A stretch of 64,000 nucleotides of DNA from Actinomycetes bacterium (GTDB taxonomy: Bacteria; Actinomycetota; Thermoleophilia; RBG-16-64-13). The stretch is from positions 217,139-281,138 of the forward strand of contig JAGXFW010000023.1 of assembly GCA_024637035.1 (NCBI GenBank). The letters are read 5' to 3'. The translations under genes and the position numbers were made by a program. Positions 1 to 64,000 of the stretch are shown piece by piece. How positions within the stretch are numbered: the first letter of the stretch is position 1; each line of letters opens with the position of its first letter. The notes beneath the pieces are model-generated. The model was not told where the DNA came from, made no database searches, and saw nothing but the letters and a program-made list of their open reading frames with translations.

Positions 1-68
1 TGCGCTGTGATGGCGTCGAAGACACTGGGCGCTCTGTCGCTGTCGAACTGAAGCAAGACCTTCCTCAT
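1..68 (-). CDS. 5' end (22 codons) of a methylene-tetrahydromethanopterin dehydrogenase-like gene (MtdA/MtdB family); continues beyond window start
   Basis: Reverse complement of 1..68 reads MRKVLLQFDSDRAPSVFDAITA, closely matching the recalled N-terminus of MtdB (M-KLL-QFD-D--PSVFD). AAGGAGGTG Shine-Dalgarno 8 nt upstream of the ATG at 66-68. Confidence 0.45.
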   Translation of the reverse strand, partial: MRKVLLQFDSDRAPSVFDAITA

Positions 69-191
69 CGCATGCCACCTCCTTGGGCTCCTCGAGCCCT
101 CTCGATCCGGCGATCGACACCACGGCTTCGTAAGTAGCCGCCTGTATACTCCCTTCCCAACCGTAATCAGCGGCCGGGGAGGGGACCGAGC

Positions 192-812
192 ATGCACCGA
201 CTGCGAGCACTCGCGATGCAGCAGGGGTGGATCTACGAGACCATCGTTTCGACGTATTGTGGTGGAGAGCCCCACGCCGCCCCGATCGGAGTCCGCGCGG
301 AAGGCCTCGACACGCTGCGCATGGAGATCTTCGATTCCTCCCAGACTCTCACGGGGATACTCGACACGGGACTGTTCACGGTCGGCTTCCCCTCCGATGT
401 CACCATGTTCCACGCGGCCCTGTTCACCCCGGGACTCCTCGTCTTCGAGGAAGCGCGAAGCGTCTCGGCGCCCGTCGTTGTCGGCTGCGTTGCCACCGTG
501 GAACTCGCCCTTCGCGAGGCGATCCCGGCACCTCCCCGCGTCAGAATATCCGGGGAGGTCGTGCGTGCCGAAGTCCAGGTGGAGTCGCCTGCGAACCTCA
601 GGTTGTTCAATCGGGCTGAGGGCTTGCTGGTGGAAAGCCTCATCCTGGCCACTCGCCTGCAATACCTAGACGAAGAAACGGTTCGAAGATCGCTCGAAGA
701 GAACCGCCGCGTGATCCGCAAGGTCGCCCCAGGGTCGATCTGGGAGACGAAGATGGCTGACCTCATGGGCCACATCGGCGGCGCGGTCATCGCTCCTCCG
801 CCTCAACCTTGA
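192..812 (+). CDS. DUF447-family protein (H4MPT-cluster 'orf19'-type, FMN-binding split-barrel-like)
   Basis: 206-aa ORF; sequence pattern recalled from DUF447 proteins found in methanopterin biosynthesis neighbourhoods; context next to RFAP synthase. Confidence 0.5.
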   Translation: MHRLRALAMQQGWIYETIVSTYCGGEPHAAPIGVRAEGLDTLRMEIFDSSQTLTGILDTGLFTVGFPSDVTMFHAALFTPGLLVFEEARSVSAPVVVGCVATVELALREAIPAPPRVRISGEVVRAEVQVESPANLRLFNRAEGLLVESLILATRLQYLDEETVRRSLEENRRVIRKVAPGSIWETKMADLMGHIGGAVIAPPPQP

Positions 813-1782
813 TCTGCGCCCCCCGGTTCCGCCCTGCGGCCACGAAGACGACCCCTCCTCCGGAACTCCTCGCCACGAACTCGCGTACCTCCTCCTCCAC
901 ACGCTTCGAGCGTTCCGCGTCGACAAGCCCATAAACGGCCGGTCCCCACGAACTCTGCCCCGCTCCGAAAGCCCCGGCGCGCAGCATCACGTCGATGGCC
1001 CCGGCCGCGTCTCCGTCGCCGTAGATCCCACCCTGCACGCTCTCGAAGTAGAGCCCCGTCTTGCGGTCGATGGCCGTGAGGGCGCAGCCGAACTCGGCGA
1101 TGTCTTCCTCCACCAAGGCCGGCATGAGCTTGAGTTGGGTGAGCCTGCATATCTCTTCCGAGGCCCGGACAGGTGGTGAGAGCGCCCCGAAAGCCCTCTC
1201 TTCCCTCGAGCCGTTGAGGCCCAGACTCGAGCCTGGGATCGCCACGACGAAACGCCAGGCGGAGGGGAAGTCCCGCCGGAAGACCACGGTCGGCATCGCG
1301 CAGTCGTCCTCTCGATCCTTCTTGCGGCCAGCATCGATTATGAACCCACCGGTCTGGAAGGCTGCTACTCCGATCCCCGACCGTCTGCCCCTACCCACGG
1401 CGCGCGCCACCTCATCAGCGTCCAGGTGCAGGCCGAGCACCTTCGCTAGTCCTGTCCCCAACGCCAGCCCGAGTTGCGTCCCCGAGCCGAGCCCAACGTG
1501 CTCCGAGATCCTTTCGCGGACCTCGACAGAGACCCGAGGCTCTACGGAGAAGCGGTGGCAGAAACGACGCACGATACCCTCGATCTCACCGCGCTCGTCT
1601 CCTACAACCTGCAGGGAGTCATGCGTCTGGAGCACGAGCGAAGTGCAGGGCGCATCCAGCGCGACCCCTATGCTTCCATAGCAGCGCCCGACGTCTTCAC
1701 TCAGGTTCGTGAAGCCGACGTGCAACCTGCAGCCGGTCGCCACGGAGACCTTCACGGCTGCTCTGGGGGTCGTCGTGAGCAT
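787..1782 (-). CDS. mptG: beta-ribofuranosylaminobenzene 5'-phosphate (RFAP) synthase, GHMP-kinase fold (methanopterin biosynthesis)
   Basis: ORF 787..2178 trimmed to the ATG at 1780-1782 (MLTTTPRAAVKVSVATGCRLHVGF... typical RFAP-synthase N-terminus; ~332 aa). GHMP-like GLGSGTQLGLALG motif. The upstream 130 codons are an antisense extension over the flavoprotein gene. Confidence 0.7.
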   Translation of the reverse strand: MLTTTPRAAVKVSVATGCRLHVGFTNLSEDVGRCYGSIGVALDAPCTSLVLQTHDSLQVVGDERGEIEGIVRRFCHRFSVEPRVSVEVRERISEHVGLGSGTQLGLALGTGLAKVLGLHLDADEVARAVGRGRRSGIGVAAFQTGGFIIDAGRKKDREDDCAMPTVVFRRDFPSAWRFVVAIPGSSLGLNGSREERAFGALSPPVRASEEICRLTQLKLMPALVEEDIAEFGCALTAIDRKTGLYFESVQGGIYGDGDAAGAIDVMLRAGAFGAGQSSWGPAVYGLVDAERSKRVEEEVREFVARSSGGGVVFVAAGRNRGAQIKVEAEER

Positions 1783-2318
1783 CGCGCCAGCGCCCCTTCT
1801 ATCTCGTCTGGACCTGAGAGAACGATCACACCATCCATCGCAGCGAGCTTCGCGCAGTTCTCGATATCCACAGGCCGAATCGCCAACTCGAGCTTCTCCC
1901 CGCCGGGCAGGGTGGTGACCGTGGTCCCCGGGTGCTGATCGACAGGCAACAGGAAGACGGGCACATCCGTCTTGTTCGTTTGTGCCACCGAGTTCGTGAT
2001 GATGGTGTCGGCCACGCCATGCGCGATCTTCGCCGCCGAGTTCGCCGTCAGCGGGGCCACCAGAAGACAATCGAAACGGCCGGTCTGGAGCCTGCCTACT
2101 ATGAACGGCGTGTTGGCATCCTCTTCGATCAGCACGTCCTTGGCCATCGCCTCCAACTGCTCCCAGAGCTTGTACCAACGCACCACCTTGACCGCCGCCT
2201 GGGACAGCACCGCGGTGACCTGGACATCGCCTTTCTCCAGTACGGCCGACAAGGCGGCGAAAGTCTCCGGCATCAGGTCACCGGAACCTGTGATCCCCCA
2301 CACCAGTTTTAGAGTCAT
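1752..2318 (-). CDS. AfpA/DmrB-type flavoprotein (probable dihydromethanopterin reductase)
   Basis: 188 aa, PF02441-like N-terminus LKLVWGITGSGDLMPETF (W-ITG-G-L, archaeal AfpA/bacterial DmrB pattern rather than UbiX GxSGASG). Immediately upstream of and overlapping mptG. Confidence 0.5.
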   Translation of the reverse strand: MTLKLVWGITGSGDLMPETFAALSAVLEKGDVQVTAVLSQAAVKVVRWYKLWEQLEAMAKDVLIEEDANTPFIVGRLQTGRFDCLLVAPLTANSAAKIAHGVADTIITNSVAQTNKTDVPVFLLPVDQHPGTTVTTLPGGEKLELAIRPVDIENCAKLAAMDGVIVLSGPDEIEGALARCSRRPPEQP

Positions 2319-2323
2319 ACGGC

Positions 2324-2974
2324 CTACCTCCCTACAGGACGGTCACCCACGACAAGGCGCGTCACTTCGATCAGGCGGTCGACCGACCGGCGCACCGAAG
2401 CCATACCCTCTTCGTCGGCCTCCGCGCCCTCCGCTCCCAAGTCTCTCGACCACACGGCGCCACCGAGGTTCGCTCCGAACGACCCGCCGCCCACGGGGAT
2501 CATCTCGCTGATCACATAGAAGTCCATCATGGAGTGCAGCGTCGGTTCCTGACCGCCCGTTCGGTCTCCACCCACCGCGATGCCCATGCCGACTTTGTTC
2601 CTGAACACCTTCGGATCCTGCGCCACCAGTGCCCGACAGCGATCGAGAACCGCCTTGAGCTGCCCGCTGATCTGCCCCTGATAACAGGGGCTCCCGAGGA
2701 TCCAGGCATCGGCTCGTTGCATCAGTGGATAGAGATCGGCCATATCGTCCTTGTGGACACACCCTTGTCGTTTCCTAACGCAATAGTCGCAGTGGATGCA
2801 GAACTCGATGGTCTTCTTGCGAACGCTGTAGTAGTCCACCTCTACTCCGTGCTGCTCGTGCGCGTATCTCAGCGCCGCGTTGACGGCGTGGTGTGTCGAC
2901 TGCCTGCGCGGACTCCCCGAGATGCCCAGAAGCCGTATACCCGTTCCGCTCGTGGGGCTCACCATGTCACGCAT
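2324..2974 (-). CDS. iron-sulfur flavoprotein / NADPH-dependent FMN reductase family protein
   Basis: Start chosen at MRDMVSP (AGGTGG upstream). LLGISGSPRRQS flavodoxin-like NADPH-FMN reductase N-terminus plus compact Cys cluster CIHCDYC...C (Isf-type). Confidence 0.6.
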   Translation of the reverse strand: MRDMVSPTSGTGIRLLGISGSPRRQSTHHAVNAALRYAHEQHGVEVDYYSVRKKTIEFCIHCDYCVRKRQGCVHKDDMADLYPLMQRADAWILGSPCYQGQISGQLKAVLDRCRALVAQDPKVFRNKVGMGIAVGGDRTGGQEPTLHSMMDFYVISEMIPVGGGSFGANLGGAVWSRDLGAEGAEADEEGMASVRRSVDRLIEVTRLVVGDRPVGR

Positions 2975-3044
2975 GCCACCTCTCGCTTGCGCCGGCCGGC
3001 TTGGCCGGCCGGCGCATGAGGTACCGGTCCAGAGTCGCCGAGTA

Positions 3045-3767
3045 CTATGACTCGTCTCCTCCGCTCTTGAGGCCGGCAACGTAGTCGTACACGAAGGCCG
3101 CCAACAGACCTCCTACGATCGGTCCGATGATGTAGATGGGGAACTTCTCCCAGCCACTCGTCGTGCCCCAGAACGTCTCGGTGAGCAGCGGACCGAAGGT
3201 ACGCGCGGGGTTCATCGAAGCACCGGCGATCGGGCCGGTCACGATGATGTCCGCAGTCACGACCAGTCCGATGGCCAGCCCTGCGAACCCGGCGGAGGCC
3301 CTCTTGTCGACCGCCGCTCCCCAGATCACCAGAACGAGGAAGAAGGTCGTCACGGCCTCTATCAGGATAGCCTGCCAGTAGTTGACGCCGTCACCGGGCA
3401 TCGTGTGACCAAGTCCGGCGTCAACGGCGCGCGTGCCGACTATCGCAACGATCACCAGCGAAGCCGCGACCGCACCGATCAGCTGAGCGACGATGTACGC
3501 CATGAGGTCCTTGGACGGAAAGCGGCCGGTGGCCCACAACGCGATGCTCACGGCTGGGTTGATGTGAGTTCCCGAGATATGCCCGAAAGCGTAGATCATT
3601 ATCATGACGGCGAAGCCGAATGAAAGGCCGATCAACAGCAGGCCCGCGGATTCGACGCCGCCGAAGAACACAACCGAAGTCACTACGGAACCCGTGCCCA
3701 AGAATACGAGCACGAAGGTACCGATCAGCTCCGCGATGGCGCGCTTCATCAGTGTTGGCTGCGGCAC
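3045..3767 (-). CDS. MIP-family channel (aquaporin/aquaglyceroporin)
   Basis: Two NPA boxes (HINPAVS and NPARTFGP), six hydrophobic helices, 240 aa. Confidence 0.85.
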   Translation of the reverse strand: MPQPTLMKRAIAELIGTFVLVFLGTGSVVTSVVFFGGVESAGLLLIGLSFGFAVMIMIYAFGHISGTHINPAVSIALWATGRFPSKDLMAYIVAQLIGAVAASLVIVAIVGTRAVDAGLGHTMPGDGVNYWQAILIEAVTTFFLVLVIWGAAVDKRASAGFAGLAIGLVVTADIIVTGPIAGASMNPARTFGPLLTETFWGTTSGWEKFPIYIIGPIVGGLLAAFVYDYVAGLKSGGDES

Positions 3768-3886
3768 AGTGTCACCTCCAGGGTTCTAGTCAGTGGCAGT
3801 GGGCGAGTGGAGAACGGGACGGCATCGCCCCGATCTCCACTCGTGTTCACCCGAACCTTAGGTCAGTCTAGGTAGACTTCCCCGGC

Positions 3887-5416
3887 TCAGACGGCGAGGT
3901 GCCACTGGCAGTACCCTTTGGCGCCTGTACCCAGGCCGGTCGCCATCGGGACGTTCCGCTTGATCAGCGAGCATGTGGCGCAATCCTTGCAGCCACGAAC
4001 CGGTGCTCCCGGAGTACCCGGATCGGCAGCCACGATGTTGGTCATCAGCGTGGCTGTGGTGCATTCGGGCGTCAGGAAGCACGGGAAGTCGGACAACGTC
4101 ATCAGGGCCGCGAAGCGCTGCGTGATGGCGCAGGCCGGATACGTGTAGCGCTGCGGGTTGCTGATGACCTCGTTGTTGTCGACGGTGCTGAGGTCGACCT
4201 CCACGCCCTTGATCTTGCCGCCGGAGCCTAGCGGGGTGATATCGAGGATGCTCTCGCCGCGCTTGAGGATATCCATGAAGTCGACGTTGTGTAGCTCGTC
4301 GGCCTCGCCCCGGTCGGGATGCATGGCGCAGTAGTTGTGGAACCGCTTGTTCAGCAGATCGATCACCATGGGCACGGTGAAGCTATCTTTCCACAGGATA
4401 TAGGCAGATGCGCAGGCCGTCGACCCCGTGGCCACCGAAAGAACGTCATACACGCTCTTGAACGCATCCTGCTTGAGAGCACGGTTCAAGGTGTTCTCCA
4501 ACACACCCGTCACCGACTCGTAGATGGCGAAAACCATATCGTCGGCGAACATATTGTACGCGGACTGAGCGATGTGGTGGGCGACGTCCCCCACGCAGTA
4601 CGCCGGCACGGCGGTGATGTTGGCCGGGTGCACGCCCGCCTTCATGGCAGCGACGATAGTCGGCCGCATCCTGTCTTTGTACTGCGCCATGTACTTACGG
4701 GTGTCGAACGACGTGTGCGGTCCGTGCCCACCCAGGTTGTGGGTGTCCATCAACTGAGCCTGGGCAGCGGAGGGTTCGCGGTAGATGAACTGCAGCATGT
4801 CGATCTCGGCCTGCTCGGCCTCGGCCAGCGTCTTGCCGGACTCGATGGCACCGCGGAGGGCACCTGCAAGGCCGTAGGACGTGTTCATGCCCCACGACTT
4901 ACACGCCAGAATCGTCTTCTTGTGGTCTGCCGGGATGTCCAAGCCGATGAGGATCTGGTTGACCAGGTTCGGCACAGAGCCTACGGACATGGCGAAGTCC
5001 ACCACGCAGGTCGGGCCGTACATGCCCCCGTAGCGTCGCACCGCTTCCCGCCCAACCAAAGCCTTGTTGGCTCCGATGGCGTCGATGAACTTCCACATCG
5101 AATCCTTGAAGGCCGAATCTTCCTCGTACAGAATCTCGAGGATGGGCGGAGTCTGGTAGTGCTCCACGAAGGGATCATCTTCGGGACGCACCGTCTCGCA
5201 CAGGCTCGTCATGATGTCGAAGTGGGCATTCACCGAGTCAACGTGGAGGGCGATGACCTCCTTGGACTGCCCCTCGGCCGCCGTCATCTTGTTCACGGCG
5301 TCCACGTAGGGCTTGGCGTCCGTAACCTTGAACGTCCCACCCCTGTTGGCCTTGTTCACACCGAACACGGCCTTCGTAGCTCCGACTGCTTCGGTGATCA
5401 TCTTCTCGTACAGCGA
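3887..5416 (-). CDS. conserved hypothetical protein, 509 aa, Cys-motif C-terminus (function unknown)
   Basis: Long ORF 3887..5620 trimmed to MSLYEKMITEAV at 5416, which has a GGGAGG Shine-Dalgarno 5 nt upstream. C-terminal motif GCKDCATCS...CQWH. No family confidently recognised. Confidence 0.5.
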   Translation of the reverse strand, partial: SLYEKMITEAVGATKAVFGVNKANRGGTFKVTDAKPYVDAVNKMTAAEGQSKEVIALHVDSVNAHFDIMTSLCETVRPEDDPFVEHYQTPPILEILYEEDSAFKDSMWKFIDAIGANKALVGREAVRRYGGMYGPTCVVDFAMSVGSVPNLVNQILIGLDIPADHKKTILACKSWGMNTSYGLAGALRGAIESGKTLAEAEQAEIDMLQFIYREPSAAQAQLMDTHNLGGHGPHTSFDTRKYMAQYKDRMRPTIVAAMKAGVHPANITAVPAYCVGDVAHHIAQSAYNMFADDMVFAIYESVTGVLENTLNRALKQDAFKSVYDVLSVATGSTACASAYILWKDSFTVPMVIDLLNKRFHNYCAMHPDRGEADELHNVDFMDILKRGESILDITPLGSGGKIKGVEVDLSTVDNNEVISNPQRYTYPACAITQRFAALMTLSDFPCFLTPECTTATLMTNIVAADPGTPGAPVRGCKDCATCSLIKRNVPMATGLGTGAKGYCQWHLAV

Positions 5417-5590
5417 CATTGTTCCCTCCCAGTCCTGTTCGACCCACATCTGTCTCTGGGAGAAGCGCGACGGCAGATCCATCTGCTCCCTCTCCCCCTC
5501 GAGTGGCCGGGTCGTGCTCTCGGATCCCCGCGCCCGTTCCCCGGGTTCAGGGATGAGAACGAAAAAACCGACCCACAAAGAGTCTCCTCT

Positions 5591-5656
5591 TGGCAGCTCG
5601 GCCGTGTTCAAGCGGAACACCTACAGCCTGGCAGTCCCTTCCGCAGGGTAGCCTGT
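5591..5656 (-). promoter_or_regulatory. copy A of a conserved ~68-nt element, ~175 nt upstream of the 509-aa gene
   Basis: Shares tggcagctcggc ... gcggaa ... tcccttccgcagggtagcc with copy B at 6223..6290 (~80% identity; perfectly conserved 19-mer and 12-mer). Confidence 0.45.
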
Positions 5657-5820
5657 ACTTATCCTACGATGCCACTCGTCTAGCGAAACTCTTTGAAACC
5701 GTTCGAGACTCAACAACAGTCTCTCTCGCACACCAACTCAGTCACATCTCTCGGCCGACACCACCTCCTCGGCCGCTCGGCCGCTAGCGCTTCCGCTAGC
5801 CGCATCGAGCCTTCGCAAGC

Positions 5821-6024
5821 CTACGTCAGCACCTCGGCGCATTCAGCGCACAGGATCCTCGGAAGCTTCTTCTTGGCCTTCGTGCTGGGGAATGGATAGC
5901 CGCCTTCCCACAACTCGACGTCTTCCCTGATCGCATGGTCCTTACAGAGACCCATCCCACAGACGATACAAACGCCTACGGCTACCGTCTCCACGCCCGA
6001 CTGAGCGCACACGTAACACTGCAT
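5821..6024 (-). CDS. DUF2180-like small zinc-ribbon protein (4 CxxC pairs)
   Basis: 67 aa, MQCYVCAQ...CIVCGMGLC...CAECA; GGGAGGAAGGAGG Shine-Dalgarno upstream. Confidence 0.55.
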   Translation of the reverse strand: MQCYVCAQSGVETVAVGVCIVCGMGLCKDHAIREDVELWEGGYPFPSTKAKKKLPRILCAECAEVLT

Positions 6025-6200
6025 ACCTACCTCCTTCCTCCCTGCGTTCGAAGTGCATTACACACGATTCCTACACCGCCGCTACTCCGGCTGCGCCTCC
6101 TGACGCGGGCATCAGGCACTCTTCAGGCGGCAGGCACGGTCGCGATCTCCTCACCTCCTCCCTTCTTCACTTCGCCACGGTTTGAACCCGGGAAAGCAAA

Positions 6201-6236
6201 CAGCCGAGCTGCCAGAAATACCTGGCAGCTCGGCTG
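6201..6236 (-). other. perfect 15-bp stem hairpin (CAGCCGAGCTGCCAG-AAATAC-CTGGCAGCTCGGCTG) overlapping the 5' part of repeat copy B
   Basis: Exact inverted repeat read directly from the sequence. Its right arm is the conserved 12-mer of the repeated element. Confidence 0.5.
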
Positions 6237-6290
6237 TGCGTTGGCGGAAAAACCAAACAGCCTTGCCGTCCCTTCCGCAGGGTAGCCCGT
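6223..6290 (-). promoter_or_regulatory. copy B of the conserved ~68-nt element, ~195 nt upstream of the DUF2180 gene
   Basis: See copy A. Same orientation and nearly the same spacing to the downstream start codon. Confidence 0.45.
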
Positions 6291-6365
6291 GACGGTCGTT
6301 CGCCAACCATATGCGAAGGGTGGCGCGGTTGTCAAGCGGTCGGGAGAGCCCGACTCCGCACCTCC

Positions 6366-6692
6366 CTACAGGATCACGCCCTCGTGCGACAGCCGCGTTC
6401 GCGTGCTCTCACGAAGGGAGGCTTCGGATATCACCTCCACCTTTCGCCCCAGCAACGCCTCGAGCTCAAGCACCAGCGCGATGTGATCCTGGGCCGTCGC
6501 CACCGGCAAGAACCAGACGACCAAGTCAACGTCGCTGTCCGGACCGGCTTCGCCTCGCGCGACGGAACCGATCAGCCGTACGTTCGCTGCGTGATGGTCG
6601 GCAGCGATCCGCACGATATCCGCCCGCCTTCCAAGGACCTCTTCGGTGATACCCACGTGCCCGGCGCTGCCCTTAGCCCACGGCTTCCTCAA
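6366..6692 (-). CDS. nucleotidyltransferase-domain protein (MNT/antitoxin-like), no HEPN partner adjacent
   Basis: IGSVARGEAGPDSDVDLVVWF = GS-x9-DxD minimal nucleotidyltransferase motif. Start uncertain (TTG at 6692 or GTG at 6657). Confidence 0.55.
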   Translation of the reverse strand: MRKPWAKGSAGHVGITEEVLGRRADIVRIAADHHAANVRLIGSVARGEAGPDSDVDLVVWFLPVATAQDHIALVLELEALLGRKVEVISEASLRESTRTRLSHEGVIL

Positions 6693-7785
6693 CGGTCGAG
6701 CAGGCCATGTCGAAGGCCTCGGCCACGCCCTTATAGGTGAGCTTCCCGCCCCATGTGTTCACCCCCAGCGCGAGTCCGGGGTCGCTGAGGACTGCGGCCT
6801 CCACGCCTTGTTCGGCAAGACGAAGGATGTACGGCAGCGTAACGCTGGTGAGCGCCGCGGTGGACGTCTGCGGCACGGCGCCCGGCATGTTGGCCACGCA
6901 GTAGTGCAGGATGCCTTCCTCGTAGTACGTGGGGTTCTCGTGCGTGGTCGGCCTCGTGGTCTCGACGCAGCCGCCCTGGTCGACGGACACATCGACGATC
7001 ACCGCGCGTGGGCGCATGTCGGACAGCATGTCGCGGGTGATGAGGTGCGGCGCGCGGGCTCCGTGAAGGAGTACGGCGCCGATAACGAGGTCCGACTGTG
7101 GCAGGTAGTGCTCGAGGTTGCCTCGGTCGGAGTAGACGGCGTTGCAGTTCGCGGGGAGGACGTCATCGAGATAGGCGAGACGGGCGGGCGACAGTTCGAG
7201 CAGGGTGACACGCGCTCCCATGCCAGCGGCAACCTTCGCCGCGTTGAGGCCGACGATGCCGCCTCCAAGGATGAGCACGTCGACGGGAGCGACCCCAGGG
7301 ACGCCGCTGATGAGGCGACCCAAGCCCCCGTTCGGGTAGAGCAAGGAGGAGGCCCCCACCAGGGGAGCCATGCGCCCGGCCACCTCGCTCATCGGGGTGA
7401 GGAGCGGGAGCGCTCCACCCACTTCCACGGTCTCGTAGGCGATGCCGATGACCCCGCTCTCGACCATGGCTTCTGTGAGCGCGCAGTCGGCGGCCAGGTG
7501 CAGGTACGTGAAGAGCACTTTGCCCGGCTGCAGGTGCCGATACTCCATCGGAAGGGGCTCCTTGACCTTCACCACCATGTCGGCGCGGTTCCAGACCTCG
7601 ACCGCCGTAGCGCACACCTCGGCGCCCCGAGCGACGTAGGCTTCGTCGGCGAACCCGCTGCCGACGCCGGCGCCGGCCTCCACGAGCACCTGATGCCCGT
7701 GCTGTTCCAGCGTCCACACACCCGAGGGGGTCATTCCCACCCGGTACTCGTTGTTCTTGATCTCCTTCACCACACCGATGAGCAT
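6673..7785 (-). CDS. ald: alanine dehydrogenase
   Basis: 370 aa, MLIGVVKEIKNNEYRVGMTPSGV... textbook Ald N-terminus, Rossmann GGGIVGLNAAKVAAGMGA. Confidence 0.85.
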   Translation of the reverse strand: MLIGVVKEIKNNEYRVGMTPSGVWTLEQHGHQVLVEAGAGVGSGFADEAYVARGAEVCATAVEVWNRADMVVKVKEPLPMEYRHLQPGKVLFTYLHLAADCALTEAMVESGVIGIAYETVEVGGALPLLTPMSEVAGRMAPLVGASSLLYPNGGLGRLISGVPGVAPVDVLILGGGIVGLNAAKVAAGMGARVTLLELSPARLAYLDDVLPANCNAVYSDRGNLEHYLPQSDLVIGAVLLHGARAPHLITRDMLSDMRPRAVIVDVSVDQGGCVETTRPTTHENPTYYEEGILHYCVANMPGAVPQTSTAALTSVTLPYILRLAEQGVEAAVLSDPGLALGVNTWGGKLTYKGVAEAFDMACSTVEEAVG

Positions 7786-7840
7786 CGCCGGCCTCCAGCC
7801 TACCTAGTCGCCTCGCCCACAACCTACACCCCGAACACCC

Positions 7841-8617
7841 CTAGCCCGATTTCTCGACCGGGACCCAACCCACCGCGGCGCCCGGTCCTCGCCGCCGCCG
7901 GAAATGAGCACGGTAATGGTACCTGTCGGACCGGAAGAACACATACTCCAGATTCACGGGGCGACCACCCTTCGAGAACGCCGTGAGTGTCATCTTGAGC
8001 AGTGGCGCCAGCGGGTCGATGCCCAGGAGTCGAGCCGTCTCGTCGTCGGCCGCCACGGCCTGGAACACTTCCGTCGCCGAGGTGACCTCCACCCCCGCCT
8101 TGGTCTCGAGGAGACGCATGAGGGGCTCACGCTCCAGGTCGCCGAGGCGCAGCTTCCCCCCCACATCCGCGGGCACGTAGCTCTCCACGACGGCGAACGG
8201 CTCACCCTCCACCGAACGGAGGCGCTTCGCGAACACCACACGCTCGCCGGTGGATATGCCGAGCGAAGCGGTCACCTCCGCCGGCGCCGGGGAAAGGCCG
8301 AACTCCAGCACGCGCACCTCCACGCGCAGACCTTGCCTGATCAGATCCTCGAGATAGCCGGAATGCGAGGACGACGACTCCGCTTCGACGTCGAGAGACA
8401 CGTACGTGCCTTTGCCTCGCACCCGGAAGATCAGACCGTCGTCTTCCAGGATACCGAGCGCCTGCCGCACCACCACCCGGCTGACGCCGAACCGCTCCAT
8501 GAGAGCGGCTTCGGTGGGAAGCCGCTCCCCAGGCGCGGCCTCGCCCGAGACGATCGACTCCCGCAGCGCCCGCATGACCCGATAGTAGAGCGGCACTCCG
8601 CCGCCGCGACCACCCAC
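7841..8617 (-). CDS. GntR-family transcriptional regulator, HutC/UTRA subfamily
   Basis: N-terminal wHTH LPTEAALMERFGVSRVVVRQALGILEDDGLI, C-terminal UTRA-like domain. Confidence 0.75.
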   Translation of the reverse strand: MGGRGGGVPLYYRVMRALRESIVSGEAAPGERLPTEAALMERFGVSRVVVRQALGILEDDGLIFRVRGKGTYVSLDVEAESSSSHSGYLEDLIRQGLRVEVRVLEFGLSPAPAEVTASLGISTGERVVFAKRLRSVEGEPFAVVESYVPADVGGKLRLGDLEREPLMRLLETKAGVEVTSATEVFQAVAADDETARLLGIDPLAPLLKMTLTAFSKGGRPVNLEYVFFRSDRYHYRAHFRRRRGPGAAVGWVPVEKSG

Positions 8618-8696
8618 TACCTCACCCCCCTCAAGTTCGCGGCCCGCGTCGTCCCCGCCCCATTCAAGTCCGCGCCCGTTCTCACCCTCGCCCCGT

Positions 8697-9644
8697 TCAC
8701 GTTCTCGCCCCCCTGACGAATGGGCGTCCGAGGGCTCCGGGGAGCGCCTTTCCGCGCCCGAACAGGAACAGGGCCACCAGCACCGCGACGAACGGCAGGG
8801 CGTTCAACAGATCGATGGGCACCGACACGCCCACCAGCTGCAACGCCGTCGCCAGCGAGAGCGCGATGCCGAACCCCAGCGCCAGGATCACGACCCAGAG
8901 AGGGCGGCCGCGGGAGAGCATCGCGATGACGATCGCGATGAACCCCGTTCCATTGGTCATGAAGGGCACGAACACACCCGCTGCCACGATCGAGAGAAAG
9001 CCCCCGCCCAAGCCCGCGCACGTGCCCGCCACGAGCACCCCGAACACACGCGTCGCGACGACGCTGACGCCGGCCGCATCCAGCGCCTCCGGCTCCTCAC
9101 CCGCGGCCTTGAGTTCGAGTCCCAGCGACGTGGCCCGAAGGAGCCACCCGACGGCCGCCGCGAGGGCGATGGCCAGGTAGACGACGAGCGGCTGCGAGAA
9201 CAGCGCGGCACCGATAACCGGCACCTTCGCGATCAGGGGGATCTCAAGACCAGGCACCGCGTCCAGCCGGGGGTACGACGCCCCGTATTCCGCCCGATGG
9301 AGCACGCTCGTGGCACCCTGTGCCAGGACCAGCAGGGCGATGCCCACCACCACTTGATCGAGGTTCAAGCCGACGCACAACAGTGCCATGACCGCGCCGA
9401 AGGCGAGTCCCGCCGCCGCTGCGGCCGCGAATCCCGCCCAGGGCGAGCCCCAATGGAGGGTCGCGGCGAAGCCGGTGAAGGCTCCCGTCAGCATCATCCC
9501 CTCCAGACCGATGTTGAGTACGCCCGCGCGCTCCGAGACCATCTCCCCCAGAGCGGCCAGCAGCAGCGGGATCCCCGCGATGACGGCGCCCGCCACGAGG
9601 GCCGTGAGCACCGGGACACTGAGAGACGCGCCGCCCCCGTTCAC
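8697..9644 (-). CDS. ABC transporter permease (BMP/nucleoside-type uptake system)
   Basis: ~9 hydrophobic segments; 4-nt overlap chain with the neighbouring permease, ATPase and SBP genes. Confidence 0.7.
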   Translation of the reverse strand: MNGGGASLSVPVLTALVAGAVIAGIPLLLAALGEMVSERAGVLNIGLEGMMLTGAFTGFAATLHWGSPWAGFAAAAAAGLAFGAVMALLCVGLNLDQVVVGIALLVLAQGATSVLHRAEYGASYPRLDAVPGLEIPLIAKVPVIGAALFSQPLVVYLAIALAAAVGWLLRATSLGLELKAAGEEPEALDAAGVSVVATRVFGVLVAGTCAGLGGGFLSIVAAGVFVPFMTNGTGFIAIVIAMLSRGRPLWVVILALGFGIALSLATALQLVGVSVPIDLLNALPFVAVLVALFLFGRGKALPGALGRPFVRGART

Positions 9645-10708
9645 GAACGGACTCCCCCACGGAACGAGACGCCGGCGATCGTGAGCGTCACCAGCACCAC
9701 GCCCACCAGCATGAGGACCACGTCATCGGGTAGCCCCGCCCGTCGAGCCGCGTAGTGCCCGCCCATGGAGAGCACGGCGTAGAACGCCACCAGGGGTACG
9801 AGCGCGGCGACCCGCAGGCGTGAGAGGAACACCAGCGCGAACAGCGGCAGGCCGAAGGCCGGGTTCCAGTCGGCCCGCACGTAACCCCACACCCCGAGCA
9901 CCTCGACGCCGGCCCCCAGGCCGATGAGCGCTCCGCTCAGCATGAAGGCGGCCACGACCAATCGCCCCGTGGCCAGCCCGGCGTGCGCGGCGGCCCGAGG
10001 GCTCTCTCCAAGCACGCGCAACCGCAGGCCGAAGGAGGTCTCACGCAACACCACACCCACGAGCGCCGCGCACAGGACCGCGAGCACGAAGCCCGCGTGC
10101 ACGCGTGAACCGAACAACCGGGGCAGCATCCAGTCGAGGCCCACCACGTCGGTCTGCGGCACGAGCGTCTTCGCGCTTCTGAATGGTCCCTTTACCAGGA
10201 GGTTGGCGAAGTTGATACCGACGAAGGCCATCATGAGCGAGGTGACCACTTCGTTCAGCGCGTAGCGCGCCTTCAGCAACGCGGGCACCAGAGCCCAGAC
10301 AGCACCGGCGGCCGCTGCGAGCACCAGCAGAACCACCAGGTAGAGTGCCCTCGGCATGGTCCCAGCCAGCGACGGGGCGACGCCGGCGACCAGGGCGGCG
10401 GCCACCAGGAACTGCCCGTCTCCACCGATGTTCCACAGGCCGGCGCGGAAGGCCACCACCAGGCCGGAGGCGATGAGCAGGAGCGGCGCCATGCGCACCA
10501 CGACGTCCTGCAACCCGCTCCACGTGAAGAGCCCGCGGTCGAACACCTGGACGTAGAAAGCCAACGGATCGGCCCCAAGGACGAGTAGGAGCAGGCCCCC
10601 GACGCCGAGCGCCAGCGCGACCCCCGCGACCGCCCGCGCGACCCCTCGGCGCGCGCCATCCACCGCCGGAGGCTGGACGGCCGCCTTAGTGGCCGTCGCG
10701 GCGCTCAC
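9641..10708 (-). CDS. ABC transporter permease
   Basis: Polytopic membrane protein, operon position between the ATPase and the second permease. Confidence 0.7.
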   Translation of the reverse strand: MSAATATKAAVQPPAVDGARRGVARAVAGVALALGVGGLLLLVLGADPLAFYVQVFDRGLFTWSGLQDVVVRMAPLLLIASGLVVAFRAGLWNIGGDGQFLVAAALVAGVAPSLAGTMPRALYLVVLLVLAAAAGAVWALVPALLKARYALNEVVTSLMMAFVGINFANLLVKGPFRSAKTLVPQTDVVGLDWMLPRLFGSRVHAGFVLAVLCAALVGVVLRETSFGLRLRVLGESPRAAAHAGLATGRLVVAAFMLSGALIGLGAGVEVLGVWGYVRADWNPAFGLPLFALVFLSRLRVAALVPLVAFYAVLSMGGHYAARRAGLPDDVVLMLVGVVLVTLTIAGVSFRGGVRS

Positions 10709-12453
10709 GCCGCGCCTACCATCATGCTGGAGACCGCTTCCCGCGCCCCGTCCCCGCCACTCACCTCACCGGCCACCGTGCCTCCCACTAGCACCAGCAC
10801 GCGGCTTCCCAATTCGATCACCTCATCGAGGTCGGTGGAGATGACCACCGCGGCAACCCCGTCACGCGCCGCCATGCGCGCGATGAGCCCCCTGACGAAG
10901 AGCGCGGTCTGATGATCGAGGCCTGCCGTCGGGTTCTCGAAGACCATCACCCGAGGGGAGCCGAGGAGCTCTCGAGCCAGAAGGAGCTTCTGGATGGTGC
11001 CGCCGGAGAGCGTCCCGGCCGCCACCCACGGGGAAGGGAGGCTCACGTCGAACGCACCCAGCGCCCCCGCGCACGTCCGTTCGATCTCACGGCGCCGTAC
11101 GAAGCCGTTGCGCCAGTCAGGCGGGCTGCCGATGCGCTTGAGGAGCAGGTTGTAGGCGACGCCCAGGGTCGCGACTATCCCTTCGCCGAGCCTGTCGCCG
11201 GACAGATGACTCACCCCGGAGACCTGACGAGCGGACACACCCTCACTCACCACGGAACGTCCAGCCACACGGACATCGCCCCGTGAGGGGCGGATCTGCC
11301 CTCCGATCACTCCAGCCAACTCGCGTTGACCCGCCCCTTCGACTCCGGCGACCCCGAGGATCTCACCGGACTTCACGAGAAACGACACCCCGTGCAGCCC
11401 CGTCTCGCCCACACCGGACGCAACCCAGACATCGCGCAGTTCGAGCGCCGCGATCGGCGCGCCGCGCGCCGGCTCGTCGGCGGACCCGCCGGGATCGGCC
11501 TGCCCACTCTGATCGGCGGACCCGCTCGGTTCAGCCTGCCCGCCCGAATCGGTCGCGGCATCGGGGAGTGACGTCACGGGGCGCGGTTCGCCGAACATGG
11601 CGCGCAGCAGGCGGGCGCGAGCAGCTTCCCGGGCGTCGCTCGACGCGCGGCCCAGATCATCAGCCTCGACGGTCGCCACCAACCGACCACGTCTCATCAC
11701 CGAAACGCGATCGGCCCAGTCGAGCGCCTCTTCCAGACGATGCGTAACGAAGAGAACCGCGCGCCCCTCATCGCACAACGATCGCAGCACACGACCGAGT
11801 TCCTCGGCCTCCGACGGAGCGAGCGACGAGGTGGGCTCGTCGAGGAGCACGATGCGGCTGTCCCACCAGAGGGCGCGAGCGATCTCCACCTGCTGCCGCC
11901 GTGCTATCGAGAGACTCTCGACCCGGGCGCCCGGGTCGAGCTCGACACCGAGTCTGGCGGCGGCGGCCCGCAGGGCCGCCGCCGCCCTCCGACGCTCCGA
12001 CCTCACCCCGCGCCGCTGCCCGAGCATCATGTTCTCCACGACCGTGAGACTGCGCACGAGAGCCGGGTGCTGGCGCACAGTGGCCACTCCAAGATCTCGC
12101 GCCCGACGCGGCGACAGGATCGCTACGTCGCGGCCATCCACCATTACGCGACCGGCGTCCGGGCGGTAGATCCCAGCCGCGATGTTCAGCAACGAGGTCT
12201 TCCCCGCGCCGTTCTCGCCCAGAAGGCAGTGGATCTCGCCGTAGCGAAGCCCAAGCGAGACATCGTCAACGGCCGCCACCCCGGGGAATACCTTGCCGAC
12301 TCGGCAGAACTCGAGGGCGGCCGAAGGGTCGCCAGTCTGAGCGCCGGCCTGGGCGCCGCCCGGGTAGCCCGCCGCGGCGCCTGCCCGGGCGCCTGCCGTG
12401 CCGGAGCCTCGGGAGAGCAGGGGATCACGCGTGGTCGCCACGGCCCCCGTCAA
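10705..12453 (-). CDS. ABC transporter ATP-binding protein, duplicated ATPase domains
   Basis: Walker A GENGAGKTSLL and a second ABC domain. A degenerate SGSADQSGQADPGG repeat lies in the interdomain linker. Confidence 0.8.
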   Translation of the reverse strand: MTGAVATTRDPLLSRGSGTAGARAGAAAGYPGGAQAGAQTGDPSAALEFCRVGKVFPGVAAVDDVSLGLRYGEIHCLLGENGAGKTSLLNIAAGIYRPDAGRVMVDGRDVAILSPRRARDLGVATVRQHPALVRSLTVVENMMLGQRRGVRSERRRAAAALRAAAARLGVELDPGARVESLSIARRQQVEIARALWWDSRIVLLDEPTSSLAPSEAEELGRVLRSLCDEGRAVLFVTHRLEEALDWADRVSVMRRGRLVATVEADDLGRASSDAREAARARLLRAMFGEPRPVTSLPDAATDSGGQAEPSGSADQSGQADPGGSADEPARGAPIAALELRDVWVASGVGETGLHGVSFLVKSGEILGVAGVEGAGQRELAGVIGGQIRPSRGDVRVAGRSVVSEGVSARQVSGVSHLSGDRLGEGIVATLGVAYNLLLKRIGSPPDWRNGFVRRREIERTCAGALGAFDVSLPSPWVAAGTLSGGTIQKLLLARELLGSPRVMVFENPTAGLDHQTALFVRGLIARMAARDGVAAVVISTDLDEVIELGSRVLVLVGGTVAGEVSGGDGAREAVSSMMVGAA

Positions 12454-13550
12454 CCTCCGATCAGGGCTTCCACTTCGGTCTTGCTCTCAGTCACCGGCAC
12501 CTCGACCGTGCCGTCGATGATGTCGGCCTTCACGTCTTCGATCTCCTTCCAGAGGTCTTCCGGCACGTGGGGCGTCTGAAGGAGTTTGAGCCCATCGCCC
12601 GCCAGGTCGAGGTAGTACACCTGGGTGCCGAAGGTGCCCTCTTCCAAGGCTTTGGCCGCACGCTCGAACAAAGGTTGATAGTCCCACCACACCGAGGTGA
12701 GATAGACACCTTTCTTATCGAGCGACGTCTTGTCGCCGATCACGTCGATGAACCAGAGCTTGTCGGCACCGGCCGGGGGCGTCGCGGTCTCGACCGCCTG
12801 GATCATGCCGAAGCTCGACCCATCGCCCATGCCGAAGACGATGTCTGCGCCGGCAGCGATCACGCCTTCGGTCACCCGCTTGCCACCCGCGGCATCGGCG
12901 TATCCGGCTTGGCCGACTTGGGCCAGAAGCAGCTTGGTCGCAGGCTCTGCCGCCCGAGCGCCCGCCACGAACCCGCCGGCCATCTTGACCCAGTTCTCGT
13001 CGTCAGCCGACATCACGATGCCCAGAGTGCCGGTCTTGGTCATGCGGGCCGCCAGGAAACCGGCGAGGTAGGCACCCTCTTGGGCCCGCGTCTCCAGGTC
13101 CTGGCTCAGCCCCGGCGCCAACCCCTCTTCGAAAGCCCCGATCACGATCACGGGCACGTCGAGCTCACCCGCGGTCTGCCGGGCCACCACGTTGTAGCCG
13201 CTGGCCCAGGCGATCAGCAGGTCGGACCCATCGTCGGCCAACTGCCTCAGCACCGGGCCTGGGTCGTCATAGCCTGCGCCGTCGGCCACCTCGATCTCTA
13301 CGCCGAGGGAATCGGCGAGTCTGCGCGCCGCGTCAGCCCCTTCCTGGTTCCACCCGAAATCATTCGCCTCCTCGGGAGCCACGATGCCGATCCTGCTTAT
13401 GCTCCGCCCGGCAACACTGCTCGTCGTGGTGTCGGGGAGGGAGTCGCCCCCACATCCCGACGCTCCCGCCAACGCCAACGCCAAGGCCAGCAGCGCGACC
13501 GCGGCCGCCAGCGGAGCAACCGCCATCCCTCTCGCACGCACTCGCACCAT
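12450..13550 (-). CDS. BMP-family (PnrA/Med-like) ABC substrate-binding lipoprotein
   Basis: Signal peptide plus lipobox ALALAGASGCGGDS. The ORF's N-terminal extension to 13859 was rejected; a start near 13550/13565 with a GGGAGAGA Shine-Dalgarno fits the end of the upstream gene at 13559. Confidence 0.7.
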   Translation of the reverse strand: MVRVRARGMAVAPLAAAVALLALALALAGASGCGGDSLPDTTTSSVAGRSISRIGIVAPEEANDFGWNQEGADAARRLADSLGVEIEVADGAGYDDPGPVLRQLADDGSDLLIAWASGYNVVARQTAGELDVPVIVIGAFEEGLAPGLSQDLETRAQEGAYLAGFLAARMTKTGTLGIVMSADDENWVKMAGGFVAGARAAEPATKLLLAQVGQAGYADAAGGKRVTEGVIAAGADIVFGMGDGSSFGMIQAVETATPPAGADKLWFIDVIGDKTSLDKKGVYLTSVWWDYQPLFERAAKALEEGTFGTQVYYLDLAGDGLKLLQTPHVPEDLWKEIEDVKADIIDGTVEVPVTESKTEVEALIGG

Positions 13551-13558
13551 TCTCTCCC

Positions 13559-14725
13559 TCACCATCCCATCGCCTCCAGCGCCGACGCCACGCCGCTTCC
13601 CGGCGCGACGTTCCATCCCATCGTCCTCAGACTGTGTTCCATGGCCGCCAGCGCGGCCAACGCGTAGGTGGGGCTGCAGCAGACGCCCATATGCCCGATC
13701 CGCACGAGTCGTCCGTCCAGCACCGAACCCGTGATGCTCCCCGATATGAGCACTCCGAAGCGCTCGACCATCCTCCGGCGCAGCTCCACGTCGTCGATGC
13801 CGTCTGGCACCCTTACGGCGGTGGTGACCTCGCACGCGCATGCGTCGCTCTCGGGCCACAGCTCGAGGCCCATGCCACGGACGCCCGCGCGGGTCATCCC
13901 GGCCACCTCCGCGTAGCGCCGATACCTTTCGTCAAGCCCGACCTCCAGATACTCAGCCACCGCGGCGTGAAGAGCGGTCATCTCGGTCACCGCCGGCGTG
14001 TAGGGCCACGCACCCTTCTCCAGCCACTTCTCCTTCCAATCGAGCACGCTGAAGTAGGAGTGACGATTGGGCGAATCGACGCCCAGGAAGTGTTGCCACG
14101 CGTCGGCCGACACCGACATGGCACTCAACCCCGGGGGCGCGCCAAGCACCTTCTGCGAACCCGCCACCAGGATGTCTATGCCCCACTCATCGGTGCGGAT
14201 ATCCCGACTTCCTACCGACGACGCGGCATCCACGAACACGAGGCACTCATGCGCCTTGGCAACCCGGGCGAGCGCCTCGAGGTCGCAGACCGTGCCGCTC
14301 GGTGTCTCGCAGTGCACGATCCACACGATCTTGGCCTCGGGATGGGCGGAGAGAGCCTCCTCCAGCTGCTCGGGCTGCACTACTGAGTCCCACGGGGCCG
14401 TCACAGGCACGGCAGTGCCGCCATACTTCTCGATGAAATAGCGGTTGCCCTCGCCGTAGTGGCCGTTCTCGCAGTTGACCACCACGTCGCCCTGGTCGAG
14501 TCCGCACACCGAGACGGCTTCAAGGGCCAGCAAAGCCTCGCCCTGCATGATGACGATGTCGCCGGCTGTCTTGAAGACCTGCTTGAGCATCTCTTCCGTG
14601 CCATGGAAAAGGTCTCGGAACGAATCCCCAAGAAACGGGACGATCTGGGCGCCGAGCGCGGCACGCACCCTGTCGGAAAGCTGCACGGGCCCCGCCGTCA
14701 TGATGAACTCCGGCCCCCGCGTCAT
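13559..14725 (-). CDS. class-V PLP aminotransferase (serine--glyoxylate / alanine--glyoxylate aminotransferase type)
   Basis: SGSQKVLGAPPGLS (SQK-x-L PLP-lysine region of AGXT family); start at MTRGPEF with GAGGAGGA Shine-Dalgarno. Confidence 0.75.
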   Translation of the reverse strand: MTRGPEFIMTAGPVQLSDRVRAALGAQIVPFLGDSFRDLFHGTEEMLKQVFKTAGDIVIMQGEALLALEAVSVCGLDQGDVVVNCENGHYGEGNRYFIEKYGGTAVPVTAPWDSVVQPEQLEEALSAHPEAKIVWIVHCETPSGTVCDLEALARVAKAHECLVFVDAASSVGSRDIRTDEWGIDILVAGSQKVLGAPPGLSAMSVSADAWQHFLGVDSPNRHSYFSVLDWKEKWLEKGAWPYTPAVTEMTALHAAVAEYLEVGLDERYRRYAEVAGMTRAGVRGMGLELWPESDACACEVTTAVRVPDGIDDVELRRRMVERFGVLISGSITGSVLDGRLVRIGHMGVCCSPTYALAALAAMEHSLRTMGWNVAPGSGVASALEAMGW

Positions 14726-14987
14726 GGATCCTCCTCGCCGCGCGCCCCTGCACGCCGGCATCGAGCCTCCTCGTCGCTTGCTCACTCCAAACGATACTTG
14801 TACTGAACTTGATATAACTACATCATACGATGGGTCGTGTCAACCAAGGCATGGGCGCCGCGCGGGTCGGTAACGTTCACGGAGGGCGGGCGGAGAGCAC
14901 GGCTGGAACACGCCCGCTCCGGGTACAGGCGACTATGCTGAGGCGGCAGCGATCCGCGGCCGCCGTCTGACTGCCAGGAGGGCAGCC

Positions 14988-15422
14988 ATGCGTCTTGACG
15001 AACTGCTGGAGTCTCAACCACTGGCAGTGCTGGCGACGGAGTCCGGCGGCCACCCCTACACGAACCTGATCGCGTTCGCCGCCGATGGACCCTCGCGTGT
15101 CTACTTCGCCACCACCCGAGCAACGCGCAAGTGGAGTCACCTGAACGCCAACCCCCAAGTTTCGCTGCTCGTGGACGATCGCACCAACCGCGAGATCGAC
15201 TTCCACGAAGCAGCGGCGGCGACCGGCCTGGGAAGGGCCGAGGTGTGCTCGGGCGATCACCGGGTCTTCGGCCTGGAGTTGCTGCGAGCCCGCCACCCCC
15301 ACTTGGTCGACTTCTTGTCCTCGCCGTCCACCGACATCCTGCTCGTTCGCATGACGGAGTGGTACGTCGTCGAGCGCTTCCAGTCGGTCAGCCGCGTGAA
15401 CGTCGCCGAGGAGAGTCCGTGA
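14988..15422 (+). CDS. pyridoxamine 5'-phosphate oxidase-like FMN-binding split-barrel protein
   Basis: 144 aa, LAVLATESGGHPYTNLIAFA pattern of PNPOx-like/F420-type small proteins. Confidence 0.6.
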   Translation: MRLDELLESQPLAVLATESGGHPYTNLIAFAADGPSRVYFATTRATRKWSHLNANPQVSLLVDDRTNREIDFHEAAAATGLGRAEVCSGDHRVFGLELLRARHPHLVDFLSSPSTDILLVRMTEWYVVERFQSVSRVNVAEESP

Positions 15423-17464
15423 GCCCGGCCCGCTCGCCCGTGACGATGCCTCTGACCCACGCAGCGACCGCCCCGATCGCCTTGGTCGGCGGCAAGGCCG
15501 CTTCGCTTGGGAGGCTGCTCGCGCACGGACTGCCGGCGCCGGACGGCCTGGTCCTCACCACCGTCGCCTACCACAGGTTCGTCGAGACCCAAGGTCTCGC
15601 GGAGCGCATCGCCGTGGAGCTGGCTCGGAAACGCGACGACGACTATCGCTGGGAGGAGTTGTGGGATGCGGCGCTCCGCATCCGTTCCTGGTTCCTCGGG
15701 AACCCGTGGCCCGAGGAGTTGCGCCTGGCCATCGAACGGTCCTTGTCCGAGCTACCCCCGGGGGCCCCCGTGGTGGTGCGCTCGTCTTCGCCTCATGAGG
15801 ATTCGAAGGAACGCTCGTTCGCGGGCATGCACGAGTCCGTGGTGGGCGTGGTGGGCACGGCTCGCATCTTGGACGCGGTGAGAGCGGTCTGGGCGTCTCT
15901 GTTCTCCGACCGATCGCTGCTCTACCGTCGCGAGTTGGGACTCGACCCGGTTCGGAGCTCGATGGCCGTGATCGTGCAACCTCTGGCCGAGAGCGACCGG
16001 AGCGGCGTCGCGTTCACCCAAGATCCCCTCGAATGGGGTCGCGGCACGGTGGAGGCCGTCTGGGGGCTCGGGGAGGGTCTCGTCAGCGGGCAGGTCGCAC
16101 CCGACCGCTGGTCGATCGATCGAGGGAGCGGCCGCGTCCTCTCTCACGAACCCCCCGAAGAAAGAGCCGAACGCCTCGCGCTCGCGCCGGTCGGTACGGC
16201 GCTCGTGCCCCTCGACCATACCGGATCGGACCACCCGCCCCTGAAGCCCAGCGAGGTCGCCGACGTATGGTCGCTGGCCACGCGGGCCGAGGAGGTCTTC
16301 GGGTCGCCCCAAGACTGTGAGTGGACCTACGACCTCGGTTCGCCGCTGCTGACCCAATCTCGCCCGATAACCACACTGCCGGACGACGCCCGTCGCGCCC
16401 ACCTCGATCTGCGGCCTTCCTTCGACCTCCTTGCGAGACTCGGCGAGCGGATCGAACGAGAGTCCTTGCCGGCCATGAGCCGCGAGGCCGATGAGTGGGG
16501 AGACGTCGATCTTTCGCGCATGCTTCCCTCGACGCTCGCGGACGAGGCTCGGCTGCGTGCGGAAGCCGTCACCCAGTGGCGGCGAGTCTATCGGGAGGAG
16601 TTCATCCCCTTCGCCCACGGAGCCCGCCTCTTCGGGCGCTTCTACAACGACGCCGTGCGACCCGAAGACCCGTTCGAATTCGTGGCCGTGCTCGTGCGCG
16701 ACGCGGCGGAACTCGAGACTCATCGCGTGCTGCTGGCAGAGTTACATATCGAGGCTGTCAACACTGCGACGACGGCAGCCCGCCGGCACGAACTCGAAAC
16801 CCACTACATCGACACCTTCGGCACAGAAGAAGACCGCAGCCAAGCCCGGAGGATCCTCGACCTCGGCCGAGCTTCGTGGCGCCTGCGCGACGACGACAAC
16901 CTCTACCTGCGGCGTCTGGAGAATGAGGCGCAGCGCGCCCTCCGCGAGATCGAACGCCGCTTGGGCGACACCGCGAACGTCGCCACGGGCGACACTGCGT
17001 CGGGGCCGGCGTCCGGAGTCTCCGCCACCGAGGAACACCTGCTCCAAAGAGCAGCGACCATCCTCCGCGCTCTCGAAGAGGACACCATCGATTCGAAACG
17101 CCCCACCGCGGCCGCGGAACTCCCGCCGGGGGTCCGCCCCCGTCAGCTACTGGGCCAACCCGCCGGGCCAGGGGTAGCCACCGGCCCGGCCCGCGTCATC
17201 GCTACGCGGGAAGACCTGCTCGCACTCCGACCCGGCGACATCGTCGTCGCGGACGCCCTCGAACCGGACACGGCCGCGTTCGCAGCGCGGGCCGCCGGCA
17301 TCGTCGAGCGCCGCGGAGGGATGCTGGTCCACGGCGCCATCGTGGCCCGCGAGCACGGCCTCCCCTGCGTGACCGGGGTGACCGGAGCGACCACGGTGAT
17401 CCGCTCGGGGGAACTGCTGACCGTCGACGGCTACCTGGGCATCGTGGTGCTCGACGACGTCTAG
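15419..17464 (+). CDS. PEP-utilizing enzyme (PEP synthase/PPDK N-terminal ATP-grasp + C-terminal phosphohistidine swivel domain; no TIM-barrel domain)
   Basis: GGKAASLGRL ATP-grasp region and C-terminal GGMLVHGAIVAREHGLPCVTGV mobile His domain. GTG at 15419 overlaps the upstream stop (GTGA) with a GAGGAG Shine-Dalgarno; alternative ATG at 15446. Confidence 0.7.
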   Translation: MSPARSPVTMPLTHAATAPIALVGGKAASLGRLLAHGLPAPDGLVLTTVAYHRFVETQGLAERIAVELARKRDDDYRWEELWDAALRIRSWFLGNPWPEELRLAIERSLSELPPGAPVVVRSSSPHEDSKERSFAGMHESVVGVVGTARILDAVRAVWASLFSDRSLLYRRELGLDPVRSSMAVIVQPLAESDRSGVAFTQDPLEWGRGTVEAVWGLGEGLVSGQVAPDRWSIDRGSGRVLSHEPPEERAERLALAPVGTALVPLDHTGSDHPPLKPSEVADVWSLATRAEEVFGSPQDCEWTYDLGSPLLTQSRPITTLPDDARRAHLDLRPSFDLLARLGERIERESLPAMSREADEWGDVDLSRMLPSTLADEARLRAEAVTQWRRVYREEFIPFAHGARLFGRFYNDAVRPEDPFEFVAVLVRDAAELETHRVLLAELHIEAVNTATTAARRHELETHYIDTFGTEEDRSQARRILDLGRASWRLRDDDNLYLRRLENEAQRALREIERRLGDTANVATGDTASGPASGVSATEEHLLQRAATILRALEEDTIDSKRPTAAAELPPGVRPRQLLGQPAGPGVATGPARVIATREDLLALRPGDIVVADALEPDTAAFAARAAGIVERRGGMLVHGAIVAREHGLPCVTGVTGATTVIRSGELLTVDGYLGIVVLDDV

Positions 17465-17489
17465 AGCCTCAGGCCCGACCCGGGACCAG

Positions 17490-17876
17490 CTAGACCCGGC
17501 TTCGTCCCTCGATTTCGGCGACCTTCCGTTCGAGGTGCCTTCCGGCGGCGACCGCCCCGAACAGCAGCACGTGTTTCACCCCGAGAAGGGTCACCTGTCC
17601 GCGACCCGCGGCGTCCGACCATTCGTACCGGCGGAACGTAAGGGCACGAACCACCCCACCGCCTACGATCCACCACAGCGAGACCCGGCTCGCGACTCGT
17701 GCGGCCTCGAGGCCGGCCCTGGTCGCCTCGTCGACCGGCGCACCGTCCGCGCGGCTCCGGCGCAACACGCCCCACTGGAACGCGTTGGCCGCGACCCAGG
17801 TGCCGGAGGCGAGATCGTGCAGGAAGTTATTGAAGACGACCAAGATGCCGCGCTTCGTCGTCGGCGTTCGCGCCAT
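17490..17876 (-). CDS. hypothetical small membrane protein at 3' end of cytochrome cluster 1
   Basis: 128-aa ORF with 2-3 hydrophobic segments; no family recognised. Confidence 0.3.
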   Translation of the reverse strand: MARTPTTKRGILVVFNNFLHDLASGTWVAANAFQWGVLRRSRADGAPVDEATRAGLEAARVASRVSLWWIVGGGVVRALTFRRYEWSDAAGRGQVTLLGVKHVLLFGAVAAGRHLERKVAEIEGRSRV

Positions 17877-17888
17877 GGTCCGTTCCTC

Positions 17889-18710
17889 CTAGAACTGGTT
17901 GAAGTCGTGCACGGTCGGCACCAACCACTGTACCCCCCAGAACGAGAGGAACACGAACACAAGGCCGAGAACGGCCACCGCCGCCGACCGCCGCCCACGC
18001 CAGCCCGCGAACGTGCGCAGGTGCAGGTAGAGGGCGTACACGAGGAATGAGATCAACGACCACACCTCGACGGGGTCCCAGCTCCAGTAGCTGCCCCAGA
18101 GATCGTTGGCCCAGATGGCACCCGAGGCGATCATGACCGCCTCGAAGATGAACCCGGCCACCACCATGCGATACGAGAGGTCCTCGAGTGCGTCGCCTTC
18201 CGGCAGGCCGGCGCGCACCCGCACGGTCGCCCCCCAGCTCTCGCTCAGATAGATGGCACCGGCGCTGAAGGCCAGAACGAAGCACCCGAACGACAGGAAG
18301 GCGAACACCACGTGCACGGCGAGCCAGCCGCTGTCGTATGCGGCGGAAAGCGGCCCGATGGCTGTGGGCGACGTGATCCCGATGCCGAGCGCGAGGATCA
18401 CCGGCGGCATGGCTCCCACCATGAGCGGCCGCAGCCGCGGCGCAAGCAGCACCACACCCACCACCACGACCATAGCGACCCACGAGCCGCTCAGATTGAG
18501 TTCGTACCCATCCCCCACCGGCAGGTGCCCGGACAGGACCCACCGAGCTGCCACCGCCCCCGTGTTCGCGGCAAGACCCGCGGTCACCGCGGCAAGGCCC
18601 ACGCTCCGCCATACCGGTCGCTGGAACACCATGCCCAACAACGTGGCCGCGAAGGCGACCACGTACAGCCCCGTCGTGATCCAGAAGAGCCAGGCTTCGA
18701 TGGGTCTCAC
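17889..18710 (-). CDS. ccsA: System II cytochrome c biogenesis protein CcsA/ResC (heme-handling WWD protein), copy 1
   Basis: Trp-rich WWD motif WGSYWSWDPVEVWS, polytopic, 4-nt overlap with resB. Confidence 0.8.
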   Translation of the reverse strand: MRPIEAWLFWITTGLYVVAFAATLLGMVFQRPVWRSVGLAAVTAGLAANTGAVAARWVLSGHLPVGDGYELNLSGSWVAMVVVVGVVLLAPRLRPLMVGAMPPVILALGIGITSPTAIGPLSAAYDSGWLAVHVVFAFLSFGCFVLAFSAGAIYLSESWGATVRVRAGLPEGDALEDLSYRMVVAGFIFEAVMIASGAIWANDLWGSYWSWDPVEVWSLISFLVYALYLHLRTFAGWRGRRSAAVAVLGLVFVFLSFWGVQWLVPTVHDFNQF

Positions 18711-19879
18711 GCGTTCTCCTCATCACTTGGGGAGCGCCGCCCGCGCACCGCTGTCCAGCTCGCCGGGGCGTACCGTATCAGTAGGCCCAGCAGTCCGATG
18801 ACGAACCCAGCGTACACGACGAACCGACCCGAATCAGCCCTCACGCGTACGGCAGTCCAGCGCCGCAGGTCGCCGAAAGCGAAGTTGTAGCCTCCCACGG
18901 CGACCTCCGACCCGAGGACGGCTGTCCCCGATTCCACCACAGAGCCGTCTTCCCCGAGGAACTCCACCACTATGGCCGGATTCCGCGCCTCAGGCGACAC
19001 CGACACGGCAGCACCGTCGTGGAGCCGGAAGTCGGGCAGCAGTCGCAGCCGTACCGTACCGGGCAACCCCGGAGCCTCCACCACGTCCTCGTACGCACCT
19101 GCGTCCCCTCCGTGCACGGACATGAGCGCCACGTACGCGTCAACCAACACCTCGCCTGCAGGAGAGACCACTGTCAACAGCGGCGAGAAGCCCCAGTCGG
19201 CGTGCGTCAGCACCACGCCCTCGAGTCGCACGGGGCGATTGACTCCGAGAGACCGGGAGACGGTCTCTGCGCCAGGTTCCGCCACGGCCAGCACGCTCTC
19301 TACGGCGGTGGAGACGCCGCCGTCGCTCACCGGACGCGATGATTCGACACCCAACGCATATCCCGGGAGTGCGCCGTCCGCCCACACGCCGCGCCTCAGG
19401 TCCAGGTACTGTTCTTCCCGGGAGAGATCGATCACCTGGCCCTCGGTCGCCACGATCCGCCCATCGATGCTCGACCCCGCCGTCACGACCCCACCCGCCA
19501 GCAGCGCCAGCAGCCCAACGTGGAGCACGAGCGAGCCGCCCAATGCCGCCGCCGCACCACCCCGCGCCTTGCGCGCCAGGATCGTCCGCCGGGTAGTGCA
19601 CGCCACCATGTTCACCGCCAGAGCAGCCAGCAGCACCATGAACGGGATGGACGAGAACGCCTCGAACAGGCCGAGAGGCTCGGCCACGGCCGTCACAATG
19701 GGGTGATCGCTCCTCCACAGGTCGAGAGCGGAATCGCCGACGGTTCCCGCCTGCGGGAGCATGGAGCCCGCGACGCACAGCAAGGTGAAGGCCGCGACGA
19801 CCGCGACGGTGGTCCGCGTGGAATAGAGAGCCCGCACTAGCGGGGCGAACAGGCGCATGATTTCAGGCGACGACTCCAT
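18707..19879 (-). CDS. resB: System II cytochrome c biogenesis protein ResB/CcsB, copy 1
   Basis: Start at MESSPEIMRLF (GGTGGA Shine-Dalgarno). ResB topology: N-terminal TM pair, large periplasmic domain, C-terminal TM. Confidence 0.7.
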   Translation of the reverse strand: MESSPEIMRLFAPLVRALYSTRTTVAVVAAFTLLCVAGSMLPQAGTVGDSALDLWRSDHPIVTAVAEPLGLFEAFSSIPFMVLLAALAVNMVACTTRRTILARKARGGAAAALGGSLVLHVGLLALLAGGVVTAGSSIDGRIVATEGQVIDLSREEQYLDLRRGVWADGALPGYALGVESSRPVSDGGVSTAVESVLAVAEPGAETVSRSLGVNRPVRLEGVVLTHADWGFSPLLTVVSPAGEVLVDAYVALMSVHGGDAGAYEDVVEAPGLPGTVRLRLLPDFRLHDGAAVSVSPEARNPAIVVEFLGEDGSVVESGTAVLGSEVAVGGYNFAFGDLRRWTAVRVRADSGRFVVYAGFVIGLLGLLIRYAPASWTAVRGRRSPSDEENA

Positions 19880-19920
19880 CGGTCCACCGGCGGTCGCGGA
19901 CCGCTCGATCTTCCGGTAGC

Positions 19921-22900
19921 TTATGGGTACGTCCTGGGGCTGGCCAAATGGGCGCAGTCGCCCCCGTAGCAGTTCCCGGCCGTGGGATTGAGCCCGCCGA
20001 GCCACCCACCGTAGAGGAAGGCTTTCGTCGTGATACCAGGGGTCTGGGCACCCGTGCCCGCCGGCCATGTCCAGCTGCCGCCGTGGATGTTGCCCGGACT
20101 GCCGTTCGCCACCGTGGCGCCGTCGGATTCCACCAAGCCGGCGTGGCAGCCCCGACAGGCCATGGTATTGCCGCCGGAAAACACGTGCTGTCCGCGGCTG
20201 TGGTCAACAAAGCGAGAGCCGGTACCGTTCGTTTCGTATACGCTCAGCTTGTGGCAGCGAAGACATAGATCGCGCTGCCCGCCGTAGTTCGGAGATGCGA
20301 TCGTGCCCACATTGGTACGAAGCATGTATCGGTTCGTGTTGCCGTGCCCGGACCAAGCCTCGTGGCAGTCGAAGCAGGAGATCACGTTGTGTGTGTTCGC
20401 CGCCTGATTCCACGGGACCACCATGGTGATGACGTTGCCGTTCGTGGCCGTGGCCGTGGTGTACGGGTTCGTCCCCACACCGCGGACGGCATGGTGGAAG
20501 TTGTTCGTGGTGGCGAAGGCGCTGAAGATGTTGGGCACATCCCGCGTGTTGCTGCTGAACGGCCGCGCTGCCGTGCCGCCGGGTGAGACGCGGGCGCCCG
20601 CGCTGCTGGCGCCATCCGAATCGTGACACTTGAAGCACAGGTTGTTCTGCACGTTGGTGACCCAGGCTTCCAGAGTGTTCGAGGCGGTGTTGCGGGTGAA
20701 GGAAGTGACGGCGGTCGCGATGGCGGCGCCGGTGTCGGGATCGCGGAAGTTGATGGCGTTGTTCTTATGGTTCGCCGAGATGATGTTGCCCGTGGCCGGG
20801 TCGCCCTCCATGTGGCACACGCCGCAGTCCTTGTCGGTGACCGCACCGCCCATGACGTGGCGACCGGTCAGCGAGAACTCGCCCGTCATCGCGCGCCGGG
20901 TGGGCGCCCCGTCGGCGTTGTCCTGCGCGACCGCGTGACAGCCCACGCAGCTGCCGCCTCGGTTCGGGCGGTGCACGTTGTACCCGGTGGCGGCGGTCGG
21001 TGCCGCGTAGCTGTTGCCGTGACAGTCGTAGCAGCTCACCGTGGGCGTGACCCGGTTGGTCTCGCCGTGAGCGGTGATCCCGGTGATGAGCGAGAGCTTA
21101 TTGGCGGCCGTACGCCGATCGAGGCCCTCAATCGAGGTGAGTTCGCCCGCGGGGATGGTATTCGCAAGAGCGTCCCCGCTACCCGTCACTCGCTGCCAGG
21201 GCAGGTGGCACTTGAAGCAGAAGTTCACGACCCCAGCCGTGGTCGTGGTGTCGATGTTCGACCACTGCTCGTCGGAGATGAGCTTGGTGTTGGCCTGCGT
21301 GCCGTTGTTGCCCTTCGACCCGTGGGGATTGTGGCAGTCGTAGCAGGGGAGCGGCGCGCCCACGGGCAGGTTGCCGCCGGCAGTGAAGATGCGGTGGCCG
21401 CCGGTGTAGTCGGCGCCGGTAAGGCTGTAGTCGTACGAGACGTACTGGAGGATGTTCTTCGTCGACGGGCTGCCGTCATGACAGGTGATGCACAGCAGGG
21501 CGTACGTGCCGTTCTGGCGGTCGGACTGGGCGGTTGCTACGTCTGGGGTCGGCCGGTACGTAGCCACGAGCGCGTCGTAGGTGGCCGTGTTGCGGTGAGG
21601 GGCGTGGCAGTTGCGACAGTCACCAGAGGCGCGGCCCGAGGCCGGCCAGATGACGTTCACCGAAGTGGTCGGGTTGTGCGGGTTGAACGTGGTGTTGTTG
21701 TACGCGGTACTGCCGGGGTAGGTGCCCAGGGTGGGGTAGCCGTTGGCTGCCCGCGTGGGCCGCGCCGCGTTGATGCCGCCCGATGGATACGGGTAGGTCG
21801 GCACGGCCCAGCTGAACGCGTCGTTGTGACACGCCTGACACCACGTGTAGTTGTTGCCGGTCACGGCCGTGGCATTGATGGTGGGCTTGTAGAGTTTCGG
21901 CTTGCCCCCCGCGCCTGAGGCCGGGTAGTGGGCGCCGTGGCACGAGGAGCACCTGCTGGTCAGACCCGGCCCTGGGATCACAACTGAATCGTTCACCTGG
22001 TGGCCGCTCCCGGCGAGCAGGAAGACAGCCTTCATGTTGGTGGCCGCGCCGGTGCCGTCGTGGCACATGTAGCAGACGTCCGCTTCCTGCGACTGCGGGA
22101 AGATCTTGCCCCCGTACGTGGCGGCCGCGGCCGCTCCATGTGGTGAATGGCAGTTCCGGCAGAGGTTGGTCGCGTTCGAATAACCGCCGTGCGGCGTGAT
22201 GCCCGTGAGGGCGGTGGTGAAGCTGCGTGAGAAGGGCGCCCCGAGCGGGTTGCCCGCGAGATCGGCCGCCACGCCCGAGGTCCAGATGGTGTAGACGGTG
22301 TTCACGTCCATCATCTGATCGGGGTAGATGTATACCGTGGTGCGGTCGGCGGCCAGCACAACGCTCCGGATCGGCACCAGCGACGCACCGATGCGCAGCT
22401 GCACATAGTCATCGTCCGTCAGAGTGTTCGGGTCCATCGGTTCGCTGAAGACGACAGTGGCAAAGCTGTTCACCGGCACGCCGGTAGCTCCGCTGGCCGG
22501 TGTGGCGCCGGTGACCATGGGCGGCGTGACATCGGCCGCGGCTGTGGTCTGGAAATTGGCCACGCTTGTCGCCGCCAACGCGAGCCCCGCCGCGTTCTGC
22601 GCACCGGTGGTGACCCGGGTGAAGTAGCGGCGTCCGGTCAGGAGGGCGGCGGTCGGCAAGAAGGCGACGGTGCGCGTTGGGTCGTCGTAGAGGAGAGTGC
22701 CGGCGATCTGCGTGTCGACGGCTAGGTCGAATACCCCGTTGTTGTTGGTATCGAGCCAGAGCTGCACGTTGGCGCCGATGATGGTGGCCGGGTTCATGTT
22801 GTCCGAGAAGATGATATTGGGTGCCACGTTCGTCGGAATGCCCGTGGCCCCGTCGACCGGATTCCGCCCGGTGATGGTGGGTGGCGTGGTGTCGAGGGTG

Positions 22901-25011
22901 ATAGCGTCGGTGACCGAGCCGGTGGTGTTGCCGTGAGAATCACGGTATTGGGCGTAGACGGTCTTGGCGCCGTCGCCCGCGGTCAACGTCCAGGCTGCGC
23001 TCGCGCTATAGGCCTGCCAGCCGGCCCAAACGGCGCCATCGTTGCTGAAGCGCATCTCCATCGGGAGCGACCCATCGGTGACCGTGCTGGTGAGGGTGAC
23101 GCTGGTCGTCGTCGTGTACGCCGCGTTTGCGTTGACGACGAAGCCGGTCACGGTCGGTGGCCGGGTGTCCACGGTGATGGTGGGGTTACCCAGGGACAGC
23201 CCGGTGTTGGCGGCGCCGTCGGTGGCCCGCGCCACGATGGTGCGGGGCGGAGCGTTGTCTTCGCTGGGTAGCGTCCAGGTGTAGCTCCAGGTGACGGTGC
23301 CCGTGCCGGCGCCGGAGGTGCTCGTCGCAAGCGCCCAGGAGGTCCCGCCGTTCACCGACACCTCGACTTGGCTCACCACGACGTTGTCGGTGGCGCCCCC
23401 GGTGATGTTGTAGGTGACACCAGTCAGCACCGCGCCGTTCGCGGGCGCGGCCACCGTGGCGGCGGGCGGAACCGCGTCGGGGCCGGAAGACGTCGTGAAG
23501 CGCCACGTGTAGGCCGCGGCCAGAGGCAGCCCGGCGGCGTTCTGCACCGAGGTGGTCAGTCGGGCGATGTAGGGCGTGCTGGCGAGCAGGTCGATCGTGG
23601 GATCGAGCGTCGCCGTCTTGCTGCCCGCGTTGTAGGTGACCGTGCCGGCCACCTGTACGTCACCGGCGTCGATGACGCTGTTGCCGTTCACGTCGCGCCA
23701 GAGCTGGTAGTTCGTGGTGTTGATCGTGGCGACGTTCATGTCGTCGCTGAAGGTGGCCGTGATGTTCGCCGCCGGATCGACGCCTGTGGCGCCGTTCACC
23801 GGGATCGTAGCGGTGACGGTGGGCGGAGTCGCGTCGAGGATGATGGTGTCGTTCGTGGCGCTGACGTTCAGAGCTACGTCGCGGAACTCGGCGTACACGG
23901 TCTTCACGCCGTCGCCGGCGGTGAGTGTCCAGGCCTTGGTGGCCGCGTAGTTCTCCCACGCTGACCACACCGTGCCGTCGTTGCTGAAGCGCATCTGGAT
24001 GACCTGCCCCTGGGCGGTGCTGCCATCTGTGACGCTGTTGTTCAGGGTGACGGCGGTGGCGGTCGTGTACGCGGCGCCGCCCGCCACCGCGAAACTCGCC
24101 ACGTTGGGGGCCACCCTGTCCACCCACACCTGCCGACTGGCGGTAGGCACTTCGGTGTTGGGCACCGCGTCGCGGGCCCGCGACCAGATGGTGCGCGATA
24201 CGTAGTCGAGTACCGGAACGCTCCACGTCTGGCTCCAGGTGACCGTGGGCGTGCCGGAGCCGGAGGTGACGGTCGCGGCACTCCAGCTGGCTTGGTTGTC
24301 GGTGGAGACGTCCACTTGGCTGATGTTGCTGCCACCCGTGCTCACATCGGTGGCGCCACCGGTGATGTTGTAGGTGGCCGAGGAGATCACGAGGCCGTTG
24401 GCGGCGGGAGTCGAGATGGAAGAAGTGGGCGGCGTGACATCGGACGAGCCGGTGACGGTCACGACGAACGAGCCGCCGTTGCGCGCGCTCCAGTCGCCGT
24501 TCTTGCCCGACTTGCCATTGCCGGCTACTGCGGCGATCCACAGCCGATAGGTACCCGGCGTGGCCGGCGCCGTCCACGTGAAGTTGACGATGGCGCTGGC
24601 CAACAAGGCTGATTGCCGCAATTCGTTCGTGGTCAGTATCGTGATGTTCGGAGTGACGGAAGTAAGGGTTCCGACGCGGGTGCCGCCCGTCGAGGCGGAA
24701 TTGGTGAAGGCGAGATCGATGCCCCAATCGGCCAGGTCCGCGGGCCCCCCGGTGATAGTCACCTGGTAGGCGCCGAGTTGGTTCGTGTTGAGCGCGGTCG
24801 GCCCGGTGATGGAGAGCCCGGCCGTGCCGGATTCGTGGCAACCGCCGGCCCCGCACCCGAGGGCCGTGTCGTAGGCCGTGTAGCCCGTGGAGGATGCCCT
24901 GGCCGGCGCGTCGCCAAGGACCACGATCCATGCGGCCGCCGCGATCACCAGTAGCACGACCGCACCGGCGAGCGCCCAGCCGCCGCGACACGGGAATAAT
25001 CGCACCATCAC
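19921..25011 (-). CDS. giant multiheme c-type cytochrome (1696 aa) with N-terminal S-layer-type Ig-like repeats; 15 CxxCH + 1 CX4CH
   Basis: Signal/anchor MMVRLF...AVVLLVIAAAAWIVV. Repeated ~90-aa modules with TPPTVTATIPVNGATGV...FSDDM (SbsA/Big_5-type signature). C-terminal third carries CRNCH, CYMCH, CSSCH, CQACH, CRNCH, CITCH, CYDCH, CFKCH, CYDCH, CVGCH, CGVCH, CFKCH, CFDCH, CLRCH, CRGCH; N-terminal CGAGGCH. Confidence 0.85.
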   Translation of the reverse strand: MMVRLFPCRGGWALAGAVVLLVIAAAAWIVVLGDAPARASSTGYTAYDTALGCGAGGCHESGTAGLSITGPTALNTNQLGAYQVTITGGPADLADWGIDLAFTNSASTGGTRVGTLTSVTPNITILTTNELRQSALLASAIVNFTWTAPATPGTYRLWIAAVAGNGKSGKNGDWSARNGGSFVVTVTGSSDVTPPTSSISTPAANGLVISSATYNITGGATDVSTGGSNISQVDVSTDNQASWSAATVTSGSGTPTVTWSQTWSVPVLDYVSRTIWSRARDAVPNTEVPTASRQVWVDRVAPNVASFAVAGGAAYTTATAVTLNNSVTDGSTAQGQVIQMRFSNDGTVWSAWENYAATKAWTLTAGDGVKTVYAEFRDVALNVSATNDTIILDATPPTVTATIPVNGATGVDPAANITATFSDDMNVATINTTNYQLWRDVNGNSVIDAGDVQVAGTVTYNAGSKTATLDPTIDLLASTPYIARLTTSVQNAAGLPLAAAYTWRFTTSSGPDAVPPAATVAAPANGAVLTGVTYNITGGATDNVVVSQVEVSVNGGTSWALATSTSGAGTGTVTWSYTWTLPSEDNAPPRTIVARATDGAANTGLSLGNPTITVDTRPPTVTGFVVNANAAYTTTTSVTLTSTVTDGSLPMEMRFSNDGAVWAGWQAYSASAAWTLTAGDGAKTVYAQYRDSHGNTTGSVTDAITLDTTPPTITGRNPVDGATGIPTNVAPNIIFSDNMNPATIIGANVQLWLDTNNNGVFDLAVDTQIAGTLLYDDPTRTVAFLPTAALLTGRRYFTRVTTGAQNAAGLALAATSVANFQTTAAADVTPPMVTGATPASGATGVPVNSFATVVFSEPMDPNTLTDDDYVQLRIGASLVPIRSVVLAADRTTVYIYPDQMMDVNTVYTIWTSGVAADLAGNPLGAPFSRSFTTALTGITPHGGYSNATNLCRNCHSPHGAAAAATYGGKIFPQSQEADVCYMCHDGTGAATNMKAVFLLAGSGHQVNDSVVIPGPGLTSRCSSCHGAHYPASGAGGKPKLYKPTINATAVTGNNYTWCQACHNDAFSWAVPTYPYPSGGINAARPTRAANGYPTLGTYPGSTAYNNTTFNPHNPTTSVNVIWPASGRASGDCRNCHAPHRNTATYDALVATYRPTPDVATAQSDRQNGTYALLCITCHDGSPSTKNILQYVSYDYSLTGADYTGGHRIFTAGGNLPVGAPLPCYDCHNPHGSKGNNGTQANTKLISDEQWSNIDTTTTAGVVNFCFKCHLPWQRVTGSGDALANTIPAGELTSIEGLDRRTAANKLSLITGITAHGETNRVTPTVSCYDCHGNSYAAPTAATGYNVHRPNRGGSCVGCHAVAQDNADGAPTRRAMTGEFSLTGRHVMGGAVTDKDCGVCHMEGDPATGNIISANHKNNAINFRDPDTGAAIATAVTSFTRNTASNTLEAWVTNVQNNLCFKCHDSDGASSAGARVSPGGTAARPFSSNTRDVPNIFSAFATTNNFHHAVRGVGTNPYTTATATNGNVITMVVPWNQAANTHNVISCFDCHEAWSGHGNTNRYMLRTNVGTIASPNYGGQRDLCLRCHKLSVYETNGTGSRFVDHSRGQHVFSGGNTMACRGCHAGLVESDGATVANGSPGNIHGGSWTWPAGTGAQTPGITTKAFLYGGWLGGLNPTAGNCYGGDCAHLASPRTYP

Positions 25012-25913
25012 GACCCCGCCCCCGCGGCGCCGATCGCCTCGAGCTGTGCGGCAAACGCCGGGTCGTCGGGGCGAAGATCAGCGCCGCGCTCGAACGCCAC
25101 TCGCGCTGCCTGCACGTCGCCAGCCTGGAGCCGAGTGAGTCCAAGTTCGAAGAGGATGCCCGGTAGCGCCGCGTCGTCGGGCGGAAGGGCCGCGATCAAG
25201 GACTCCCACTCGACACCCGCGCGCTCGTACTCCCCGACCATGCGCAGAGTGCGCGCCAGTTCCAAGCGGATGGGGACGGAATCAACGTCGAGGGCCGCGG
25301 CAGCCTCGAGGCGCTCCGCCGCCGCCTCAAGGTCGCCCGCGCCCCGAAGAACCAGAGCCAACTGATACAGCGTCTCCGGGTCGGAGCCGTGCTCGGCGAG
25401 CAGGGTCTCGTATCGAGCGGCGGACGAATCGTAGTCTCCGCGCAGCCAACTCACTTGAGCGGCGGCCGCGGCGGCCTCGCGGTCGTCGGGGCGCGCCGTC
25501 AAATACTCTCCCAGCAGGCGCTCGGCCTCATCCAGGCGGCCCACCTCGTACGCCGCGAAGGCGTCGGCCCTGAGACCACCGGCAGTGGCGGGATCGGCCC
25601 CCGTCTCGGTGGCTGTGGAGGCGAGCCCGGGAGCGACAGCCTCCGTGCCCGCGGTGTCCGATTCACTCGCGCCAGAAGGCAGCAACCCAGCCGCCCACAG
25701 CGCGACAAGCCCCGCGACCACGACGGTCACGAGGCCCAGGTAGAGGAGGCCCCTCGGAAGCTTTGCGCTGTCAATCACAAGCTCTTCGAATCGTCTCCGT
25801 TGTCGGCCGGTGGGGGCTACCCCACCCGCACCACCGTGCTTCGCGCGATTGCGGCGCATTCCGCGGCCAGTATACCCAGACCCCGAGTAGGTCGCCACGG
25901 AGAATATCGGCAT
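25008..25913 (-). CDS. membrane-anchored TPR-repeat protein (cluster 1)
   Basis: One TM helix then TPR-like helical repeats; 4-nt overlap with the cytochrome gene. Confidence 0.55.
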   Translation of the reverse strand: MPIFSVATYSGSGYTGRGMRRNRAKHGGAGGVAPTGRQRRRFEELVIDSAKLPRGLLYLGLVTVVVAGLVALWAAGLLPSGASESDTAGTEAVAPGLASTATETGADPATAGGLRADAFAAYEVGRLDEAERLLGEYLTARPDDREAAAAAAQVSWLRGDYDSSAARYETLLAEHGSDPETLYQLALVLRGAGDLEAAAERLEAAAALDVDSVPIRLELARTLRMVGEYERAGVEWESLIAALPPDDAALPGILFELGLTRLQAGDVQAARVAFERGADLRPDDPAFAAQLEAIGAAGAGS

Positions 25914-25936
25914 CGATCGACTACTCGATTAGTCTC

Positions 25937-27025
25937 TCAGTCGAAAGCGCGCACCAATGAGTAGTCCGTACGCCGTTGCGCCGGCACGAAGCCGGCGGCG
26001 CGGATCGCCCGCACGAGATCGTCCGCGCCCACGCTGAACGAAACTCCCGCAGCCGCCACCACGTTCTCTTCGATCATCGTGCTGCCCAGGTCGTTCGCGC
26101 CGAACAGTAGGGCTGTCTGTCCCACCTTGATCCCTTGGGTGACCCACGACGCCTGGATGTTGGCGACGTTGTCCAGATAGAGGCGAGAGACCGCCAGGGT
26201 CGTGAGGTAGTCGACCGCGGTGGCGGGCTCGACGGTACCTTCCAGGGCCGTGTTCCCCTCCTGGAACGTCCAGGGGATGAATGCACGGAAGCCGCCCGTC
26301 TCGTCCTGAAGGTCGCGGATGCGACGCAGGTGCTCCACCCGCTCCTCGAGCGTCTCCACATTGCCGAACATCATGGTGGCAGTGGTGCTCATGCCGAGCA
26401 GGTGGGCCTCCCGCATGACGTCGAGCCACGGTTCGGTGCGGGCCTTCTTGGGCGCCAGCTGAAGGCGCACCCTATCGACGAGGATCTCGGCCCCGCCGCC
26501 CGGCAGCGAGTCAAGGCCTGCGGCCCGAAGTCGCTGCAGGGTGTGCCGCACGGTCAACCCGCTCAAGGAGGCGATGTGGAGCACCTCCGGCGGCGACAGC
26601 GAGTGGATCGTGATGTCGAAGCGCCCCTTGATCGACGTGAAGAGGTCTTCGTAGTAGGTGATGTCGAGCTCCGGGTGGTGACCACCCTGCATGAGGACGG
26701 CAGTGCCGCCCAAGTCGAGGGTCTCCTGTATCTTGGCGAAGATCTCGTCCTTGCTCAGAACGTAGGCACCCTCGGTGTCGGGTGAGCGGTAGAAGGCGCA
26801 GAAGTCGCAGCCCGTGACGCACACGTTGCTGTAGTTGATGTTCCGGTCGATGATGAAGGTGGCACGATCGCCGGGCACCTGGGTCCGCCGGCGCCCGTCG
26901 GCGAGCCGTCCCAGCGTCAACAAGTCGCGGGAGCGCAGGAGCGCGGCCGCGTCAGCGTCGCCCAGACGCTCACCCGCCTCGATCCCGCGCACCAGCGCCG
27001 CATCGATCGCCCCACTGTAGCTCAC
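25937..27025 (-). CDS. radical SAM enzyme of the MqnC/MqnE family (futalosine menaquinone pathway)
   Basis: CVTGCDFCAF CxxxCxxC, MqnC/MqnE-like length and motifs; GTG start at 27025 overlapping the mqnA stop (GTGA). Confidence 0.7.
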   Translation of the reverse strand: MSYSGAIDAALVRGIEAGERLGDADAAALLRSRDLLTLGRLADGRRRTQVPGDRATFIIDRNINYSNVCVTGCDFCAFYRSPDTEGAYVLSKDEIFAKIQETLDLGGTAVLMQGGHHPELDITYYEDLFTSIKGRFDITIHSLSPPEVLHIASLSGLTVRHTLQRLRAAGLDSLPGGGAEILVDRVRLQLAPKKARTEPWLDVMREAHLLGMSTTATMMFGNVETLEERVEHLRRIRDLQDETGGFRAFIPWTFQEGNTALEGTVEPATAVDYLTTLAVSRLYLDNVANIQASWVTQGIKVGQTALLFGANDLGSTMIEENVVAAAGVSFSVGADDLVRAIRAAGFVPAQRRTDYSLVRAFD

Positions 27026-27870
27026 GAAGCGTCCTCCACGCCGAAGAACGCGAGTTCCGGTGCCTCCACCAGCTCTCCGGCTTCGAGGGCCAACTCGTAG
27101 AAGCGCTCGAGCCCACGGCGGTACTCCGTGTCGAACCCATACTTCAGCACCTCGAAGTACCGGTCGAGGCAGGGCTTGTCGAACCTCCACAGGCCTAGGG
27201 CCGAATCGACCACCTCGCCCTTCGCCCCACGGCTTGCTTCGATGGATGCCACCAACTCCCCCTCGACGGCGATCAACTCCGCCTCATGCTTGGCAAAGTA
27301 CTCCCTCCGTGTCGCCCAGACGGCGAACACCATGGGAAGACCGGTCCACTCACGCCACAGGCGACCGAGATCGTGGCACGTCGTACCCCCGGTGGGGAAG
27401 TACATGGCTTGGAGGCCGTCGTCGCCGATGAGAAGCACCGCGTCACTATCGACCAGCGCCTCCTCGGGAGTCGTCGTCAATTCCTCGTAGAGCGGTTCCA
27501 GGCCGTACTTCAGCTTCAGCATGGTCTTCAGGAGGGCTACCGAGGTCGCGCTCTTGGGCGTCAGCGCCACCCTGGTCAACTCCTCGAGCGGCGTGCGGGC
27601 GACCAGCTGGATGCTGTCCACCGCGCCCCGCGAAGAGATGGAGAGCCGGCGGCTGAGCAGGAGCTGGCCGTGGTTGCGCGCGTAGGCGATGGAGCTGATG
27701 GGCCCGAAGTCGATGGTGCCCGAAACCAGCATGCGGTTGAGGTCGGTGGGTACCCCACGCACCAACTCGAACTCGGTAGGGCTCGACACGCCCGCGGCGG
27801 CGCGGCGCTCCAACCCGTGGTAGAGCGGGAAACAGTTCAGAAACTCGATATGACCAACTCGGACGGTCAC
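27022..27870 (-). CDS. mqnA: chorismate dehydratase MqnA (futalosine pathway)
   Basis: ~283 aa after trimming the ORF to the GTG at 27870 (VTVRVGHIEFLNCFPLYHGL, MqnA-like start). GTGA overlap with the upstream radical SAM gene. Confidence 0.65.
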   Translation of the reverse strand: MTVRVGHIEFLNCFPLYHGLERRAAAGVSSPTEFELVRGVPTDLNRMLVSGTIDFGPISSIAYARNHGQLLLSRRLSISSRGAVDSIQLVARTPLEELTRVALTPKSATSVALLKTMLKLKYGLEPLYEELTTTPEEALVDSDAVLLIGDDGLQAMYFPTGGTTCHDLGRLWREWTGLPMVFAVWATRREYFAKHEAELIAVEGELVASIEASRGAKGEVVDSALGLWRFDKPCLDRYFEVLKYGFDTEYRRGLERFYELALEAGELVEAPELAFFGVEDAS

Positions 27871-28988
27871 GAGTCGTACCGTCTCACGACCTGATACAGC
27901 GTGTCGCGCTCTACGGCCGCGCGCCCCGTGTCCTGGATGATGCGCACCAACTCGTTCCGCGAGACCGCCTGCCCCGCTTCCGAGCCCGCCGCCTTGGTGA
28001 TCGTCTCCTCCACGATGGTGCCGTCGACATCGTCCACGCCGAAGAAGAGGCTGATCTGGGCAAGCTTGAGCCCGATCATCACCCAGTACGCCTTGATGTG
28101 GTCGAAATTGTCCAGCATGAGGCGGGCCACCGCCAGCATGCGCAGGTCGTCTACCCCGGTGGTGGGAGCCAGGTCGGAGAGCTTGGTGTTGCGCGGGTGG
28201 AAGGCCAGGGGGATGAACGCCTGGAACCCACCGGTCTCGTCCTGGGCGTCGCGAAGGCGCAGTAGGTGGTCGATGCGTTCCTCGAGCGTCTCGACGTGGC
28301 CGTAGAGCATGGTGGCGTTGGTGCGAAGGCCGCATCGGTGGGCGAGCTTGTGCACGTCGAGCCACTTCTCGCCCGAGATCTTCTTCGCGCACACCTGATC
28401 ACGCACGCGGCGCGCGAACACTTCGGCGCCGCCACCGGGGAGGCTGCCCAGGCCAGCGGCTTTGAGGTCCAGAAGCACCTCTTCCTCGGTCATGCCGCTC
28501 TGTCCGGCGAAGTGCACGATCTCGGAGGCCGTGAACGCGGTGAGGTGCACCTCGGGAGCCAAGGCGTGGAGTTCGGCGATCATCTCGCGGATCGAGGAGT
28601 ACGGCAGATCGGGGTGCTCGCCTCCCACGATGTGCAGCTCGGTGATGCTCTCGACAAGCGAGCTGCGGGCCCGGTCGAGCACCTCCTCGAGACTCATCGT
28701 GTAGGCACCCTCTTCGCCGTCGTCGCGAGAGAAGGCGCAGAAGTCGCACCGGTTCTTGCACACGTTGGTGTGATTGATGTGCCGGTTGTTGATGAAGAAC
28801 ACGTCGTCGCCCACCTTGCGCCGACGGGCCTCGTCAGCCAGCCGACCGACCCGGAGCAGATCGGGGGTGGTGAGGAGGGTGAGGCCGTCGGCGGCGGAGA
28901 GGCGCTCTCCGGCCCCGATCTTGGCCTCGATGGTGGCCATGGAGTCGAGTGATGAGGGTGGTGTCATGGCAGGGGCAGAGTCTACCAC
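27867..28988 (-). CDS. radical SAM enzyme of the MqnE/MqnC family (aminofutalosine synthase / cyclic dehydroxyfutalosine synthase)
   Basis: CKNRCDFCAF CxxxCxxC. Paralog of 25937..27025 (FINNRHINHTNVC vs FIIDRNINYSNVC). Confidence 0.7.
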   Translation of the reverse strand: MVDSAPAMTPPSSLDSMATIEAKIGAGERLSAADGLTLLTTPDLLRVGRLADEARRRKVGDDVFFINNRHINHTNVCKNRCDFCAFSRDDGEEGAYTMSLEEVLDRARSSLVESITELHIVGGEHPDLPYSSIREMIAELHALAPEVHLTAFTASEIVHFAGQSGMTEEEVLLDLKAAGLGSLPGGGAEVFARRVRDQVCAKKISGEKWLDVHKLAHRCGLRTNATMLYGHVETLEERIDHLLRLRDAQDETGGFQAFIPLAFHPRNTKLSDLAPTTGVDDLRMLAVARLMLDNFDHIKAYWVMIGLKLAQISLFFGVDDVDGTIVEETITKAAGSEAGQAVSRNELVRIIQDTGRAAVERDTLYQVVRRYDS

Positions 28989-29166
28989 CCGAGGCGGCGT
29001 ACCCGCGGGCGCGCCCTACTTCGCGCGGTACTACGATGCCCTATCAGCCCCTGTTTGCCGGCGAATAGGCGATGGGAACAACGCGTTCCGTCATTGCGTC
29101 CAAGCCTTCATCCGGCGGGGCGATCGCCTCGTCCGAAGGCATTCCGGAGGAGAGGGGAGGGGCACC

Positions 29167-29895
29167 ATGTCACGTCGTATCACCCTACTAGTGGCTGCAC
29201 TGCTTGCGCTCGCGCTGATGGCGCCGGCGGTCGCCCAGGCAGCCGACACCACGACGTACTCGTTCTCGGGGAAGAACGCCGATGCCGGCACCTGGGTCGA
29301 GTTCCGCAACGGTGGCTACGAGGGCCTCTGGATCTGGGGCGGGACGCTCACCAGCAAGATGATCGGCGCCACAGCGAAGCCGGAGAGGATCAAGGGCACG
29401 TTCGGCTTCTTCCAGAAGGAGAAGTACCTCCCGGAAACCGCTACTCGCCGCGAGACCTACCGGCTGATGACGGTGCAGGAGGCACCCGCCACCTTCACCA
29501 CCGACAACAAGCTCACATCCGCGACCCTTTCCTTCCAGGCGCCGGCTCAGGTAGCCGTCTGGTACGACGAGATGCCGTGGGAGTGCGAGCCTGTGCCCGG
29601 CTCCCCCGATGAGTATGTCTGTCCCGAGCCGGACAGGGTGATCGACACGGTGGTCATAGTGAATGTCGACTGGACCGGATTCGGATCGCTGTCCCGCAGT
29701 TCGTTCATGTCCAAGAGCCGTACGGACGGCTTCTTCTACATCGACCGCTCCAACTACCAGACCCGGCAGGCCACCGCAGTCGGCTCGATCGTCGGCGCCG
29801 ACGGCACCGTCTACTTCGATGGGGCGCTCGACTACGGGAGCATCTATAACAGCAAGAGCTCGGGTCACATGAAAGGCATGTGGCCGGAAGGCTAG
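29167..29895 (+). CDS. secreted hypothetical protein (signal peptide)
   Basis: MSRRITLLVAALLALALMAPAVAQA signal; GGAGGAGAGGGGAGG Shine-Dalgarno. Long upstream ORF extension rejected. Confidence 0.5.
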   Translation: MSRRITLLVAALLALALMAPAVAQAADTTTYSFSGKNADAGTWVEFRNGGYEGLWIWGGTLTSKMIGATAKPERIKGTFGFFQKEKYLPETATRRETYRLMTVQEAPATFTTDNKLTSATLSFQAPAQVAVWYDEMPWECEPVPGSPDEYVCPEPDRVIDTVVIVNVDWTGFGSLSRSSFMSKSRTDGFFYIDRSNYQTRQATAVGSIVGADGTVYFDGALDYGSIYNSKSSGHMKGMWPEG

Positions 29896-29992
29896 CCCGC
29901 GGCTACATGAAGTCGTGCCCACACGGGGCTCCGCGAGGAGCCCCGTCGTCAGGTGGCGCGCCTGGGGAGCAGGGCACCCTCCTCCACGCGGA

Positions 29993-30030
29993 GCTATAAT
30001 CTGTATAATCAGACGGTCGCAGATTTTTCG
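29993..30030 (+). promoter_or_regulatory. AT-rich promoter/operator region for vapBC (two TATAAT hexamers, ATCTG...CAGAT inverted half-sites)
   Basis: gagcTATAATctgTATAATcagacggtcgcagatttttcg is strikingly AT-rich for this genome and lies 20 nt upstream of the AGAGGAGG Shine-Dalgarno of the antitoxin gene. Confidence 0.4.
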
Positions 30031-30047
30031 CAAAGAGGAGGCCGACC

Positions 30048-30320
30048 ATGCGAACCATCACCGCTACGGAGCTGGCTCGGAACCTCCGTGAGGTCCTTGA
30101 TCGGCTCGCAATCGAGGGCCAAGAGATCATCGTGGAGCGCAACAACTGCCAGGTCGCCCGTATCCTTCCGGGTCCGGGGCATCAGACCGCCCTCGAAGCG
30201 ATGGGCGACCTTTACCGCACGCTGCCCGCGGGGGCGGGAGCCGGCTGGCTCGCCGATAGTCGGGACCTCCCTGGAGCCGGAGCTCTCGACGACGAGGTGC
30301 GTGACCCGTGGGCTTCCTGA
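30048..30320 (+). CDS. type II antitoxin (Phd/YefM- or VapB-like)
   Basis: 90 aa, MRTITATELARNLREVLDRLAIEGQEIIVERNN typical antitoxin N-terminus; overlaps the PIN gene. Confidence 0.6.
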   Translation: MRTITATELARNLREVLDRLAIEGQEIIVERNNCQVARILPGPGHQTALEAMGDLYRTLPAGAGAGWLADSRDLPGAGALDDEVRDPWAS

Positions 30321-30715
30321 TCGATACGTGCGTGTGGATCGACGTCGAGAGGGGAGTCCTCGCCCCTGGCGACGTCGCCGCGTTCACCGGTGACCGGCCG
30401 GTATTCCTCTCGCCGGTTACCATCGCGGAACTCAGGTTCGGAGCGGAGACGGCGGCCGACCCCGGCGAACGACAGCAAAGACTGGCTGGCCTACGCCGAC
30501 TCCAGAACCGGCCCCTTGTCCAGATCGATGGCGTCACGGGGGAGGTGTTCGGGGCGCTGGCCGCTGAGATCCGCCGGGCCGGACGACAGCACCGGTATCG
30601 CGTACAGGACATCTGGCTGGCGAGCCAGGCGATCCAACACGGCTACGGCCTGCTCACCCGGAATCGCAGGGACTTCGAGGACATTCCCGGACTCGACCTC
30701 GTGGTGATCGGCTGA
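30308..30715 (+). CDS. vapC: PIN-domain toxin VapC
   Basis: FLIDTCVWIDVERG...LTRNRRDFEDIPGL; conserved acidic residues of the PIN fold. Confidence 0.75.
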   Translation: MGFLIDTCVWIDVERGVLAPGDVAAFTGDRPVFLSPVTIAELRFGAETAADPGERQQRLAGLRRLQNRPLVQIDGVTGEVFGALAAEIRRAGRQHRYRVQDIWLASQAIQHGYGLLTRNRRDFEDIPGLDLVVIG

Positions 30716-30782
30716 GCGTCCACGACCGCGGAAGTCGCTTCCGACGGTTGTCGAATGCGTCCAACCCCGGGGGTCCGACGCC

Positions 30783-31991
30783 CTACGACACGGCCCACCA
30801 CGGGCGCACCCGGTGACCACCACGGTCATACGAGTCATCCCCTCCGTAGGCCAAGACCCCACCCCCATCCCCCGACAAGCCCGTGTAGTAGTCGAGCCCG
30901 CGGAACGCGTCGCTCGCGATGGTCTCCCCCGCTTTGACTTCCACGGCAACGCGGTTCAGCCCGAGATCCACCACGAAGTCGACTTCGCGGCCGTGGCTGT
31001 CCCTCCAGAAGTAGAGGGGCGCTCGCTCGCCATGATGAAGGAAGACCTTTCGCAGTTCGCTGTACACCAACGTCTCGACGATCGCCCCACGCAGTGGGTG
31101 GCGGTGTATCTCGTCAGGTCCACGCACTCCGAGGAGGTGGCACAGCAACCCTGGATCGAGGAAGAACATCTTCGGAGTCTTCACGAGCCGCTTCGAGAAG
31201 TTAGCGTGGTGCGGCTGTACGAGATCGAGCACGTAGCCCGCGCGCAATACCGACAGCCACCGCTTGGCCGTGGTGTGCGTGACGCCGGCCTCAGAGCCCA
31301 ACGATGAGAGATTCACCAACTGCCCGGAGCGGGCCGCGCAGAGCCCGAGGAAACGAGTGAACGAATCGAGGTCACCCACTCCGCTCAGGCTTCGCACGTC
31401 GCGCTCCACGTACGTACGCACGTATCCGTCGAGCCACGCGGCCGGATCGAGGCCTTGATCGTGGATGCGCGGAAAGAGACCGGAGAACAGGACCTCGTCG
31501 AGACTGAACGGCGGTCCGGGCGAAACCGGCGGGCGGTCGTCCCCTCTTGGTCCAAACAGCTGAACGGGAGACAGTGCCGGTCGACGCGCGAGTTCGGCGA
31601 TCGAAAAGGGCATAAGTTCGAGGATCGCCACTCGCCCAGCAAGTGTCTGTCCCACGTGCTGGGACAGCAGAAGCTGTTCGGATCCGGTGAGGATCACCGG
31701 CCCCGATCTCTTGTCATCGAGGAAGCCCTGGAGGTACGAGAGAAGGTCCGGGGTACGTTGCACCTCGTCGAGCACTACGCCCGGTGCCCCTTCGAGGCGG
31801 CGCAAGAACCCGCGCGGGTCTTCCCGGGCTTCTTCTCGGTTCTGCAGGTCCTCGAGGGATCGGTAGTGGAAGCCGGGGAACGTGGCGCGAGCGAGCGTCG
31901 TCTTGCCCGACTGGCGGGGGCCGGTGAGAAGCACGGCCGGGAAGCCAGACGCCAACTCCTCGAGCCGCGGTGTCAGGGTGCGCGGGATCAT
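30783..31991 (-). CDS. AAA-family ATPase with DUF4143-type C-terminal domain
   Basis: Walker A GPRQSGKTT; start at MIPRTL (ATG 31989-31991), whereas the ORF track starts at an upstream TTG. Confidence 0.65.
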   Translation of the reverse strand: MIPRTLTPRLEELASGFPAVLLTGPRQSGKTTLARATFPGFHYRSLEDLQNREEAREDPRGFLRRLEGAPGVVLDEVQRTPDLLSYLQGFLDDKRSGPVILTGSEQLLLSQHVGQTLAGRVAILELMPFSIAELARRPALSPVQLFGPRGDDRPPVSPGPPFSLDEVLFSGLFPRIHDQGLDPAAWLDGYVRTYVERDVRSLSGVGDLDSFTRFLGLCAARSGQLVNLSSLGSEAGVTHTTAKRWLSVLRAGYVLDLVQPHHANFSKRLVKTPKMFFLDPGLLCHLLGVRGPDEIHRHPLRGAIVETLVYSELRKVFLHHGERAPLYFWRDSHGREVDFVVDLGLNRVAVEVKAGETIASDAFRGLDYYTGLSGDGGGVLAYGGDDSYDRGGHRVRPWWAVS

Positions 31992-32069
31992 GGGTCCATC
32001 GTACTCGTGCGTTCGAACTGTGTCAATTGAACATGAGAAGTTCAATCATCACACATCGACCTCGTGGCG

Positions 32070-32780
32070 CTACACCGAAGCGTGGTGCAGGGCGATGATG
32101 CTCCCGGCCAGGATCTCGTATCTCGGGTTCACCAACCCGGCCGTGCGCATGACCTCGCGCAGCGCGTCCGGGTCGGGAAAGCGGCGCACGGACGCGGGCA
32201 GGTAGCTGTACGCGAAGTCGTCGCCGGCAGTGACGCGCCCCAGCAGCGGGACGACACCATCGAACCAGAGGCCGAAGAACTCTCGGAACCCGATGATCTG
32301 CGGCCGGGTGATCTCGAGGCACACCACACGGCCACCCGGACGGCACACGCGCCCCATCTCCGAGAAGGCCCGTTCGATGTCGGGCACGTTCCGTATGCCG
32401 AATCCCACGGTGCAGGCGTCGAACTCGCCGTCGGCGTAAGGGAGGTCGAGAAGGTCGCCGCGCACGAAGTCCACCCAGAGTTGGTTGCGTCCGCTCTTCT
32501 CGCGGGCAACGGCCAGCATCTCGTCGGAGAAGTCGAGACCCACCACACGCCCGCGCGGCCCCACCGCGCGGCGCAGCGCGAACGAGAAGTCACCGGTGCC
32601 GCATGCCACGTCGAGAGCGGAGTCACCGGGTCCCACCCCCGCCAGCAGTACCCCGAGTTCGCGCCACCTGTGATGCAGGCCCGCCGTCATCAAGGAGTTC
32701 AGCAGATCGTAGCGACCGGCGATCGAGTCGAACATCGCCTCGATACGACGTGGCTCCGGGGTGGCGTCGACCGGCGTCAT
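32070..32780 (-). CDS. menG: demethylmenaquinone methyltransferase (UbiE/MenG family)
   Basis: FDSIAGRYDLLNSLMTAGLHHRWRE and DVACGTGD SAM motif; start trimmed to MTPVDATPEPRRIEAMF. Confidence 0.75.
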   Translation of the reverse strand: MTPVDATPEPRRIEAMFDSIAGRYDLLNSLMTAGLHHRWRELGVLLAGVGPGDSALDVACGTGDFSFALRRAVGPRGRVVGLDFSDEMLAVAREKSGRNQLWVDFVRGDLLDLPYADGEFDACTVGFGIRNVPDIERAFSEMGRVCRPGGRVVCLEITRPQIIGFREFFGLWFDGVVPLLGRVTAGDDFAYSYLPASVRRFPDPDALREVMRTAGLVNPRYEILAGSIIALHHASV

Positions 32781-32886
32781 CGAGCGGCCCCGCCGCCGAC
32801 CCAGCGCCACGGGCCGTCCGGGCCCCCGAGAAGACGCGTCCGGCAGCGGCTGTCCCATCGCCCTGGTCCCACAGCGTCACGGCGGA

Positions 32887-33795
32887 TCACGCCAGCACCA
32901 CCGCCGCCGTCGCGAAGACGAAGAACGCCACAGACAAGGTGCTGTTCACTCCCATGAAAGCCAGCCCCACCTTGGCGAGATCGGCGTTTCGCATGACCCA
33001 GTTCTCGTAGAGCAGAAGAGCCCCGCAGAAAGCGACGCCCAAGTAGTACACCAGCCCGACACCCGAGAGCGATCCCGCGAGGGACAAGAGGGCAACCGCC
33101 GCAACATGCAGAGCCCGGGTCGACCACAACCCCGCCTGCTGGCCCAGGTCGGCGGGGATCGAGTGCAGCCCCTGCTCCCGATCGAACTGCACGTCCATGA
33201 AGGCGTAGATGACGTCGAACCCGGCGATCCACGTCGCCACCGCGGCCCCGAGGACGAATGGCTCCCAGGTCACCTCACCGGTCACGGCCACCCAGGCCCC
33301 CACCGGCCCGATTCCGATCGTCGCCCCGAGGAACAGATGGCTGAGCCACGACCACCGCTTCACCAACGGATACACCACGAACATGGCCACGGGGATCGGC
33401 CACAGGTAGCGGGTGACCACCGGCAGATTGAAGGTCGCGATCACCAGCACAGCCAGCGAGACCACGCTGAAGACCCAGGCCTCGCTGTTCGAGATACGGC
33501 CCGCGGGCAATTCCCGGATCGCGGTGCGTGGGTTCAACGCGTCGATGCGCGCGTCCAGGAGCCGGTTCAGAGCCATAGCCAGACTCCGCGCCGAGACCAT
33601 GGCCACGGTGATCCAGAACATGGTCCAGAAGCCGGGGATCCGGACTTCAGCCAAGAAGGCCGCCGAGTATGCGAAAGGGAGGGCGAAGATGGTGTGCTCG
33701 AACTTCACCAACCGCCCGAAGACGAGCACGTACTCGAGCGCGGAGCCGAGGCGGCTCTCGCCGCGCGGCTCCGGCGGCGCCGCTGTGTCGGTCAC
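32887..33795 (-). CDS. UbiA-family prenyltransferase (MqnP-like, menaquinone side-chain attachment)
   Basis: ~9 TM helices, Asp-rich UbiA motifs (NRLLDARIDALNPRT; FDVIYAFMDVQFD). Confidence 0.7.
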   Translation of the reverse strand: MTDTAAPPEPRGESRLGSALEYVLVFGRLVKFEHTIFALPFAYSAAFLAEVRIPGFWTMFWITVAMVSARSLAMALNRLLDARIDALNPRTAIRELPAGRISNSEAWVFSVVSLAVLVIATFNLPVVTRYLWPIPVAMFVVYPLVKRWSWLSHLFLGATIGIGPVGAWVAVTGEVTWEPFVLGAAVATWIAGFDVIYAFMDVQFDREQGLHSIPADLGQQAGLWSTRALHVAAVALLSLAGSLSGVGLVYYLGVAFCGALLLYENWVMRNADLAKVGLAFMGVNSTLSVAFFVFATAAVVLA

Positions 33796-33796
33796 G

Positions 33797-35269
33797 CTAG
33801 CGACCCGTCCGGCCCGACGGGTCGCCGAGTCTGAGGTCGCCGAGCCCGAGGTCGGCCCACATGGCGTCCACCTTGGCGACCACGTCGGCGCTCATGGCGA
33901 TGTCGGGCGGCCACTCACGCGTGTGGCCCTCGGCCGCCGTCTTGCGGGTGGCGTCGATGCCCACCTTGCCGCCCCAGAAAGCGGTGGGCGAGCTGTGATC
34001 GAGAGCATCCAGCGGACCCTCGGCGATCACCATGTCGCGCTTCGGGTCCACGTTGTTGAACACGCGCCACGCCACCTGCCCATAGTCGTGCACGTCGACG
34101 TCGGCGTCCACCACGATGACGAACTTTGTGAACTGCAGTTGCCCGGTGCCCCACACAGCGTGCATGATCTTGCGCGCATGCATGGGGTACGACTTGCGCA
34201 GCGAGAGGATCGCGCAGTTGTGGAACACGCCCTCCATCGGCAGGTCCATATCGACCACCTCGGGCAGGGTGAGCCGCAGGAGTGGCAGGAAGAGCTGCTC
34301 GGTCGCCTTGGCGATGAAGCAGTCTTCCATGGGCGGCGCGCCCACGATGGTCGTGGAATAGATGGGGTCGGTGCGGTGGGTGAGCGCGGTCACGTGGAAC
34401 ACGGGGTACTCGTCGGCCAACGAGTAGTAGCCGGTGTGGTCGCCGAACGGGCCCTCGACACGCCGCTCGTCGGGGTCGACGTAGCCTTCGAGCACGATCT
34501 CGGAATGGGCCGGCACCTCTAGGTCGACGCTCACGCACTTCACCATCTCCACCGGCTCGCCCCGAAGGAAGCCAGCGAACATCATCTCGTCGATCATGCC
34601 CGGCAGTGGAGCGGTGGCCGCATACGTGACCGCGGGATCGGTGCCGATGGCCACCGCCACCTCCATGCGGCCCCCGGCCTCACGGTAGTGCTCGGCCGCG
34701 TCCTTGTGCAGATGCCAGTGCATGCCGGTGGTGTTCCGGTCGTACACCTGCAGGCGATACATGCCGGTGTTGCGCACACCCCTGCGGGGGTCGCGCGTGT
34801 ACACAAGCGGGAGGGTGATGAAGCGCCCTCCGTCGAGCGGCCAGCACTTCAGAACCGGCAGGATGCCGAGGTCCACGTCGTCGCCGCGCATGACCACGTC
34901 CTGGCAGACGCCCTTCTTCACCAGCTTCGGAGCAAAGTTCGCCAAGTCCTTCAGGCGACCGAGCGCCTTCACCTTCTCGAGCATACCGCCTGGCATCTCG
35001 AGATCGAAGAGATCGAGCACCCGCTGCCCCAGTGCCTCATACGACGGGGTGCGGAGAGCGAGTTGGGTGCGTTCGTGGCTGGCGAACTGGTTGATGAGCA
35101 CGGGCATGGTGGAACCCGTGACGTTCCGGAAGAGCAGGGCCGGGCCGCCGGCCTTCACCACGCGGTCGGCGATCTCCGCAATCTCGAGCACGGGATCTAC
35201 CGGATGGTCGACAACGGCGAGGTCGCCGCGCTCGCGCAGCGACCTGATGAAGTCACGGAGGTCTTTCAT
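33797..35269 (-). CDS. UbiD-family decarboxylase (MqnL-like)
   Basis: 490 aa, UbiD-family pattern throughout, e.g. VNQFASHERTQLAL and GPFGDHTGYYS. Confidence 0.8.
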   Translation of the reverse strand: MKDLRDFIRSLRERGDLAVVDHPVDPVLEIAEIADRVVKAGGPALLFRNVTGSTMPVLINQFASHERTQLALRTPSYEALGQRVLDLFDLEMPGGMLEKVKALGRLKDLANFAPKLVKKGVCQDVVMRGDDVDLGILPVLKCWPLDGGRFITLPLVYTRDPRRGVRNTGMYRLQVYDRNTTGMHWHLHKDAAEHYREAGGRMEVAVAIGTDPAVTYAATAPLPGMIDEMMFAGFLRGEPVEMVKCVSVDLEVPAHSEIVLEGYVDPDERRVEGPFGDHTGYYSLADEYPVFHVTALTHRTDPIYSTTIVGAPPMEDCFIAKATEQLFLPLLRLTLPEVVDMDLPMEGVFHNCAILSLRKSYPMHARKIMHAVWGTGQLQFTKFVIVVDADVDVHDYGQVAWRVFNNVDPKRDMVIAEGPLDALDHSSPTAFWGGKVGIDATRKTAAEGHTREWPPDIAMSADVVAKVDAMWADLGLGDLRLGDPSGRTGR

Positions 35270-35288
35270 CGGGAGGGGGTCCGCCCTT

Positions 35289-35933
35289 CTAGTCGCGTTC
35301 CTGCGCTAGGTAGAACGATACCACCATCAGTTCGGTGGACAGGTCCACCTGCCGCACGAACACCCCGTCCACGGGCGGCAACTTGACCGGCGCGAAGTTC
35401 AGAATGCCACGCACACCGGCCTCGATGACCTTCTCGGCGACACCCTGTGCCGCTTCCGCGGGAACGGTGATCACGGCGATATGCACGTCGTTCTCGCGTA
35501 TGAAATCGGCTAGTTCTTTCTCCGGCAGCACGCTGAGCTCATCGATGCGGGTGCCCACCACGTGACTCGAGCTGTCGAAGACGCCCACCAACTTGTAGCC
35601 TTCCTCACGGAACCCCCGGTAGCGGGCGAGAGCCTGCCCGAGTTTGCCGGCGCCACATATGACGACGTTCCACTGGTGATCGAGCCCCAAGCACTTGGAC
35701 AGCTCGGCGATGAGGAAGCTGACCTCGTAGCCCACCCCCCGTACGCCGAACTCGCCGAAGTAGCTGAAATCCTTGCGGATCTGTGCGGCGTTCGCGTCCA
35801 GCTTCTCGGCCAGCTCCTGTGAGGACACCTTGGCGACACCGTCCCGCTCCAACCGATGAAGCACACGCAGATAGCGGGCCAACCGGGGCACGGTAGCCTG
35901 CGGGACCCTCGCCTTGTCCAATGGATCGCCCAT
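35289..35933 (-). CDS. rex: redox-sensing transcriptional repressor Rex
   Basis: 214 aa, N-terminal wHTH (ATVPRLARYLRVL) and Rossmann NAD(H) domain VVICGAGKLGQALA. Confidence 0.8.
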   Translation of the reverse strand: MGDPLDKARVPQATVPRLARYLRVLHRLERDGVAKVSSQELAEKLDANAAQIRKDFSYFGEFGVRGVGYEVSFLIAELSKCLGLDHQWNVVICGAGKLGQALARYRGFREEGYKLVGVFDSSSHVVGTRIDELSVLPEKELADFIRENDVHIAVITVPAEAAQGVAEKVIEAGVRGILNFAPVKLPPVDGVFVRQVDLSTELMVVSFYLAQERD

Positions 35934-35943
35934 CCCTTCTCCT

Positions 35944-37230
35944 CTACTCGAGTCCGCTCATGACTTCCGCCGCCGCCTCGACCGTGTGGTCGATGTCGCC
36001 CTCGGTGAAAGCCGTGGAAAGGAAGGCAACTTCGAACTGACTGGGCGCAAGGTAGATGCCACGCTCCAGCATGCCGCGGAAGAAGCGGCCATAGCGGTCG
36101 GTGTCGCTGGTCTTCGCAGACGGGAAGTCGACCACCGGTTCCGCCGTGAAGAAGGTGGTGAGCATCGCGCCCACCCTCTGCACCCGCGCGGAGATGGCCG
36201 CCTTCGCCGCGGCCGCGATGAGCCCTACTTCGAGCCGGGCACCCAAGGACTCCAGGGTCTCGTACGCACCGCCTGCCGCCAACACATCGAGCGTAGCGAC
36301 ACCGGCGGCCATGGCGAGCGGGTTGCCTGAGAGCGTGCCCGCCTGATAGATCGAGCCTGCCGGAGCCACCCTCTCCATGATGTCGGCTCGGCCGCCGAAC
36401 GCCCCCACCGGGAGGCCACCGCCGATCACTTTGCCGAGGGTAGACATGTCGGGAGTGACGCCGTAGAGTTCCTGGGCGCCTCCATAGGCCACCCGGAAGC
36501 CGCTCATCACCTCGTCGAAGATCAGGATAGCCCCGTAGCGCGCGGTCACCGCACGCAGACCCTCGAGGAACCCCGCGGCGGGTGGCACGCACCCCATGTT
36601 GCCCGCCACCGGCTCCACGATCACCGCGGCGATCTGCTCCCCCACCCGCGAGAAGACTTCCTCTACCGCAGCTAGGTCGTTGAATTCGACCGTGAGCGTG
36701 TCGCGCGCAGTGCCCTCGGTCACGCCGGGGCTGTCGGGCAGACCGAACGTAGCCACCCCGGACCCCGCCGCCACTAGTAGCGAATCGCCGTGCCCGTGGT
36801 AGCAGCCGACGAACTTCAGGATGAGGTCGCGCCCCGTGAACCCGCGGGCCACCCGCAGAGCACTCATGGTGGCCTCGGTGCCGGAATTGGTCATGCGCAC
36901 CATCTCGACCGAAGGCACCGCCTCGACCAACCGGCGCGCCATCTCGACTTCCGAGGCCGAAGGAGTGCCGAAACTCGTGCCTTTCGAGAACGCCGCCTCC
37001 AGTGCCGCCACGACAGCCGGATGACGATGCCCCAGGATCATCGGACCCCAGGAGCCCACGTAGTCGAGGAACTCGTTGCCGTCGACGTCCCACATGCGCG
37101 CGCCCTGCCCGCGATCCATGAAGAGCGGCCGGCGACCCACAGCGCGCATCGCGCGCACGGGGCTGTTCACGCCCCCGGGCAGATACCTGCGGGCTTCTTC
37201 GAACAGTCTGTTGCTTGTGGTGTCGATCAC
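35944..37230 (-). CDS. hemL: glutamate-1-semialdehyde 2,1-aminomutase
   Basis: [15 protein letters not shown]..., class-III aminotransferase motifs; GTG start at 37230 ([14 protein letters not shown]). The ORF's 100-codon upstream extension was rejected. Confidence 0.85.
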
Positions 37231-37322
37231 GTGTGTCGCTCCGTAGGTCCGAGAGTCCCGAGGGCGGCAGAGGCGATCCGCGGATGCCCCCCAGCGCCGC
37301 CCCACGCAATCTACCACAGGGC

Positions 37323-37340
37323 TTGTGAAAACGTAAGCAA
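37323..37340. promoter_or_regulatory. candidate Rex operator half-match (TTGTGAA-AACG-TAAGCAA) upstream of hemL-rex
   Basis: Left half identical to the Rex box TTGTGAA; right half matches 4 of 7 of TTCACAA. Located ~95 nt upstream of the hemL start. Confidence 0.25.
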
Positions 37341-37617
37341 AGTAACGCGGCAGTGGAGCACTGCATCCCGCCCTTGCCGGTCGGGGCGGGTTATCGCGTT
37401 CCGCCCACCACTGCGCCAGACCACGCGGCGCGGCCCCCTCCCGACTCCCGGTGGGCACCCTGCATGCGCAGGGGGGGCAGACCTGCTCTCCGTGGGGTGC
37501 GCGATGTGACGGGAGTAGCGAGTCACGCCGCTTCATCATCCTCGGTCACCGCACAGCCCGAAACACATGATTGCGACCATCAGCGCTGGAGGGCGCTCCG
37601 AGATCCAGGGGGACGTC

Positions 37618-39960
37618 ATGGAAGACACACCACATAGCAGAGCACGGAACGAAAGCACAACGGAAGACGAAGAGCCTGGGTCGTCAACACGACGCCCGGT
37701 GCCGTCCTCATACGCCGGCCGCCCACGCTGCACCCGCCGCCTCACACTGCTCGCCCTGACCACACTGCTCGCCCTCACGGTGGCCGTCCCGGCTACAGCC
37801 GCCGCTCCGTCCGCACAGAGCACCTCGGCGCAACCGCCGACGCACGCGCAGTCGCAGGCGCAGATGGTCGAACCATCCGGACACACGAAGCGCGCGTTCC
37901 CTCACGAGATCATGAAGGCCGGGAACAAGCGCCTGGAACTGGCGAAGGTCCTGCTCGATACAGCCAAGTCCCAAGCGGCCAAGGACAAGACGAGCGGCGC
38001 GGACACGGCGGCGCTCGACCTCGTCGTCGACCTCCAGGAAGCGCCCGCCGACCTCGAGGCCGCCCTCCTCCTCGAAGCTCAAGCTCAGGGCGCCGCTGCC
38101 GACATCACGTCCGGCACGACCGTCTCCACGATCACCCCGCTCAGCGGTGCCGCCACCTTCCCGGTCACGGTGGACGGGGTGCTCGCCACCGCCGGCGACC
38201 TCACTCTCGACCTCGGGCTGCTCACTGCCGACGACCGCGCGTGGTTCATCGACATCCTCGGCCGGGCGTATCCGGTCATGGTCGACGTCTACGGCCCCCC
38301 GGCGGCACCGTTGACCGTCCGAGTATGGAAGAACGTCTATCTGCCATATCAGGGGCTCTATGCGCCCGAGGGCAACCTCCTCCTCGTGCGCAGCCTGGCA
38401 GCCGACGTGGCCATCCACGAACTCCTACACGCCTTCCGCGACGACGTGATGTCAGCCATCCCGGCCTACGAGGAAGGGATCGTGCGGGCCGCCGAGGTGA
38501 CGATCCTCGATCGCCTGGGCATCGCGAGTTGGGATTCAGGCTTCTCCTATGTGTACGATCGGGCGTACGACGCACACAACGTGGACAGTCTCCTCGGCTC
38601 CACCGGCACCTTCCTGGCGGGCTACGGCCCCATGTACCTTCTGCGCTACCAGACGGCGGGCATGGCCTGGGCTCAGGCCGAGATCGCCCGGCCGGGTCTT
38701 CTACGAGACTTCAATGCGGCCTATGTGGCGGCCGCGCTCGCCGACCCCGCGTGTCGCAGTGATGCCACCCGCCAAGCCTCCCTGCTCGCCGCGCTGTCCG
38801 GTCGAGTGGAAGGACGCAGCCTCGCGGAATGGGCGCCGCTCCAGCGACCGTTCGCGCCGACCGGCGGCGTCGGGGTCCAACTTCACGCCGACGTCACCGC
38901 CGACGCCCTCACGATCAGGCTGTACACCCGTGATGAGTACGGGCTGGAAACGGCGGCACCAGGCACCGTCGCCGTCGAGGTGCGCGACTCCTCGGCCGAC
39001 TTGAACGTACGCAGACTCTCGCTCAACACCAGTGCCCTCGGCATGGCGGCCGCAGAACTCGGCACGCCGACCCCTCGGCGTCTCGACGTGCTGCTCACGG
39101 CCGACACCTCAGGCGGCACCGCAGAGCGCGAACTCCAAGTGTACGGAGGCGTCGGACAAGGTCTCTTCGGCATCGTGCCCGGTTCCGCGCATCCGGCGAC
39201 GGGCATGGTCAGCGCGACCGTCACGACGGCCGACGGCCGCGAGTCCCTCTTCACCGCGCCCATCGGCGATCACGCCTTCCAGATCTCCGACCTGAGCGAC
39301 TTCCTCGGCGTGGTGTCGCTCACCGCCACGTTCGAGAGCGACACCACGACATGGGAGCAGGTCGTGGTCAAGGGTCGGGGAGACACCTACGTGGCGCTCG
39401 GTGACCTTCACCCGGCAGTCGCCGCGGCGCCGACGCAGCCGGTCGTCCCCGAGGCCCCTGTTGTCCCCGAGGCCCCTGTTGTCCCCGAGGCCCCTGTTGT
39501 CCCCGAGGCCCCTGTTGTGCCCGAGGCCCCTGTTGTGGAAGTCGCCGCAATAACCGAGGTCGCCCCTCCGGCGGACTCCACGGCGGCGACACTCACGCTC
39601 GGATTCGTCGCCGAACGCATCTCCATTCGGCACGGGTCGGCGACAGTGGTGAGCTACACGGCGAACGAACCGGTCACAGTCACAGCGATACTCAGGCACT
39701 CGGGATTCCCCTCGACTCCTACTAGAACTCAGGGAAACGCTGCAAACGTCGAGTCTCTTGCGCACCACGCGGCCCAGACTCCCATAGCTCTGACCGGCAT
39801 CGCCGGCAGGATCACGTGGGAAGGGCGCACCTCGACGGGAGAGACCGCCCTACCCGGCCTGTACACGGTGGAGATCCTCGCCGAAGACGCAGCCGGCAAT
39901 CGTTCTCCAGCCGTGATGGTGACAGTGATCCTCACGGCGTCCACCGATCGCCGGCGCTGA
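37618..39960 (+). CDS. secreted putative zinc metallopeptidase (HExxH) with PVVPEA tandem repeats
   Basis: Signal [30 protein letters not shown] motif, (PVVPEA)x5 linker; GGGGGA Shine-Dalgarno before the ATG at 37618. Confidence 0.5.
39445..39534 (+). repeat. 18-bp tandem repeat (gtccccgaggcccctgtt) x5, coding (PVVPEA)n
   Basis: Four exact copies and one 1-mismatch copy, read directly from the sequence. Confidence 0.9.
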
Positions 39961-39996
39961 CCGGGCCGGCCGAGGAGCACTCCTCTTTGAGTCTCA

Positions 39997-40035
39997 GCTG
40001 CGCCTCCTCCCGAGCCACTCGGGGGGAGGCGCAGC
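39997..40035 (+). terminator. strong GC hairpin downstream of the metallopeptidase gene (probable U-tract-less terminator), preceded by a small GAGGA-GCAC-TCCTC-TTT hairpin at 39972..39988
   Basis: GCTGCGCCTCCTCCCGAG-CCAC-TCGGGGGGAGGCGCAGC, ~17 bp stem. Confidence 0.4.
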
Positions 40036-40126
40036 GTCGAGGCCTGAGCGAGCCCAGGTGGGCCGCACCAAGGCCAAGGTGCTAAAGTTCAACCCCGGAA
40101 CCCCCAGTGCCGACAGTAGGGATGGC

Positions 40127-41590
40127 ATGAAGAAGATCCTCCTCATCACCCCGGCCTACCACAGCGGCGTGCTCGAGAGCGCGGGCCGCTGGCCCAACCT
40201 CGGCTTCGTCTACATCGCCGGACACCTGCGCGACGCCGGCTTCGAGCCCGTGATCTACGACGCGATGTCGGCGAACCACGACCTCGCGCAGATCTCAGAA
40301 CGCATCCGCACGGAAGCGCCGGACGCCGTGCTCACCACCGCCTTCACCGCCAGCGTGCCCGCCGCCGTCGATCTGCTCCGCGCCGCCAAGAAGGTGGCAG
40401 CCGAGCAGAGCCGCGAGATCGTCACCGGGTTGGGGGGCGTGCACGCCACCTTCATGTACGCCGAGCTGCTTGAAACGGACCCCGACGCGGTCGACTACTG
40501 CTTCCGCGGCGAGGGTGAGTTGACCACGCCCGAGTTGTTCGCCGCACTTCGCGACGGCGACGACCCCGCTACCGTGCCGGGCGTGGCCTTCCTGCGCGAC
40601 GGCGAAATGGTGGTCTCGCCTGTCCGCCCGTTCATCCCCGACCTCGACGACCTCATCCCCGCCTGGGACCTGGTCGAGTGGGATCTCTACACCTTCTACG
40701 TGCTCCCCGGCAGCCGCATGGCCACCATCAACACGTCGCGCGGCTGCGGCCAAGCCTGCTCCTTCTGCAGCCAGCAGAAGTTCTGGCAGCGCACGTGGCG
40801 CGGGCGCTCACCCGAGGCCATCGCGAACGAGATCTTCCACCTGGAACGCGAGTACGGCATCGACGTGTTCCTCATCTCCGACGAACTCCCCACCTACGAG
40901 CGCGAGCGGTGGGAACGGCTCCTCGACCTGCTGATCGAGGCCGGCTCCACCTCGTACCTGCTCATGGAGACCCGCGTTGACGACATCGTGCGCGACGAGG
41001 ACATCCTGGCCAAGTACCGCAAGGCCGGCATCATCCACATCTACGTGGGTGTGGAAGCCACCAGTCAAGAGACCCTCGACCGCTTCCAGAAGAACGCCGA
41101 CGTGCAGACCGGCAAACGGGCCATCGAACTCCTGGCCCAGCACAACATCCTCACCGAGACCTCGTTCGTACTCGGCGTACCCGAGGAGACCCCGGAGACC
41201 GTCGCCCGCACGCTGGAGATGGCCAAGTTCTACGACCCCGACATGGCCCACTTCCTGCTGCTCGCCCCCTGGCCCTACGCCGACATGTACCCCGAACTCG
41301 AGCCCTACGTGGAGACGCGCGACTACGCGCTCTACAACCTGGTGGAACCGGTGATGCGCACCGAGGCCATGACCCGGGACGAGCTGATGGCGGCCGTCAT
41401 CAAATGCTACATGGACTTCTACATGAGCCGCCTCCCGCTCTGGGCGGCCGAGAGGGACAAGTTCAAGCGCGCCTACATGCTGCGCTCGGCCAAGCTCATC
41501 ATGCAGAACTCGTTCATCACCAAGCACATTCCGGGCGGCTTGAAGATGCCGGCGGCAGTGCGCAAGGCGATCGAGCGGCTGGCGGGATAG
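40127..41590 (+). CDS. B12-binding-domain radical SAM protein (class B)
   Basis: N-terminal B12-binding Rossmann (KKILLITPAY...), radical SAM RGCGQACSFCS; start at MKKILL with AGGGA Shine-Dalgarno. Confidence 0.75.
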   Translation: MKKILLITPAYHSGVLESAGRWPNLGFVYIAGHLRDAGFEPVIYDAMSANHDLAQISERIRTEAPDAVLTTAFTASVPAAVDLLRAAKKVAAEQSREIVTGLGGVHATFMYAELLETDPDAVDYCFRGEGELTTPELFAALRDGDDPATVPGVAFLRDGEMVVSPVRPFIPDLDDLIPAWDLVEWDLYTFYVLPGSRMATINTSRGCGQACSFCSQQKFWQRTWRGRSPEAIANEIFHLEREYGIDVFLISDELPTYERERWERLLDLLIEAGSTSYLLMETRVDDIVRDEDILAKYRKAGIIHIYVGVEATSQETLDRFQKNADVQTGKRAIELLAQHNILTETSFVLGVPEETPETVARTLEMAKFYDPDMAHFLLLAPWPYADMYPELEPYVETRDYALYNLVEPVMRTEAMTRDELMAAVIKCYMDFYMSRLPLWAAERDKFKRAYMLRSAKLIMQNSFITKHIPGGLKMPAAVRKAIERLAG

Positions 41591-41686
41591 GGACCGCCCG
41601 GCCGCGGGCGCGCCACGGGCCCAGCGTCGGAAGGCAGCTTCAGACCTGAGGGTCCTACCCGGGCACCGAAGACGGAGCCATCGAGA

Positions 41687-42772
41687 TCACGAAGCCTCCG
41701 CGCGCTCCAGCTGACGAGCGTCAACGAACCACGAGACCGCCCAGCCGACCGCCCCTGCGACCACCACCCCGAGGGCGCCGAGTACCCAGGAGAGGTACGA
41801 GCCCTTCCACATGACGACCTCCACCACCGGGGCGAATCCCTCTAGCAGCACGGGGAACTCGCCCATCACTACGCTGTCTCCCGGCGCCAGGGCCATGGAG
41901 CCCACAACGCTGTTCTCTTGCGCAAGCGTGACGATTGCGGCTGGCGCGGCGGCGGGCCCACCGAGCGCCTGCGCGATGATGGACACATCCCGACGGAAGT
42001 CAGGGATGACCCGCTCCATAGCGACTGTGAGCACCGAGTCCGTGAAGAGCTGCGCGGCGATCCACCCTTGCCCGCTCTGTAGGAACGGACTCGTCTGGGT
42101 GCGGCCCTGCCAGGAGACCTTCACGCGAGCCGCCCAGGCGGGGGGTGGCTCACGCAGGCGCAATCGCACCCCGCCCGTTTCGACCGTCTCACCCTTCTCC
42201 AAGGACACGTCCACCGAATCCGCCGCCAACCTGGCGTCAGCCGGCCGATCCTGATCGCCGAAGGGGCCGACGAGTTCCCCGCCCGCGAGCCGGGGCACGA
42301 ACTCGAGAGTCGCCAGCGAACCGTCCTCCGGTGTCCACCCCGTCACCGACGCCCGGAACGTCACGTCCAACCCCGGCACCTGCACCGTCTCCCCTGGCGC
42401 GACGGTTACGGTCACCTCGCGGAAGAGGAACAGGTGGAGCAGGGCGAAGACGAGGATTCCGAGCACACCGAGCCAGACGACAGCCTCGAAGAACCAACCT
42501 ACTCCCACGGTGTTGTCGGCGAGGAGTCGATCGGTCGCAATGAGGGTGATGCTCACCCCAAGACCAAGCGTCGCCGCGAGGAAGACGGCCGAGTGCAGCA
42601 TGTCCGAGGGTCCGAACACCCCCGGAAGCAGCGAGCGGAGCTCCGCGGTCGAAGCAGTAGAGCCCAATCCGACTTGAGGCACGAGCACGGCCACGACCGC
42701 CGAGCCCACCATGACCACGGCGAGGGCCAGAGGGATCGGCCACCAGGTGAGAAGACGCCAGATCCGATCCAC
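41687..42772 (-). CDS. ResB/CcsB-like cytochrome c biogenesis protein (short paralog, ~361 aa)
   Basis: ResB-like topology (2-3 N-terminal TM helices, periplasmic domain, C-terminal TM); GTG start at 42772 after trimming the 90-nt overlap with ccsA. Confidence 0.5.
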   Translation of the reverse strand: MDRIWRLLTWWPIPLALAVVMVGSAVVAVLVPQVGLGSTASTAELRSLLPGVFGPSDMLHSAVFLAATLGLGVSITLIATDRLLADNTVGVGWFFEAVVWLGVLGILVFALLHLFLFREVTVTVAPGETVQVPGLDVTFRASVTGWTPEDGSLATLEFVPRLAGGELVGPFGDQDRPADARLAADSVDVSLEKGETVETGGVRLRLREPPPAWAARVKVSWQGRTQTSPFLQSGQGWIAAQLFTDSVLTVAMERVIPDFRRDVSIIAQALGGPAAAPAAIVTLAQENSVVGSMALAPGDSVVMGEFPVLLEGFAPVVEVVMWKGSYLSWVLGALGVVVAGAVGWAVSWFVDARQLERAEAS

Positions 42773-42780
42773 GCCGCGCC

Positions 42781-43596
42781 TCAGAACCGGTAGTGGGTGA
42801 AGAAGAGATAGGTGCCGATGACGCAGGCGAAGCCGATCACCGAGAGCCACGCGGCCCGCACGCTCTCCCACCCCCGGGTGTACTGGGCGTGCAGGTACGC
42901 GCTATAGATGAGCCACGTCACGAGCGCCCAGGTCTCGATGGGATCCCAGGCCCAGTACACGCCACCGATGTACTTGGCCCACAGGGCGCCGGTGAAGAGC
43001 ACCATGGTCATGAATGGGAAGCCGAACACGGCGGCCCTGTATCCGACCCGGTTCACGGCTTCAGGGTCGTATCGTCCGCCCCAGCCGAAGTAGTGGCGAG
43101 CCAGGATCACAGCGCCCGCTCCGAAGGTGACGGTGAACGCGGCGTAGGCGACGATGGAAGTGAGGATATGGAGAAGCAGCCATCCGCTCCGCATGGAGAC
43201 GAGGCTGACCTCTCCGCTGTTCTCTGGGATCAACAGCAAATAGCCAAGCATCAGGAAGCTCACGGGCAGGGCAAGGATGGCGATCCACCATGGGCCGCGA
43301 CGCACGAGGAAATAGGCGACCACCAGGCAGATCGCCCAGGAGAACGCCAGCATGAATTCGAGTTGGTTGTAGACGGCGATCGTGCCCCGTGCCAGGCTGA
43401 GACCAAGGATAAGAGCTGCCTGACCGCCTACTGAGAGTGCCAGGAGACCCCAGAACACAGTGCGCACTCGTCCACGGCGCGCGCCGCCAGGTGCCGGCGT
43501 CTCGAACACCTCGCCCGCTATCGCCGCTATCCACGCCAGCACCGTGCCCGCCAAACCCACGGCGAATGCTGCCAGTTCCCACGGCCTGTCTATCAT
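42781..43596 (-). CDS. ccsA: System II cytochrome c biogenesis protein CcsA/ResC, copy 2
   Basis: WWD motif WAKYIGGVYWAWDPIETWAL; paralog of 17889..18710. Confidence 0.8.
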   Translation of the reverse strand: MIDRPWELAAFAVGLAGTVLAWIAAIAGEVFETPAPGGARRGRVRTVFWGLLALSVGGQAALILGLSLARGTIAVYNQLEFMLAFSWAICLVVAYFLVRRGPWWIAILALPVSFLMLGYLLLIPENSGEVSLVSMRSGWLLLHILTSIVAYAAFTVTFGAGAVILARHYFGWGGRYDPEAVNRVGYRAAVFGFPFMTMVLFTGALWAKYIGGVYWAWDPIETWALVTWLIYSAYLHAQYTRGWESVRAAWLSVIGFACVIGTYLFFTHYRF

Positions 43597-45035
43597 GCTC
43601 CGCCTCTCCCCACGTCGCCCGTCGCCACTTCCGGGTCTTCGGTCGCACCGACCTCGCCACCCAAGAGGGCCAGTTCCTGGGCGAGAGGCTGGTTGCGGCG
43701 CCGAGCGAACCCGATCACCTCGACCCCTCCTTCGACGGGAATGATGCGCAGCTGTCGGAACGAGAACCCCAGAGAAAGCAGCACCCCAATGAGGTTGGCC
43801 ACGAAGCCGCCCACCACCAGCATCCCCCCATCCCGAGAGGAGACAACGGCAACGGGCATGTAGGCCGCCTCGAGGAAGTCGATCGTGTAGCCCTCGGCAG
43901 TGAGTGAGTCTCCAAGCCGCATGTCCGCGGTGGCCACTTGCGCGTCGTCTCCATCGGCGGACTGGCGCACAACGGCGACAGCCGCGAGAGGATCCCGGTT
44001 CTCGGGAGTACGTCTCACCCAGCCCCCGGCGGCCGGCTCCGCATCGCGTGCGAAATCGAGCACGCGCAGCTGCAGGCCGTCGCTGCCCGGGAAGGCGACG
44101 CTCGGAGCATCGAACGACAGTCGTTCGACCGCGGAGGCGCCCTGGGGGGTGGCTATCCGGAACACGAGCTGAGCGCCCGGAGCTGAGGGCTGCAACACCA
44201 CGTCACCGCGGTCGAAGCGCAGACTGGTTCCCAATTCCACCGCGCCTTCCTGCAATCGCTTCCCACCCTCGTACACCGCGATCGTGGCGCGTATGCCGGC
44301 CAACTCGTAGTCGGTCTCATCACCCTCATCCCGCACCTTGCGATAGTCGGGCTCCAACTCGATCAGCTCGAACAGACGGTTCGAGTTTTGTTCGAGCACC
44401 CGCTCGCCTTGAGGAAGGTAGAGGGCTTGACTGAAACCCAGAGAGAGGTTGAGCGTCATGCCGGCGAGCACTATCAGCAGGCTGACGTGCAGCAAGATGA
44501 ACCCAAGAGGCTGCAGACGCCCCCGCGCCAAGGTGATAGCCGGACCGACCGGATCCGAATCGGCACCCGGCGTGCCCTCACCCTCGTCCGGCGCATACAC
44601 CCGGCCAGACCCCACGTGACGGTAGCCTTGAGCCTGCGCCCGACGCGCGACATCCTCCAGCCGGCCGGGTACGAAGATCCGCTCCCTTCCACCTTCCGGC
44701 TCGAACGCTTCCGGGTGGACGCACTGCACCCAAGCAGTACGGAACCGGCCGATAGTGCACAGCAGGATCTGCGCGGCGAAGACCACAAGGAGCGCACGGA
44801 ACCACCAAGAATGGAAAGCATCGTCGATACCAAGCCCGCGGATCAGGGCCGCGCCTACCCGGCCGTACTCCTGATCGTAGAAAGCCGGGTCACGGCCCTG
44901 GTCGACAAAGGCCCCCACGAACGTCGAAGCGAATCCGAGGAGGAGCACTACGGTCGTGACCCGCAGGCTGATGAAAAGCGACATCAGGCGGGCGCCCCAG
45001 CGGCGGGCGCTCCTGCCTTCGGGAGGCGCGCTCAC
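43593..45035 (-). CDS. resB: System II cytochrome c biogenesis protein ResB/CcsB, copy 2
   Basis: MSLFISLRVTTVVLLLGFASTFVGAFV classic ResB N-terminus, 480 aa. Confidence 0.75.
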   Translation of the reverse strand: MSAPPEGRSARRWGARLMSLFISLRVTTVVLLLGFASTFVGAFVDQGRDPAFYDQEYGRVGAALIRGLGIDDAFHSWWFRALLVVFAAQILLCTIGRFRTAWVQCVHPEAFEPEGGRERIFVPGRLEDVARRAQAQGYRHVGSGRVYAPDEGEGTPGADSDPVGPAITLARGRLQPLGFILLHVSLLIVLAGMTLNLSLGFSQALYLPQGERVLEQNSNRLFELIELEPDYRKVRDEGDETDYELAGIRATIAVYEGGKRLQEGAVELGTSLRFDRGDVVLQPSAPGAQLVFRIATPQGASAVERLSFDAPSVAFPGSDGLQLRVLDFARDAEPAAGGWVRRTPENRDPLAAVAVVRQSADGDDAQVATADMRLGDSLTAEGYTIDFLEAAYMPVAVVSSRDGGMLVVGGFVANLIGVLLSLGFSFRQLRIIPVEGGVEVIGFARRRNQPLAQELALLGGEVGATEDPEVATGDVGRGGA

Positions 45036-45583
45036 TCGGAGCCTCCGTTGTTGGTGTCGCCCGGAGAGCCGTCGACGTCGCCCCCGTGGAACGGGCCGGG
45101 GCCCTGGGTATCGGGTTGCGGACCTTCGCCCGACAAGGCCGCCCGAACCTGCTTGACCATGCCTTCATACTGAAGGTTCCCCGGATCCGCGCGGGCGGCG
45201 GCCTCGAAATACGGAAGGGCCGTCTCGACGGACCCCAACCGAAATTGGACCACGCCCATCGTGTAGTTCGCCAGCGGCGACTGGGGGTTACCCCGCACTG
45301 CATCGTCGAGTAATCGTTCGGCTTCGGGCAACTCGCCGGCGAACAGACGCTCCTGTGCCAGATCCAGACTGGCCAGCCAGTTCCCGGGGTCGATAGTCAA
45401 CGCCTCCGAGAGGAGGTCTTCCCTCTGAGATTCGGGAAGGGAGCGCGCTTCCCGAGCCAGGTCGTAGGCCACCGTACGGCGAACGTCCGACCAGTAGCTC
45501 CGGAACAGCCCGGTACCCAGCAGCACCGCCCCCACAAGGGCGACGACGAGGATACTCAGACGAAGAAGGGAGAGGGAGCGCAT
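45032..45583 (-). CDS. membrane-anchored TPR-repeat protein (cluster 2)
   Basis: N-terminal TM (LSILVVALVGAVLLGTGLF) plus TPR-like repeats. Confidence 0.55.
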   Translation of the reverse strand: MRSLSLLRLSILVVALVGAVLLGTGLFRSYWSDVRRTVAYDLAREARSLPESQREDLLSEALTIDPGNWLASLDLAQERLFAGELPEAERLLDDAVRGNPQSPLANYTMGVVQFRLGSVETALPYFEAAARADPGNLQYEGMVKQVRAALSGEGPQPDTQGPGPFHGGDVDGSPGDTNNGGSE

Positions 45584-45628
45584 GGCGCCGCGATTCTACC
45601 AGAGCGCCACAGTCGGCACGCCGGCAGC

Positions 45629-48600
45629 CTACCAGGTCCGCCGTTGGCCGCCGCCGGTGACGTTGTTATCGTGCATCCCATCGTTGCCGCCGCTCGCTCG
45701 AGACCATCCATGCTCGCTATCGCAGTTCGTGCTGGTCGACGGGTTGCTGATGTTGTTCGCGGCACCGATACTGGCGTTGTGGCTTGTCCACTTGCCATTC
45801 GCTGAGTGGCACGAGCCGCAGAACTGGCCGAAGAAGTCCGCCGTGAGCGCGCCCGCGGCGTTGACCTCCCAAGAGGTCAGGTGGATAGCGGCTCCGGACC
45901 CGGCGGCTCCGGTGCCGAGCAGATACGCGTTCGAGTCGTTCATCACGACGCCATCGACCACGATGTACTCACGCAGGAAGTACACGTTCTGCGATCCGTG
46001 CGGGTCGTGACAGGCGGTGCACTGCATGGCGGCGTAGGCGTAGGCGGGGTTGGAGTCAGAGTACGTAGTGCTCTGGAAGGGGTAGCGTGGACGCCAGTCG
46101 CGGTCGGAGCTGATGCTGCTGCCGTCGCCACTCCCGTGACGCACCGGGGTGGCGGTGCCATCGCCCAACCACTTGGCTGCAATATCCATCGGGACGGCAC
46201 TGCCCATGTTGACCGTCGGAGAAGTGCCGGCGGGCACGGTGTTGTCATGGCAGGCCAGGCAGAATTTGATGGAGTCCGCCGTAGCTTCCGCCGCGCCGCT
46301 GGCCGGGTTGTACGGTGCGGCCGTCCCATGGATGCCGGCAGGGTGATCCGGGTTCAGGTCGGCGTTCGCCCCGGACGGGACGTTCGCGTAGTTGCGAGCC
46401 GCGCCACCCACCACGAGCGTGTTCAGCGTGGAGTAGGCCCTCAGCGCCGTCGGGTACCCCGCCGTCCCTGGCTGCACGTCGGCGTCGAGAACCTTCCAGT
46501 AGTTGCTGGATGGGGTGGCTCCGGCGTTCAGGTGCGGGTTGTGGCAGTTCAAACACTCGATGGCGCCGGTTGTCGTGTTGGCAGTCGCGCCTCCGGTCCC
46601 GCGCTTGGTGACCGAGTACGTCACCCCCTGCTCGCTGTCGAGCACAGGGTGGTGACTCAACGGGACCGCCGCGCCAGCGGAAGCCTTGTTGTAGGCGAGC
46701 GTGCCTGCCGGAGTGGCTGTCGCCGTGAACTTCCGCTGAATGCTGTAGCTCGTCGTGCCCGGCCCGACGAGCCTCCCCGGGCCCGCTGCGGCATGACACT
46801 GGTAGCAGAGGTCCTCCTCGAAGGCCAACGTGTAGTTGGCGTACTGCGTGCCGTGCGGGTTGTGGCACTGCTTGCAGACGCCCACGTAGATGTTCTGAGC
46901 GACGGCAGGCACCGGGGGCGAGTAGGTCAGGCTGCGCGTCTTCGTGCTGGCCCCGTGGCCGGAACTCGTGTACGACGCACCGGGCAGGTTCGGAGCGATG
47001 GGCCCGCCGATGGGTAGGCCGTGGCAGCTATTGCACACTGCGTTGTACTGGGTGTTGTAGTTAGCGGCCGAGGTGCCGTTGAAGGTGCGCACGAATCCCT
47101 TGATGTTCTCCGAGATCAGCTTGTCGTTGGTTGTGCCGTGCTCCGAGTGGCAGCCCTTGCAGGCGATGCTCTCCACCGAGGGCACCCGCAGGTCGTTCAT
47201 CAGGATGCCGGCGCCGCTCAGCTTGTTGTGGCCGCTGCCGGACGCCGGGTAGTTCGTCTTGTGGTCGGTGCCCGTCGAGGCGTTCCACGATGCGCTGCTG
47301 ATGTAGCCGGCCGACGTGGCCGCGGTGGTGTTGTGGCAGGTCCAGCAGAAGTCGTTGCCGGTGACGTTGACGTAGGCTCCCGAGTACGACGGGTCGAGCT
47401 TCTTCACCGCCAGGAAGCGCTGCCCGGTGCCGGTCCGCGCGTGCGCGTTGTGGCAGTTGGAGCACCGCATGACGGCGCCCGTGTTCGTTGTCGCGCCGCT
47501 CACCCACGTGTGGGTGAGAGAGGCCGGCACCGGATGGTACGACCCGGACGAACCCACGATCTTCGTGGACGTGCCGATGACGGCCTCACCGAAGTCCCAG
47601 GAGAAGGGCGAGACGTTGTCGGTGGTCTTCACGTTGTACGACGACCCCGTGCCGTCGTGGCAGGCGTAGCACACCTGCTTCTCGGTAGCCGCGGGGAAGA
47701 GCTTGCCGCCGAGGTTAGAGGCTTGGACGGCGGCACCGTGCACCGAGTGGCAGTTGCGGCACAGGTTCTTGGCGGTCGTGTAGCCCCCGTGCGCCGTGAT
47801 GCCGGTGGCGGCCGTGGTGAAGGTCGTGGTGGACGCCGAGCCGAGCGGATTGCCGGCCAAGTCGGTCACGGCCCCCGAGATCCACACGGTGTACACGGTG
47901 CTGATGTCCATCATGGCGTCGGGATAGACATAGACCCGGGTGCGATCCGAACTCAGCACCACGGTCTCCGCCGAGATGGGCGTCGCCCCGATGCGTATCT
48001 GCACCTTGTCGTTCGTGAGCGTGCTCGGATCCATCTCCTCGCCGAAGACGATCGTGACGAACCCGTTGACAGGGACGCCGGTGGCGAGGTTCGCGGGCGT
48101 GACCGTCGAGACCGTGGGCGCTGTGGCGTCCAGGGAGGCGGCGGCGAACTCGGTGAAGTGACTCACCGTTCCGGTGACCGTGTCGGCCGCCTGGTTCACG
48201 GTCGAGCCGCCCTCCACCTGCACCCACGCCGTTCCGTTGAAGTAGAGGAGCTTGATGGTCGATTCGTCCACAGCCCCGGGCACGTACTTCAGGGTGATCT
48301 GCACCGGGCTTGTGAACAGCTGAGCGGCCGGAGTGGAATTGTAACTCGGGGTCACGAAGACCTTCGGCGGCGAACTCGGGGTGGTGGTGAGTTCGGTGAT
48401 GCCGATGGCCGTGGCCCCGGGGAGCGCACCGGCCGGAACGACGAGGCGCGCTTTGCCGTTGGTGGCGAGGAGCGTTCCGCCGCCCGCGCCCACACTCCCG
48501 TTCACGAGCACCATCGAAGTGTTCGCAACCGCGGACTTCACCGACTCGTTGCTGCTGGCGTCGACCGCCGTCACCTTGTAGTAGTAGACGACTCCCTCGG

Positions 48601-50692
48601 CTCCGTACGTGGTGTCGTCGTAGGTAGTGGTGGCGATCAGAGGGCCGTTCACCTTCGTCGCGAAGGCCCCGCCGGCCGAGGTGTCGCGGTACACGTTGTA
48701 GCCCGCCAAATCGGGAGCGATCGAGGCATCCCAGGAGAGCCGGTTGAGACCGTGTCCCGAGAAGGCCGTGAGACCGGTCAGTTGAACGGGAGGCGTCACG
48801 TCGAGCGCCGGGTTGTAGCCAAGGAAGCCAGATGCTCCCGGAGCTTGGGGCAGGTTCCCGGCCGCGTCGGTCACCGAAGGCGTTGTGAGCTTCACGCTCA
48901 CCGTGTAAGAAGAGCTCACGGTCTGTGCCGAAGTGGTGAGCCGCACCGTCCGGTTGTCGCCGAGCAGCGTAGCCGCCGAGACGGTGAGGCCGGAGATGGT
49001 GAAGTAGGCCGGCAACACGGAGCCCGAGGCCAGGTCCTCACCGAAGAGCACGTCGACGTTGGTCGCGGCAATAGCCACAGCCGCGACGACAGCCGGACCC
49101 GTGTTGTCGATGGTCACCGGTGTGATCGTTGTCGTGGAGGAGTTGGTGAGCACGTCGGTAGCGACCAGGCGGAACTGATACTGCCCATCGGTGCGCGTCG
49201 TGGTGTCGAAGGTGTTGAGGACGGCGTCGGTCACGTTGGCCGATCCGGTGGCCAGCGTGGACCACGACACCGGAGAGACGGCGGAGATGGAGAGGGTCCA
49301 GTTGGAGATCACGGCATCGCTGGCGGTTCCGCGGATCTGATAGGCCGTGCCCCTGATGGTCGAGGGGGCCGTCGGAGCCGTGATGGCCACCGTCGGGCCG
49401 GTGTTGTCCACCCGCACGTACTGAGCGGGCGAGAAGGCGGTGTTGCCGGCCACGTCGCGAAGCTGCGCCTGCAGCTTGTACCTGCCGTCGGCCACGAGGG
49501 CCGTATTCCAGGACACTCGGTATGTGGAGCCTGCCACAGGCGTCGTCTGGTTCACGTCCACCTGGGTGCCCACCGCGTCGTACGCTGCGCCATTCCACGC
49601 ATAGTAATAAAAGGCCACGAAGTTCACGCCCGAGCCGCCGGCGTCGGCAGCCGTGGCGTCGTAGTTCACTGTGCCCCGGATGCCGGTGGGTGGCGGCGCG
49701 CCGTCCACCCCGATGGGTGCGGTGATCGCGGGCGCCGCGATGGTGGCGTCCACCTTGAACAGTTGGCTCTTGTGCGGCGTCTCCTCGTTCGGGATGGCGT
49801 CCCGCGAGTAGTACCAGAGGGTGTTCGTGCCGGTCAGAGCGGAGAACGACGCGCCGTAGAGAGTGCCGGCTCCGGAGGCAGGGTCGCTGTTCCAGTTGTA
49901 GCGAATGATGGTGGGCGAGCCCTCGGGGTCGGTGGCGCTCAGCGTGATGCTGGGCACGGTCTTGAACCAGCCTGAGTCCCCGTCGAGTGCCGCGGGACTC
50001 GTGGAGAGTGACGTGGTGGGGGCGGTGCTGTCGGAGGGCGTCTCGTTCACGCGTAGGTACGACGCCTGGTTGGATCCGGTGGTGCCGTTGAAGAGCAAGT
50101 TGGTGTCATTCGAGTTGTCCCTGTCCACCTCCACGAGAACGCGCAAGCGCCTACCCGCTGGGATAGTGGTGGCGATGTTCGTGAAGTTGACCGTGAGGGT
50201 CTGCGCGCCACTGCCGGTACCGAGAGTCTGCTGATTCAATTGGACGCTGGCGCCGGTCGTCGAGTTGTACTCGTAGAGCGTGACCCTCCAACCGTCCCAT
50301 GTTCCGCTCACCCCCATGAAGAACTGGGCGTTGGCGGCGATCTGCGTGTCTTGGGCGTAGTCGGCCGCGGTGTACACGTCTACCATCCGATACCACGCAC
50401 CGTCCCCCCAGCTGCTCGTACGCACCATGGTGATCGCACTACTCCCGTTGGTGGTGGAGAAGAGGGTCACCCGGTTGGTCGAATTACTGTAGGGGGAACC
50501 AGCAGTCGTCACGTTCGTGGATAGACCGCCGCCCGGGATGGCGACGCCGCTGCTCGCGGTCACATAGTAGTCGACGACCGCGCCCGAGGCCGGCGACGCC
50601 GCCGAGACGACAAAGAAGAGCGCGAGCAGCACGAAGCCCACGAGGACGCGAGCATCCAGCCCCGCGACCCGCAAGCTTGTGGCCATCTTCAC
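45629..50692 (-). CDS. giant multiheme c-type cytochrome (1687 aa), paralog of 19921..25011; 12 CxxCH
   Basis: Signal peptide. Ig-like repeat modules and a conserved block (MDPSTLTNDKVQIRIGA...GITAHGGYTTAKNLCRNCHSVHGAA...CYACHDGTG) nearly identical in arrangement to cytochrome 1. CRNCH, CYACH, CSNCH, CWTCH, CKGCH, CNSCH, CKQCH, CYQCH, CLNCH, CLACH, CTACH, CGSCH. Confidence 0.85.
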   Translation of the reverse strand: MKMATSLRVAGLDARVLVGFVLLALFFVVSAASPASGAVVDYYVTASSGVAIPGGGLSTNVTTAGSPYSNSTNRVTLFSTTNGSSAITMVRTSSWGDGAWYRMVDVYTAADYAQDTQIAANAQFFMGVSGTWDGWRVTLYEYNSTTGASVQLNQQTLGTGSGAQTLTVNFTNIATTIPAGRRLRVLVEVDRDNSNDTNLLFNGTTGSNQASYLRVNETPSDSTAPTTSLSTSPAALDGDSGWFKTVPSITLSATDPEGSPTIIRYNWNSDPASGAGTLYGASFSALTGTNTLWYYSRDAIPNEETPHKSQLFKVDATIAAPAITAPIGVDGAPPPTGIRGTVNYDATAADAGGSGVNFVAFYYYAWNGAAYDAVGTQVDVNQTTPVAGSTYRVSWNTALVADGRYKLQAQLRDVAGNTAFSPAQYVRVDNTGPTVAITAPTAPSTIRGTAYQIRGTASDAVISNWTLSISAVSPVSWSTLATGSANVTDAVLNTFDTTTRTDGQYQFRLVATDVLTNSSTTTITPVTIDNTGPAVVAAVAIAATNVDVLFGEDLASGSVLPAYFTISGLTVSAATLLGDNRTVRLTTSAQTVSSSYTVSVKLTTPSVTDAAGNLPQAPGASGFLGYNPALDVTPPVQLTGLTAFSGHGLNRLSWDASIAPDLAGYNVYRDTSAGGAFATKVNGPLIATTTYDDTTYGAEGVVYYYKVTAVDASSNESVKSAVANTSMVLVNGSVGAGGGTLLATNGKARLVVPAGALPGATAIGITELTTTPSSPPKVFVTPSYNSTPAAQLFTSPVQITLKYVPGAVDESTIKLLYFNGTAWVQVEGGSTVNQAADTVTGTVSHFTEFAAASLDATAPTVSTVTPANLATGVPVNGFVTIVFGEEMDPSTLTNDKVQIRIGATPISAETVVLSSDRTRVYVYPDAMMDISTVYTVWISGAVTDLAGNPLGSASTTTFTTAATGITAHGGYTTAKNLCRNCHSVHGAAVQASNLGGKLFPAATEKQVCYACHDGTGSSYNVKTTDNVSPFSWDFGEAVIGTSTKIVGSSGSYHPVPASLTHTWVSGATTNTGAVMRCSNCHNAHARTGTGQRFLAVKKLDPSYSGAYVNVTGNDFCWTCHNTTAATSAGYISSASWNASTGTDHKTNYPASGSGHNKLSGAGILMNDLRVPSVESIACKGCHSEHGTTNDKLISENIKGFVRTFNGTSAANYNTQYNAVCNSCHGLPIGGPIAPNLPGASYTSSGHGASTKTRSLTYSPPVPAVAQNIYVGVCKQCHNPHGTQYANYTLAFEEDLCYQCHAAAGPGRLVGPGTTSYSIQRKFTATATPAGTLAYNKASAGAAVPLSHHPVLDSEQGVTYSVTKRGTGGATANTTTGAIECLNCHNPHLNAGATPSSNYWKVLDADVQPGTAGYPTALRAYSTLNTLVVGGAARNYANVPSGANADLNPDHPAGIHGTAAPYNPASGAAEATADSIKFCLACHDNTVPAGTSPTVNMGSAVPMDIAAKWLGDGTATPVRHGSGDGSSISSDRDWRPRYPFQSTTYSDSNPAYAYAAMQCTACHDPHGSQNVYFLREYIVVDGVVMNDSNAYLLGTGAAGSGAAIHLTSWEVNAAGALTADFFGQFCGSCHSANGKWTSHNASIGAANNISNPSTSTNCDSEHGWSRASGGNDGMHDNNVTGGGQRRTW

Positions 50693-50868
50693 GTTCTCAC
50701 GTGGACTACTGATCGATGCCTCCCTTGACCAACCTCGACCTATCTTCTATCGGCACGTAGGGTGTTTCGCTAGAGTGCACATCACCCTCCAAGCCGCCAC
50801 ACGTTTCTCAAGTTCGCATGCTATCAAAGCACGGTGTCGACGGGCATAGCGAAAATACCGTCCCGTGT

Positions 50869-51756
50869 TCAGTCAGCCACCGTGGTTGATGTGGTCCCGT
50901 CGACCCCCGACAGCGTCGTGGTCGTGGATGCTCCCCGCAATCGGTCGAGCAAAGCCCGCGCTTCCGCGTTGTCGGGGTTCTCCGCCAGAGCCTTCTCGAG
51001 TTGCAGGGCGGCGTTGTCCGCTTGATCGACCGCCACCAACTGCTCGGCGAGCGCCACACGGATCTGGTCGAACTGTACCCCCATAGGGCGCATCTCGATC
51101 ACCTCGAAGTAGAGCCTGATGGCCCGGTCGGCGTCGCCGAGTCCGGCGACCGTCTCGGCGAGGGCCACGCGCGCCGCGGTGAAGTCGCTGTTGAGGCGCA
51201 AAGACTCCTCGTAGCTCGCGGCTGCCTCTTCGGGCTGCTCCAGGCGCCTCTGGATGTTCCCGATGCGGAAGTGGGCTTCGAAATCACGGGCGTCGAGTTC
51301 GAGGATGTCCCGGTACACCTGCATAGCGCCGTCCCAATCGAGTCCGCGCTCATACACGAGAGCCAACAAGTAGCGGGCTTGCTTATCCTGCGGATTGACC
51401 TCGAGATGGGCTTCCAGCTTCGACTGAGCGGCCGCCAGGTCACCCGATTGGATGTCCGAGGTGCCGGGGATCGCTTCGCCCAATGTGGTACTGGTGGTCT
51501 CTACGGCCGAAGTGGAAGTAGTCGTCGCGGACTCTCCGCGGAGCGAAGCCGCGATCGCGACCGCGCCGCCGCCGAGAAGTAGGACTACCCCGAGTGCCAG
51601 AAGAAGCCGCCGTACCGCCAAGGAGTCGCCTCCCCATTCGTCCTGGACCGATGCCGCCACGGGGCGATGGCCGCTGGAAAACGCAGCAGAGCGCGACCCG
51701 TACCCGTGGTTCCGAGCCGGAATAGTATGACACATGACTCCGCCTGCGCGCGTCAT
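50869..51756 (-). CDS. membrane-anchored TPR-repeat protein upstream of cytochrome 2
   Basis: TM helix LLLALGVVLLLGGGAVAIA then TPR-like repeats; start uncertain. Confidence 0.5.
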   Translation of the reverse strand: MTRAGGVMCHTIPARNHGYGSRSAAFSSGHRPVAASVQDEWGGDSLAVRRLLLALGVVLLLGGGAVAIAASLRGESATTTSTSAVETTSTTLGEAIPGTSDIQSGDLAAAQSKLEAHLEVNPQDKQARYLLALVYERGLDWDGAMQVYRDILELDARDFEAHFRIGNIQRRLEQPEEAAASYEESLRLNSDFTAARVALAETVAGLGDADRAIRLYFEVIEMRPMGVQFDQIRVALAEQLVAVDQADNAALQLEKALAENPDNAEARALLDRLRGASTTTTLSGVDGTTSTTVAD

Positions 51757-51873
51757 GCGCTCGGGTAGAGTTTCACAAATCGCACCCCTCGTCTGCTATG
51801 ATGCGGGCGATGCCGACGTGCGACGCAAACGGCGTCACGATACGTCCGACGGGACAAGGAGGAGTGGGACTAC

Positions 51874-52389
51874 ATGGCTCGCAGCGATAAGGATTTCTTG
51901 GGTCTGGAGGTAGTCAGCCTCGAAGACGCGTCGGTCGTGGGTGAGGTGGACGCGCTCATCGTGGACGACACGAAGAACGCCGTCGTCGGTCTGGTGATCG
52001 ACTTGGGCGTATACGAAGCGAAGGCGCTCGCCTTCAGCGACATCTTGAGCATCGGGGAAGACGCCGTCATGATCGGTGCTTCCTCAGCCGTCAGGCCCAT
52101 CTCCCAGCACAGCGCGCTGGAAGCACTCGCCGAGCGCGACGTGCAGGTGGCCGACACACTCGTCATGACGGACCATGGCGATCTCGTGGGCGTAGTCGGA
52201 GACTATTATCTGGACTCCGCCACCGGTGTTATCAAAGGCATCGAAGTCTTGCCGGAAGACATGGGTGACGACGATGTCGCCGCCACCTACCTCGTACCTG
52301 CGTCTGACCTCATCAAGATGAGCGCTGAGCTCGTCATGATCAAGGCCGGGTTCGAAGAACGTGCGGTAGACTCCGAGGAATCTCTCTAG
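51874..52389 (+). CDS. PRC-barrel domain protein (two PRC barrels)
   Basis: LEVVSLEDASVVGEVDALIVDD... and a second copy; paralogous to the N-terminal half of 53150..54337. Confidence 0.6.
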   Translation: MARSDKDFLGLEVVSLEDASVVGEVDALIVDDTKNAVVGLVIDLGVYEAKALAFSDILSIGEDAVMIGASSAVRPISQHSALEALAERDVQVADTLVMTDHGDLVGVVGDYYLDSATGVIKGIEVLPEDMGDDDVAATYLVPASDLIKMSAELVMIKAGFEERAVDSEESL

Positions 52390-52443
52390 TTCGACCAAAC
52401 GGAGGGACTCGACGGGCACCATGACCTCTGAAAGGCACACTAT

Positions 52444-53145
52444 ATGAACATGCTGGTGCTCGCAGTGGCCGGTGTGTTCGTGCTTGCGGGCCTGGTTCTC
52501 ATCGTCCTCTCGTTCCTGGTGGGGCGCGCAAAGCCTGCGTCTGAGTCCGCGCTGGCCGGAGCCTCCGCCGCCGCCCCTACGGAACTCACCGCCGCCTTCA
52601 TCGACCAGCCCCTCGCCAAGGACATGGCGGACGACCTCAGGGATCGCAAGAAGGCCGTGCCGGATGCCGCTGCCGCCGTGACGGCGATCGCGCCAGAAGT
52701 CGCGAGCAAAGTGGCTGCCGATGCTGGTGCAGCCGCTGCCGGTCTCGCGGAAGAGGCCGAGGAGAAGGCCGAGGAGAAGGAAGCCGTCGCGGTCTCGTCC
52801 GCTCCCCCGCCCCCGACGCCCGCCGCGAACCTGGTGGGATTCAACTTCAGGGTGCAACTCGGCTTCAAGTTCCTGCAGAACGGTCTCTACGAAGACGGCG
52901 TGGCCGAGTTCCAGAAGGCGCTCGCCCTCACCGATGACCGCGACGCCAAGCTCAAGCTCTATGTAGAGATCGGCAACGCCTTCCGCACCCAACGCATGAG
53001 CGGACCGGCAGCCGCCTCTTACATGCAGGCTACTTCGTACACGGAGAACCCGATGCTATTGGAGCATCTGGAGAGGACAATCTCGGAGATGATGGAATCG
53101 GACACGTCTACCCAGGGCACGTCCGGATCAACAAAGGAGGAATAA
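52444..53145 (+). CDS. hypothetical membrane-anchored protein with helical-repeat (TPR-like) C-terminus
   Basis: N-terminal TM, Ala/Glu-rich linker, C-terminal helical repeat; no family recognised. Confidence 0.4.
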   Translation: MNMLVLAVAGVFVLAGLVLIVLSFLVGRAKPASESALAGASAAAPTELTAAFIDQPLAKDMADDLRDRKKAVPDAAAAVTAIAPEVASKVAADAGAAAAGLAEEAEEKAEEKEAVAVSSAPPPPTPAANLVGFNFRVQLGFKFLQNGLYEDGVAEFQKALALTDDRDAKLKLYVEIGNAFRTQRMSGPAAASYMQATSYTENPMLLEHLERTISEMMESDTSTQGTSGSTKEE

Positions 53146-53149
53146 AGTT

Positions 53150-54337
53150 ATGGCGAGGATTGATACGGATCTCCTGGGCCTTCAGATCGTCGCGCTCGAC
53201 ACCGCCACTGTGGTGGGCGAAGTGGACGGCCTTCTGATCGATGACGCGACGGTCAAGGTGGCCGGCTTTCTGGTGGATCTGGGCCTCTATGAGGCGTCGG
53301 TCCTGCCGTACTCTTCGGCCCACGCCGTTGGACTCGACGCGGTCGTGGTAGAGAGCGGCTCCAAGATCGCGGCCATCTCGGCCGACCCCGCGCTCGCGGC
53401 CCTCGCGGAGAAGGACATCACCATCACCGACGCCAAGGCGATCACGCGTGAGGGTCGTACGGTCGGTACCATCGGAGACTATTTCATCGACACCGAGACC
53501 GGCGACGTGGTGGGCATGGAGTTCATCGCCGCTGACCAGACGGTGTACCCCCGCGAGACCGCGGTGATCCCCGCGTCGAGCGTCTACCGTCTGGGGCGTG
53601 ACATCATCGTGCTCGAGGCCGACTACGCCCAGCACCTGCAGAAGGACGAGGGTTCGCTGGAGCGGGTAGCCAAGCCGGTCGAGCCGATCAAGGCAGAAGC
53701 CCCCGCAGCTGCCCCGGTCGTCGTCGCTGCGCCCGTACAGCCGGTCGCTGTCGTCGAGCCGGAGCCGGAGCCGCCGGTCGTGTCCGAACCCGCTCCCGTC
53801 GAAGAGCCCCCCGCGCCCGAGCCGGCTCAGGAGTTGGAGGAGGCCTTCGAGGCCATCACCACCCCCGAAGAGGCACCGGCCGTCGAAGCGGCGCAAGAAG
53901 CCGAAGAGGTCGTTGAGGCTATCGAAGAACCGCCCGTCGAATTGGTGGCAGAGCTCAAGGAGATCGAGCCCGAAGTCGAGGTGGCCGAGGAGATCACCCC
54001 GCTTGCAGCGGTGACCCCCGCCTACGCCGACGACACTCTGACCTCGGAGCCCGCCCCCGACCTGTCAGAGCCCCAGACCGCGGTCGAAGAAGCTGTCGTC
54101 GAAGAAGCACCCGTGGCGGAGGCCCCGGTCGAAGAGGCCCCAGCCACGGAAGCTCCCGCCGAAGATGCGTTCACGTCACAGCAGAAGCACTTCCTCATCG
54201 GCAAGCGCGTGCTTCGTCGCATCGAGACTCCCTCCGGCGAACTGATCGCCGACATGGGTGAACTGGTCACGTTCGAGATCATCCAGAAGGCGAAGGGTTC
54301 CGACCAACTTCTCATTCTTTCCCTGAACGTCGAATAG
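53150..54337 (+). CDS. PRC-barrel domain protein with long acidic Pro/Glu-rich linker and conserved C-terminal domain
   Basis: MARIDTDLLGLQIVALDTATVVGEVDGLLIDD (PRC barrel x2), then a PE-rich low-complexity region. Confidence 0.6.
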   Translation: MARIDTDLLGLQIVALDTATVVGEVDGLLIDDATVKVAGFLVDLGLYEASVLPYSSAHAVGLDAVVVESGSKIAAISADPALAALAEKDITITDAKAITREGRTVGTIGDYFIDTETGDVVGMEFIAADQTVYPRETAVIPASSVYRLGRDIIVLEADYAQHLQKDEGSLERVAKPVEPIKAEAPAAAPVVVAAPVQPVAVVEPEPEPPVVSEPAPVEEPPAPEPAQELEEAFEAITTPEEAPAVEAAQEAEEVVEAIEEPPVELVAELKEIEPEVEVAEEITPLAAVTPAYADDTLTSEPAPDLSEPQTAVEEAVVEEAPVAEAPVEEAPATEAPAEDAFTSQQKHFLIGKRVLRRIETPSGELIADMGELVTFEIIQKAKGSDQLLILSLNVE

Positions 54338-54375
54338 CTCTCGCGGGGCCTTTTGCCCCGGTGAGTGGAACACCC

Positions 54376-54405
54376 GAAGAGCCCGGCCTTCCCGCCGGGC
54401 TCTTC
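54376..54405 (+). terminator. hairpin terminator after the PRC-barrel gene
   Basis: GAAGAGCCCGGC-CTTCCC-GCCGGGCTCTTC followed by TATTGT. Confidence 0.4.
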
Positions 54406-54889
54406 TATTGTCGACCCCGTGTCACGCCGGCGGTGGACCACGGTTCGGAATCGGTAGAGCCGGAATCGGTCCGTTTTTGTCAGAGTAGAATTGCGTGGTT
54501 GCAGACGAATAATCCGCCGGCTTTCCAAACTAGCTGCAAATGGCGCATTCCTAGACTCAATGCGGTTGATTCGCCGCCTGAAGAAGTCCTTGACAGACCC
54601 CTTGGATGCCTATAGGCTATCGCCTGAGAGTATAAGGAGTTGGAGGCGTAGATCCCCGTTTCCGTACCTGGGCACTTGGGGCGGGGGGAGCCAGTAGTGC
54701 AACCGGCCATGGGGATGGCCGGTTTCTTTCGTTTTTCCGGTTCATCTCAAGAACATGAGACAGTCACTTCAGACCGGGGCCTCGGCCCCGGTCGACTCGT
54801 CTCTAGAGCACTACTACCTGCCGTAGTAGTGCCGATGTTCACGAACTCCTTTCCTCCAGAGACTAATGTGGAAAGGAGGTGAATCGCAA

Positions 54890-57800
54890 ATGAAAATGAA
54901 GAAACTCGTAATCTGTATCACTCTGGTCGCGGCAGTCTTGTTGCTCGCGGCCGCTGCACCCGCGCTGGCTCTGACCAGCACGGACTGCAAGAACTGCCAC
55001 TTGGCACCGCTCGGTGAGGCCACGGGTGCACTGGTGAACTTCGGCGTGAACCCGGTGACGGTACCCGATAAGTGCGTCGTCTGTCACGACGGTGTGAGTA
55101 TGCCGGGGCACAACTTCGCACCCAGCACTCTCACCGACGTGGACAAGATCCACCGTTCGCACACCGGCACACTAAGCTTCGGCCTGGACATGACGGTGCC
55201 GCCGTTCACTACGTGCGGCAACAACGGTTCCGGAGGCTGTCACTCCGGGGTCGTCGACTGCGAATGGTGCCACGGCACCGACATCACCCATCAACTAGCG
55301 GCCCACGGCAACAGCACGCCGGGGACGGTCGTTGCAGGTGTTCCGACGCGCGTGGTCAGCAACATGAACACCGCACCGGTGACCAAGTCGCTCACGTGTC
55401 TTGCGGCGCAATGTCACGCATTGCAGGCGCCGGCGGCAGGACTCTCCCAACAGAGCGTTCTGTTCGCGCCGTCGTGCATCCAATCCGGTTGCCACGGTGA
55501 TGAGTCGCACACCGTCGTCCACGAGCCCGACGCGGCTCTGACGGCGACGTATGCCACCTGCGGAGCCGCCGGTTGTCACGACCTCAACCTGGTCACGGAA
55601 CACGTGACCAATCAGGCGCTCGCTTGCGGCACGTGTCACGACTCGACCGAATCGGCTGTTGTCGGGGCTATCGCCGCCGGCTCAGCTCCTGGTGGAGCCA
55701 AGCAAGGCTGTTACGTCTGTCACGGCGCGGGTGCGGGCAACCATACGCCGCAGCACGCCTTGACGAACCCGGTGCAGCCACCGACGGATTGCCAGTCGGC
55801 CTCGTGCCATGTGGACAACTTGGTCACGGAGCACATCGATCGTCGCGCACTCACATGCGATACCTGCCACGCCGGCTCTACCGCCGTGCAGGGTGTGATC
55901 ACGACGTTCAAGGCCATCGCGCAGAACCCGACGTGTGAGGACTGTCACGGCACGATCACCGGACATGCTGTGCAGCATGACCTGACGAACCCTGTGGCTC
56001 CTCCGGCCGAGTGCCAGTACTGTCACCCCACCAACCTGTTGTCCGTGCACATCAACCCGGTCTTCCCGACCGACGTGAACGGCAGCACCTGGGGGGCGTA
56101 CAACTGCAACACATGTCACTCGCCGAGCAGCAGAGCATATACGTTCGTGACGGCCTTCTCTGCCAGCGCGGCCAACCCCAACTGCGCGACGTGTCACGCG
56201 GTCGCGAGCGTCCACGTCGATCGTCACCTGACGACCTCGACGGCATGCTTCGACAGCGGGTGTCACGTGAGCACCAACCTGGCCACGCTCCACGCGGGGT
56301 ACGGCCGGGGCTGTAACACCTGTCATACGGCTTCTCCGCGCGCCGGAGTCCGCGAGGCCATCCTCGCGAACAACACCTCGTGCGAGGCCTGCCACATGTC
56401 AGGGCACTTCGATCAGCACGCGTTGCCCGCCGACAAGACCATCGGCTCCGGGTACTACAAGTACTCGAACCAATCGTCCGGCACCACCGACTGCGCCATC
56501 TGTCACACGAACAACGTGATCTTGGAGCACACCGGTGACGCCACGACGGGTCGCCCGGCCTGGCTCGCGGCGAACGGCTCACCGCTCAACTGCGACACGT
56601 GCCACAAGAGCACGCGCGCGGCAGTGGTGGCCGCTATCGCGGCAGCCGCAACCGGCCAGCTGACGAACTGCGACCAATGTCACACGGTCCACGGCACGCC
56701 AACGTTGGAGCACCAGTCGCCGACCTCGGCGCCTGACCAGAGCTGCGGCCAGAGTGGGTGCCACAACGCGAACCTGCTGGTGGAGCACGAGATCCGTTGG
56801 GCAGTGGAACCATCGGACACGCAGAACAACACTCTCATGATTGGGGGTGTCTGCAACCGGTGCCACCTCGGCAACACGGGCGCCCTGTCGAAGACCTTGG
56901 TGTTGACGGCCATCGACAACGGCGACCGAACGTGCCAGGCGTGCCACGGCGCGAACGCGGGCGCGGGTCACACCGCGACTCACGATCCCGACGCGGCGCT
57001 CTCGGCTACGTACGCCTCATGTGCCGATCCCGGTTGTCACGTTCTGAACATCGCCACGCAGCACGTCGGCGATACGTTCAAGAGCGGTGTCGTCGGTTCG
57101 TGCAACACGTGTCACAGCAGCACGGCCCCCGCGTACGCCACGGCCGCCATCGCGGCGTGGAAGACCACGGGAGCCAAGCAGGGCTGCTTCGTGTGTCACG
57201 GCGGCAACGCCGGAGCACACCTGACGCAGCACGCGCTCACCAACCCGGTGCAGCCGCCTGTCGCGTGCCAGGGTTCCACGTGTCACGTGGACAACTTGGT
57301 GACGGAGCACGTCGATCGTCGTGCGCTCAACTGCGCCACGTGCCACAGCGGCTCTGCCGCAGTGCAGCAGGTCATCGCGACTTACCGCACGGGTGGCTCG
57401 AAGGCCACCATGAACCCGATGTGCACCGAGTGCCACGGGCCGACGGCCGGTCAGCACGTGCAACAGCACGAGCTCGCCGCGTCCGACTGCTCTCTGTGCC
57501 ACTCGAACAACCTGGTGACCGAGCACATCGTCAACAACCCATTGGGTTGTGACACGTGCCACGGCGCTGGTGCGTCGGCCACGGTGAAGTCGGTGATCGC
57601 CACGTACGGCGGCGCGAATCCGGCACTGCCGCTGTGCACGAGCTGTCACGCCGCGAACACGTATCACGCGGGCGCGACCGCCAAACACACGGCCAACGAA
57701 GAAACCGACTGCCAGAGCTGCCACCTGATGATGCTCCCGACGGAACACGCTCGGAGCACCAGCATCAGCAACTCGCGCAGCTGCGGTGCGTGTCACCCGC

Positions 57801-58375
57801 TGCCATCGTCGTTCGTCTGGACGTACAAGTGTGCGGACTGCCATAAGACCGGCGGTCTGGCTCCGGTGCGCCATCTGGCTGAGACCACGAAGCACGTGTC
57901 CTCTCAGACCTATTGCGCGAAGTCCGGATGCCACGCCAACACGCTGAAGACGGTCCACTCGGTCGTCGGATGCAGTGCGTGCCACAGCACCACCAAGGTA
58001 CCGACCTCGTCGAATTGCCTCACCGCTGGATGCCACGCCACGGGCCTAGCCCATCATGACGTCGCTCCGACGTTCAAGTTCGGCACGACGTCATCGGCCA
58101 ACATCCAACGGGCATGCACGACGGCCTGTCACGAGCACGACAACACGCATCAAAACGGCAACGACTGCTGGGGCAGGTGTCACGGCCCGGGCCTGAGGGA
58201 GGACTTCCACACAGCGGAGTCCGACCATCAAGCGAGCAGCGCGTGCGCCAAGTGCCACAACACGAGCTCGGCTCAGGCAAGCCAGTGCAGGACGTGCCAT
58301 AGCTTCGGCTCGAACTGGTGGGTGCCGTACGACATCCCCACCCCGACGACGACGTCCACCTCGTCCCAGCGATGA
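54890..58375 (+). CDS. giant multiheme c-type cytochrome (~1161 aa) with ~43 heme-binding motifs incl. 10 CX4CH, 2 CX3CH, 1 CX7CH
   Basis: Signal MKMKKLVICITLVAAVLLLAAAAPALA (AGGAGGTG Shine-Dalgarno). 30 CxxCH; plus CLAAQCH, CIQSGCH, CGAAGCH, CQSASCH, CFDSGCH, CGQSGCH, CADPGCH, CQGSTCH, CAKSGCH, CLTAGCH (CX4CH); CTTACH, CWGRCH (CX3CH); CGNNGSGGCH. Repeated diheme modules of the form C-x4-CH-V-x-N-L-V-T-E-H...C-x-T-CH. Confidence 0.85.
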   Translation: MKMKKLVICITLVAAVLLLAAAAPALALTSTDCKNCHLAPLGEATGALVNFGVNPVTVPDKCVVCHDGVSMPGHNFAPSTLTDVDKIHRSHTGTLSFGLDMTVPPFTTCGNNGSGGCHSGVVDCEWCHGTDITHQLAAHGNSTPGTVVAGVPTRVVSNMNTAPVTKSLTCLAAQCHALQAPAAGLSQQSVLFAPSCIQSGCHGDESHTVVHEPDAALTATYATCGAAGCHDLNLVTEHVTNQALACGTCHDSTESAVVGAIAAGSAPGGAKQGCYVCHGAGAGNHTPQHALTNPVQPPTDCQSASCHVDNLVTEHIDRRALTCDTCHAGSTAVQGVITTFKAIAQNPTCEDCHGTITGHAVQHDLTNPVAPPAECQYCHPTNLLSVHINPVFPTDVNGSTWGAYNCNTCHSPSSRAYTFVTAFSASAANPNCATCHAVASVHVDRHLTTSTACFDSGCHVSTNLATLHAGYGRGCNTCHTASPRAGVREAILANNTSCEACHMSGHFDQHALPADKTIGSGYYKYSNQSSGTTDCAICHTNNVILEHTGDATTGRPAWLAANGSPLNCDTCHKSTRAAVVAAIAAAATGQLTNCDQCHTVHGTPTLEHQSPTSAPDQSCGQSGCHNANLLVEHEIRWAVEPSDTQNNTLMIGGVCNRCHLGNTGALSKTLVLTAIDNGDRTCQACHGANAGAGHTATHDPDAALSATYASCADPGCHVLNIATQHVGDTFKSGVVGSCNTCHSSTAPAYATAAIAAWKTTGAKQGCFVCHGGNAGAHLTQHALTNPVQPPVACQGSTCHVDNLVTEHVDRRALNCATCHSGSAAVQQVIATYRTGGSKATMNPMCTECHGPTAGQHVQQHELAASDCSLCHSNNLVTEHIVNNPLGCDTCHGAGASATVKSVIATYGGANPALPLCTSCHAANTYHAGATAKHTANEETDCQSCHLMMLPTEHARSTSISNSRSCGACHPLPSSFVWTYKCADCHKTGGLAPVRHLAETTKHVSSQTYCAKSGCHANTLKTVHSVVGCSACHSTTKVPTSSNCLTAGCHATGLAHHDVAPTFKFGTTSSANIQRACTTACHEHDNTHQNGNDCWGRCHGPGLREDFHTAESDHQASSACAKCHNTSSAQASQCRTCHSFGSNWWVPYDIPTPTTTSTSSQR

Positions 58376-58461
58376 CTACGATATCTCCGAAGCACGCTAC
58401 GTGTTGACGAGGTAGGTCCGATCACGATCGGCTTGTCCGATCTGAGGCCGGGCGGTAGTCC

Positions 58462-58500
58462 GAGAGAAGCGGGTCCCTTCGGGGGCCCGCTTCTCTTTGC
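58462..58500 (+). terminator. rho-independent-type terminator hairpin after cytochrome 3
   Basis: GAGAGAAGCGGGTCCC-TTC-GGGGGCCCGCTTCTCT followed by TTGC; UUCG-like loop. Confidence 0.5.
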
Positions 58501-58624
58501 GTCCACACGCCCGCCGGAATACCTGTCCGCCCGCGCGGTGCGTTGAATGGAGCGCAGCGATCGAGTGGGACGGGCGAGGGAGCCGGCGTGAATGGAGCAG
58601 GTGGGCGCGGCGCTCGGAAGATGC

Positions 58625-59641
58625 CTAGTAGGTGTAGACCACCAGCCGGCGCGCGCCGCCGTCGGACACGACGATGCGGTCGTTCGTGATGACGATGCCC
58701 TCAGGAAGGGTCAGCCGCCTGGTGTCGCCGGGGCCACGCCCGTACGTGTAGAGGAGGGCTCCGTCCGAGCCGTACACGTGCACGGCCTGGCCGAACGTGT
58801 CCACCACGTGAAGGCGGCCGAACCTGTCGAAGGCCAGGGCTCGTGGCAGCACCAGCCCTTCCTCGGTATCCGCTTGGTCGATCACCGTGACCACGCCGCT
58901 CTCCGCGCCGATCACCTGCACCCGCTCGTTGTTACTGTCGGCGACGTACACCAGACCGTCGCGATCCACCGCCAGCGCGTTCGGGAAAGAGAACTCACCA
59001 GGATGGAACCCATCGCCCCCGAAGTACCGAAGAAACGAACCGGATGTGGAGAACACCTTCACACGCTGGTCGCCGACATCGGTGAGTAGCACCTCGGTCG
59101 CTGTGACCGCTAGACCCACCGGGGAGAGGAGTTCGGAGCGGGTGCGCTCCTCCTCCGAGATGAAGTCTCCCAGGAACGAACCGTCTGGAGTGAGTCGCCA
59201 CACGCGTCCGTTGGCGGCATCCGCGACCAGGAGCGTGCCGTCGGCCAGCACGCCCACGGCCGTAGGTTGGGGATCGCGGGGCAGTTCCTGCTCGAGGTCG
59301 TCGGGCGTGATAGGGATGAAGCCGATCTGGGCTTCCTGGCCGCCGGTGAGATCGAGCACCGCGACGCGCTGACCCTCGCTATCGGCGACGTACACGCGGC
59401 TCCCCGACACCGCGGAGTTGCGCGGGCGGAACGGCCGGTCGGCCGGTGCCTCCACCGCGTAGAGGAACGAAGGCTCTCCGGCGTTCTGGCCTGGCCCGAG
59501 TGTTGTGGTGGTAGACACGACCTCCGGCGGCGCGCTGTCGACCCGCAGATAGATCGCTACCAGGGCCACGAGCGCCACCGAGAGGACCACGATCAGAGCT
59601 ATGTACAGGCGCCGAGGAGCCGCCATCACCGATGAGCTCAT
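58625..59641 (-). CDS. membrane-anchored NHL-repeat beta-propeller protein
   Basis: N-terminal TM; six NHL-like repeats (e.g. RVYVADSEGQRVAVLD, GTLLVADAANGRVWRLT, LVYVADSNNERVQVI, RLHVVDTFGQAVHVY). Confidence 0.6.
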   Translation of the reverse strand: MSSSVMAAPRRLYIALIVVLSVALVALVAIYLRVDSAPPEVVSTTTTLGPGQNAGEPSFLYAVEAPADRPFRPRNSAVSGSRVYVADSEGQRVAVLDLTGGQEAQIGFIPITPDDLEQELPRDPQPTAVGVLADGTLLVADAANGRVWRLTPDGSFLGDFISEEERTRSELLSPVGLAVTATEVLLTDVGDQRVKVFSTSGSFLRYFGGDGFHPGEFSFPNALAVDRDGLVYVADSNNERVQVIGAESGVVTVIDQADTEEGLVLPRALAFDRFGRLHVVDTFGQAVHVYGSDGALLYTYGRGPGDTRRLTLPEGIVITNDRIVVSDGGARRLVVYTY

Positions 59642-59837
59642 CCGCCCCCGCTACACGAACCGCGCACGATGAAGCGAGGCGCGACGGGCCTCTCGGCCTG
59701 TGACACCACTTGGCGGTTGAAGCACTCCTCACGCACGATATACTGTTCCTTCGACCGAGCCGACACGGCTTTTTGCAGCCACACGACGCCTTCGGCAGGC
59801 CGAAGACGCCTTCGGCAGGCTACCACCAAGGGAGCAG

Positions 59838-60842
59838 GTGTTCAAACCCGCAGAAACCGCGCAACGGGCCGTGGCGCTGCTCGGCCGCCTTCCGCTCAAG
59901 GCTCTCCTCATCGTGGTGGTCTTTCTGTTCGCCGTCGCGGAGGTTGGCTTCGTGGTCCAGGCCACCACCCAGCGCGGGTGCTCGTGGTGCCACGTGCCGG
60001 AGCGCGTCCTTGCCGAGAATTCCGCAGGCAGCCATGCCTCCGTGCGCTGCCTCGATTGCCATAGGACCCAGGGCTCGCTGAACCTGCTGGAACTGAACGT
60101 GCGTGCCGTCCGCAACCTCATCGTGCACGTGAGCCCGTTCTCAGACCCCGACGCCTCCCGGGCATTCGTCCCCTCCTCCACCTGCTTGGCATGCCACGAA
60201 GGCGAGATCGTCGACCGCCTGGCGGTGGCCAACGACATCCGCATGAGGCATTCCGACGTGCTGGACGCGCGCATCCCGTGCGCCTCATGTCACGTTCGAG
60301 CACTCCACATCGCGAGTACCGTCACAACGGGGCTCACTCACGCCAGCTGCTCCTTCTGCCACGACGGCACGACGGCCGGCACAGCGTGCAGTGTCTGTCA
60401 CATGAAAGAGCCCACTGGTGGAGCCGCCCAGCTTCCGGGCATCGAGGCGATAGTCCACGGGCCGGACGTGCGCACCATCCACGGCATGGGCGACCTCAGC
60501 ACCTGCACCACCTGCCACGCCCGCACGTTCTGCAAGAGCTGCCACGGCGTCGAGCTCCCGCACGACCCGAACGCATTCCCGCACCTCCACGGCGCCCAGG
60601 CCATAGAAGCACGCGGAGCCTGCACAGACTGCCACAAGCAGACCTTCTGCGACGCGTGTCACCAGATCGAGATGCCGCATCCCGAGGGCTTCCTACCCGA
60701 ACACGAGGTTCGGCTGCAAGAACTGGACCGAGCAACGTGCGACCGGTGCCACGTGCCTGAAGACTGTCAGTACTGCCACACCGCCCACATCCATCCGGGG
60801 CTTCCTCCTGAAGCGCTCGAGCAGCTGCGCGGCGGCGGATGA
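59838..60842 (+). CDS. membrane-anchored multiheme c-type cytochrome, 12 CxxCH, NapC/NrfH-like N-terminus (candidate quinol dehydrogenase)
   Basis: One TM helix immediately followed by the first CxxCH (VVQATTQRGCSWCH), as in NapC/NirT/NrfH. 12 CxxCH total. Confidence 0.75.
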   Translation: MFKPAETAQRAVALLGRLPLKALLIVVVFLFAVAEVGFVVQATTQRGCSWCHVPERVLAENSAGSHASVRCLDCHRTQGSLNLLELNVRAVRNLIVHVSPFSDPDASRAFVPSSTCLACHEGEIVDRLAVANDIRMRHSDVLDARIPCASCHVRALHIASTVTTGLTHASCSFCHDGTTAGTACSVCHMKEPTGGAAQLPGIEAIVHGPDVRTIHGMGDLSTCTTCHARTFCKSCHGVELPHDPNAFPHLHGAQAIEARGACTDCHKQTFCDACHQIEMPHPEGFLPEHEVRLQELDRATCDRCHVPEDCQYCHTAHIHPGLPPEALEQLRGGG

Positions 60843-60855
60843 GCGAGATGACGGC

Positions 60856-61926
60856 ATGATGTCGTTCCTCCGGACCCTGCTTACCGACATGCGCCAAGTG
60901 TGGGCAGACCCTCAAGCCGACCCGCAGAGGACCGTGGTGTTCATCGCCGCGGGCGCGATCGCGCTGCTTCTTGTGTTCGTGGTGCTCCTCATGATCCTCT
61001 CCTGGGGTCCACGCATCGAGCGAGAGAAGAAACGTCGATGGAGGGAGCGCTTCGTCACGCCTCTCCTGGTGCCCGGGGTCCTGCTCGTGTTCCTGGGCCT
61101 CTTCGTGGCCGGCGACGAGTTCGCCACCGCCCCCACCACCTGCGGCCGCTGTCACGAGATCGCGCCGAGCGTGGCGTCCTGGAACAGTTCGGATCACGCG
61201 GGGAACGACTGCCTGCGCTGCCACGGCGACCGCGGAGTCATGGGGTTCGTCGCCACCCGCGTGCGCGGACTCAGCAACCTGACGACGCACTACCTGGGCG
61301 GCGCACCCCGGCTCGACGCGGGAGTGAGCGACTCGCGCTGCCTTCGGTGCCACGGTGACATCACAACGGGAACCGCCCAGTTCGGCTCACTTCGGGTTCG
61401 CCATGAGGATTTCCTGGGCGTCGGGATCAGCTGCCTCGGATGCCACGGGCAGCCCGGTCACCTGGTCACAGAAGGGTTCGTCGAACGGCCGAGCATGGAC
61501 AAATGCTTGACCTGCCACAACAACCAGGATGCCAGTGCCGCCTGCGCGACCTGCCACCTCACCGACGTGGCCGAGATCCGCGATATCCCCGACTCCTACC
61601 CTAAGGCCCACCTGGCCGAGAAAGGCACCTGCGAAGGCTGTCATAGCCTGGAACCGTGCAAGGAGTGTCACGGCCTCGACATGCCTCATCCGCCTTCGTT
61701 CTCTACATACGAGCATGCCCCTCTGGCCGCATTCGGCGGCAAGGAGGAGCTCTGCTACCGGTGCCACGAACCCGAGGAATGCCGCGAGTGTCACCTGGCC
61801 TTCGATGCGCACGGCCCTGATTGGCAGACACGCCACGGCCTCCAACCGCCGGCGACGTCCAACTGCTCCAGCTGCCACGACGACATCCCCACCACCCCGA
61901 TCTGCGAGTTCTGCCACCAGCCATGA
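60856..61926 (+). CDS. membrane-anchored multiheme c-type cytochrome, 12 CxxCH (paralogous partner of 59838..60842)
   Basis: Two hydrophobic segments then CGRCH... 12 CxxCH; shared C-x-x-CHG-x-x-MPHP patterns with the neighbouring cytochrome. Confidence 0.75.
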   Translation: MMSFLRTLLTDMRQVWADPQADPQRTVVFIAAGAIALLLVFVVLLMILSWGPRIEREKKRRWRERFVTPLLVPGVLLVFLGLFVAGDEFATAPTTCGRCHEIAPSVASWNSSDHAGNDCLRCHGDRGVMGFVATRVRGLSNLTTHYLGGAPRLDAGVSDSRCLRCHGDITTGTAQFGSLRVRHEDFLGVGISCLGCHGQPGHLVTEGFVERPSMDKCLTCHNNQDASAACATCHLTDVAEIRDIPDSYPKAHLAEKGTCEGCHSLEPCKECHGLDMPHPPSFSTYEHAPLAAFGGKEELCYRCHEPEECRECHLAFDAHGPDWQTRHGLQPPATSNCSSCHDDIPTTPICEFCHQP

Positions 61927-63941
61927 GCAGTCCGGCGAAGGCGGCGCCTCCCCTCGCGGTGTGGGCGGCGGCTGCCGCCCTCTTCGCTCTGCCGCTGATC
62001 TACCTGCCCGACTCGCATCACGTGTACGCCCTTCCCAAGGCGACGGTGTTCCGAGCCGCCGTGATTCTCATGCTCCTTGCGGGCTTCATGCGATTGCTGG
62101 GGAAGGACGCCGGAAGACCCGTCTTCCGCGCGCCCGAGCTACTCCTCCTGGGGTTCCTCGCGTGGGTCGCGATGGCGGCGTTCACATCGGGTTGGCCCTT
62201 CGTGGCGTTGTTCGGCACCTCTCCGCGATACGAGGGTGCGCTCGGGTTCTTCGGATATGCGGCCTTCTTCTGGACGGCCTCCCGGGCTACGCTCGCGCAG
62301 ATCAAGCTCTTGCTGCGAGCGATCGCGCTCAGCGGCGCGATCCTTGGCCTCGCCGCGCTCCTCGAGATGCTCGGACCCTTCCGCCCCCCCGGGTTCGGGG
62401 CCTTCGGTCTCCGAGCCACGTCATTGATGGGCAACCCCGTGTTCCTCGGAGCGTGGATGGTCATGGCGATCCCCGCCACGCTCGCCGGGATGTGCCTCAC
62501 CCGCCGCCGCGCGGAGCTGACGTTTGCCCTGGTCGCACTCGGCCTGCAGGCGGCCGGCCTGTATCTCAGCGCCGGCCGGGGAGCCTGGCTCGGCGCGGTG
62601 GCGGGCCTGGTGGTCGCGGGTGCGCTTCTGCTCCTCGTGAGACTGCGCTCGGGAAGACTCAAGGGCCACGGGGAAGCGCGCCGCCGCGGATCCGCCCTGC
62701 CCCACCGGCCGCTCCTCGTGGGCGCGGCGGCCGCAGGCCTCATGGTGGTGGCGGTGGGGCTCACCATCGTCTTCACGCCTGGTGTGGCCGCCAGCGGCAC
62801 CCGCCTGACCGAGGCCTTCGACGCGGTCGCGCAGGGTCAAGGCGGCGGCTCGGCCGAGACCCGACTCGTCATGTGGCGCGCGACACTCGATCTGGTTGCG
62901 GAGCACCCACTGCGGGGCGCTGGCCCGGAGACCTTCCTTGGGGAGTTCCCCCGGGTGCGCCCCTTACGACTCGTGCAGTTGGAGGACGCCGCGGCCTACC
63001 CCGATCGTCCCCACAACAGCTGGCTCTATCTGGCCTACGCGACGGGACTGCCGGGGTTGGCGCTGTACGTGGGGTTCTTGCTTGCCACGGCCTTCCTGGT
63101 AGTCCGGTCCCTCCTTCGGAACCCACACCCGTCCTGGCAGCGCACGATCGTGACCTGCGCCCTGCTCGGAGGTGCGACCGCCTACGAGGTACAGGCGCTG
63201 TTCAGCTTCAGCCTCCTCTGGACGACCCCCGCCGCGATGACCTTGTTGGGCATCACGCTCGCCCTGACCACGCGCGGGGAAGTCGCGGGGGCACTCCGCG
63301 CGCCCGCCTGGGCCGCGCGGGTGGGTGGTGTCGCCCTGTTTGCCGTCGCGCTCGCCCTGCTCGCGCCCGCGGTGCGCGACCCCTGGGCCGACCGGCAGTT
63401 CAGACGCGCCGTGCACGAACCCTGGGTGGCAGTGGAGGCGACCTCCCGGGCCGTGAGTCTCTCCCCCCGCGACGCCGAGTACGTGATCGGGTACGGGCGC
63501 GCTTTGGAGGAGGCGGCCCGCGACCGAGGCGATCCTTCCCTCCTCTCCCGAGCCACCCTCGCCTACGAAGACGCCGAGCGGCGCATCCCCCACCACCCCG
63601 ATATGCTCTTCTCCATCGCCCGAGTGCAGGCCATGCGCGCTGAGCTTCAGACGGCGATCCGCACCTACGAACAGGTGCTCTCTCGCGACCGCTACCACAC
63701 GGGGGCCCTCTTCAACCTGGCGGCCATCCGCCTCGAACTCGGCGACGCTGCCGGTGCGGAGCCCCTAGCCGCGCGCATCTTGTCATACGACGAGTCAGAC
63801 GCGGGTGCCTGGTACCTGCTGGGTCGCGCCCACCAGGCGCAGGGGAGGCCCTCAGAGGCGCGGGAAGCATACGAGCGGGCCCTAACCCTCGACCCCGGTC
63901 TCGACGACGCACAGGCCGCCCTGCAGAGCCTGGGGGGCTGA
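61923..63941 (+). CDS. O-antigen ligase-like (Wzy_C) polytopic membrane protein fused to C-terminal TPR repeats
   Basis: ~11 TM helices with a large loop typical of Wzy_C/O-antigen ligase, C-terminal ~250 aa TPR. ATG at 61923 overlaps the stop of the upstream cytochrome gene (ATGA). Confidence 0.55.
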   Translation: MSSPAKAAPPLAVWAAAAALFALPLIYLPDSHHVYALPKATVFRAAVILMLLAGFMRLLGKDAGRPVFRAPELLLLGFLAWVAMAAFTSGWPFVALFGTSPRYEGALGFFGYAAFFWTASRATLAQIKLLLRAIALSGAILGLAALLEMLGPFRPPGFGAFGLRATSLMGNPVFLGAWMVMAIPATLAGMCLTRRRAELTFALVALGLQAAGLYLSAGRGAWLGAVAGLVVAGALLLLVRLRSGRLKGHGEARRRGSALPHRPLLVGAAAAGLMVVAVGLTIVFTPGVAASGTRLTEAFDAVAQGQGGGSAETRLVMWRATLDLVAEHPLRGAGPETFLGEFPRVRPLRLVQLEDAAAYPDRPHNSWLYLAYATGLPGLALYVGFLLATAFLVVRSLLRNPHPSWQRTIVTCALLGGATAYEVQALFSFSLLWTTPAAMTLLGITLALTTRGEVAGALRAPAWAARVGGVALFAVALALLAPAVRDPWADRQFRRAVHEPWVAVEATSRAVSLSPRDAEYVIGYGRALEEAARDRGDPSLLSRATLAYEDAERRIPHHPDMLFSIARVQAMRAELQTAIRTYEQVLSRDRYHTGALFNLAAIRLELGDAAGAEPLAARILSYDESDAGAWYLLGRAHQAQGRPSEAREAYERALTLDPGLDDAQAALQSLGG

Positions 63942-64000
63942 TCAGAGCAGCCGGTCGAGCTCCTGCTTTGCCGGCATGAACCCGGGGTCGACCACGAGGG

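Follow-up and report, generated by a model that had tools for sequence, protein, structure and literature searches.

What kind of C1 system, in which host and under what control, is encoded by the tetrahydromethanopterin (H4MPT) genes at the left end of the DNA studied here (the window, the whole analysed stretch of 64,000 nucleotides)? The sequence-only reading had assigned positions 1-3079 to a high-GC bacterium of Gram-positive type and had seen in them a module for the H4MPT cofactor and C1 metabolism, composed of a partial Mtd gene and the genes for DUF447, RFAP synthase, a flavoprotein of the AfpA/DmrB type and an Fe-S flavoprotein. All five were found, in support of such a module. The mtd gene, for an NAD(P)-dependent methylene-H4MPT dehydrogenase of the Mtd family, enters the window with its 5′ end (68..1, minus strand), and these 22 codons, MRKVLLQFDSDRAPSVFDAITA, are continued to the left of it. 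On an identical public contig, the full gene (L009:1113-1973) encodes 286 aa with the Pfam domain Mpt_N. The label “MtdB-like” was not borne out, for the closest characterised relative in the PDB is M. extorquens MtdA (6TGE/1LU9; 282 bits, 48% identity). Judging from its family, Mtd would interconvert methylene-H4MPT and methenyl-H4MPT with NAD(P).

Divergently from mtd runs the gene for a DUF447 protein of 206 aa (192..812, plus strand; PF04289 at 8.7e-11, and PF20766), which is probably a flavin-binding split-barrel and matches the uncharacterised MTH_863 (PDB 2PTF, 1.7e-12). It occupies the same position in L005, L006, L010 and L014 and is absent from L007, L011 and L012. Its 3′ end overlaps by 26 nt the end of the gene for beta-RFAP synthase (MptG-type; 787..1782, minus strand), the committed step of methanopterin biosynthesis. 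The product of the latter scored 181 bits with TIGR00144 (cut-off 113.5), the next GHMP family reaching just 29.8 bits, which places it with RFAP synthases and not with other GHMP kinases, as had been supposed. The archaeal equivalog NF040726 gave 210 bits, under its cut-off of 328, and many of the 4401 homologues are named beta-RFAP synthase. By family membership, the enzyme would catalyse the first step of methanopterin synthesis.

The start of the RFAP synthase gene is overlapped by 31 nt by the 3′ end of the gene for the AfpA/DmrB-type flavoprotein (1752..2318, minus strand; TIGR02699 203.9 bits, cut-off 192.45), whose sole PDB relative is the “putative dihydromethanopterin reductase (AfpA)” DmrB (3WIS/4MWG). 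As with DmrB, the Burkholderia AfpA homologue, the flavoprotein is of the AfpA family and its gene accompanies those of methanopterin biosynthesis; the match to DmrB amounts to just 67 bits, and the protein is a probable dihydromethanopterin reductase as judged by homology. The gene for an Isf-type iron-sulfur flavoprotein of 213 aa (2324..2965, minus strand; PF03358 FMN_red, 115 bits) ends 5 nt before afpA; the protein bears the Cys motif C56-x2-C59-x2-C62-x6-C69 (CX2CX2CX6C). The presence of this gene had been correctly noticed, but not its end at 3079, which belongs to the longest possible ORF: the real gene most likely spans 2324-2965, the start at 2965 agreeing with a public 213-aa gene call. 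Isf directly adjoins afpA in seven of the loci examined, and neither gene stands at this place in L013 or L015. An apparent Isf-AfpA fusion in L011 is probably just an indel artefact. In archaea, the dihydromethanopterin reductase DmrX is a flavoprotein with Fe-S clusters; here the Fe-S centre belongs to a separate Isf-type protein beside AfpA and not to a fused ferredoxin domain. By family membership, AfpA would reduce dihydromethanopterin to tetrahydromethanopterin; the adjacency suggests Isf as its probable electron donor.

The module continues beyond the window. Public contigs share 1180 nt (L001/L009) and 6903 nt (L002) with the window at 100% identity. The leftward extension of the identical contig adds fwdDBA, mptA, ftr, fwdC and mch, a DHPS-like gene, and genes resembling mptN/myfB and mfnBDEF, which makes the module one end of an H4MPT/methanofuran (MFR) cluster of ~27 kb. 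The sequence-only reading had looked to the rest of the genome for further pathway genes, and these (ftr, mch, fwdABCD and methanofuran biosynthesis genes) directly adjoin the window. Curated cut-offs were exceeded by FhcD/Ftr (TIGR03119, 408 bits), Mch (TIGR03120, 402), the Fwd subunits A (TIGR03121, 703), B (TIGR03129, 545) and C (TIGR03122, 262), and MptA (TIGR00294, 290), as well as with TIGR03123 (327). The route to or from CO2 would be completed by Mch and Ftr together with FwdABCD, a redox-competent formylmethanofuran dehydrogenase, and MptA and the DHPS-like, MptN/MyfB-, MfnB-, MfnD-, MfnE- and MfnF-like proteins would contribute to making the cofactors. The gene identities, the cluster extent, the synteny and the host phylum are established. 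We consider it quite likely that positions 1-6340 form one end of a chromosomal cluster of an uncultured Actinomycetota bacterium that encodes a complete MFR/H4MPT C1 route between CO2 and methylene-H4MPT together with the synthesis of both cofactors.

The host is an Actinomycetota MAG. The earlier guess of a Methylomirabilota/Rokubacteria-like lineage has to be given up, as the housekeeping proteins of the window share 90%-identity clusters with ‘Actinomycetota bacterium’ MAG proteins, and the species representatives nearest to them, like their named homologues, come from Actinomycetota or Thermoleophilia. The futalosine, ResB/ResC and Rex genes reported around the module are indeed there, and GGAGG-like ribosome-binding sites precede several starts in the window. 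It is very improbable that the H4MPT genes are foreign to the actinobacterial chromosome, whether through faulty assembly or binning or as a recently acquired island. The GC content of the first 6 kb (0.61-0.64) lies somewhat below that of most of the window (0.66-0.70), the gene content of the cluster is ‘archaeal-like’, and Ftr is ~75% identical to Desulfobacterota MAG proteins. Nevertheless, two Logan runs and a 306-kb contig yielded this sequence in independent assemblies; a second MAG (JAHJSA010000052, 132 kb) has Rex, menaquinone, aquaporin and RFAP synthase (RFAPS) genes on one contig with consecutive accession numbers; and relatives at 61-76% RFAPS identity maintain the synteny at a similar GC. 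Ftr and RFAPS proteins are both on record for one 306,156-bp contig, and the gene order is kept in L005, L007, L010, L011, L012 and L014.

The nature of the Fwd complex bears on the direction of carbon flow. FwdB gave 425 bits with M. wolfeii FwdB and only 60.7 with M. extorquens FhcB; it retains the CxxC...C motif and the Cys-His of VCHGP, and a FwdD gene is present. Thus, as far as its sequence tells, FwdB is the redox-type archaeal form (catalytic Cys-His, Fe-S motif, FwdD) and not an Fhc-type hydrolase subunit. A search of ~84 kb of readable sequence with a Fae query gave no match, and neither Mer nor another methylene-level entry or exit enzyme was seen in the same ~84 kb. Formaldehyde oxidation of the methylotroph type, which the sequence-only reading implied, is therefore poorly matched by the locus. 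The reverse proposal, that Fwd, Ftr, Mch and Mtd take CO2 to methylene-H4MPT for assimilation or a hybrid acetyl-CoA pathway, is conceivable but we hold it tentatively. FwdB resembles that of CO2-reducing archaea in its catalytic Cys-His, Fe-S motif and accompanying FwdD, fae is missing nearby, the setting looks anaerobic or respiratory-flexible (futalosine menaquinone genes, Rex, giant multihaem cytochromes), and related actinobacteria with fwdDBA-ftr-fwdC also have the Wood-Ljungdahl pathway (PMC7325909). On the other hand, the 84 kb showed no genes for mer, mtr or CODH/ACS, and Mtd is of the NAD(P) type, which is known from bacterial pathways that run oxidatively. As all the Fwd, Ftr, Mch and Mtd steps are reversible, sequence alone would fit either direction of carbon flow, and we infer this direction as well as the enzyme activities.

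The cluster was compared with the ‘archaeal-like’ islands of the M. extorquens type, which comprise mtdA/mtdB, mch, fhcABCD, fae, mptG, afpA or dmrA, orf5/myfB, orfY/myfA, orf17 and orf22/mfnB (PMC8141765, PMC3615186). In common with these H4MPT/methylofuran islands of methylotrophic Proteobacteria (Methylorubrum extorquens), it has C1 enzyme and cofactor biosynthesis genes clustered together: Mtd (48% to MtdA), Mch, Ftr/FhcD, subunits A, B and C, RFAP synthase (MptG) and AfpA, as well as a RimK-type ligase, ATP-grasp proteins, a HisA/F-like Orf17 homologue and an MfnB homologue. Unlike them, it has a redox-type B subunit (catalytic Cys, Fe-S motif) with FwdD, no fae nearby, Isf beside AfpA, DUF2193, AqpM and DUF2180 in the operon, an RNA leader and an Actinomycetota host. 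Another related system is the fwdDBA-ftr-fwdC operon described from Actinobacteria of the Hakuba serpentinite site (Merino et al. 2020, PMC7325909), likewise actinobacterial, with a Fwd-like complex including FwdD, an embedded ftr, and a FwdB bearing the N-terminal [4Fe-4S] motif and catalytic Cys. That study reported no methanopterin biosynthesis genes, whereas the fwd genes here are flanked by RFAP synthase, AfpA, MptA, DHPS-like and MptN/Mfn homologues, and mch and mtd are present. The rarity once attached to the finding must also be withdrawn: H4MPT/MFR genes had been noted in Actinomycetes, Firmicutes and Chloroflexi (PMC5020050), and the actinobacterial fwdDBA-ftr-fwdC operon had been described (PMC7325909). 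Because such genes were already reported from “Actinomycetes”, the core system is not new; it is an “archaeal” C1 cofactor cluster of an already known kind. What stands apart from this core is an operon headed by a strongly conserved RNA structure missing from the RNA-family library, and an unexplained iron-sulfur protein within that operon.

In the window the operon runs in the order DUF2180 / DUF2193 - AqpM - Isf - AfpA - RFAP synthase. DUF2180 is a small Cys-rich protein of 67 aa with 7 Cys (5821..6024, minus strand; PF09947, 119 bits). DUF2193 (3887..5419, minus strand; 510 aa; PF09959, 746 bits) has the invariant residues Cys477, Cys480 and Cys504 and surpasses all other proteins of the cluster in conservation by a wide margin, its best 120 homologues, Chloroflexota MAGs included, being all at least 74% identical. 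The aquaporin/MIP channel at 3045..3767 (minus strand; PF00230 MIP, 182 bits) had been taken for a bystander; it is of the archaeal AqpM type (206 bits with AqpM vs 124 with AqpZ in PDB), the partner of DUF2193 and a conserved operon member.

The DUF2193 homologue of M. voltae binds a [4Fe-4S] cluster and is paired with a MIP gene (PMC12375889). The protein here belongs to the same Pfam family (746 bits) as Mvol_0354 of Methanococcus voltae (Dieter et al. 2025, PMC12375889) and shares with it the C-terminal cysteines 477 and 480 and an adjacent AqpM-type MIP; the third conserved Cys is 504 here vs 493 there. Unlike it, the DUF2193 studied here represents a bacterial clade (at least 74% identity across phyla) located in H4MPT/MFR operons, behind an RNA motif. 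DUF2193, AqpM and DUF2180 might be an independent archaeal-type module, for iron-sulfur or sulfide uptake or handling, for example, and a mere neighbour of the H4MPT genes: in methanogens, 91% of DUF2193 genes lie beside a MIP or porin gene, and the protein is more abundant on pyrite, with an Fe-S trafficking or regulatory role proposed (PMC12375889). We regard this as rather unlikely, since DUF2193 abuts H4MPT/MFR genes in 9 of the 9 independent bacterial loci examined, three of them found with DUF2193 as the query. In two, L013 and L015, DUF2193 is flanked by H4MPT/MFR genes in the absence of any MIP, and an RNA leader is common to DUF2193 and the RFAPS-, Fwd- and Mtd-first operons. A role of DUF2193, AqpM and DUF2180 in the H4MPT/MFR system is thus suggested by their position.

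Two copies of this RNA motif stand at the head of the operon. Copy B (5560..5656, minus strand; covariance model R1, 80 bits), 5′ of DUF2193, comprises an aptamer-like three-stem element (5589-5656) followed by a terminator-like hairpin and a U-run. Copy A (6190..6290, minus strand; R1, 75.4 bits), 5′ of DUF2180, comprises an aptamer-like element (6221-6290) and a 16-17-bp hairpin (6200-6237), the 5′ arm of which is the aptamer's 3′ half, and then a U-rich tract. The RNA pattern matched twice in the window vs 0.01 expected. Nucleotide identity to L003 is 100% for copy B and 97% for copy A, and aptamers are 97-100% identical between genomes with coding genes 72-93% identical. About 15 nt upstream of copy A lies a sigma-70-like promoter match (TTGACA, 18-nt spacer, TATGGT; 6306..6335, minus strand), a consensus match only, one being found and 1.0 expected by chance. 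In several loci a -10-like ATAAGT, 1-3 nt before P1, could put the transcription start inside the element.

The search of Rfam 15 with the ~70-nt RNA gave no sequence or structure match to any family. Among 63 distinct copies, 93.3% of cells were paired, vs 24-48% in slid controls, and the main helix (25-35 with 57-67) has seven pairs with double changes; none of 500 shuffles attained the score of the real alignment. As the metagenome search pattern fixed 18 bases, covariation could not show up in P1 (5′ side), P2 and the proposed pseudoknot. Model R1 also picked up copies in L010 and L013 on which it had not been trained. This is an RNA structure with covariation, and where about 1.1 kb or more of DNA lies downstream its association is exclusively with H4MPT/MFR genes, all such metagenome copies preceding DUF2180/DUF2193, RFAPS, FwdD or Mtd operons.

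We propose that the RNA is a candidate ON riboswitch. Since the 3′ half of each copy could alternatively form the 5′ arm of the terminator hairpin, a transcriptional ON switch appears the most likely mechanism, in which the folded (ligand-bound) RNA would prevent termination. The pbuE adenine riboswitch is such a transcriptional ON switch, with a terminator in direct competition with the aptamer, and the ZTP riboswitch turns on folate-linked C1 genes. Like such switches, our RNA folds compactly into an aptamer-like structure of several stems whose junction nucleotides are invariant, has a terminator whose 5′ arm is made of the aptamer's 3′ strands, and also occurs in tandem; like the ZTP riboswitch, it stands before genes of one C1-cofactor pathway, that pathway being H4MPT/MFR here and folate for ZTP. 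Alternatively, it may be a protein-recognised leader, another attenuator or a processing element, which we deem possible but doubtful. Non-riboswitch leaders, too, can be conserved, structured and placed beside terminators; moreover, the gene directly following the RNA is that of the small Cys-rich DUF2180 or of DUF2193, a protein proposed to be regulatory (PMC12375889), and either product could autoregulate. Against such autoregulation argues the presence of the RNA before RFAPS-first and FwdD-first operons that have neither gene. Typical of riboswitches are the long runs of invariant, unpaired nucleotides, the junction of several stems and its likely pseudoknot, the tandem copies, the spread over loci of GC 0.37 to 0.74 and the terminator made from the aptamer's own 3′ half; the candidate switch would bind a metabolite. 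In 55 of 70 copies a terminator and the aptamer overlap, and some high-GC copies have no clear U-run.

Farther downstream, the class-V aminotransferase (13559-14785), which had been set apart from the module, is indeed unlinked to it, having a GntR regulator and an ABC transporter as neighbours; its best match is the pyridoxamine-pyruvate transaminase model, with a score below the cut-off.

The sequence-only reading had placed an Mtd start, a DUF447 gene, RFAP synthase, an AfpA-type flavoprotein and an Fe-S flavoprotein, followed by an aquaporin, within and next to positions 1-3079, and profile matches clearly showed that every one of these genes is there. The left edge of the window cuts an mtd gene on the minus strand after the 22 codons of its 5′ end, and the N-terminus encoded there, MRKVLLQFDSDRAPSVFDAITA, is that of a methylene-tetrahydromethanopterin (H4MPT) dehydrogenase of the Mtd family. 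The DUF447 gene lies on the plus strand (192-812; PF04289 and PF20766). The four closely packed genes that come next are all on the minus strand and encode beta-RFAP synthase (RFAPS; 787-1782; TIGR00144, 181 bits vs. a cut-off of 113.5), the AfpA/DmrB-type flavoprotein (AfpA; 1752-2318; TIGR02699, 203.9 vs. a cut-off of 192.45), the Isf-type Fe-S flavoprotein (Isf; start at 2965; FMN_red PF03358, 115 bits, and a CX2CX2CX6C motif) and a channel of the MIP family (3045-3767). If the 787-1782 product were some other GHMP kinase, another family should score comparably; the runner-up, the archaeal shikimate kinase, reached 29.8 bits vs. 181 for TIGR00144, and the protein thus groups with RFAP synthases. 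It stays below the cut-off of the archaeal equivalog model (NF040726, 210.6 bits vs. 328), as expected for a bacterial RFAPS, so that the label of exact function is not automatic, and the formation of beta-RFAP from pABA and PRPP is its putative reaction.

The sole PDB relative of AfpA is the DmrB/AfpA dihydromethanopterin reductase 3WIS, and the context supports AfpA as a candidate for the reduction of H2MPT to H4MPT; the pairing of the AfpA and RFAPS genes is kept in seven of the loci examined. Translational coupling of the three genes is probable, since the Isf gene stops 5 nt short of afpA, which in turn has a 31-nt overlap with the start of the RFAPS gene. For the Fe-S flavoprotein, the most likely start is 2965 and not 3079, in agreement with a public gene call of 213 aa. 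Isf-type proteins combine an FMN_red/flavodoxin-like domain with a compact Cys motif (CX2CX2CX4-7C) that serves a [4Fe-4S] cluster. The protein has both the domain and the Cys motif, with residues 56, 59, 62 and 69 as candidate ligands of the predicted cluster. Given the conserved adjacency of their genes, we propose that Isf and AfpA form a two-protein analogue of the Fe-S-containing archaeal dihydromethanopterin reductases. An apparent Isf-AfpA fusion in locus L011 (L011:4450-5784, 444 aa) might have served as Rosetta-stone support, but it is a probable indel artefact, because the Isf C-terminus diverges precisely at the junction and the fwd and DHPS-like genes are fragmented in the same long-read assemblies. 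The AfpA-RFAPS fusion P0088, from a long-read metagenome assembly, was likewise treated as a probable indel artefact.

Through the exact DUF447 protein, two Logan contigs were found that agree with the window at 100% identity over 1180 and 6903 nt; a walk with the Ftr protein along one of them extended the sequence by 20 kb on the left side (locus L009). The same Ftr sequence is on record in a contig of 306,156 bp, equal in length to the contig with the window's proteins. The genes follow there in the order Mtd (286 aa), ATP-grasp protein, FwdD, FwdB, FwdA, MptA, DHPS-like protein, DUF1464, Ftr, FwdC and Mch, then a RimK-type ligase (MptN/MyfB-like), CitG-like protein, HisA/F-like protein (Orf17 family) and MfnD-like ATP-grasp protein, and finally a TIGR03123/MfnF-like protein, MfnE-like kinase and MfnB. 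Ftr, FwdA, FwdB, FwdC, Mch, MptA and the TIGR03123 protein score above curated cut-offs, and methylotroph counterparts of the L009 genes have been described (PMC8141765, PMC3615186). The proposal of an H4MPT module had been made to depend on further pathway genes in the genome; with mch, ftr, fwdABCD and the cofactor genes adjoining the window, the case that there are no others clearly does not arise. It is highly probable that the module at 1-3079 is the end of a cluster of ~27 kb for the methanofuran (MFR)/H4MPT route and the synthesis of both cofactors.

The subunits allow one to decide which type of complex is encoded. In the formyltransferase/hydrolase complex (Fhc) of methylotrophs, the B subunit should be without the pterin-ligating Cys and the Fe-S motif, and FwdD should be missing; all three are present here. 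The B subunit gave 425 bits against FwdB of Methanothermobacter wolfeii (5T5I_B) vs. 60.7 against FhcB of M. extorquens (6S6Y_B), and in the alignment it keeps both the N-terminal CxxC..C Fe-S motif and the VCHGP Cys-His of the tungstopterin site. Subunits A, B and C exceed their cut-offs (TIGR03121, TIGR03129 and TIGR03122), and fwdB is preceded by a gene for an FwdD-like protein (77 bits, below the exception cut-off); no FwdE, FwdF or FwdG was seen alongside subunits A, B, C and D. Judged by these features, the predicted complex is a formylmethanofuran dehydrogenase (Fwd) and not the metal-free Fhc hydrolase of methylotrophs. A redox-type Fwd B subunit has also been reported for the Hakuba actinobacteria (PMC7325909).

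The full Mtd carries the Mpt_N domain and matches M. extorquens MtdA with 282 bits and 48% identity in a comparison that included no MtdB or MtdC reference; the label “MtdB-like” is unsupported, MtdA being the closest among the references compared. The suggested search for fae, mch and fhcABCD turned out well for mch, ftr/FhcD and the A, B and C subunits, all in L009, and negative for fae in the DNA searched: no tblastn match to the formaldehyde-activating enzyme (Fae) better than E = 0.4 was found in the window and the fetched loci (~64 kb + 20 kb) with an approximate M. extorquens Fae query, and none of the genes called in L009 belongs to the Fae family. The predicted chemistry links CO2, formyl-MFR and formyl-, methenyl- and methylene-H4MPT; as far as the sequence tells, it may run either way, with methylene-H4MPT as the point of entry or of exit.

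The host had been guessed to be Methylomirabilota- or Rokubacteria-like. The nearest species-representative genomes with RFAPS (76% identity) are labelled “Actinomycetota bacterium” and “uncultured actinobacterium”, and the named homologues of RFAPS and Ftr come from a “Thermoleophilia bacterium” or an “Actinobacteria bacterium”. Moreover, Rex, the UbiD-like protein and UbiE of the window share 90%-identity clusters with proteins of the MAG JAHJSA01, where the Rex, menaquinone, aquaporin and RFAPS genes stand together on a single contig of 132 kb. The homologues and the shared clusters are thus those of Actinomycetota, so that the guess was wrong, and this co-location also makes contamination a very unlikely origin of the cluster. 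The surroundings described, with futalosine-pathway, ResB/ResC and Rex genes, were borne out, and such a setting is ordinary for Actinomycetota. The GC content of positions 1-6000 is slightly lower (0.61-0.64) than over most of the window (0.66-0.70), and Desulfobacterota MAGs have proteins ~75% identical to Ftr. Both observations would fit a lateral exchange of the cluster, long ago, among anaerobic lineages. As to the rarity implied for an H4MPT module in such a bacterium, the point had been made before: Chistoserdova described H4MPT/MFR genes in “Actinomycetes”, Firmicutes, Chloroflexi and Synergistetes, with fwdD and afp retained outside Proteobacteria (PMC5020050). The core cluster is thus a further, well-resolved example of a known system. 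It adds one more bacterial case, from Actinomycetota, with a complete syntenic Fwd-type cluster and all the cofactor genes, and bears on the debate whether the “archaeal” C1 reactions are ancient in Bacteria. Its distinguishing features are the Fwd-type chemistry without a nearby Fae, the companions DUF2193, AqpM and DUF2180, and an uncatalogued riboswitch-like leader.

The MIP channel is of the archaeal AqpM type (206 bits vs. 124 for AqpZ), and upstream of its gene lie those for DUF2193 (3887-5419; PF09959, 746 bits) and DUF2180 (5821-6024; Pfam match). In methanogens, a MIP or porin gene neighbours 91% of the DUF2193 genes, and the DUF2193 protein of M. voltae, which binds one [4Fe-4S] cluster, was characterized biochemically with no function assigned (PMC12375889). 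The order DUF2193 - MIP - Isf - AfpA - RFAPS - Mtd - ... - Fwd - ... - Ftr is kept in six loci found through RFAPS, which reach down to 46% identity and usually have a DUF2180 gene nearby. DUF2193 also adjoins H4MPT/MFR genes in all three loci found through DUF2193 itself, two of them without MIP. In all nine loci, the archaeal-type DUF2193/AqpM/DUF2180 module belongs to the bacterial H4MPT/MFR operon as a conserved component, and the aquaporin is no bystander. The DUF2193 sequence is under extreme constraint, well beyond that of its neighbours: the best 120 matches are all at least 74% identical over 510 residues, Chloroflexota MAGs included, and between the window and locus L003 the protein is 98% identical (at fragment level) and the DNA 93%, vs. 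only 76% for the RFAPS protein. The whole family comprises ~15 full-length clusters at 50% identity, and a predicted DUF2193 model (pLDDT 74) had no structural match in the PDB. Taken together, gene order, shared regulation and sequence constraint tie DUF2193 to Fwd-type MFR/H4MPT metabolism, which gives this orphan [4Fe-4S] protein of methanogens a concrete functional context.

A further element of the operon emerged from a terminator scan and a repeat search in the window. An element of ~95 nt occurs twice, both times on the minus strand, 5′ of DUF2180 (6290-6190) and 5′ of DUF2193 (5656-5560); the pattern of its 23-nt core has two matches in the window vs. 0.01 expected. Compared with L003, the two aptamer-like cores of the window have 97% and 100% identity, vs. 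72-93% for the coding genes and 68-87% for the flanking intergenic DNA. DUF2193 or DUF2180 is likewise preceded by the core in L007, L012 and L014 and, with two copies, in L011. When metagenome contigs were scanned for the core pattern, 108 matches came up, ~75 of which bear the full motif, the remainder being chance occurrences inside GC-rich coding DNA; overall, the motif is present in L003, L005, L007, L010-L014 and ~60 metagenome loci (L016-L122), with a GC content from 0.37 to 0.74.

In 63 distinct copies, the aptamer-like part of the element, ~70 nt long, folds into P1 (GGC/GCC), a P2 hairpin (CCC/GGG) with a CGG loop, and a two-part P3; an invariant CCG could pair with the P2 loop. Paired cells amount to 93.3% in these copies, as compared to 24-48% with slid partners; in the main helix (25-35 with 57-67), both sides have changed in seven pairs, and the covariation score was reached by none of 500 shuffles. 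From its many G-U pairs, the structure can be assigned to the sense strand. Since 18 bases were fixed in the scan pattern, the unbiased support comes from P3 and the 3′ strands only. A covariance model also recovered divergent copies on which it had not been trained, in L010 and the Chloroflexi locus L013. Rfam 15 gave no relevant match at E <= 1 in window positions 1-8000 and 12 motif-bearing loci, which excludes the Moco, THF, ZTP, PRPP/ykkC and nadA families, and in the full-text literature we found no paper linking a riboswitch to H4MPT/MFR genes. A promoter scan gave one match where one is expected by chance, suggestive solely through its location, and since a -10-like hexamer lies very near P1 in several loci, the boundary of P1 relative to the transcript start is tentative. 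That the RNA is truly structured and has a regulatory role in cis seems very likely to us.

All copies with ~1.1 kb or more of downstream DNA precede H4MPT/MFR genes. The commonest operon is (DUF2180)-DUF2193-AqpM-Isf-AfpA-RFAPS; in some loci the motif stands straight before RFAPS, in others before FwdD-FwdB-FwdA-Ftr-FwdC. In variant loci (L041, L018, L034, L052, L103), it is followed by genes for a 594-aa protein and a protein with a LarC2-like nickel-insertion domain (L041:2094-3878 and 3976-4497), and then by Mtd, an ATP-grasp protein and FwdDB. The 594-aa protein is not similar to DUF2193 and matched nothing in Pfam, NCBIfam or PDB.

In 55 of 70 distinct copies of the motif, a hairpin with a trailing U-run lies downstream, and the 3′ half of the aptamer can pair to form part of it. 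Because the same 3′ half is used in both, aptamer folding and the terminator would be mutually exclusive, which follows the logic of an ON switch and makes the motif a candidate ON riboswitch. The chances that it binds a small molecule appear roughly even to us, and any particular ligand, such as formaldehyde, is improbable at this stage. Acting as a switch, the RNA would turn the pathway on upon a pathway-level signal, for which formaldehyde (as methanediol), a formaldehyde adduct, or an intermediate of the methanopterin or methanofuran pathway are candidates, and DUF2193, as an Fe-S protein, would serve together with the AqpM-type channel and DUF2180 the Fwd-type MFR/H4MPT metabolism of methanogens and of these bacteria alike. 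The combined proposal, that the RNA represents a new riboswitch class for MFR/H4MPT C1 metabolism and that DUF2193/AqpM/DUF2180 is an unrecognised working part of the Fwd-type pathway, is offered tentatively, at somewhat less than an even chance. The uncatalogued RNA marks H4MPT/MFR operons across many uncultured lineages and is usable as a genomic marker. Should it prove to bind a metabolite, no earlier riboswitch would be on record for this branch of C1 metabolism, as far as the literature shows, and the ligand would show what the hosts use the pathway for.

Elsewhere in the window, the class-V aminotransferase (13559-14785, minus strand) had rightly been kept apart from the H4MPT module, and no sign of a link was found. 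Its best match is the pyridoxamine-pyruvate transaminase model (338 bits, below the cut-off of 600), and its neighbours (7841-13859) include a GntR/UTRA regulator and a Bmp-type ABC transporter. At 19921-25011 (minus), 45629-50692 (minus) and 54866-58375 (plus), the window encodes three giant c-type cytochromes with many haems (1169-1696 aa; 15, 12 and 30 CXXCH motifs), and at 59838-60842 (plus) a NapC/NirT-like protein with 12 haems. This set points to electron transfer that is extracellular or long-range in a cell of the Gram-positive type. The two largest cytochromes also have Ig-like Big_5 domains, and each has a ResB/ResC-like pair of its own and a TPR protein beside it (17889-20068 with 25008-25913, and 42781-45583). 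Between the cytochrome genes, two PRC-barrel domain proteins and an NHL-repeat protein are encoded at 51874-54337 (plus) and 58625-59641 (minus).

Follow-up and report, generated by a model that had tools for sequence, protein, structure and literature searches.

A shared leader RNA that looks like an undescribed riboswitch precedes DUF2193 and DUF2180 genes in a methanopterin-dependent one-carbon island found in several phyla

Two adjacent genes near the start of the window (the whole stretch of 64,000 nucleotides analysed here) raise the question of what a long cysteine-rich protein and a very short one do beside methanopterin-related genes, and of what the element is that stands upstream of each of them. 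A preliminary description of this DNA took the pair for a possible undescribed enzyme and accessory zinc-ribbon protein of one-carbon (C1) or cofactor metabolism. Both open reading frames are real: they lie on the minus strand and give full-length matches to the Pfam families PF09959 (DUF2193) and PF09947 (DUF2180). The aquaporin, Isf-like FMN reductase, AfpA, beta-RFAP-synthase family and DUF447 genes were likewise found where that description had placed them (Table 1).

Gene content of the locus

Table 1. Features at the start of the window, with the match or signal on which each assignment is based.
Feature	Position	Strand	Evidence
Promoter-like site of leader B, TTGACA-18-TATGGT	6306..6335	-	Just 5' of leader RNA copy B; consensus scan 10/12, consensus match only
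Leader RNA copy B, aptamer-like domain (P1, P2, P3, L2-L3 pseudoknot)	6222..6289	-	Upstream of DUF2180; model R1 76.0 bits, E 6e-18
Terminator-like hairpin of copy B, 17 bp	6200..6237	-	Inverted repeat 100% complementary; z-score -5.2
DUF2180 protein, 67 aa, two Cys/His metal sites, zinc-ribbon-like	5821..6024	-	Pfam PF09947, E 9e-35
Leader RNA copy A, aptamer-like domain	5590..5655	-	Upstream of DUF2193; model R1 73.2 bits, E 3.5e-17
Terminator-like hairpin of copy A and U6 tract	5562..5603	-	5' arm overlaps aptamer P3/P1
DUF2193 protein, 510 aa, all-alpha, Cys-rich C-terminal tail (CKDCATC...C)	3887..5419	-	Pfam PF09959, E 1.5e-224
Inverted repeat, 18-nt arms, DUF2193-MIP spacer	3804..3843	.	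89% complementary; no U tract after
MIP/aquaporin-family channel	3045..3767	-	PF00230, E 1.4e-53; TIGR00861 above cut-off
Isf-like FMN reductase, CxxCxxCx5C motif FCIHCDYCVRKRQGC	2324..2965	-	PF03358, E 2.8e-33
Archaeoflavoprotein AfpA (DmrB-type dihydromethanopterin reductase family)	1752..2318	-	TIGR02699, 203.9 bits vs cut-off 192
Beta-ribofuranosylaminobenzene-5'-phosphate synthase family protein (MptG-like)	787..1782	-	TIGR00144, 180.9 bits vs cut-off 113.5
DUF447 protein, divergent	192..812	+	PF04289/PF20766; recurrent island member, in 17/41 bacterial loci

The MIP gene lies 120 nt downstream of the DUF2193 gene on the same strand. The MptG-like protein scores below the cut-off of the equivalog model NF040726, and the start of the Isf-like reductase is uncertain, its open reading frame reaching to 3079. 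In a 98%-identical relative (locus L001), Mtd and an ATP-grasp gene follow DUF447, just past the point at which the window begins.

The DUF2193 and DUF2180 proteins

DUF2193 and DUF2180 are known Pfam families of unexplained function, and NCBIfam has a model for neither. The larger protein, which had earlier been placed in no family, scores 746.5 bits on the DUF2193 profile (cut-off 25), and its residues 2-489 correspond to profile positions 3-489 of 498. It is 510 residues long instead of the 509 first reported, with an ATG at 5417-5419 preceded by GGGAGGG at 5424-5430, and has the same length as its homologues. It is 73-98% identical to bacterial homologues and 51-61% identical to those of archaea (53-57% for the relatives compared from Methanobrevibacter, Methanobacterium, Methanothrix and others), and more than 100 positions, rich in polar and charged motifs, are invariant across the two domains. 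The invariant cysteines are 137, 274, 429, 446, 476, 479 and 503 in alignment numbering.

No homology to a characterised housekeeping enzyme was found, either in a profile search against PDB sequences (no match at E up to 10) or in a Foldseek comparison of the AF2 model (pLDDT 87, pTM 0.90) with solved structures, where the best TM-score was at most 0.19. Membrane transporters appeared as fold relatives in the latter and were rejected, as TM-scores of this size are meaningless.

The C-terminus reads ...RGCKDCATCS...GYCQWHLAV, as the preliminary description had it. The motif published for methanogen tails, CX2CX6DX2(H/C)X2C, is present here in a variant form. The CX2C pair (C476 and C479) and the last cysteine (C503, in YCxW) are invariant; in bacterial tails the Asp is replaced (by Lys in the window protein) and 12 residues are inserted, giving CX2CX2C...C overall, and in the window protein an extra cysteine produces CKDCATC. 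Three invariant tail cysteines together with one variable cysteine suggest a site-differentiated cluster. Part of this tail (482-491) is weakly modelled, with pLDDT below 50.

One archaeal member of the family is known from published work to be a [4Fe-4S] protein (PMC12375889). The Methanococcus voltae protein binds one such cluster per subunit, passes from an apo tetramer to a holo monomer and is 13-fold more abundant on pyrite, a MIP gene adjoins DUF2193 in 91% of methanogens, and the homologue of M. maripaludis is reported to be non-essential; the same study, the sole experimental paper on DUF2193, leans towards a role as Fe-S carrier, sensor or regulator (PMC12375889).

The assignment of the smaller protein to the DUF2180 type stands, with a full-length match of 119 bits against a cut-off of 22.2 and 61-64% identity to methanogen homologues. 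Its metal ligands form three CxxC pairs and one CxxH (C3/C6, C19/C22, C27/H30 and C59/C62) instead of the four CxxC pairs previously noted, and C3, C19, C22, C27, H30, C59 and C62 are conserved in 38 homologues. The AF2 model (pLDDT 87) weakly resembles the zinc-ribbon ribosomal protein eS26, a likeness set aside because it says nothing on function.

A conserved leader RNA upstream of both genes

The same element does precede both genes. The 20-mer GGCTACCCTGCGGAAGGGAC occurs exactly twice in the 64 kb, at 5634-5653 and 6268-6287 of the minus strand, and two matches to it were found in 0/100 shuffles. Similarity between the copies spans about 66 nt, and a terminator-like hairpin follows each. 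The element is a leader RNA of 66-68 nt that combines a three-way junction with a loop-loop pseudoknot, in which P1 (GGC/GCC), P2 (CCC/GGG) and P3 (about 10 bp) are accompanied by 5-6 bp between the P2 and P3 loops (GCGGAN with NUCCGC). Folding the copy B segment alone recovers P1-P2-P3. Co-regulation of the two genes had been proposed, and holds insofar as a separate copy of a single conserved leader RNA stands before each gene.

At a score of at least 48 bits, 101 copies (82 of them distinct) were detected in 84 sources, namely the window and 83 loci, all of them bacterial; chance matches to the search pattern score at most 34 bits. About 25 of 78 metagenome pattern matches were chance occurrences in GC-rich coding DNA and were dropped by model score and context. 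The taxonomically labelled copies come from three phyla: Actinomycetota (Thermoleophilia), Chloroflexota (Anaerolineae) and Desulfobacterota (Syntrophaceae/Desulfobacteraceae).

Across these copies 88% of cells are paired and 13/22 pairs change on both sides, values that 0/500 shuffles reach and that are inflated because the P1-P3 alignment was fitted to the model. Slid controls reach a covariation score of at most 0.073, compared with 0.172 for the leader RNA. Compensatory pairs make up 9/10 of P3; P2 is invariant and thus uninformative on covariation. In the pseudoknot, which lies outside the model used for alignment, 3/6 pairs covary, and the junction nucleotides are near-invariant across the three phyla. 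No Rfam 15 family matches the leader RNA at gathering scores, a search of 5400-6400 at E up to 10 returned only spurious hairpin matches, and a literature search found no paper on this RNA; elsewhere in the window, c-di-GMP-II is the one Rfam match at gathering score.

In both window copies, the 5' arm of the terminator consists of the 3' strands of aptamer P3 and P1. Because these strands are shared, the folded aptamer and the terminator are mutually exclusive, and the overlap predicts an ON switch. The arrangement recurs: of 88 distinct expression platforms, 72 have a downstream hairpin into which the 3' part of the aptamer pairs with at least 8 nt, and 62 contain a U run. Leader copies also occur in tandem, up to three in a row, each with its own terminator. 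Between terminator and start codon lie 145-175 nt in the window and more elsewhere, a long spacing that weighs against a riboswitch.

Gene neighbourhoods and the one-carbon island

Among the roughly 70 genuine copies from the metagenome scan, about 53 precede DUF2180 or DUF2193. Others precede FwdD-FwdB-FwdA, MptG-LarB-LarC, or a 600-aa protein of no known family with LarC2, Mtd, an ATP-grasp gene and FwdB behind it, which places the mtd and mptG operons among the targets. BLASTP detected no relationship between this co-regulated 600-aa protein and DUF2193. Fae and Ftr also lie within leader-controlled operons, Fae in a single one (L100).

DUF2193-(DUF2180)-MIP is an ancient, conserved module, present in methanogens, Actinomycetota, Chloroflexota, Desulfobacterota and one Spirochaetaceae MAG. 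In all bacterial loci examined, it heads or lies within a tetrahydromethanopterin (H4MPT)/methanofuran island whose genes include the Isf-like reductase, AfpA/DmrB, MptG-like, Mtd, ATP-grasp and FwdDBA. Genes of the mptG, afpA/dmrB, mtd, fwd/fhc and ftr kinds are co-localised on a single strand. The 41 bacterial loci of at least 8 kb contain Mtd in 34 cases, AfpA in 34, the ATP-grasp gene in 33, MIP in 31, and DUF2193 and DUF2180 together in 25. The methanopterin/C1 link that was first suspected, including co-occurrence with H4MPT genes, is therefore borne out by these counts and by the presence of the same RNA before fwdDBA, mtd and mptG.

The pair itself recurs in both domains, with DUF2193-DUF2180-MIP operons in Methanothrix, a Methanosarcinales MAG and Methanobacterium. 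It had been asked whether DUF2193 orthologues are always paired with DUF2180, and they are not: the latter is absent from Anaerolineae, Chloroflexia, Spirochaetaceae, Methanobrevibacter and Methanoregulaceae loci. MIP is found in all five archaeal contexts with called genes, and in none of some Methanomethylovorans loci within the stretches covered. The archaeal module stands apart from H4MPT biosynthesis genes. In the bacterial locus L016, DUF2193-MIP head an H4MPT-biosynthesis operon (HPPK+FolE2 fusion, AfpA, pterin-binding protein, DUF447 and MptG). The leader RNA is absent from the archaeal loci and from bacterial L016, L020, L022 and L039, which have the same genes.

Proposed function and alternative explanations

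The shared upstream element looks like an undescribed riboswitch that switches on a methanopterin-dependent one-carbon island in several phyla. A ligand would stabilise the aptamer and thereby permit transcription of an operon headed by DUF2193 and DUF2180. Conservation suggests that DUF2193 is an enzyme; it would provide the catalytic [4Fe-4S] subunit, with DUF2180 as a small zinc-ribbon partner. The substrate would be a small uncharged solute crossing the membrane through the MIP channel, and the reaction would serve H4MPT-linked C1 metabolism, most likely by acting on a formaldehyde-level compound or in the upkeep of functional pterin cofactor. The ligand, in turn, would be the MIP solute or a direct pathway metabolite. 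Taken as a whole, this explanation, an ON riboswitch at the operon head with an Fe-S enzyme and a channel for its solute, is judged somewhat more probable than its failure.

Naming formaldehyde as the substrate or ligand is guesswork based on what the regulon contains. Arsenite, glycerol, H2S, CO2, NH3 and H2O2 were also considered as MIP solutes, and the data speak neither for nor against any of them. The fullest form of the proposal is a first class of methanopterin-C1 riboswitch that senses formaldehyde (as hydrate or adduct) or a methanopterin-pathway metabolite and switches on the whole island, with DUF2193-DUF2180-MIP as an unrecognised Fe-S enzyme and channel for a small neutral C1 compound common to methanogens and anaerobic bacteria; in this form it is put forward tentatively, as a claim that probably goes too far.

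It is possible, if unlikely, that DUF2193 is non-enzymatic and either carries Fe-S clusters or sulfide or regulates by sensing Fe-S or redox state, perhaps with the tetrameric MIP channel as the partner that it gates or services; a carrier or sensor role has been proposed for the M. voltae protein (PMC12375889). On that view it would sit in H4MPT islands because Fwd and related enzymes need large amounts of Fe-S clusters and metals. The cluster, the change of oligomeric state, the abundance on pyrite, the MIP adjacency and the non-essentiality reported for the archaeal proteins (PMC12375889) all suit such a role, as do the low modelling confidence of the C-terminal tail and the occurrence of the tail motif in an ApbE-like sulfide-assimilation protein (PMC9431491). 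However, a carrier or sensor rarely needs the 53-57% identity that links Actinomycetota to methanogens across about 500 residues, or more than 100 invariant positions spread through the core, most of them polar. The bacterial neighbours examined are H4MPT/methanofuran genes, with no Fe or S assimilation genes among them, and the operon is under an RNA switch common to mtd, fwd and mptG.

Similarly improbable is a reading in which DUF2193, with DUF2180 and the Isf-like and AfpA flavoproteins as electron chain, provides a missing or accessory step in the biosynthesis, salvage or redox repair of methanopterin and is not an enzyme acting on a C1 substrate; the ligand of the RNA would in that case be a cofactor precursor or an oxidised pterin. 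AfpA/DmrB, accepted as a dihydromethanopterin reductase (PMC6193120), is among the nearest bacterial neighbours together with the other cofactor genes MptG-like and DUF447, and the L016 operon otherwise contains only pterin/H4MPT biosynthesis genes. However, the M. maripaludis homologue is non-essential where H4MPT is indispensable, which argues against an essential cofactor-biosynthesis step, the archaeal module is separate from H4MPT biosynthesis genes, and the pairing with MIP in both domains is left unaccounted for.

The remaining alternative, that the shared element is bound by an antiterminator protein or is a structured leader serving some other purpose, and not a metabolite-sensing riboswitch, is the least probable of the three: the aptamer is small, the leaders downstream of the terminator are long and the RNA is missing from some lineages that have this operon, but the near-invariant junction, covarying pseudoknot and aptamer/terminator overlap are typical riboswitch traits, and in the loci examined no gene for a candidate regulator accompanies the RNA. 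ANTAR targets have a two-hexaloop architecture; the leader RNA does not, and an ANTAR-type target was rejected on this ground. A dispersed repeat or mobile element was rejected because the only two copies in the window both stand in leaders, and a leader peptide because no small ORF is conserved.

Implications

Earlier discussion of DUF2193, a protein conserved across methanogens, has treated it only as an iron-sulfur protein. Operon structure and the shared RNA switch tie it to formaldehyde/methanopterin genes and provide a concrete, testable functional context, which extends to DUF2180 and to archaeal AqpM-type channels. An orphan riboswitch whose regulon is clear is also a practical route to the missing metabolite, since its ligand can be found by in-line probing. 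No earlier description of a riboswitch for methanopterin-dependent C1 metabolism, possibly responsive at the aldehyde level, was found in Rfam 15 or the literature search. If the proposal is true, DUF2193-DUF2180-MIP would be a newly recognised Fe-S enzyme and channel system in methanogens and anaerobic bacteria.

Comparison with known systems

The closest characterised relative is MvoDUF2193 (Mvol_0354) of Methanococcus voltae, which like the window protein is a full-length, all-alpha PF09959 member with a Cys-rich C-terminal tail and a MIP-adjacent gene. The window protein differs in being bacterial (Thermoleophilia-like), in its CX2CX2C...C tail with a 12-residue insert, and in the position of its gene in an H4MPT/methanofuran island behind a riboswitch-like leader, neither of which has been described for the archaeal protein.

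The lar operon of Lactobacillus plantarum (LarA-E, with the aquaglyceroporin LarD) also sets a MIP channel gene beside a metallo-cofactor enzyme system. LarB and LarC homologues are present in the islands studied, and the window MIP is a weak LarD match (E 1.4e-10, far below the cut-off). However, no LarA family member was detected among the proteins scanned and DUF2193 is unrelated to any Lar protein, so that the link is circumstantial.

FrmR, HxlR and EfgA/TtmR are protein formaldehyde sensors of formaldehyde-oxidation operons. The likeness is one of functional analogy only, in the inducible control of formaldehyde-oxidising modules; the regulator here is an RNA and not a protein, and its response to formaldehyde is putative.

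Among known RNAs, the ZTP riboswitch (pfl motif) is an ON switch of folate-linked one-carbon and purine genes, in which a small pseudoknotted aptamer competes with a terminator. The leader RNA is predicted to resemble it in opposing aptamer folding to a terminator and in turning on a cofactor-dependent C1 regulon; it has no sequence or structural match to it in the Rfam scan, and its regulon is that of methanopterin and methanofuran instead of folate. The THF-I and THF-II riboswitches, which bind reduced folates, are OFF switches of folate transport and biosynthesis genes. They share with the leader RNA the control by RNA of genes for a pterin C1 carrier, whereas the leader RNA is predicted to be an ON switch, has an unrelated architecture and governs a regulon that adds the catabolic Mtd, Fwd, Ftr and Fae.

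Identification of the two proteins

Reading of the ORFs confirmed both minus-strand genes of the preliminary description (see table). The larger protein, reported there as 509 residues without a family, matches DUF2193 over its full length and has 510 amino acids, as do its homologues, because its start is the ATG preceded by GGGAGGG. The smaller was correctly placed in DUF2180, but its metal ligands form three CxxC pairs and one CxxH rather than four CxxC motifs.

Features in the window
Feature	Position	Strand	Basis
MIP (aquaporin-family) channel	downstream of DUF2193	minus	window annotation by profile match
Isf-like FMN reductase	downstream of DUF2193	minus	carries CxxCxxCx5C motif
Archaeoflavoprotein AfpA	downstream of DUF2193	minus	TIGR02699, above cut-off
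Beta-RFAP-synthase family protein	downstream of DUF2193	minus	TIGR00144, above cut-off
DUF447	window island	divergent orientation	profile match
Inverted repeat	3804-3843		18-nt arms
DUF2193 (PF09959)	start ATG 5417-5419	minus	full-length Pfam match, E 1.5e-224
Leader RNA copy A (5' of DUF2193)	5590-5655	minus	exact 20-mer common to copy B
DUF2180 (PF09947)	5821-6024	minus	Pfam match, E 9e-35
Leader RNA copy B (5' of DUF2180)	6222-6289	minus	exact 20-mer common to copy A
Multihaem ORF	19921-25011	minus
Multihaem ORF	45629-50692	minus
c-di-GMP-II riboswitch	54633-54717	plus	RF01786, 61.3 bits
Multihaem ORF, 1169 aa	54866-58375	plus	30 CxxCH motifs

DUF2193 is unusually highly conserved. Identity of the window protein is 73-93% with homologues in other bacterial phyla and 51-61% with those of methanogens, and over 100 positions in an alignment of 60 sequences are invariant, many within polar motifs (EDDPFxEHYQTP, RRYGGxYGxTCVVDF, KSWGMNTSYG, RGxAxELHNxD, NPQxYTYxAC and DxPCxLTxExxTATxMTN). 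Cysteines 137, 274, 429, 446, 476, 479 and 503 (alignment numbering, Met1 omitted) are invariant; the tail combines three invariant cysteines with a lineage-specific fourth, a pattern that would suit a site-differentiated cluster. The AF2 model is all-alpha and confident (pLDDT 87, pTM 0.90), and no relative was found in the PDB by sequence-profile search or, with this model, by fold (no TM-score above 0.19). DUF2180 of the window bacterium is 61-64% identical to methanogen proteins and models as a small zinc-ribbon-like fold; no mention of it was found in the literature searched.

Gene neighbourhoods in archaea and bacteria

The DUF2193-(DUF2180)-MIP module is common to archaea and bacteria. 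The order DUF2193-DUF2180-MIP occurs in Methanothrix, Methanobacterium and a Methanosarcinales MAG, while Methanobrevibacter and Methanoregulaceae have DUF2193-MIP; among methanogens that encode DUF2193, 91% carry it next to a MIP or porin gene (PMC12375889; PMC9431491).

In bacteria, the module is integrated into tetrahydromethanopterin (H4MPT) islands and a single RNA regulon. Within 41 bacterial loci of at least 8 kb, and with counts limited by locus length, the neighbours are Mtd and AfpA (34 each), an ATP-grasp protein (33), MIP (31), an Isf-like reductase (29), an MptG-like protein (26), DUF2180 (25), FwdD (20), FwdB (18) and DUF447 (17); Fae and Ftr are also present in such operons. Desulfobacterota-type loci form one long operon, DUF2193-MIP-(DUF2180)-AfpA-MptG-Mtd-ATPgrasp-FwdD-FwdB-FwdA. 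The Anaerolineae, Chloroflexia and Spirochaetaceae loci examined lack DUF2180, and one Anaerolineae-like locus has another small cysteine protein in its place.

The genomes nearest to the window are Thermoleophilia/Actinomycetota MAGs, and the DUF2193 proteins of loci L001 and L023 are 98% identical to that of the window. In L001, genes for a methylene-H4MPT dehydrogenase (Mpt_N) and an ATP-grasp protein extend the island past DUF447, so that the window covers only part of a larger methanopterin island.

Several further features were observed. The inverted repeat, which lies in the 120-nt DUF2193-MIP spacer and lacks a U tract, may act as a hairpin in mRNA processing or stability. In locus L080, a 71-aa cysteine-rich ORF with a weak Prok-RING_1 match lies between DUF2193 and the Isf-like gene, the usual place of DUF2180, of which it may be a functional analogue. 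In Chloroflexia MAGs (L022:9387-10478; L039), a DUF1464 protein lies between Mtd and the ATP-grasp gene, in operons of the type DUF2193-MIP-Mtd-...-FwdDBA without leader RNA.

A conserved leader RNA

The 20-mer common to the two window copies is beyond chance expectation. The leader core was found on the sense strand 5' of DUF2180 or DUF2193 at some 20 genome loci spanning three phyla, and a metagenome pattern scan added 78 loci. A covariance model derived from 21 sequences detects 101 copies with scores of at least 48 bits, with chance pattern matches at 34 bits or less; 15 archaeal loci have no copy, nor do L016, L020, L022 and L039. Matches of 33-34 bits 5' of DUF2180 or DUF2193 (L002:270-339, L021:4651-4729, L033:3-76) are probably divergent or insertion-bearing copies.

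The RNA is conserved and covarying, with a coupled terminator. It folds into a three-way junction of P1 (GGC/GCC, with one GAC/GUC variant), invariant P2 (CCC/GGG) and P3 (some 10 bp, interrupted by a 2x2 internal loop for which some lineages have Watson-Crick pairs instead); in addition, GCGGAN and NUCCGC pair as a loop-loop pseudoknot. Over the 82 distinct sequences, 88% of cells form pairs; both partners change in 13 of 22 pairs, a value reached by none of 500 shuffles, and slid controls collapse. Compensatory pairs account for 9 of 10 in P3 and 3 of 6 in the pseudoknot, the latter being absent from the model, while the P1-P3 counts derive from a model-fitted alignment.

In 72 of 88 distinct platforms, the 3' strands of P3 and P1 double as the 5' half of a strong hairpin, after which comes a U run or, in high-GC genomes, a weaker U-rich tail; the copy B hairpin has a perfect 17-bp stem (z-score -5.2), and a promoter-like site lies immediately 5' of this copy. 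Aptamer and terminator thus cannot form at the same time, so that the predicted behaviour is that of an ON switch, and we infer that the leader is an ON riboswitch; the rival reading is an RNA bound by a protein. Two or three complete units, 110-160 nt apart and each with its own terminator, occur in tandem in L062 (11486-11777, minus), L117, L056, L058, L075, L100 and L110. Two Desulfobacterota genome loci (L015:4324-4400; L017:5709-5790) have a second GCCGAGCUGCC-like segment 45-70 nt past the aptamer, which may be what is left of a second unit or may offer an additional alternative pairing.

Of the roughly 70 genuine copies in the metagenome scan, about 53 are followed by DUF2180 or DUF2193 (our own tally). 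The others precede FwdD-FwdB-FwdA, MptG-LarB-LarC, or a 600-aa protein followed by LarC2-Mtd-ATPgrasp-FwdB. Because of these genes, the regulon is the H4MPT/methanofuran formaldehyde-oxidation module and its cofactor genes.

The protein of about 600 aa recurs in the regulon (L061:2049-3878 (+), L102, L053, L018, L026, L050), matches no Pfam or NCBIfam family and has no similarity to DUF2193 by BLASTP; where loci are long enough (L061, L018, L026, L050), a LarC2-like gene follows, usually then Mtd. Nickel-pincer cofactor genes also lie in methanopterin islands behind the leader, in L069 (an operon after the motif at 4722-4787) and L061 (381-1649 and 3976-4497). They include LarB-like, LarC, split LarC1/LarC2 and TrmO_N-LarC1 fusion genes; LarA was not among the proteins scanned.

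Multihaem ORFs elsewhere in the window

The c-di-GMP-II riboswitch lies about 150 nt 5' of the 1169-aa ORF, which encodes a secreted protein with haem-binding motifs, and two further giant multihaem ORFs are present. This arrangement suggests an extracellular cytochrome under second-messenger RNA control in a Thermoleophilia-like genome.

Possible functions

DUF2193 may be an Fe-S enzyme partnered by DUF2180, acting on a small neutral solute that would use the MIP channel; the riboswitch ligand could be this solute or a pathway metabolite. Protein regulators of formaldehyde-oxidation pathways sense formaldehyde, and since the regulon is such a pathway, formaldehyde-level chemistry is our leading guess.

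In Methanococcus voltae (M. voltae), DUF2193 binds one [4Fe-4S] cluster per subunit, goes from a tetramer in the apo form to a monomer in the holo form and is 13-fold more abundant on pyrite, and a regulatory role or Fe-S trafficking was proposed (PMC12375889; PMC9431491). An Fe-S carrier or sensor, as in that proposal (PMC12375889), is the published rival to an enzyme. A step in cofactor biosynthesis or repair is supported by a Spirochaetaceae MAG (L016:2437-9797), in which DUF2193-MIP heads an operon whose other genes all belong to pterin/H4MPT biosynthesis (HPPK+FolE2 fusion, AfpA, DUF6513+pterin-binding protein, DUF447, MptG), but is weakened by the MIP link and by the non-essential homologue of M. 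maripaludis (PMC12375889; PMC9431491).

The leader has no match in Rfam 15, and no paper describing it was found in the literature searched; it is a new class among a known kind of regulator. DUF2193 and DUF2180 are already known as domains of unknown function, for which the leader and operon data provide the first functional context beyond iron-sulfur biochemistry.

Follow-up and report, generated by a model that had tools for sequence, protein, structure and literature searches.

Two copies of a candidate new riboswitch class precede DUF2193 and DUF2180 genes in a tetrahydromethanopterin-linked C1 gene cluster

Two neighbouring minus-strand genes in the window, i.e., the whole 64-kb stretch of DNA analysed here, are each preceded by a copy of a repeated ~65-nt element. 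In our assessment, these copies are probably the sensor domains of a new class of cis-acting leader RNA; most likely, this RNA is a riboswitch that binds a metabolite and governs transcription termination, but neither binding nor transcript data are available. The preliminary description had offered a 5′-UTR RNA (riboswitch or attenuator) as one explanation of the repeat. This option gained support from compensatory changes in at least three phyla, from the position of the element downstream of a conserved promoter, and from the overlap of its 3′ part with an intrinsic terminator. Moreover, three features that characterize riboswitches are present, namely a covarying structured domain in the 5′-leader, an expression platform that is mutually exclusive with the sensor fold, and a coherent set of associated genes in distant taxa.

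Conservation and distribution of the element

The conserved cores, which form aptamer-like domains of the same structure, are located on the minus strand at positions 6287..6224 (copy B) and 5653..5592 (copy A). The 19-mer GGCTACCCTGCGGAAGGGA occurs exactly twice, at 5635..5653 and 6269..6287 of the minus strand, and a search permitting up to three mismatches returned the same two matches only, with a chance expectation of 0.02. The 12-mer GCCGAGCTGCCA is likewise present without mismatch on the minus strand of both copies (5591..5602 and 6223..6234), and a third exact occurrence on the plus strand (6203..6214) corresponds to the opposite arm of the hairpin at copy B. When 5591..5656 and 6223..6290 were aligned globally, 55 of 68 positions (81%) proved identical, compared with 50-52% in the 70-nt flanks on either side. 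The pair of conserved ~68-nt sequences described before, including the 19-mer and the 12-mer, is therefore real. A scan of the 64-kb window with a covariance model (CM) identified only two places, copy A (75.4 bits, E = 2e-16) and copy B (79.1 bits, E = 2e-17). Together with the mismatch-tolerant search for the 19-mer, this bears out the statement that the element is otherwise absent from the window. The spacing to the start codons, both on the minus strand, is indeed similar: the 3′ end of copy A lies 171 nt before the ATG of the DUF2193 gene (5419) and that of copy B 198 nt before the ATG of the DUF2180 gene (6024).

We observed that the motif is conserved far beyond the window. The CM, which was built from 39 copies, located it in more than 110 places, without exception on the sense strand, in Actinomycetota (Thermoleophilia), Chloroflexota and Desulfobacterota. 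When 80 DUF2193 loci (one genome per species) were scanned, 54 credible matches were obtained, all of them on the sense strand and upstream of the operon, and at least 75 further CM matches were present in metagenome contigs. The pattern used for the metagenomes fixed GCTACCC, GGGAYNGY and CCGRGCYGCC, and the invariance of these positions is thus partly circular for the metagenome half of the data. Of the metagenome stretches that fit the pattern (at least 120), about 40% lack a CM match and represent chance matches, i.e., the pattern was looser than estimated. In the loci L029, L033, L042, L107, L112 and L182, tandem copies are spaced by ~130-240 nt, and every copy has a terminator of its own. 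Carriers available in culture include Dethiosulfatarculus sandiegensis SPR (locus L063) and a Syntrophobacter. The CM scan did not reveal a copy in many DUF2193 loci of Synergistota, Desulfovibrionaceae and Caldisericota, and upstream of DUF2193 in RNA-less genomes (Solidesulfovibrio, Acetomicrobium, Caldisericota, Synergistaceae) we found no informative regulator, only pabB-like and transporter genes. The comparative analysis, which had been put forward as a check of the element, shows that it is kept in related as well as distant genomes of at least three phyla with compensatory changes, and since the genes downstream of it always come from the same few families, it is not a generic repeat.

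Fold of the leader RNA

Minimum free energy folding of the single sequence was uninformative for copy A (z = -0.5), and the structure was therefore taken from comparative analysis. The fold deduced in this way is a three-way junction formed by the helices P0, P1 and P2, with a predicted kissing interaction between the loops of P1 and P2. The closing helix P0 comprises only 2 bp (GG/CC) and leads through the invariant junction CUA to P1, a short CCC/GGG hairpin, whereas a single invariant A precedes P2, a long hairpin with a conserved internal loop. The unpaired junction bases (CUA / A) are invariant across the homologues. The two loops comprise 7-11 and 16-30 nt, respectively, and their pairing would span 5-7 bp.

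In copy B, for which the fold rests on covariation counts and loop-loop complementarity, P0 is predicted to pair GG (6287-6286) with CC (6225-6224), followed by the junction CUA (6285-6283), P1 (CCC 6282-6280 with GGG 6272-6270) with the loop UGCGGAA (6279-6273), and the single A at 6269. The arms of P2 are placed at 6268-6257 (5′) and 6237-6226 (3′), and within its loop (6256-6238) the sequence UUCCGC (6249-6244) can pair with GCGGAA (6278-6273) in the loop of P1. Correspondingly, in copy A, likewise on the minus strand, P0 would be formed by GG (5653-5652) and CC (5593-5592), the junction CUA by 5651-5649, and P1 by CCC (5648-5646) and GGG (5638-5636) with the loop 5645-5639. The single A (5635) is followed by P2 with the 5′ arm 5634-5623, the loop 5622-5606 containing UUCCGC (5617-5612), and the 3′ arm 5605-5594.

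Among 105 distinct sequences, 84.4% of the cells were paired, compared with 80.2 ± 0.3% after shuffling and 21-45% with slid partners. Changes on both sides were observed at 15 pairs, compared with 8.2 ± 1.3 after shuffling, and none of 500 shuffles reached the observed value. It is important to note that these pair counts rest on an alignment fitted to P0 and P2. At least five contiguous loop-loop pairs are possible in 90% of 113 unique RNAs, in contrast to 39% with shuffled loops. The interacting arms fall into the classes GCGGAA/UUCCGC, ACGGAU/AUCCGU, GCGGAG/CUCCGC, GCAACG/CGUUGC and GCGACC/GGUUGC, with GCGGAA/UUCCGC being replaced by GCAACG/CGUUGC in other lineages. Covariation thus supports P2 and the loop-loop pairing as predicted from the alignment. 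For P0, a compensatory change was found in one sequence only (L023, GA/UC). In P1, the three core pairs are invariant, and therefore covariation neither supports nor contradicts them; the extended P1 of the Chloroflexota-type variants, the sole covarying part of this helix, was judged by eye. Upon inspection, two alternative pairings, 5′ GGCU with 3′ AGCU and GGCA with UGCC, were not kept in other sequences and were hence discarded.

Promoter, terminators and the proposed switch

A consensus scan revealed a promoter-like site upstream of copy B (6306..6335, minus strand), which consists of the -35 hexamer TTGACA (6335..6330), an 18-nt spacer and the -10 hexamer TATGGT (6311..6306). In six related loci TTGACA is invariant and the -10 sequence TAnnnT is found in the same register (TTGACA-N18-TAnnnT). 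Transcription would start ~10-15 nt before the motif, upstream of GGCUACCC. A start site downstream of the element would have spoken against the preliminary description; the promoter of copy B is placed upstream of it, albeit by prediction only and without transcript data.

The terminator scan further identified an intrinsic terminator overlapping copy B (6190..6237, minus strand), with a 17-bp stem (6237..6200) and a U-rich tail (6199..6190) containing UUGCUUU. It folds with -59.7 kcal/mol (z = -5.2), and its 5′ arm is composed of the 3′ arm of P2 and the 3′ strand of P0. This hairpin had been described before as a perfect stem capping copy B alone. The stem proved to be real, with 17 pairs, but it is not an additional cap unique to this copy, as copy A has a less perfect equivalent; instead, it is the terminator of the expression platform. 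In copy A (5562..5603, minus strand), folding and the terminator scan, which catches the inner hairpin and the T-run, revealed an imperfect stem (5603..5568) followed by UUUUUU (5567..5562), and the 5′ arm overlaps the 3′ arm of P2; the survey of the homologues recovered this terminator as well. Both copies thus combine a GC-rich stem with a U-tract as required for a Rho-independent terminator. The overlap was likewise observed in the homologues: 93 of 112 copies have a terminator hairpin that begins within the 3′ arm of P2 and precedes a U-rich tail. The simple test employed here demanded a hairpin of -10 kcal/mol or better and a U-rich tail; in about 17% of the copies no terminator was recognisable by this test.

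Since P0 and the 3′ strand of P2 also make up the 5′ strand of the terminator, the aptamer fold and the terminator are mutually exclusive. Folding of the aptamer should prevent termination, and we therefore infer an ON switch. Without ligand, the terminator would invade P2 and transcription would stop ahead of the genes. A ligand bound in the junction, which is likewise inferred, would lock P0 and P2, prevent formation of the terminator and thus allow transcription of the genes. The window would contain two such switches in series: copy B, located just downstream of the conserved promoter, would gate DUF2180, and copy A would gate DUF2193, the MIP channel, the FMN reductase, the flavoprotein, the beta-RFAP-synthase-like protein and Mpt_N. 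The tandem or serial copies would then provide a natural example of two-step gating in one operon. However, an operon with cofactor-biosynthesis genes more usually has an OFF switch, which argues against the inferred direction.

The same switch between RNA fold and terminator could also respond to a trans-acting protein, e.g., DUF2180 or another RNA-binding regulator, or to another RNA rather than to a metabolite. We regard such a factor-dependent antiterminator leader as unlikely. ANTAR, PyrR and BglG-type systems are also arranged as two hairpins with the second overlapping the terminator, no ligand is known for the RNA, and the small Cys-rich DUF2180 protein, which is encoded between the two copies in the window, co-occurs with the RNA in most loci of Thermoleophilia and Desulfobacterota. 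In Anaerolineae, however, the RNA is present without detectable DUF2180 within the flanks, and none of the neighbour genes scanned encodes a known RNA-binding antiterminator domain. The resemblance to the ANTAR-type (EutV/NasR/AmiR) leaders is confined to the two hairpins and the competition of the second one with the terminator: ANTAR targets consist of two short hairpins with hexanucleotide loops, which do not match the loop sizes of the new RNA, whose loops are predicted to pair with each other. Likewise, Pfam searches did not reveal an ANTAR-domain gene in the neighbourhoods examined, which comprised neighbouring genes only and not whole genomes. Moreover, an invariant unpaired junction, an intramolecular kissing loop across three phyla and full copies in tandem are typical of metabolite aptamers.

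It is quite improbable that the element represents a stand-alone sRNA gene, i.e., a promoter, a structured RNA of ~100 nt and a terminator, whose product acts in trans and merely adjoins the genes. The conserved promoter immediately upstream and the very strong terminator immediately downstream of copy B would be compatible with it, and a short terminated transcript is expected in any case. Yet across phyla the genes directly behind the element always belong to the same families, with the element in sense orientation, whatever the operon order, and a terminator 5′ arm shared with a covarying helix, which a stable sRNA does not need, is a signature of a cis-acting switch. Finally, the regulator-binding DNA site named in the preliminary description is not supported. 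It is scarcely conceivable that the resemblance of the copies has a meaning only as DNA, be it as an operator bound by a common transcription factor, as a mobile element or as a generic repeat. Two similar sequences upstream of two neighbouring genes would fit this idea, but the compensatory changes keep RNA helices, including G-U pairs that are meaningful on one strand only. The element is preceded by a conserved promoter, the terminator is its only part with dyad symmetry, and the 64 kb contain just two copies, with no copy located at unrelated genes.

Controlled genes, putative ligand and relation to known RNAs

The first gene after copy A (3887..5419, minus strand), previously described as a 509-aa unknown gene, encodes a DUF2193 protein of 509 aa plus stop (Pfam E = 1e-224). 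The first gene after copy B (5821..6024, minus strand) encodes a Cys-rich DUF2180 protein of 67 aa (PF09947, E = 9e-35). DUF2193 is followed on the minus strand by genes assigned with Pfam/NCBIfam to a MIP channel (3767..3045), FMN_red (3079..2324), a flavoprotein (PF02441; 2318..1752) and a GHMP protein of the beta-RFAP-synthase family (1749..787), and by the start of an Mpt_N (methylene-H4MPT dehydrogenase-like) gene (68..3), which is cut by the window edge. The minus-strand genes in 1..3767 are presumably the rest of a co-transcribed operon; a DUF447 gene (192..812) is located on the opposite strand. The same gene order is found in the loci L204 and L205, the proteins of which were used in tblastn searches. 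A novel all-alpha fold and, in Methanococcus voltae, a bound [4Fe-4S] cluster are described for DUF2193 (PMC12375889).

The gene directly downstream of the RNA encodes DUF2180, X600, Mpt_N or DUF2193, in the last case sometimes separated from the RNA by a glutaredoxin-like gene. X600 is a conserved protein of ~593 aa without a Pfam match or a PDB relative, and its AF2 model is poor (pLDDT 52). The neighbourhoods contain genes for the beta-RFAP synthase family, Mpt_N, ATP-grasp_3, Fhc-like proteins, FTR and MCH. The controlled operon hence belongs to a tetrahydromethanopterin (H4MPT)-linked C1 gene cluster, and the gene association is coherent across distant taxa, i.e., Actinomycetota, Chloroflexota and Desulfobacterota. 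LarB and LarC, encoded by nickel-pincer cofactor genes, are often nearby, and NikR, a Ni transporter and CbiMQO are found near X600; in L201, X600 adjoins NikR and no RNA was found. Within the 64-kb window, LarB, LarC and X600 are all absent. Users of the nickel-pincer cofactor other than LarA are only now coming to light (PMC13524815).

Given this regulon, with its H4MPT-type C1/pterin module, a small-solute channel and frequently LarB/LarC nearby, together with the ON logic, the most plausible ligand is a pathway-inducing metabolite related to C1 compounds or pterins. This is an inference, as no ligand has been identified. More tentatively, and with clearly less confidence than in the riboswitch itself, we suggest that the RNA may be the first riboswitch class reporting methanopterin-type C1 status. 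Its ligand might be formaldehyde, either free or as an adduct, a pterin of the (methylene-)H4MPT type, or a nickel-pincer/nicotinate nucleotide. In anaerobic members of the Chloroflexota, Thermoleophilia and Desulfobacterota, the RNA might turn on an unrecognised set of enzymes (DUF2193 with its [4Fe-4S] cluster, DUF2180, X600 and the MIP channel). A new riboswitch class, if confirmed, would add a ligand for which no RNA sensor is known so far, and it would provide an experimental handle on DUF2193, DUF2180 and X600, three conserved families of unknown function. The identity of the ligand would moreover point to the substrate or cofactor of a system in abundant, mostly uncultured anaerobes.

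The architecture is reminiscent of the purine riboswitch (RF00167; the adenine-responsive pbuE/ydhL RNA is an ON switch), in which a three-helix junction with conserved unpaired bases and kissing distal loops provides, with its aptamer 3′ strand, the 5′ arm of a terminator. The likeness comprises the three-way junction, the paired distal loops, the conserved junction and the terminator overlap; it concerns architecture only and is no evidence for membership. In contrast to the purine riboswitch, the CM of which did not match the window region at E <= 10, the new RNA has a different junction (CUA / A) in place of the conserved core with its specificity pyrimidine, a closing helix of only 2 bp, a long P2 with a conserved internal loop, and a regulon unrelated to purines. 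Its kissing interaction is predicted to comprise 5-7 Watson-Crick pairs, whereas the purine riboswitch employs two pairs plus base quadruples.

A link to C1/pterin metabolism is shared with THF-I (RF01831), in which a three-way junction is combined with a long-range contact between loops, with THF-II/folE, and with ZTP/pfl, which contains a pseudoknot and acts as an ON switch. Tetrahydrofolate has its methanopterin-type counterpart in H4MPT. The new RNA differs from THF-I in that it has no Rfam match and an unrelated sequence, and in that its genes are of the methanopterin rather than the folate type. Moreover, THF switches typically turn off genes for folate transport and biosynthesis, whereas the new RNA is predicted to be ON for DUF2193, DUF2180, X600 and H4MPT-pathway genes. 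With the NiCo (czcD) riboswitch it would have in common the ON direction and a nickel-related context (LarB, LarC, NikR and CbiMQO near X600). However, Rfam provided no match to NiCo, which controls metal efflux, and the nickel genes adjoin the genes of the new RNA without being directly controlled; none is present in the window.

The element is thus a candidate for a new riboswitch class that is absent from Rfam 15 and from the searchable literature. We found no description of the motif there; the literature on DUF2193 is not about RNA, and nothing was found for DUF2180. Likewise, the motif did not appear in the literature on riboswitches together with ribofuranosylaminobenzene, the nickel-pincer cofactor, or tetrahydromethanopterin and formaldehyde, nor among orphan or kissing-loop candidates. 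The Rfam covariance search that had been proposed as a check was performed and no family matches the element. At 12 other motif-carrying loci nothing was detected on the motif at E <= 1, and in the region 5300-6500 only spurious miRNA-like matches on the terminator hairpin were obtained at E <= 10. When the whole window was searched with the 4227 covariance models of Rfam 15 at the gathering threshold, no match fell on the element. The sole match obtained at this threshold is a c-di-GMP-II riboswitch at 54633-54717.

Two copies of the element and its distribution

On the minus strand of the window an element of ~65 nt is present twice, as indicated by the 19-mer GGCTACCCTGCGGAAGGGA at 6287..6269 in copy B (core 6287..6224), which precedes the DUF2180 gene, and at 5653..5635 in copy A (core 5653..5592), which precedes DUF2193. 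No further match to this 19-mer was detected in the window when up to three mismatches were allowed (0.02 expected by chance). The 12-mer GCCGAGCTGCCA is likewise exact in both copies, and the two intervals delimited in the preliminary description are identical at 55 of 68 positions (81%) versus 50–52% for the 70-nt flanks on each side, so that the proposed duplication with ~80% identity is borne out. The distance to the start codon is 198 nt from the end of copy B to DUF2180 and 171 nt from the end of copy A to DUF2193. Directly upstream of copy B lies a gene for an MntA-like nucleotidyltransferase of the antitoxin type (6366-6692, minus strand; weak NCBIfam match), and L001, L003, L086, L168 and L200, all of them close relatives, have this gene ahead of the RNA as well. 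The stretch separating the stop codon of DUF2180 from copy A contains a palindrome, GCTAGCGGAAGCGCTAGC, followed by the direct repeat GGCCGAGCGGCCGAGG (5783-5800, minus strand); as read from the sequence, no U-tract comes after them.

DUF2193 proteins share 74-93% identity across many metagenomic lineages. Among 80 DUF2193 loci, restricted to one genome per species, the core motif was found upstream of DUF2193 in Thermoleophilia/Actinomycetota, Anaerolineae/Chloroflexota and Syntrophobacterales/Desulfobacterota. With 39 motif copies as its basis, a covariance model yielded 54 credible matches in these loci, all on the sense strand and located upstream of the operon or of a second gene downstream of the operon. 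When metagenome contigs were scanned with an IUPAC pattern (at least 120 stretches), the model verified at least 75 copies among the pattern matches listed. In all cases in which the contig extended far enough, the gene immediately 3′ of the RNA belonged to one of four kinds, namely DUF2180, DUF2193, X600 (our label for a conserved protein family of ~593 aa without a Pfam match) or, once, at locus L172, Mpt_N followed by ATP-grasp_3 and X600. Only L164 departs from this pattern, with a defence island (AbiEi/AbiEii, PIN, DNA methylase) inserted directly 3′ of the RNA. Since the element is tied to the same kinds of downstream genes across lineages, it represents neither lineage-specific noise nor a generic repeat, the finding that, according to the preliminary description, would have refuted a regulatory role.

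In loci of the Chloroflexia/Anaerolineae type the position of DUF2180 is taken by a glutaredoxin-like protein of 86 aa that carries a CxC motif at its N-terminus and is encoded 3′ of the RNA, ahead of DUF2193 (L062 3410-3670; L065 3608-3871; L070 3622-3882; L073 3504-3785; L078 3601-3861). Other genomes also carry the complete element in tandem, with a separate terminator for each copy and a spacing of ~130-240 nt (L029, L033, L042, L107, L112 and L182); tandem arrangements are known for several riboswitch classes.

Fold of the leader RNA

Comparative inspection of the aligned copies yielded a three-way junction that reads, from 5′ to 3′, GG (P0), junction CUA, P1, a single A, P2 and CC (P0). 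P1 is a CCC...GGG hairpin with the loop usually UGCGGAA, and P2 comprises a 5′ arm of C-N-G-C, N-N and G-G-C-U-G-U, a loop of 16-30 nt containing UUCCGC, and the complementary 3′ arm. With 39 sequences aligned by MAFFT, 83.8% of the cells pair versus 79.5% in shuffles and ~40% with slid partners, and 11 pairs are changed on both sides versus 5.6 +/- 1.1 in shuffles. For 105 distinct model-aligned sequences the corresponding values are 84.4% versus 80.2 +/- 0.3 (shuffled) and 21-45% (slid), with 15 versus 8.2 +/- 1.3 pairs changed on both sides, a number reached in none of 500 shuffles. As a caveat to this structural evidence, the alignment behind the pair counts was fitted to P0 and P2.

Most of the covariation resides in P2, where, for example, GGCUG/CAGCC is replaced by GGUUG/CAACC, GACC/GGUC or AGUCG/CGGCU, and C-G by U-A at the base of the helix; its internal loop is conserved (N·U and NA·GA) and is Watson-Crick paired (CC/GG) in one Thermoleophilia subgroup. 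P0 consists of only 2 bp, changed from GG/CC to GA/UC in one sequence (L023). The three core pairs of P1 never vary and thus remain untested by covariation; in Chloroflexota-type variants P1 is lengthened by A-U, U-A and C-G pairs that covary on visual inspection. Moreover, the loops of P1 and P2 pair with each other to form a pseudoknot, with the arms GCGGAA/UUCCGC, ACGGAU/AUCCGU, GCGGAG/CUCCGC and GCGGAU/AUCUGC, and with wholly different ones in other lineages (GCAACG/CGUUGC, GCGACC/GGUUGC, CGCAAC/GUUGCG). At least five contiguous loop-loop pairs are possible in 90% of 113 unique RNAs versus 39% with shuffled loops. Invariant positions gather at the junction (G6, C7, U8, A9, CCC/GGG of P1, A45, G48, C124, G126 and the final CC), though several of them are fixed by the pattern with which the metagenomic half of the data set was chosen.

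At L101, L118, L154, L164 and L172 we observed an RNA variant with a P1 of 6 bp (CCCAUC/GAUGGG) closed by a GUUG tetraloop, and consequently without the usual 6-bp kissing arm; at L172 (3070-3151, minus strand) it directly precedes Mpt_N, ATP-grasp_3 and X600.

Terminator, promoter and the inferred switch

In both copies the sequence ACAGCCGAGCUGCC, comprising the P2 3′ arm and the P0 3′ strand, is at the same time the 5′ half of an intrinsic terminator stem. In copy B the stem of 17 bp (6237..6200, minus strand) is followed by UUGCUUU, and in copy A the stem (5603..5568, minus strand) by U6. Hence, the hairpin noted earlier at copy B stands, but it is not peculiar to that copy. In a simple search, a terminator beginning within the P2 3′ arm was found in 93 of 112 homologues. 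Owing to the shared strand, the sensor fold and the terminator are mutually exclusive, and the far greater thermodynamic stability of the terminator predicts termination as the default state. Stabilisation of the aptamer would block the terminator and permit read-through, which argues for an ON switch.

A predicted promoter, TTGACA-N18-TATGGT, is located at 6335..6306, and TTGACA and TAnnnT are kept in register in six relatives. These sites would set copy B right at the start of the transcript, an assignment made without transcript data. No promoter as clear as this was found ahead of copy A, which may serve as a second gate within the same transcript. Taken together, four observed features, namely a conserved fold that covaries, a terminator that overlaps it, the restriction to particular genes and a promoter upstream, bear out the RNA interpretation, which had been proposed alongside a regulator-binding site. 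Binding of a small molecule within the junction, and activation of the genes by that binding, are inferences that go beyond these observations.

Gene context, candidate effectors and relation to known riboswitches

The window operon encodes, in this order, DUF2180, DUF2193, a MIP channel, an FMN reductase, a PF02441 flavoprotein (AfpA/DmrB-like; 2318..1752, minus strand), a GHMP-fold protein (1749..787, minus strand) and the start of Mpt_N. The GHMP-fold protein belongs to the beta-ribofuranosylaminobenzene-5′-phosphate synthase family (TIGR00144, 179 bits versus a cutoff of 113.5); a mechanically called 'GHMP' ORF of 463 aa (787..2178) in fact represents the latter two genes, within 787-2318. 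Relatives encode the flavoprotein either on its own or as a fusion with the FMN reductase. At the edge lie the first 22 codons of the methylene-H4MPT dehydrogenase-like Mpt_N (68 to 3, minus strand), where the window cuts the gene, and a DUF447 gene opposite to the operon (192..812, plus strand), so that the operon runs on past the left window edge into an H4MPT/C1 cluster. Where contigs are longer, further genes of the cluster are seen, namely Mpt_N, ATP-grasp_3, Fhc-like subunits (Molydop_binding, Molybdopterin, Amidohydro_3 and GXGXG), FTR and MCH. These are the genes known for tetrahydromethanopterin biosynthesis and for the H4MPT-linked C1 (formaldehyde) oxidation pathway. Mpt_N homologues occur within short flanks of more than 60 loci. 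In Acetomicrobium, where the RNA is lacking, DUF2193 is preceded by genes for a pabB-like chorismate-binding enzyme and an MFS transporter (L039 835-2211, minus strand), an arrangement compatible with a pABA-requiring, methanopterin-type pathway.

The DUF2193 protein of Methanococcus voltae binds a [4Fe-4S] cluster and is induced 13-fold on pyrite, its function being unknown, and in methanogens DUF2193 adjoins MIP genes (PMC12375889). For DUF2193, AF2 modelling gave an all-alpha structure of high confidence (pLDDT 90.5), for which no PDB neighbour was found. X600 (e.g., L045 6924-8753; L050 7491-9272; L201 8001-9782; many others) shows 76-92% identity across Chloroflexota and Thermoleophilia. 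Neither a Pfam domain nor a PDB relative was found, and its AF2 model is unusable (pLDDT 52). LarC-like (Ni_insertion) genes nearly always, and LarB often, lie 3′ of X600. In many Thermoleophilia X600-LarC-LarB-LarC is located immediately upstream of the RNA-controlled operon, and at L201 X600-LarC-LarB-LarC-CbiM adjoins NikR and CbiQO, with no RNA element at that locus. These arrangements link the system to the nickel-pincer nucleotide cofactor, of which X600 may be a new user or maker; LarB, LarC and X600 are absent from the 64-kb window.

Given that the inferred logic is ON, that the operon includes a MIP channel and that the context is one of C1 and pterin metabolism, the most sensible guess is an inducer tied to pathway substrate or cofactor status. 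By our rough and subjective weighting, formaldehyde or methanol, or an adduct, is a tentative candidate; an H4MPT-type pterin species, e.g., methylene-H4MPT, appears rather unlikely, and a nickel-pincer or nicotinate nucleotide, or Ni2+, improbable. The remaining weight falls to something else or to a protein factor. End-product feedback that turns H4MPT biosynthesis OFF would be compatible with the gene content but is at odds with the architecture. The identity of the ligand of the inferred ON switch, once found, would bear directly on the function of DUF2193, DUF2180 and X600.

Architecturally, the purine riboswitch is nearest: three helices meet in a junction, the distal loops kiss, and in an ON variant a strand is shared with the terminator, so that the switch inferred here would work like the pbuE adenine riboswitch. 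In theme, the THF and ZTP riboswitches are nearest (C1 metabolism). By the criterion available, a covariance-model match, the element does not qualify for any of these three classes: at E <= 10 for the window copies and E <= 1 for copies elsewhere, no match to an Rfam 15 model was obtained. The loop sizes do not fit an ANTAR-type leader. We found no publication describing the motif; since literature coverage was partial and supplementary motif lists are unindexed, an earlier description cannot be excluded. The element is thus best described as a candidate for a new riboswitch class acting by antitermination, present twice in series in the window operon and controlling functionally uncharacterised genes that are set among H4MPT and nickel-pincer functions. 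The only Rfam family in the window at gathering threshold is the c-di-GMP-II riboswitch aptamer RF01786, present in full length at 54633-54717 on the plus strand (61.3 bits versus a gathering score of 53.5).
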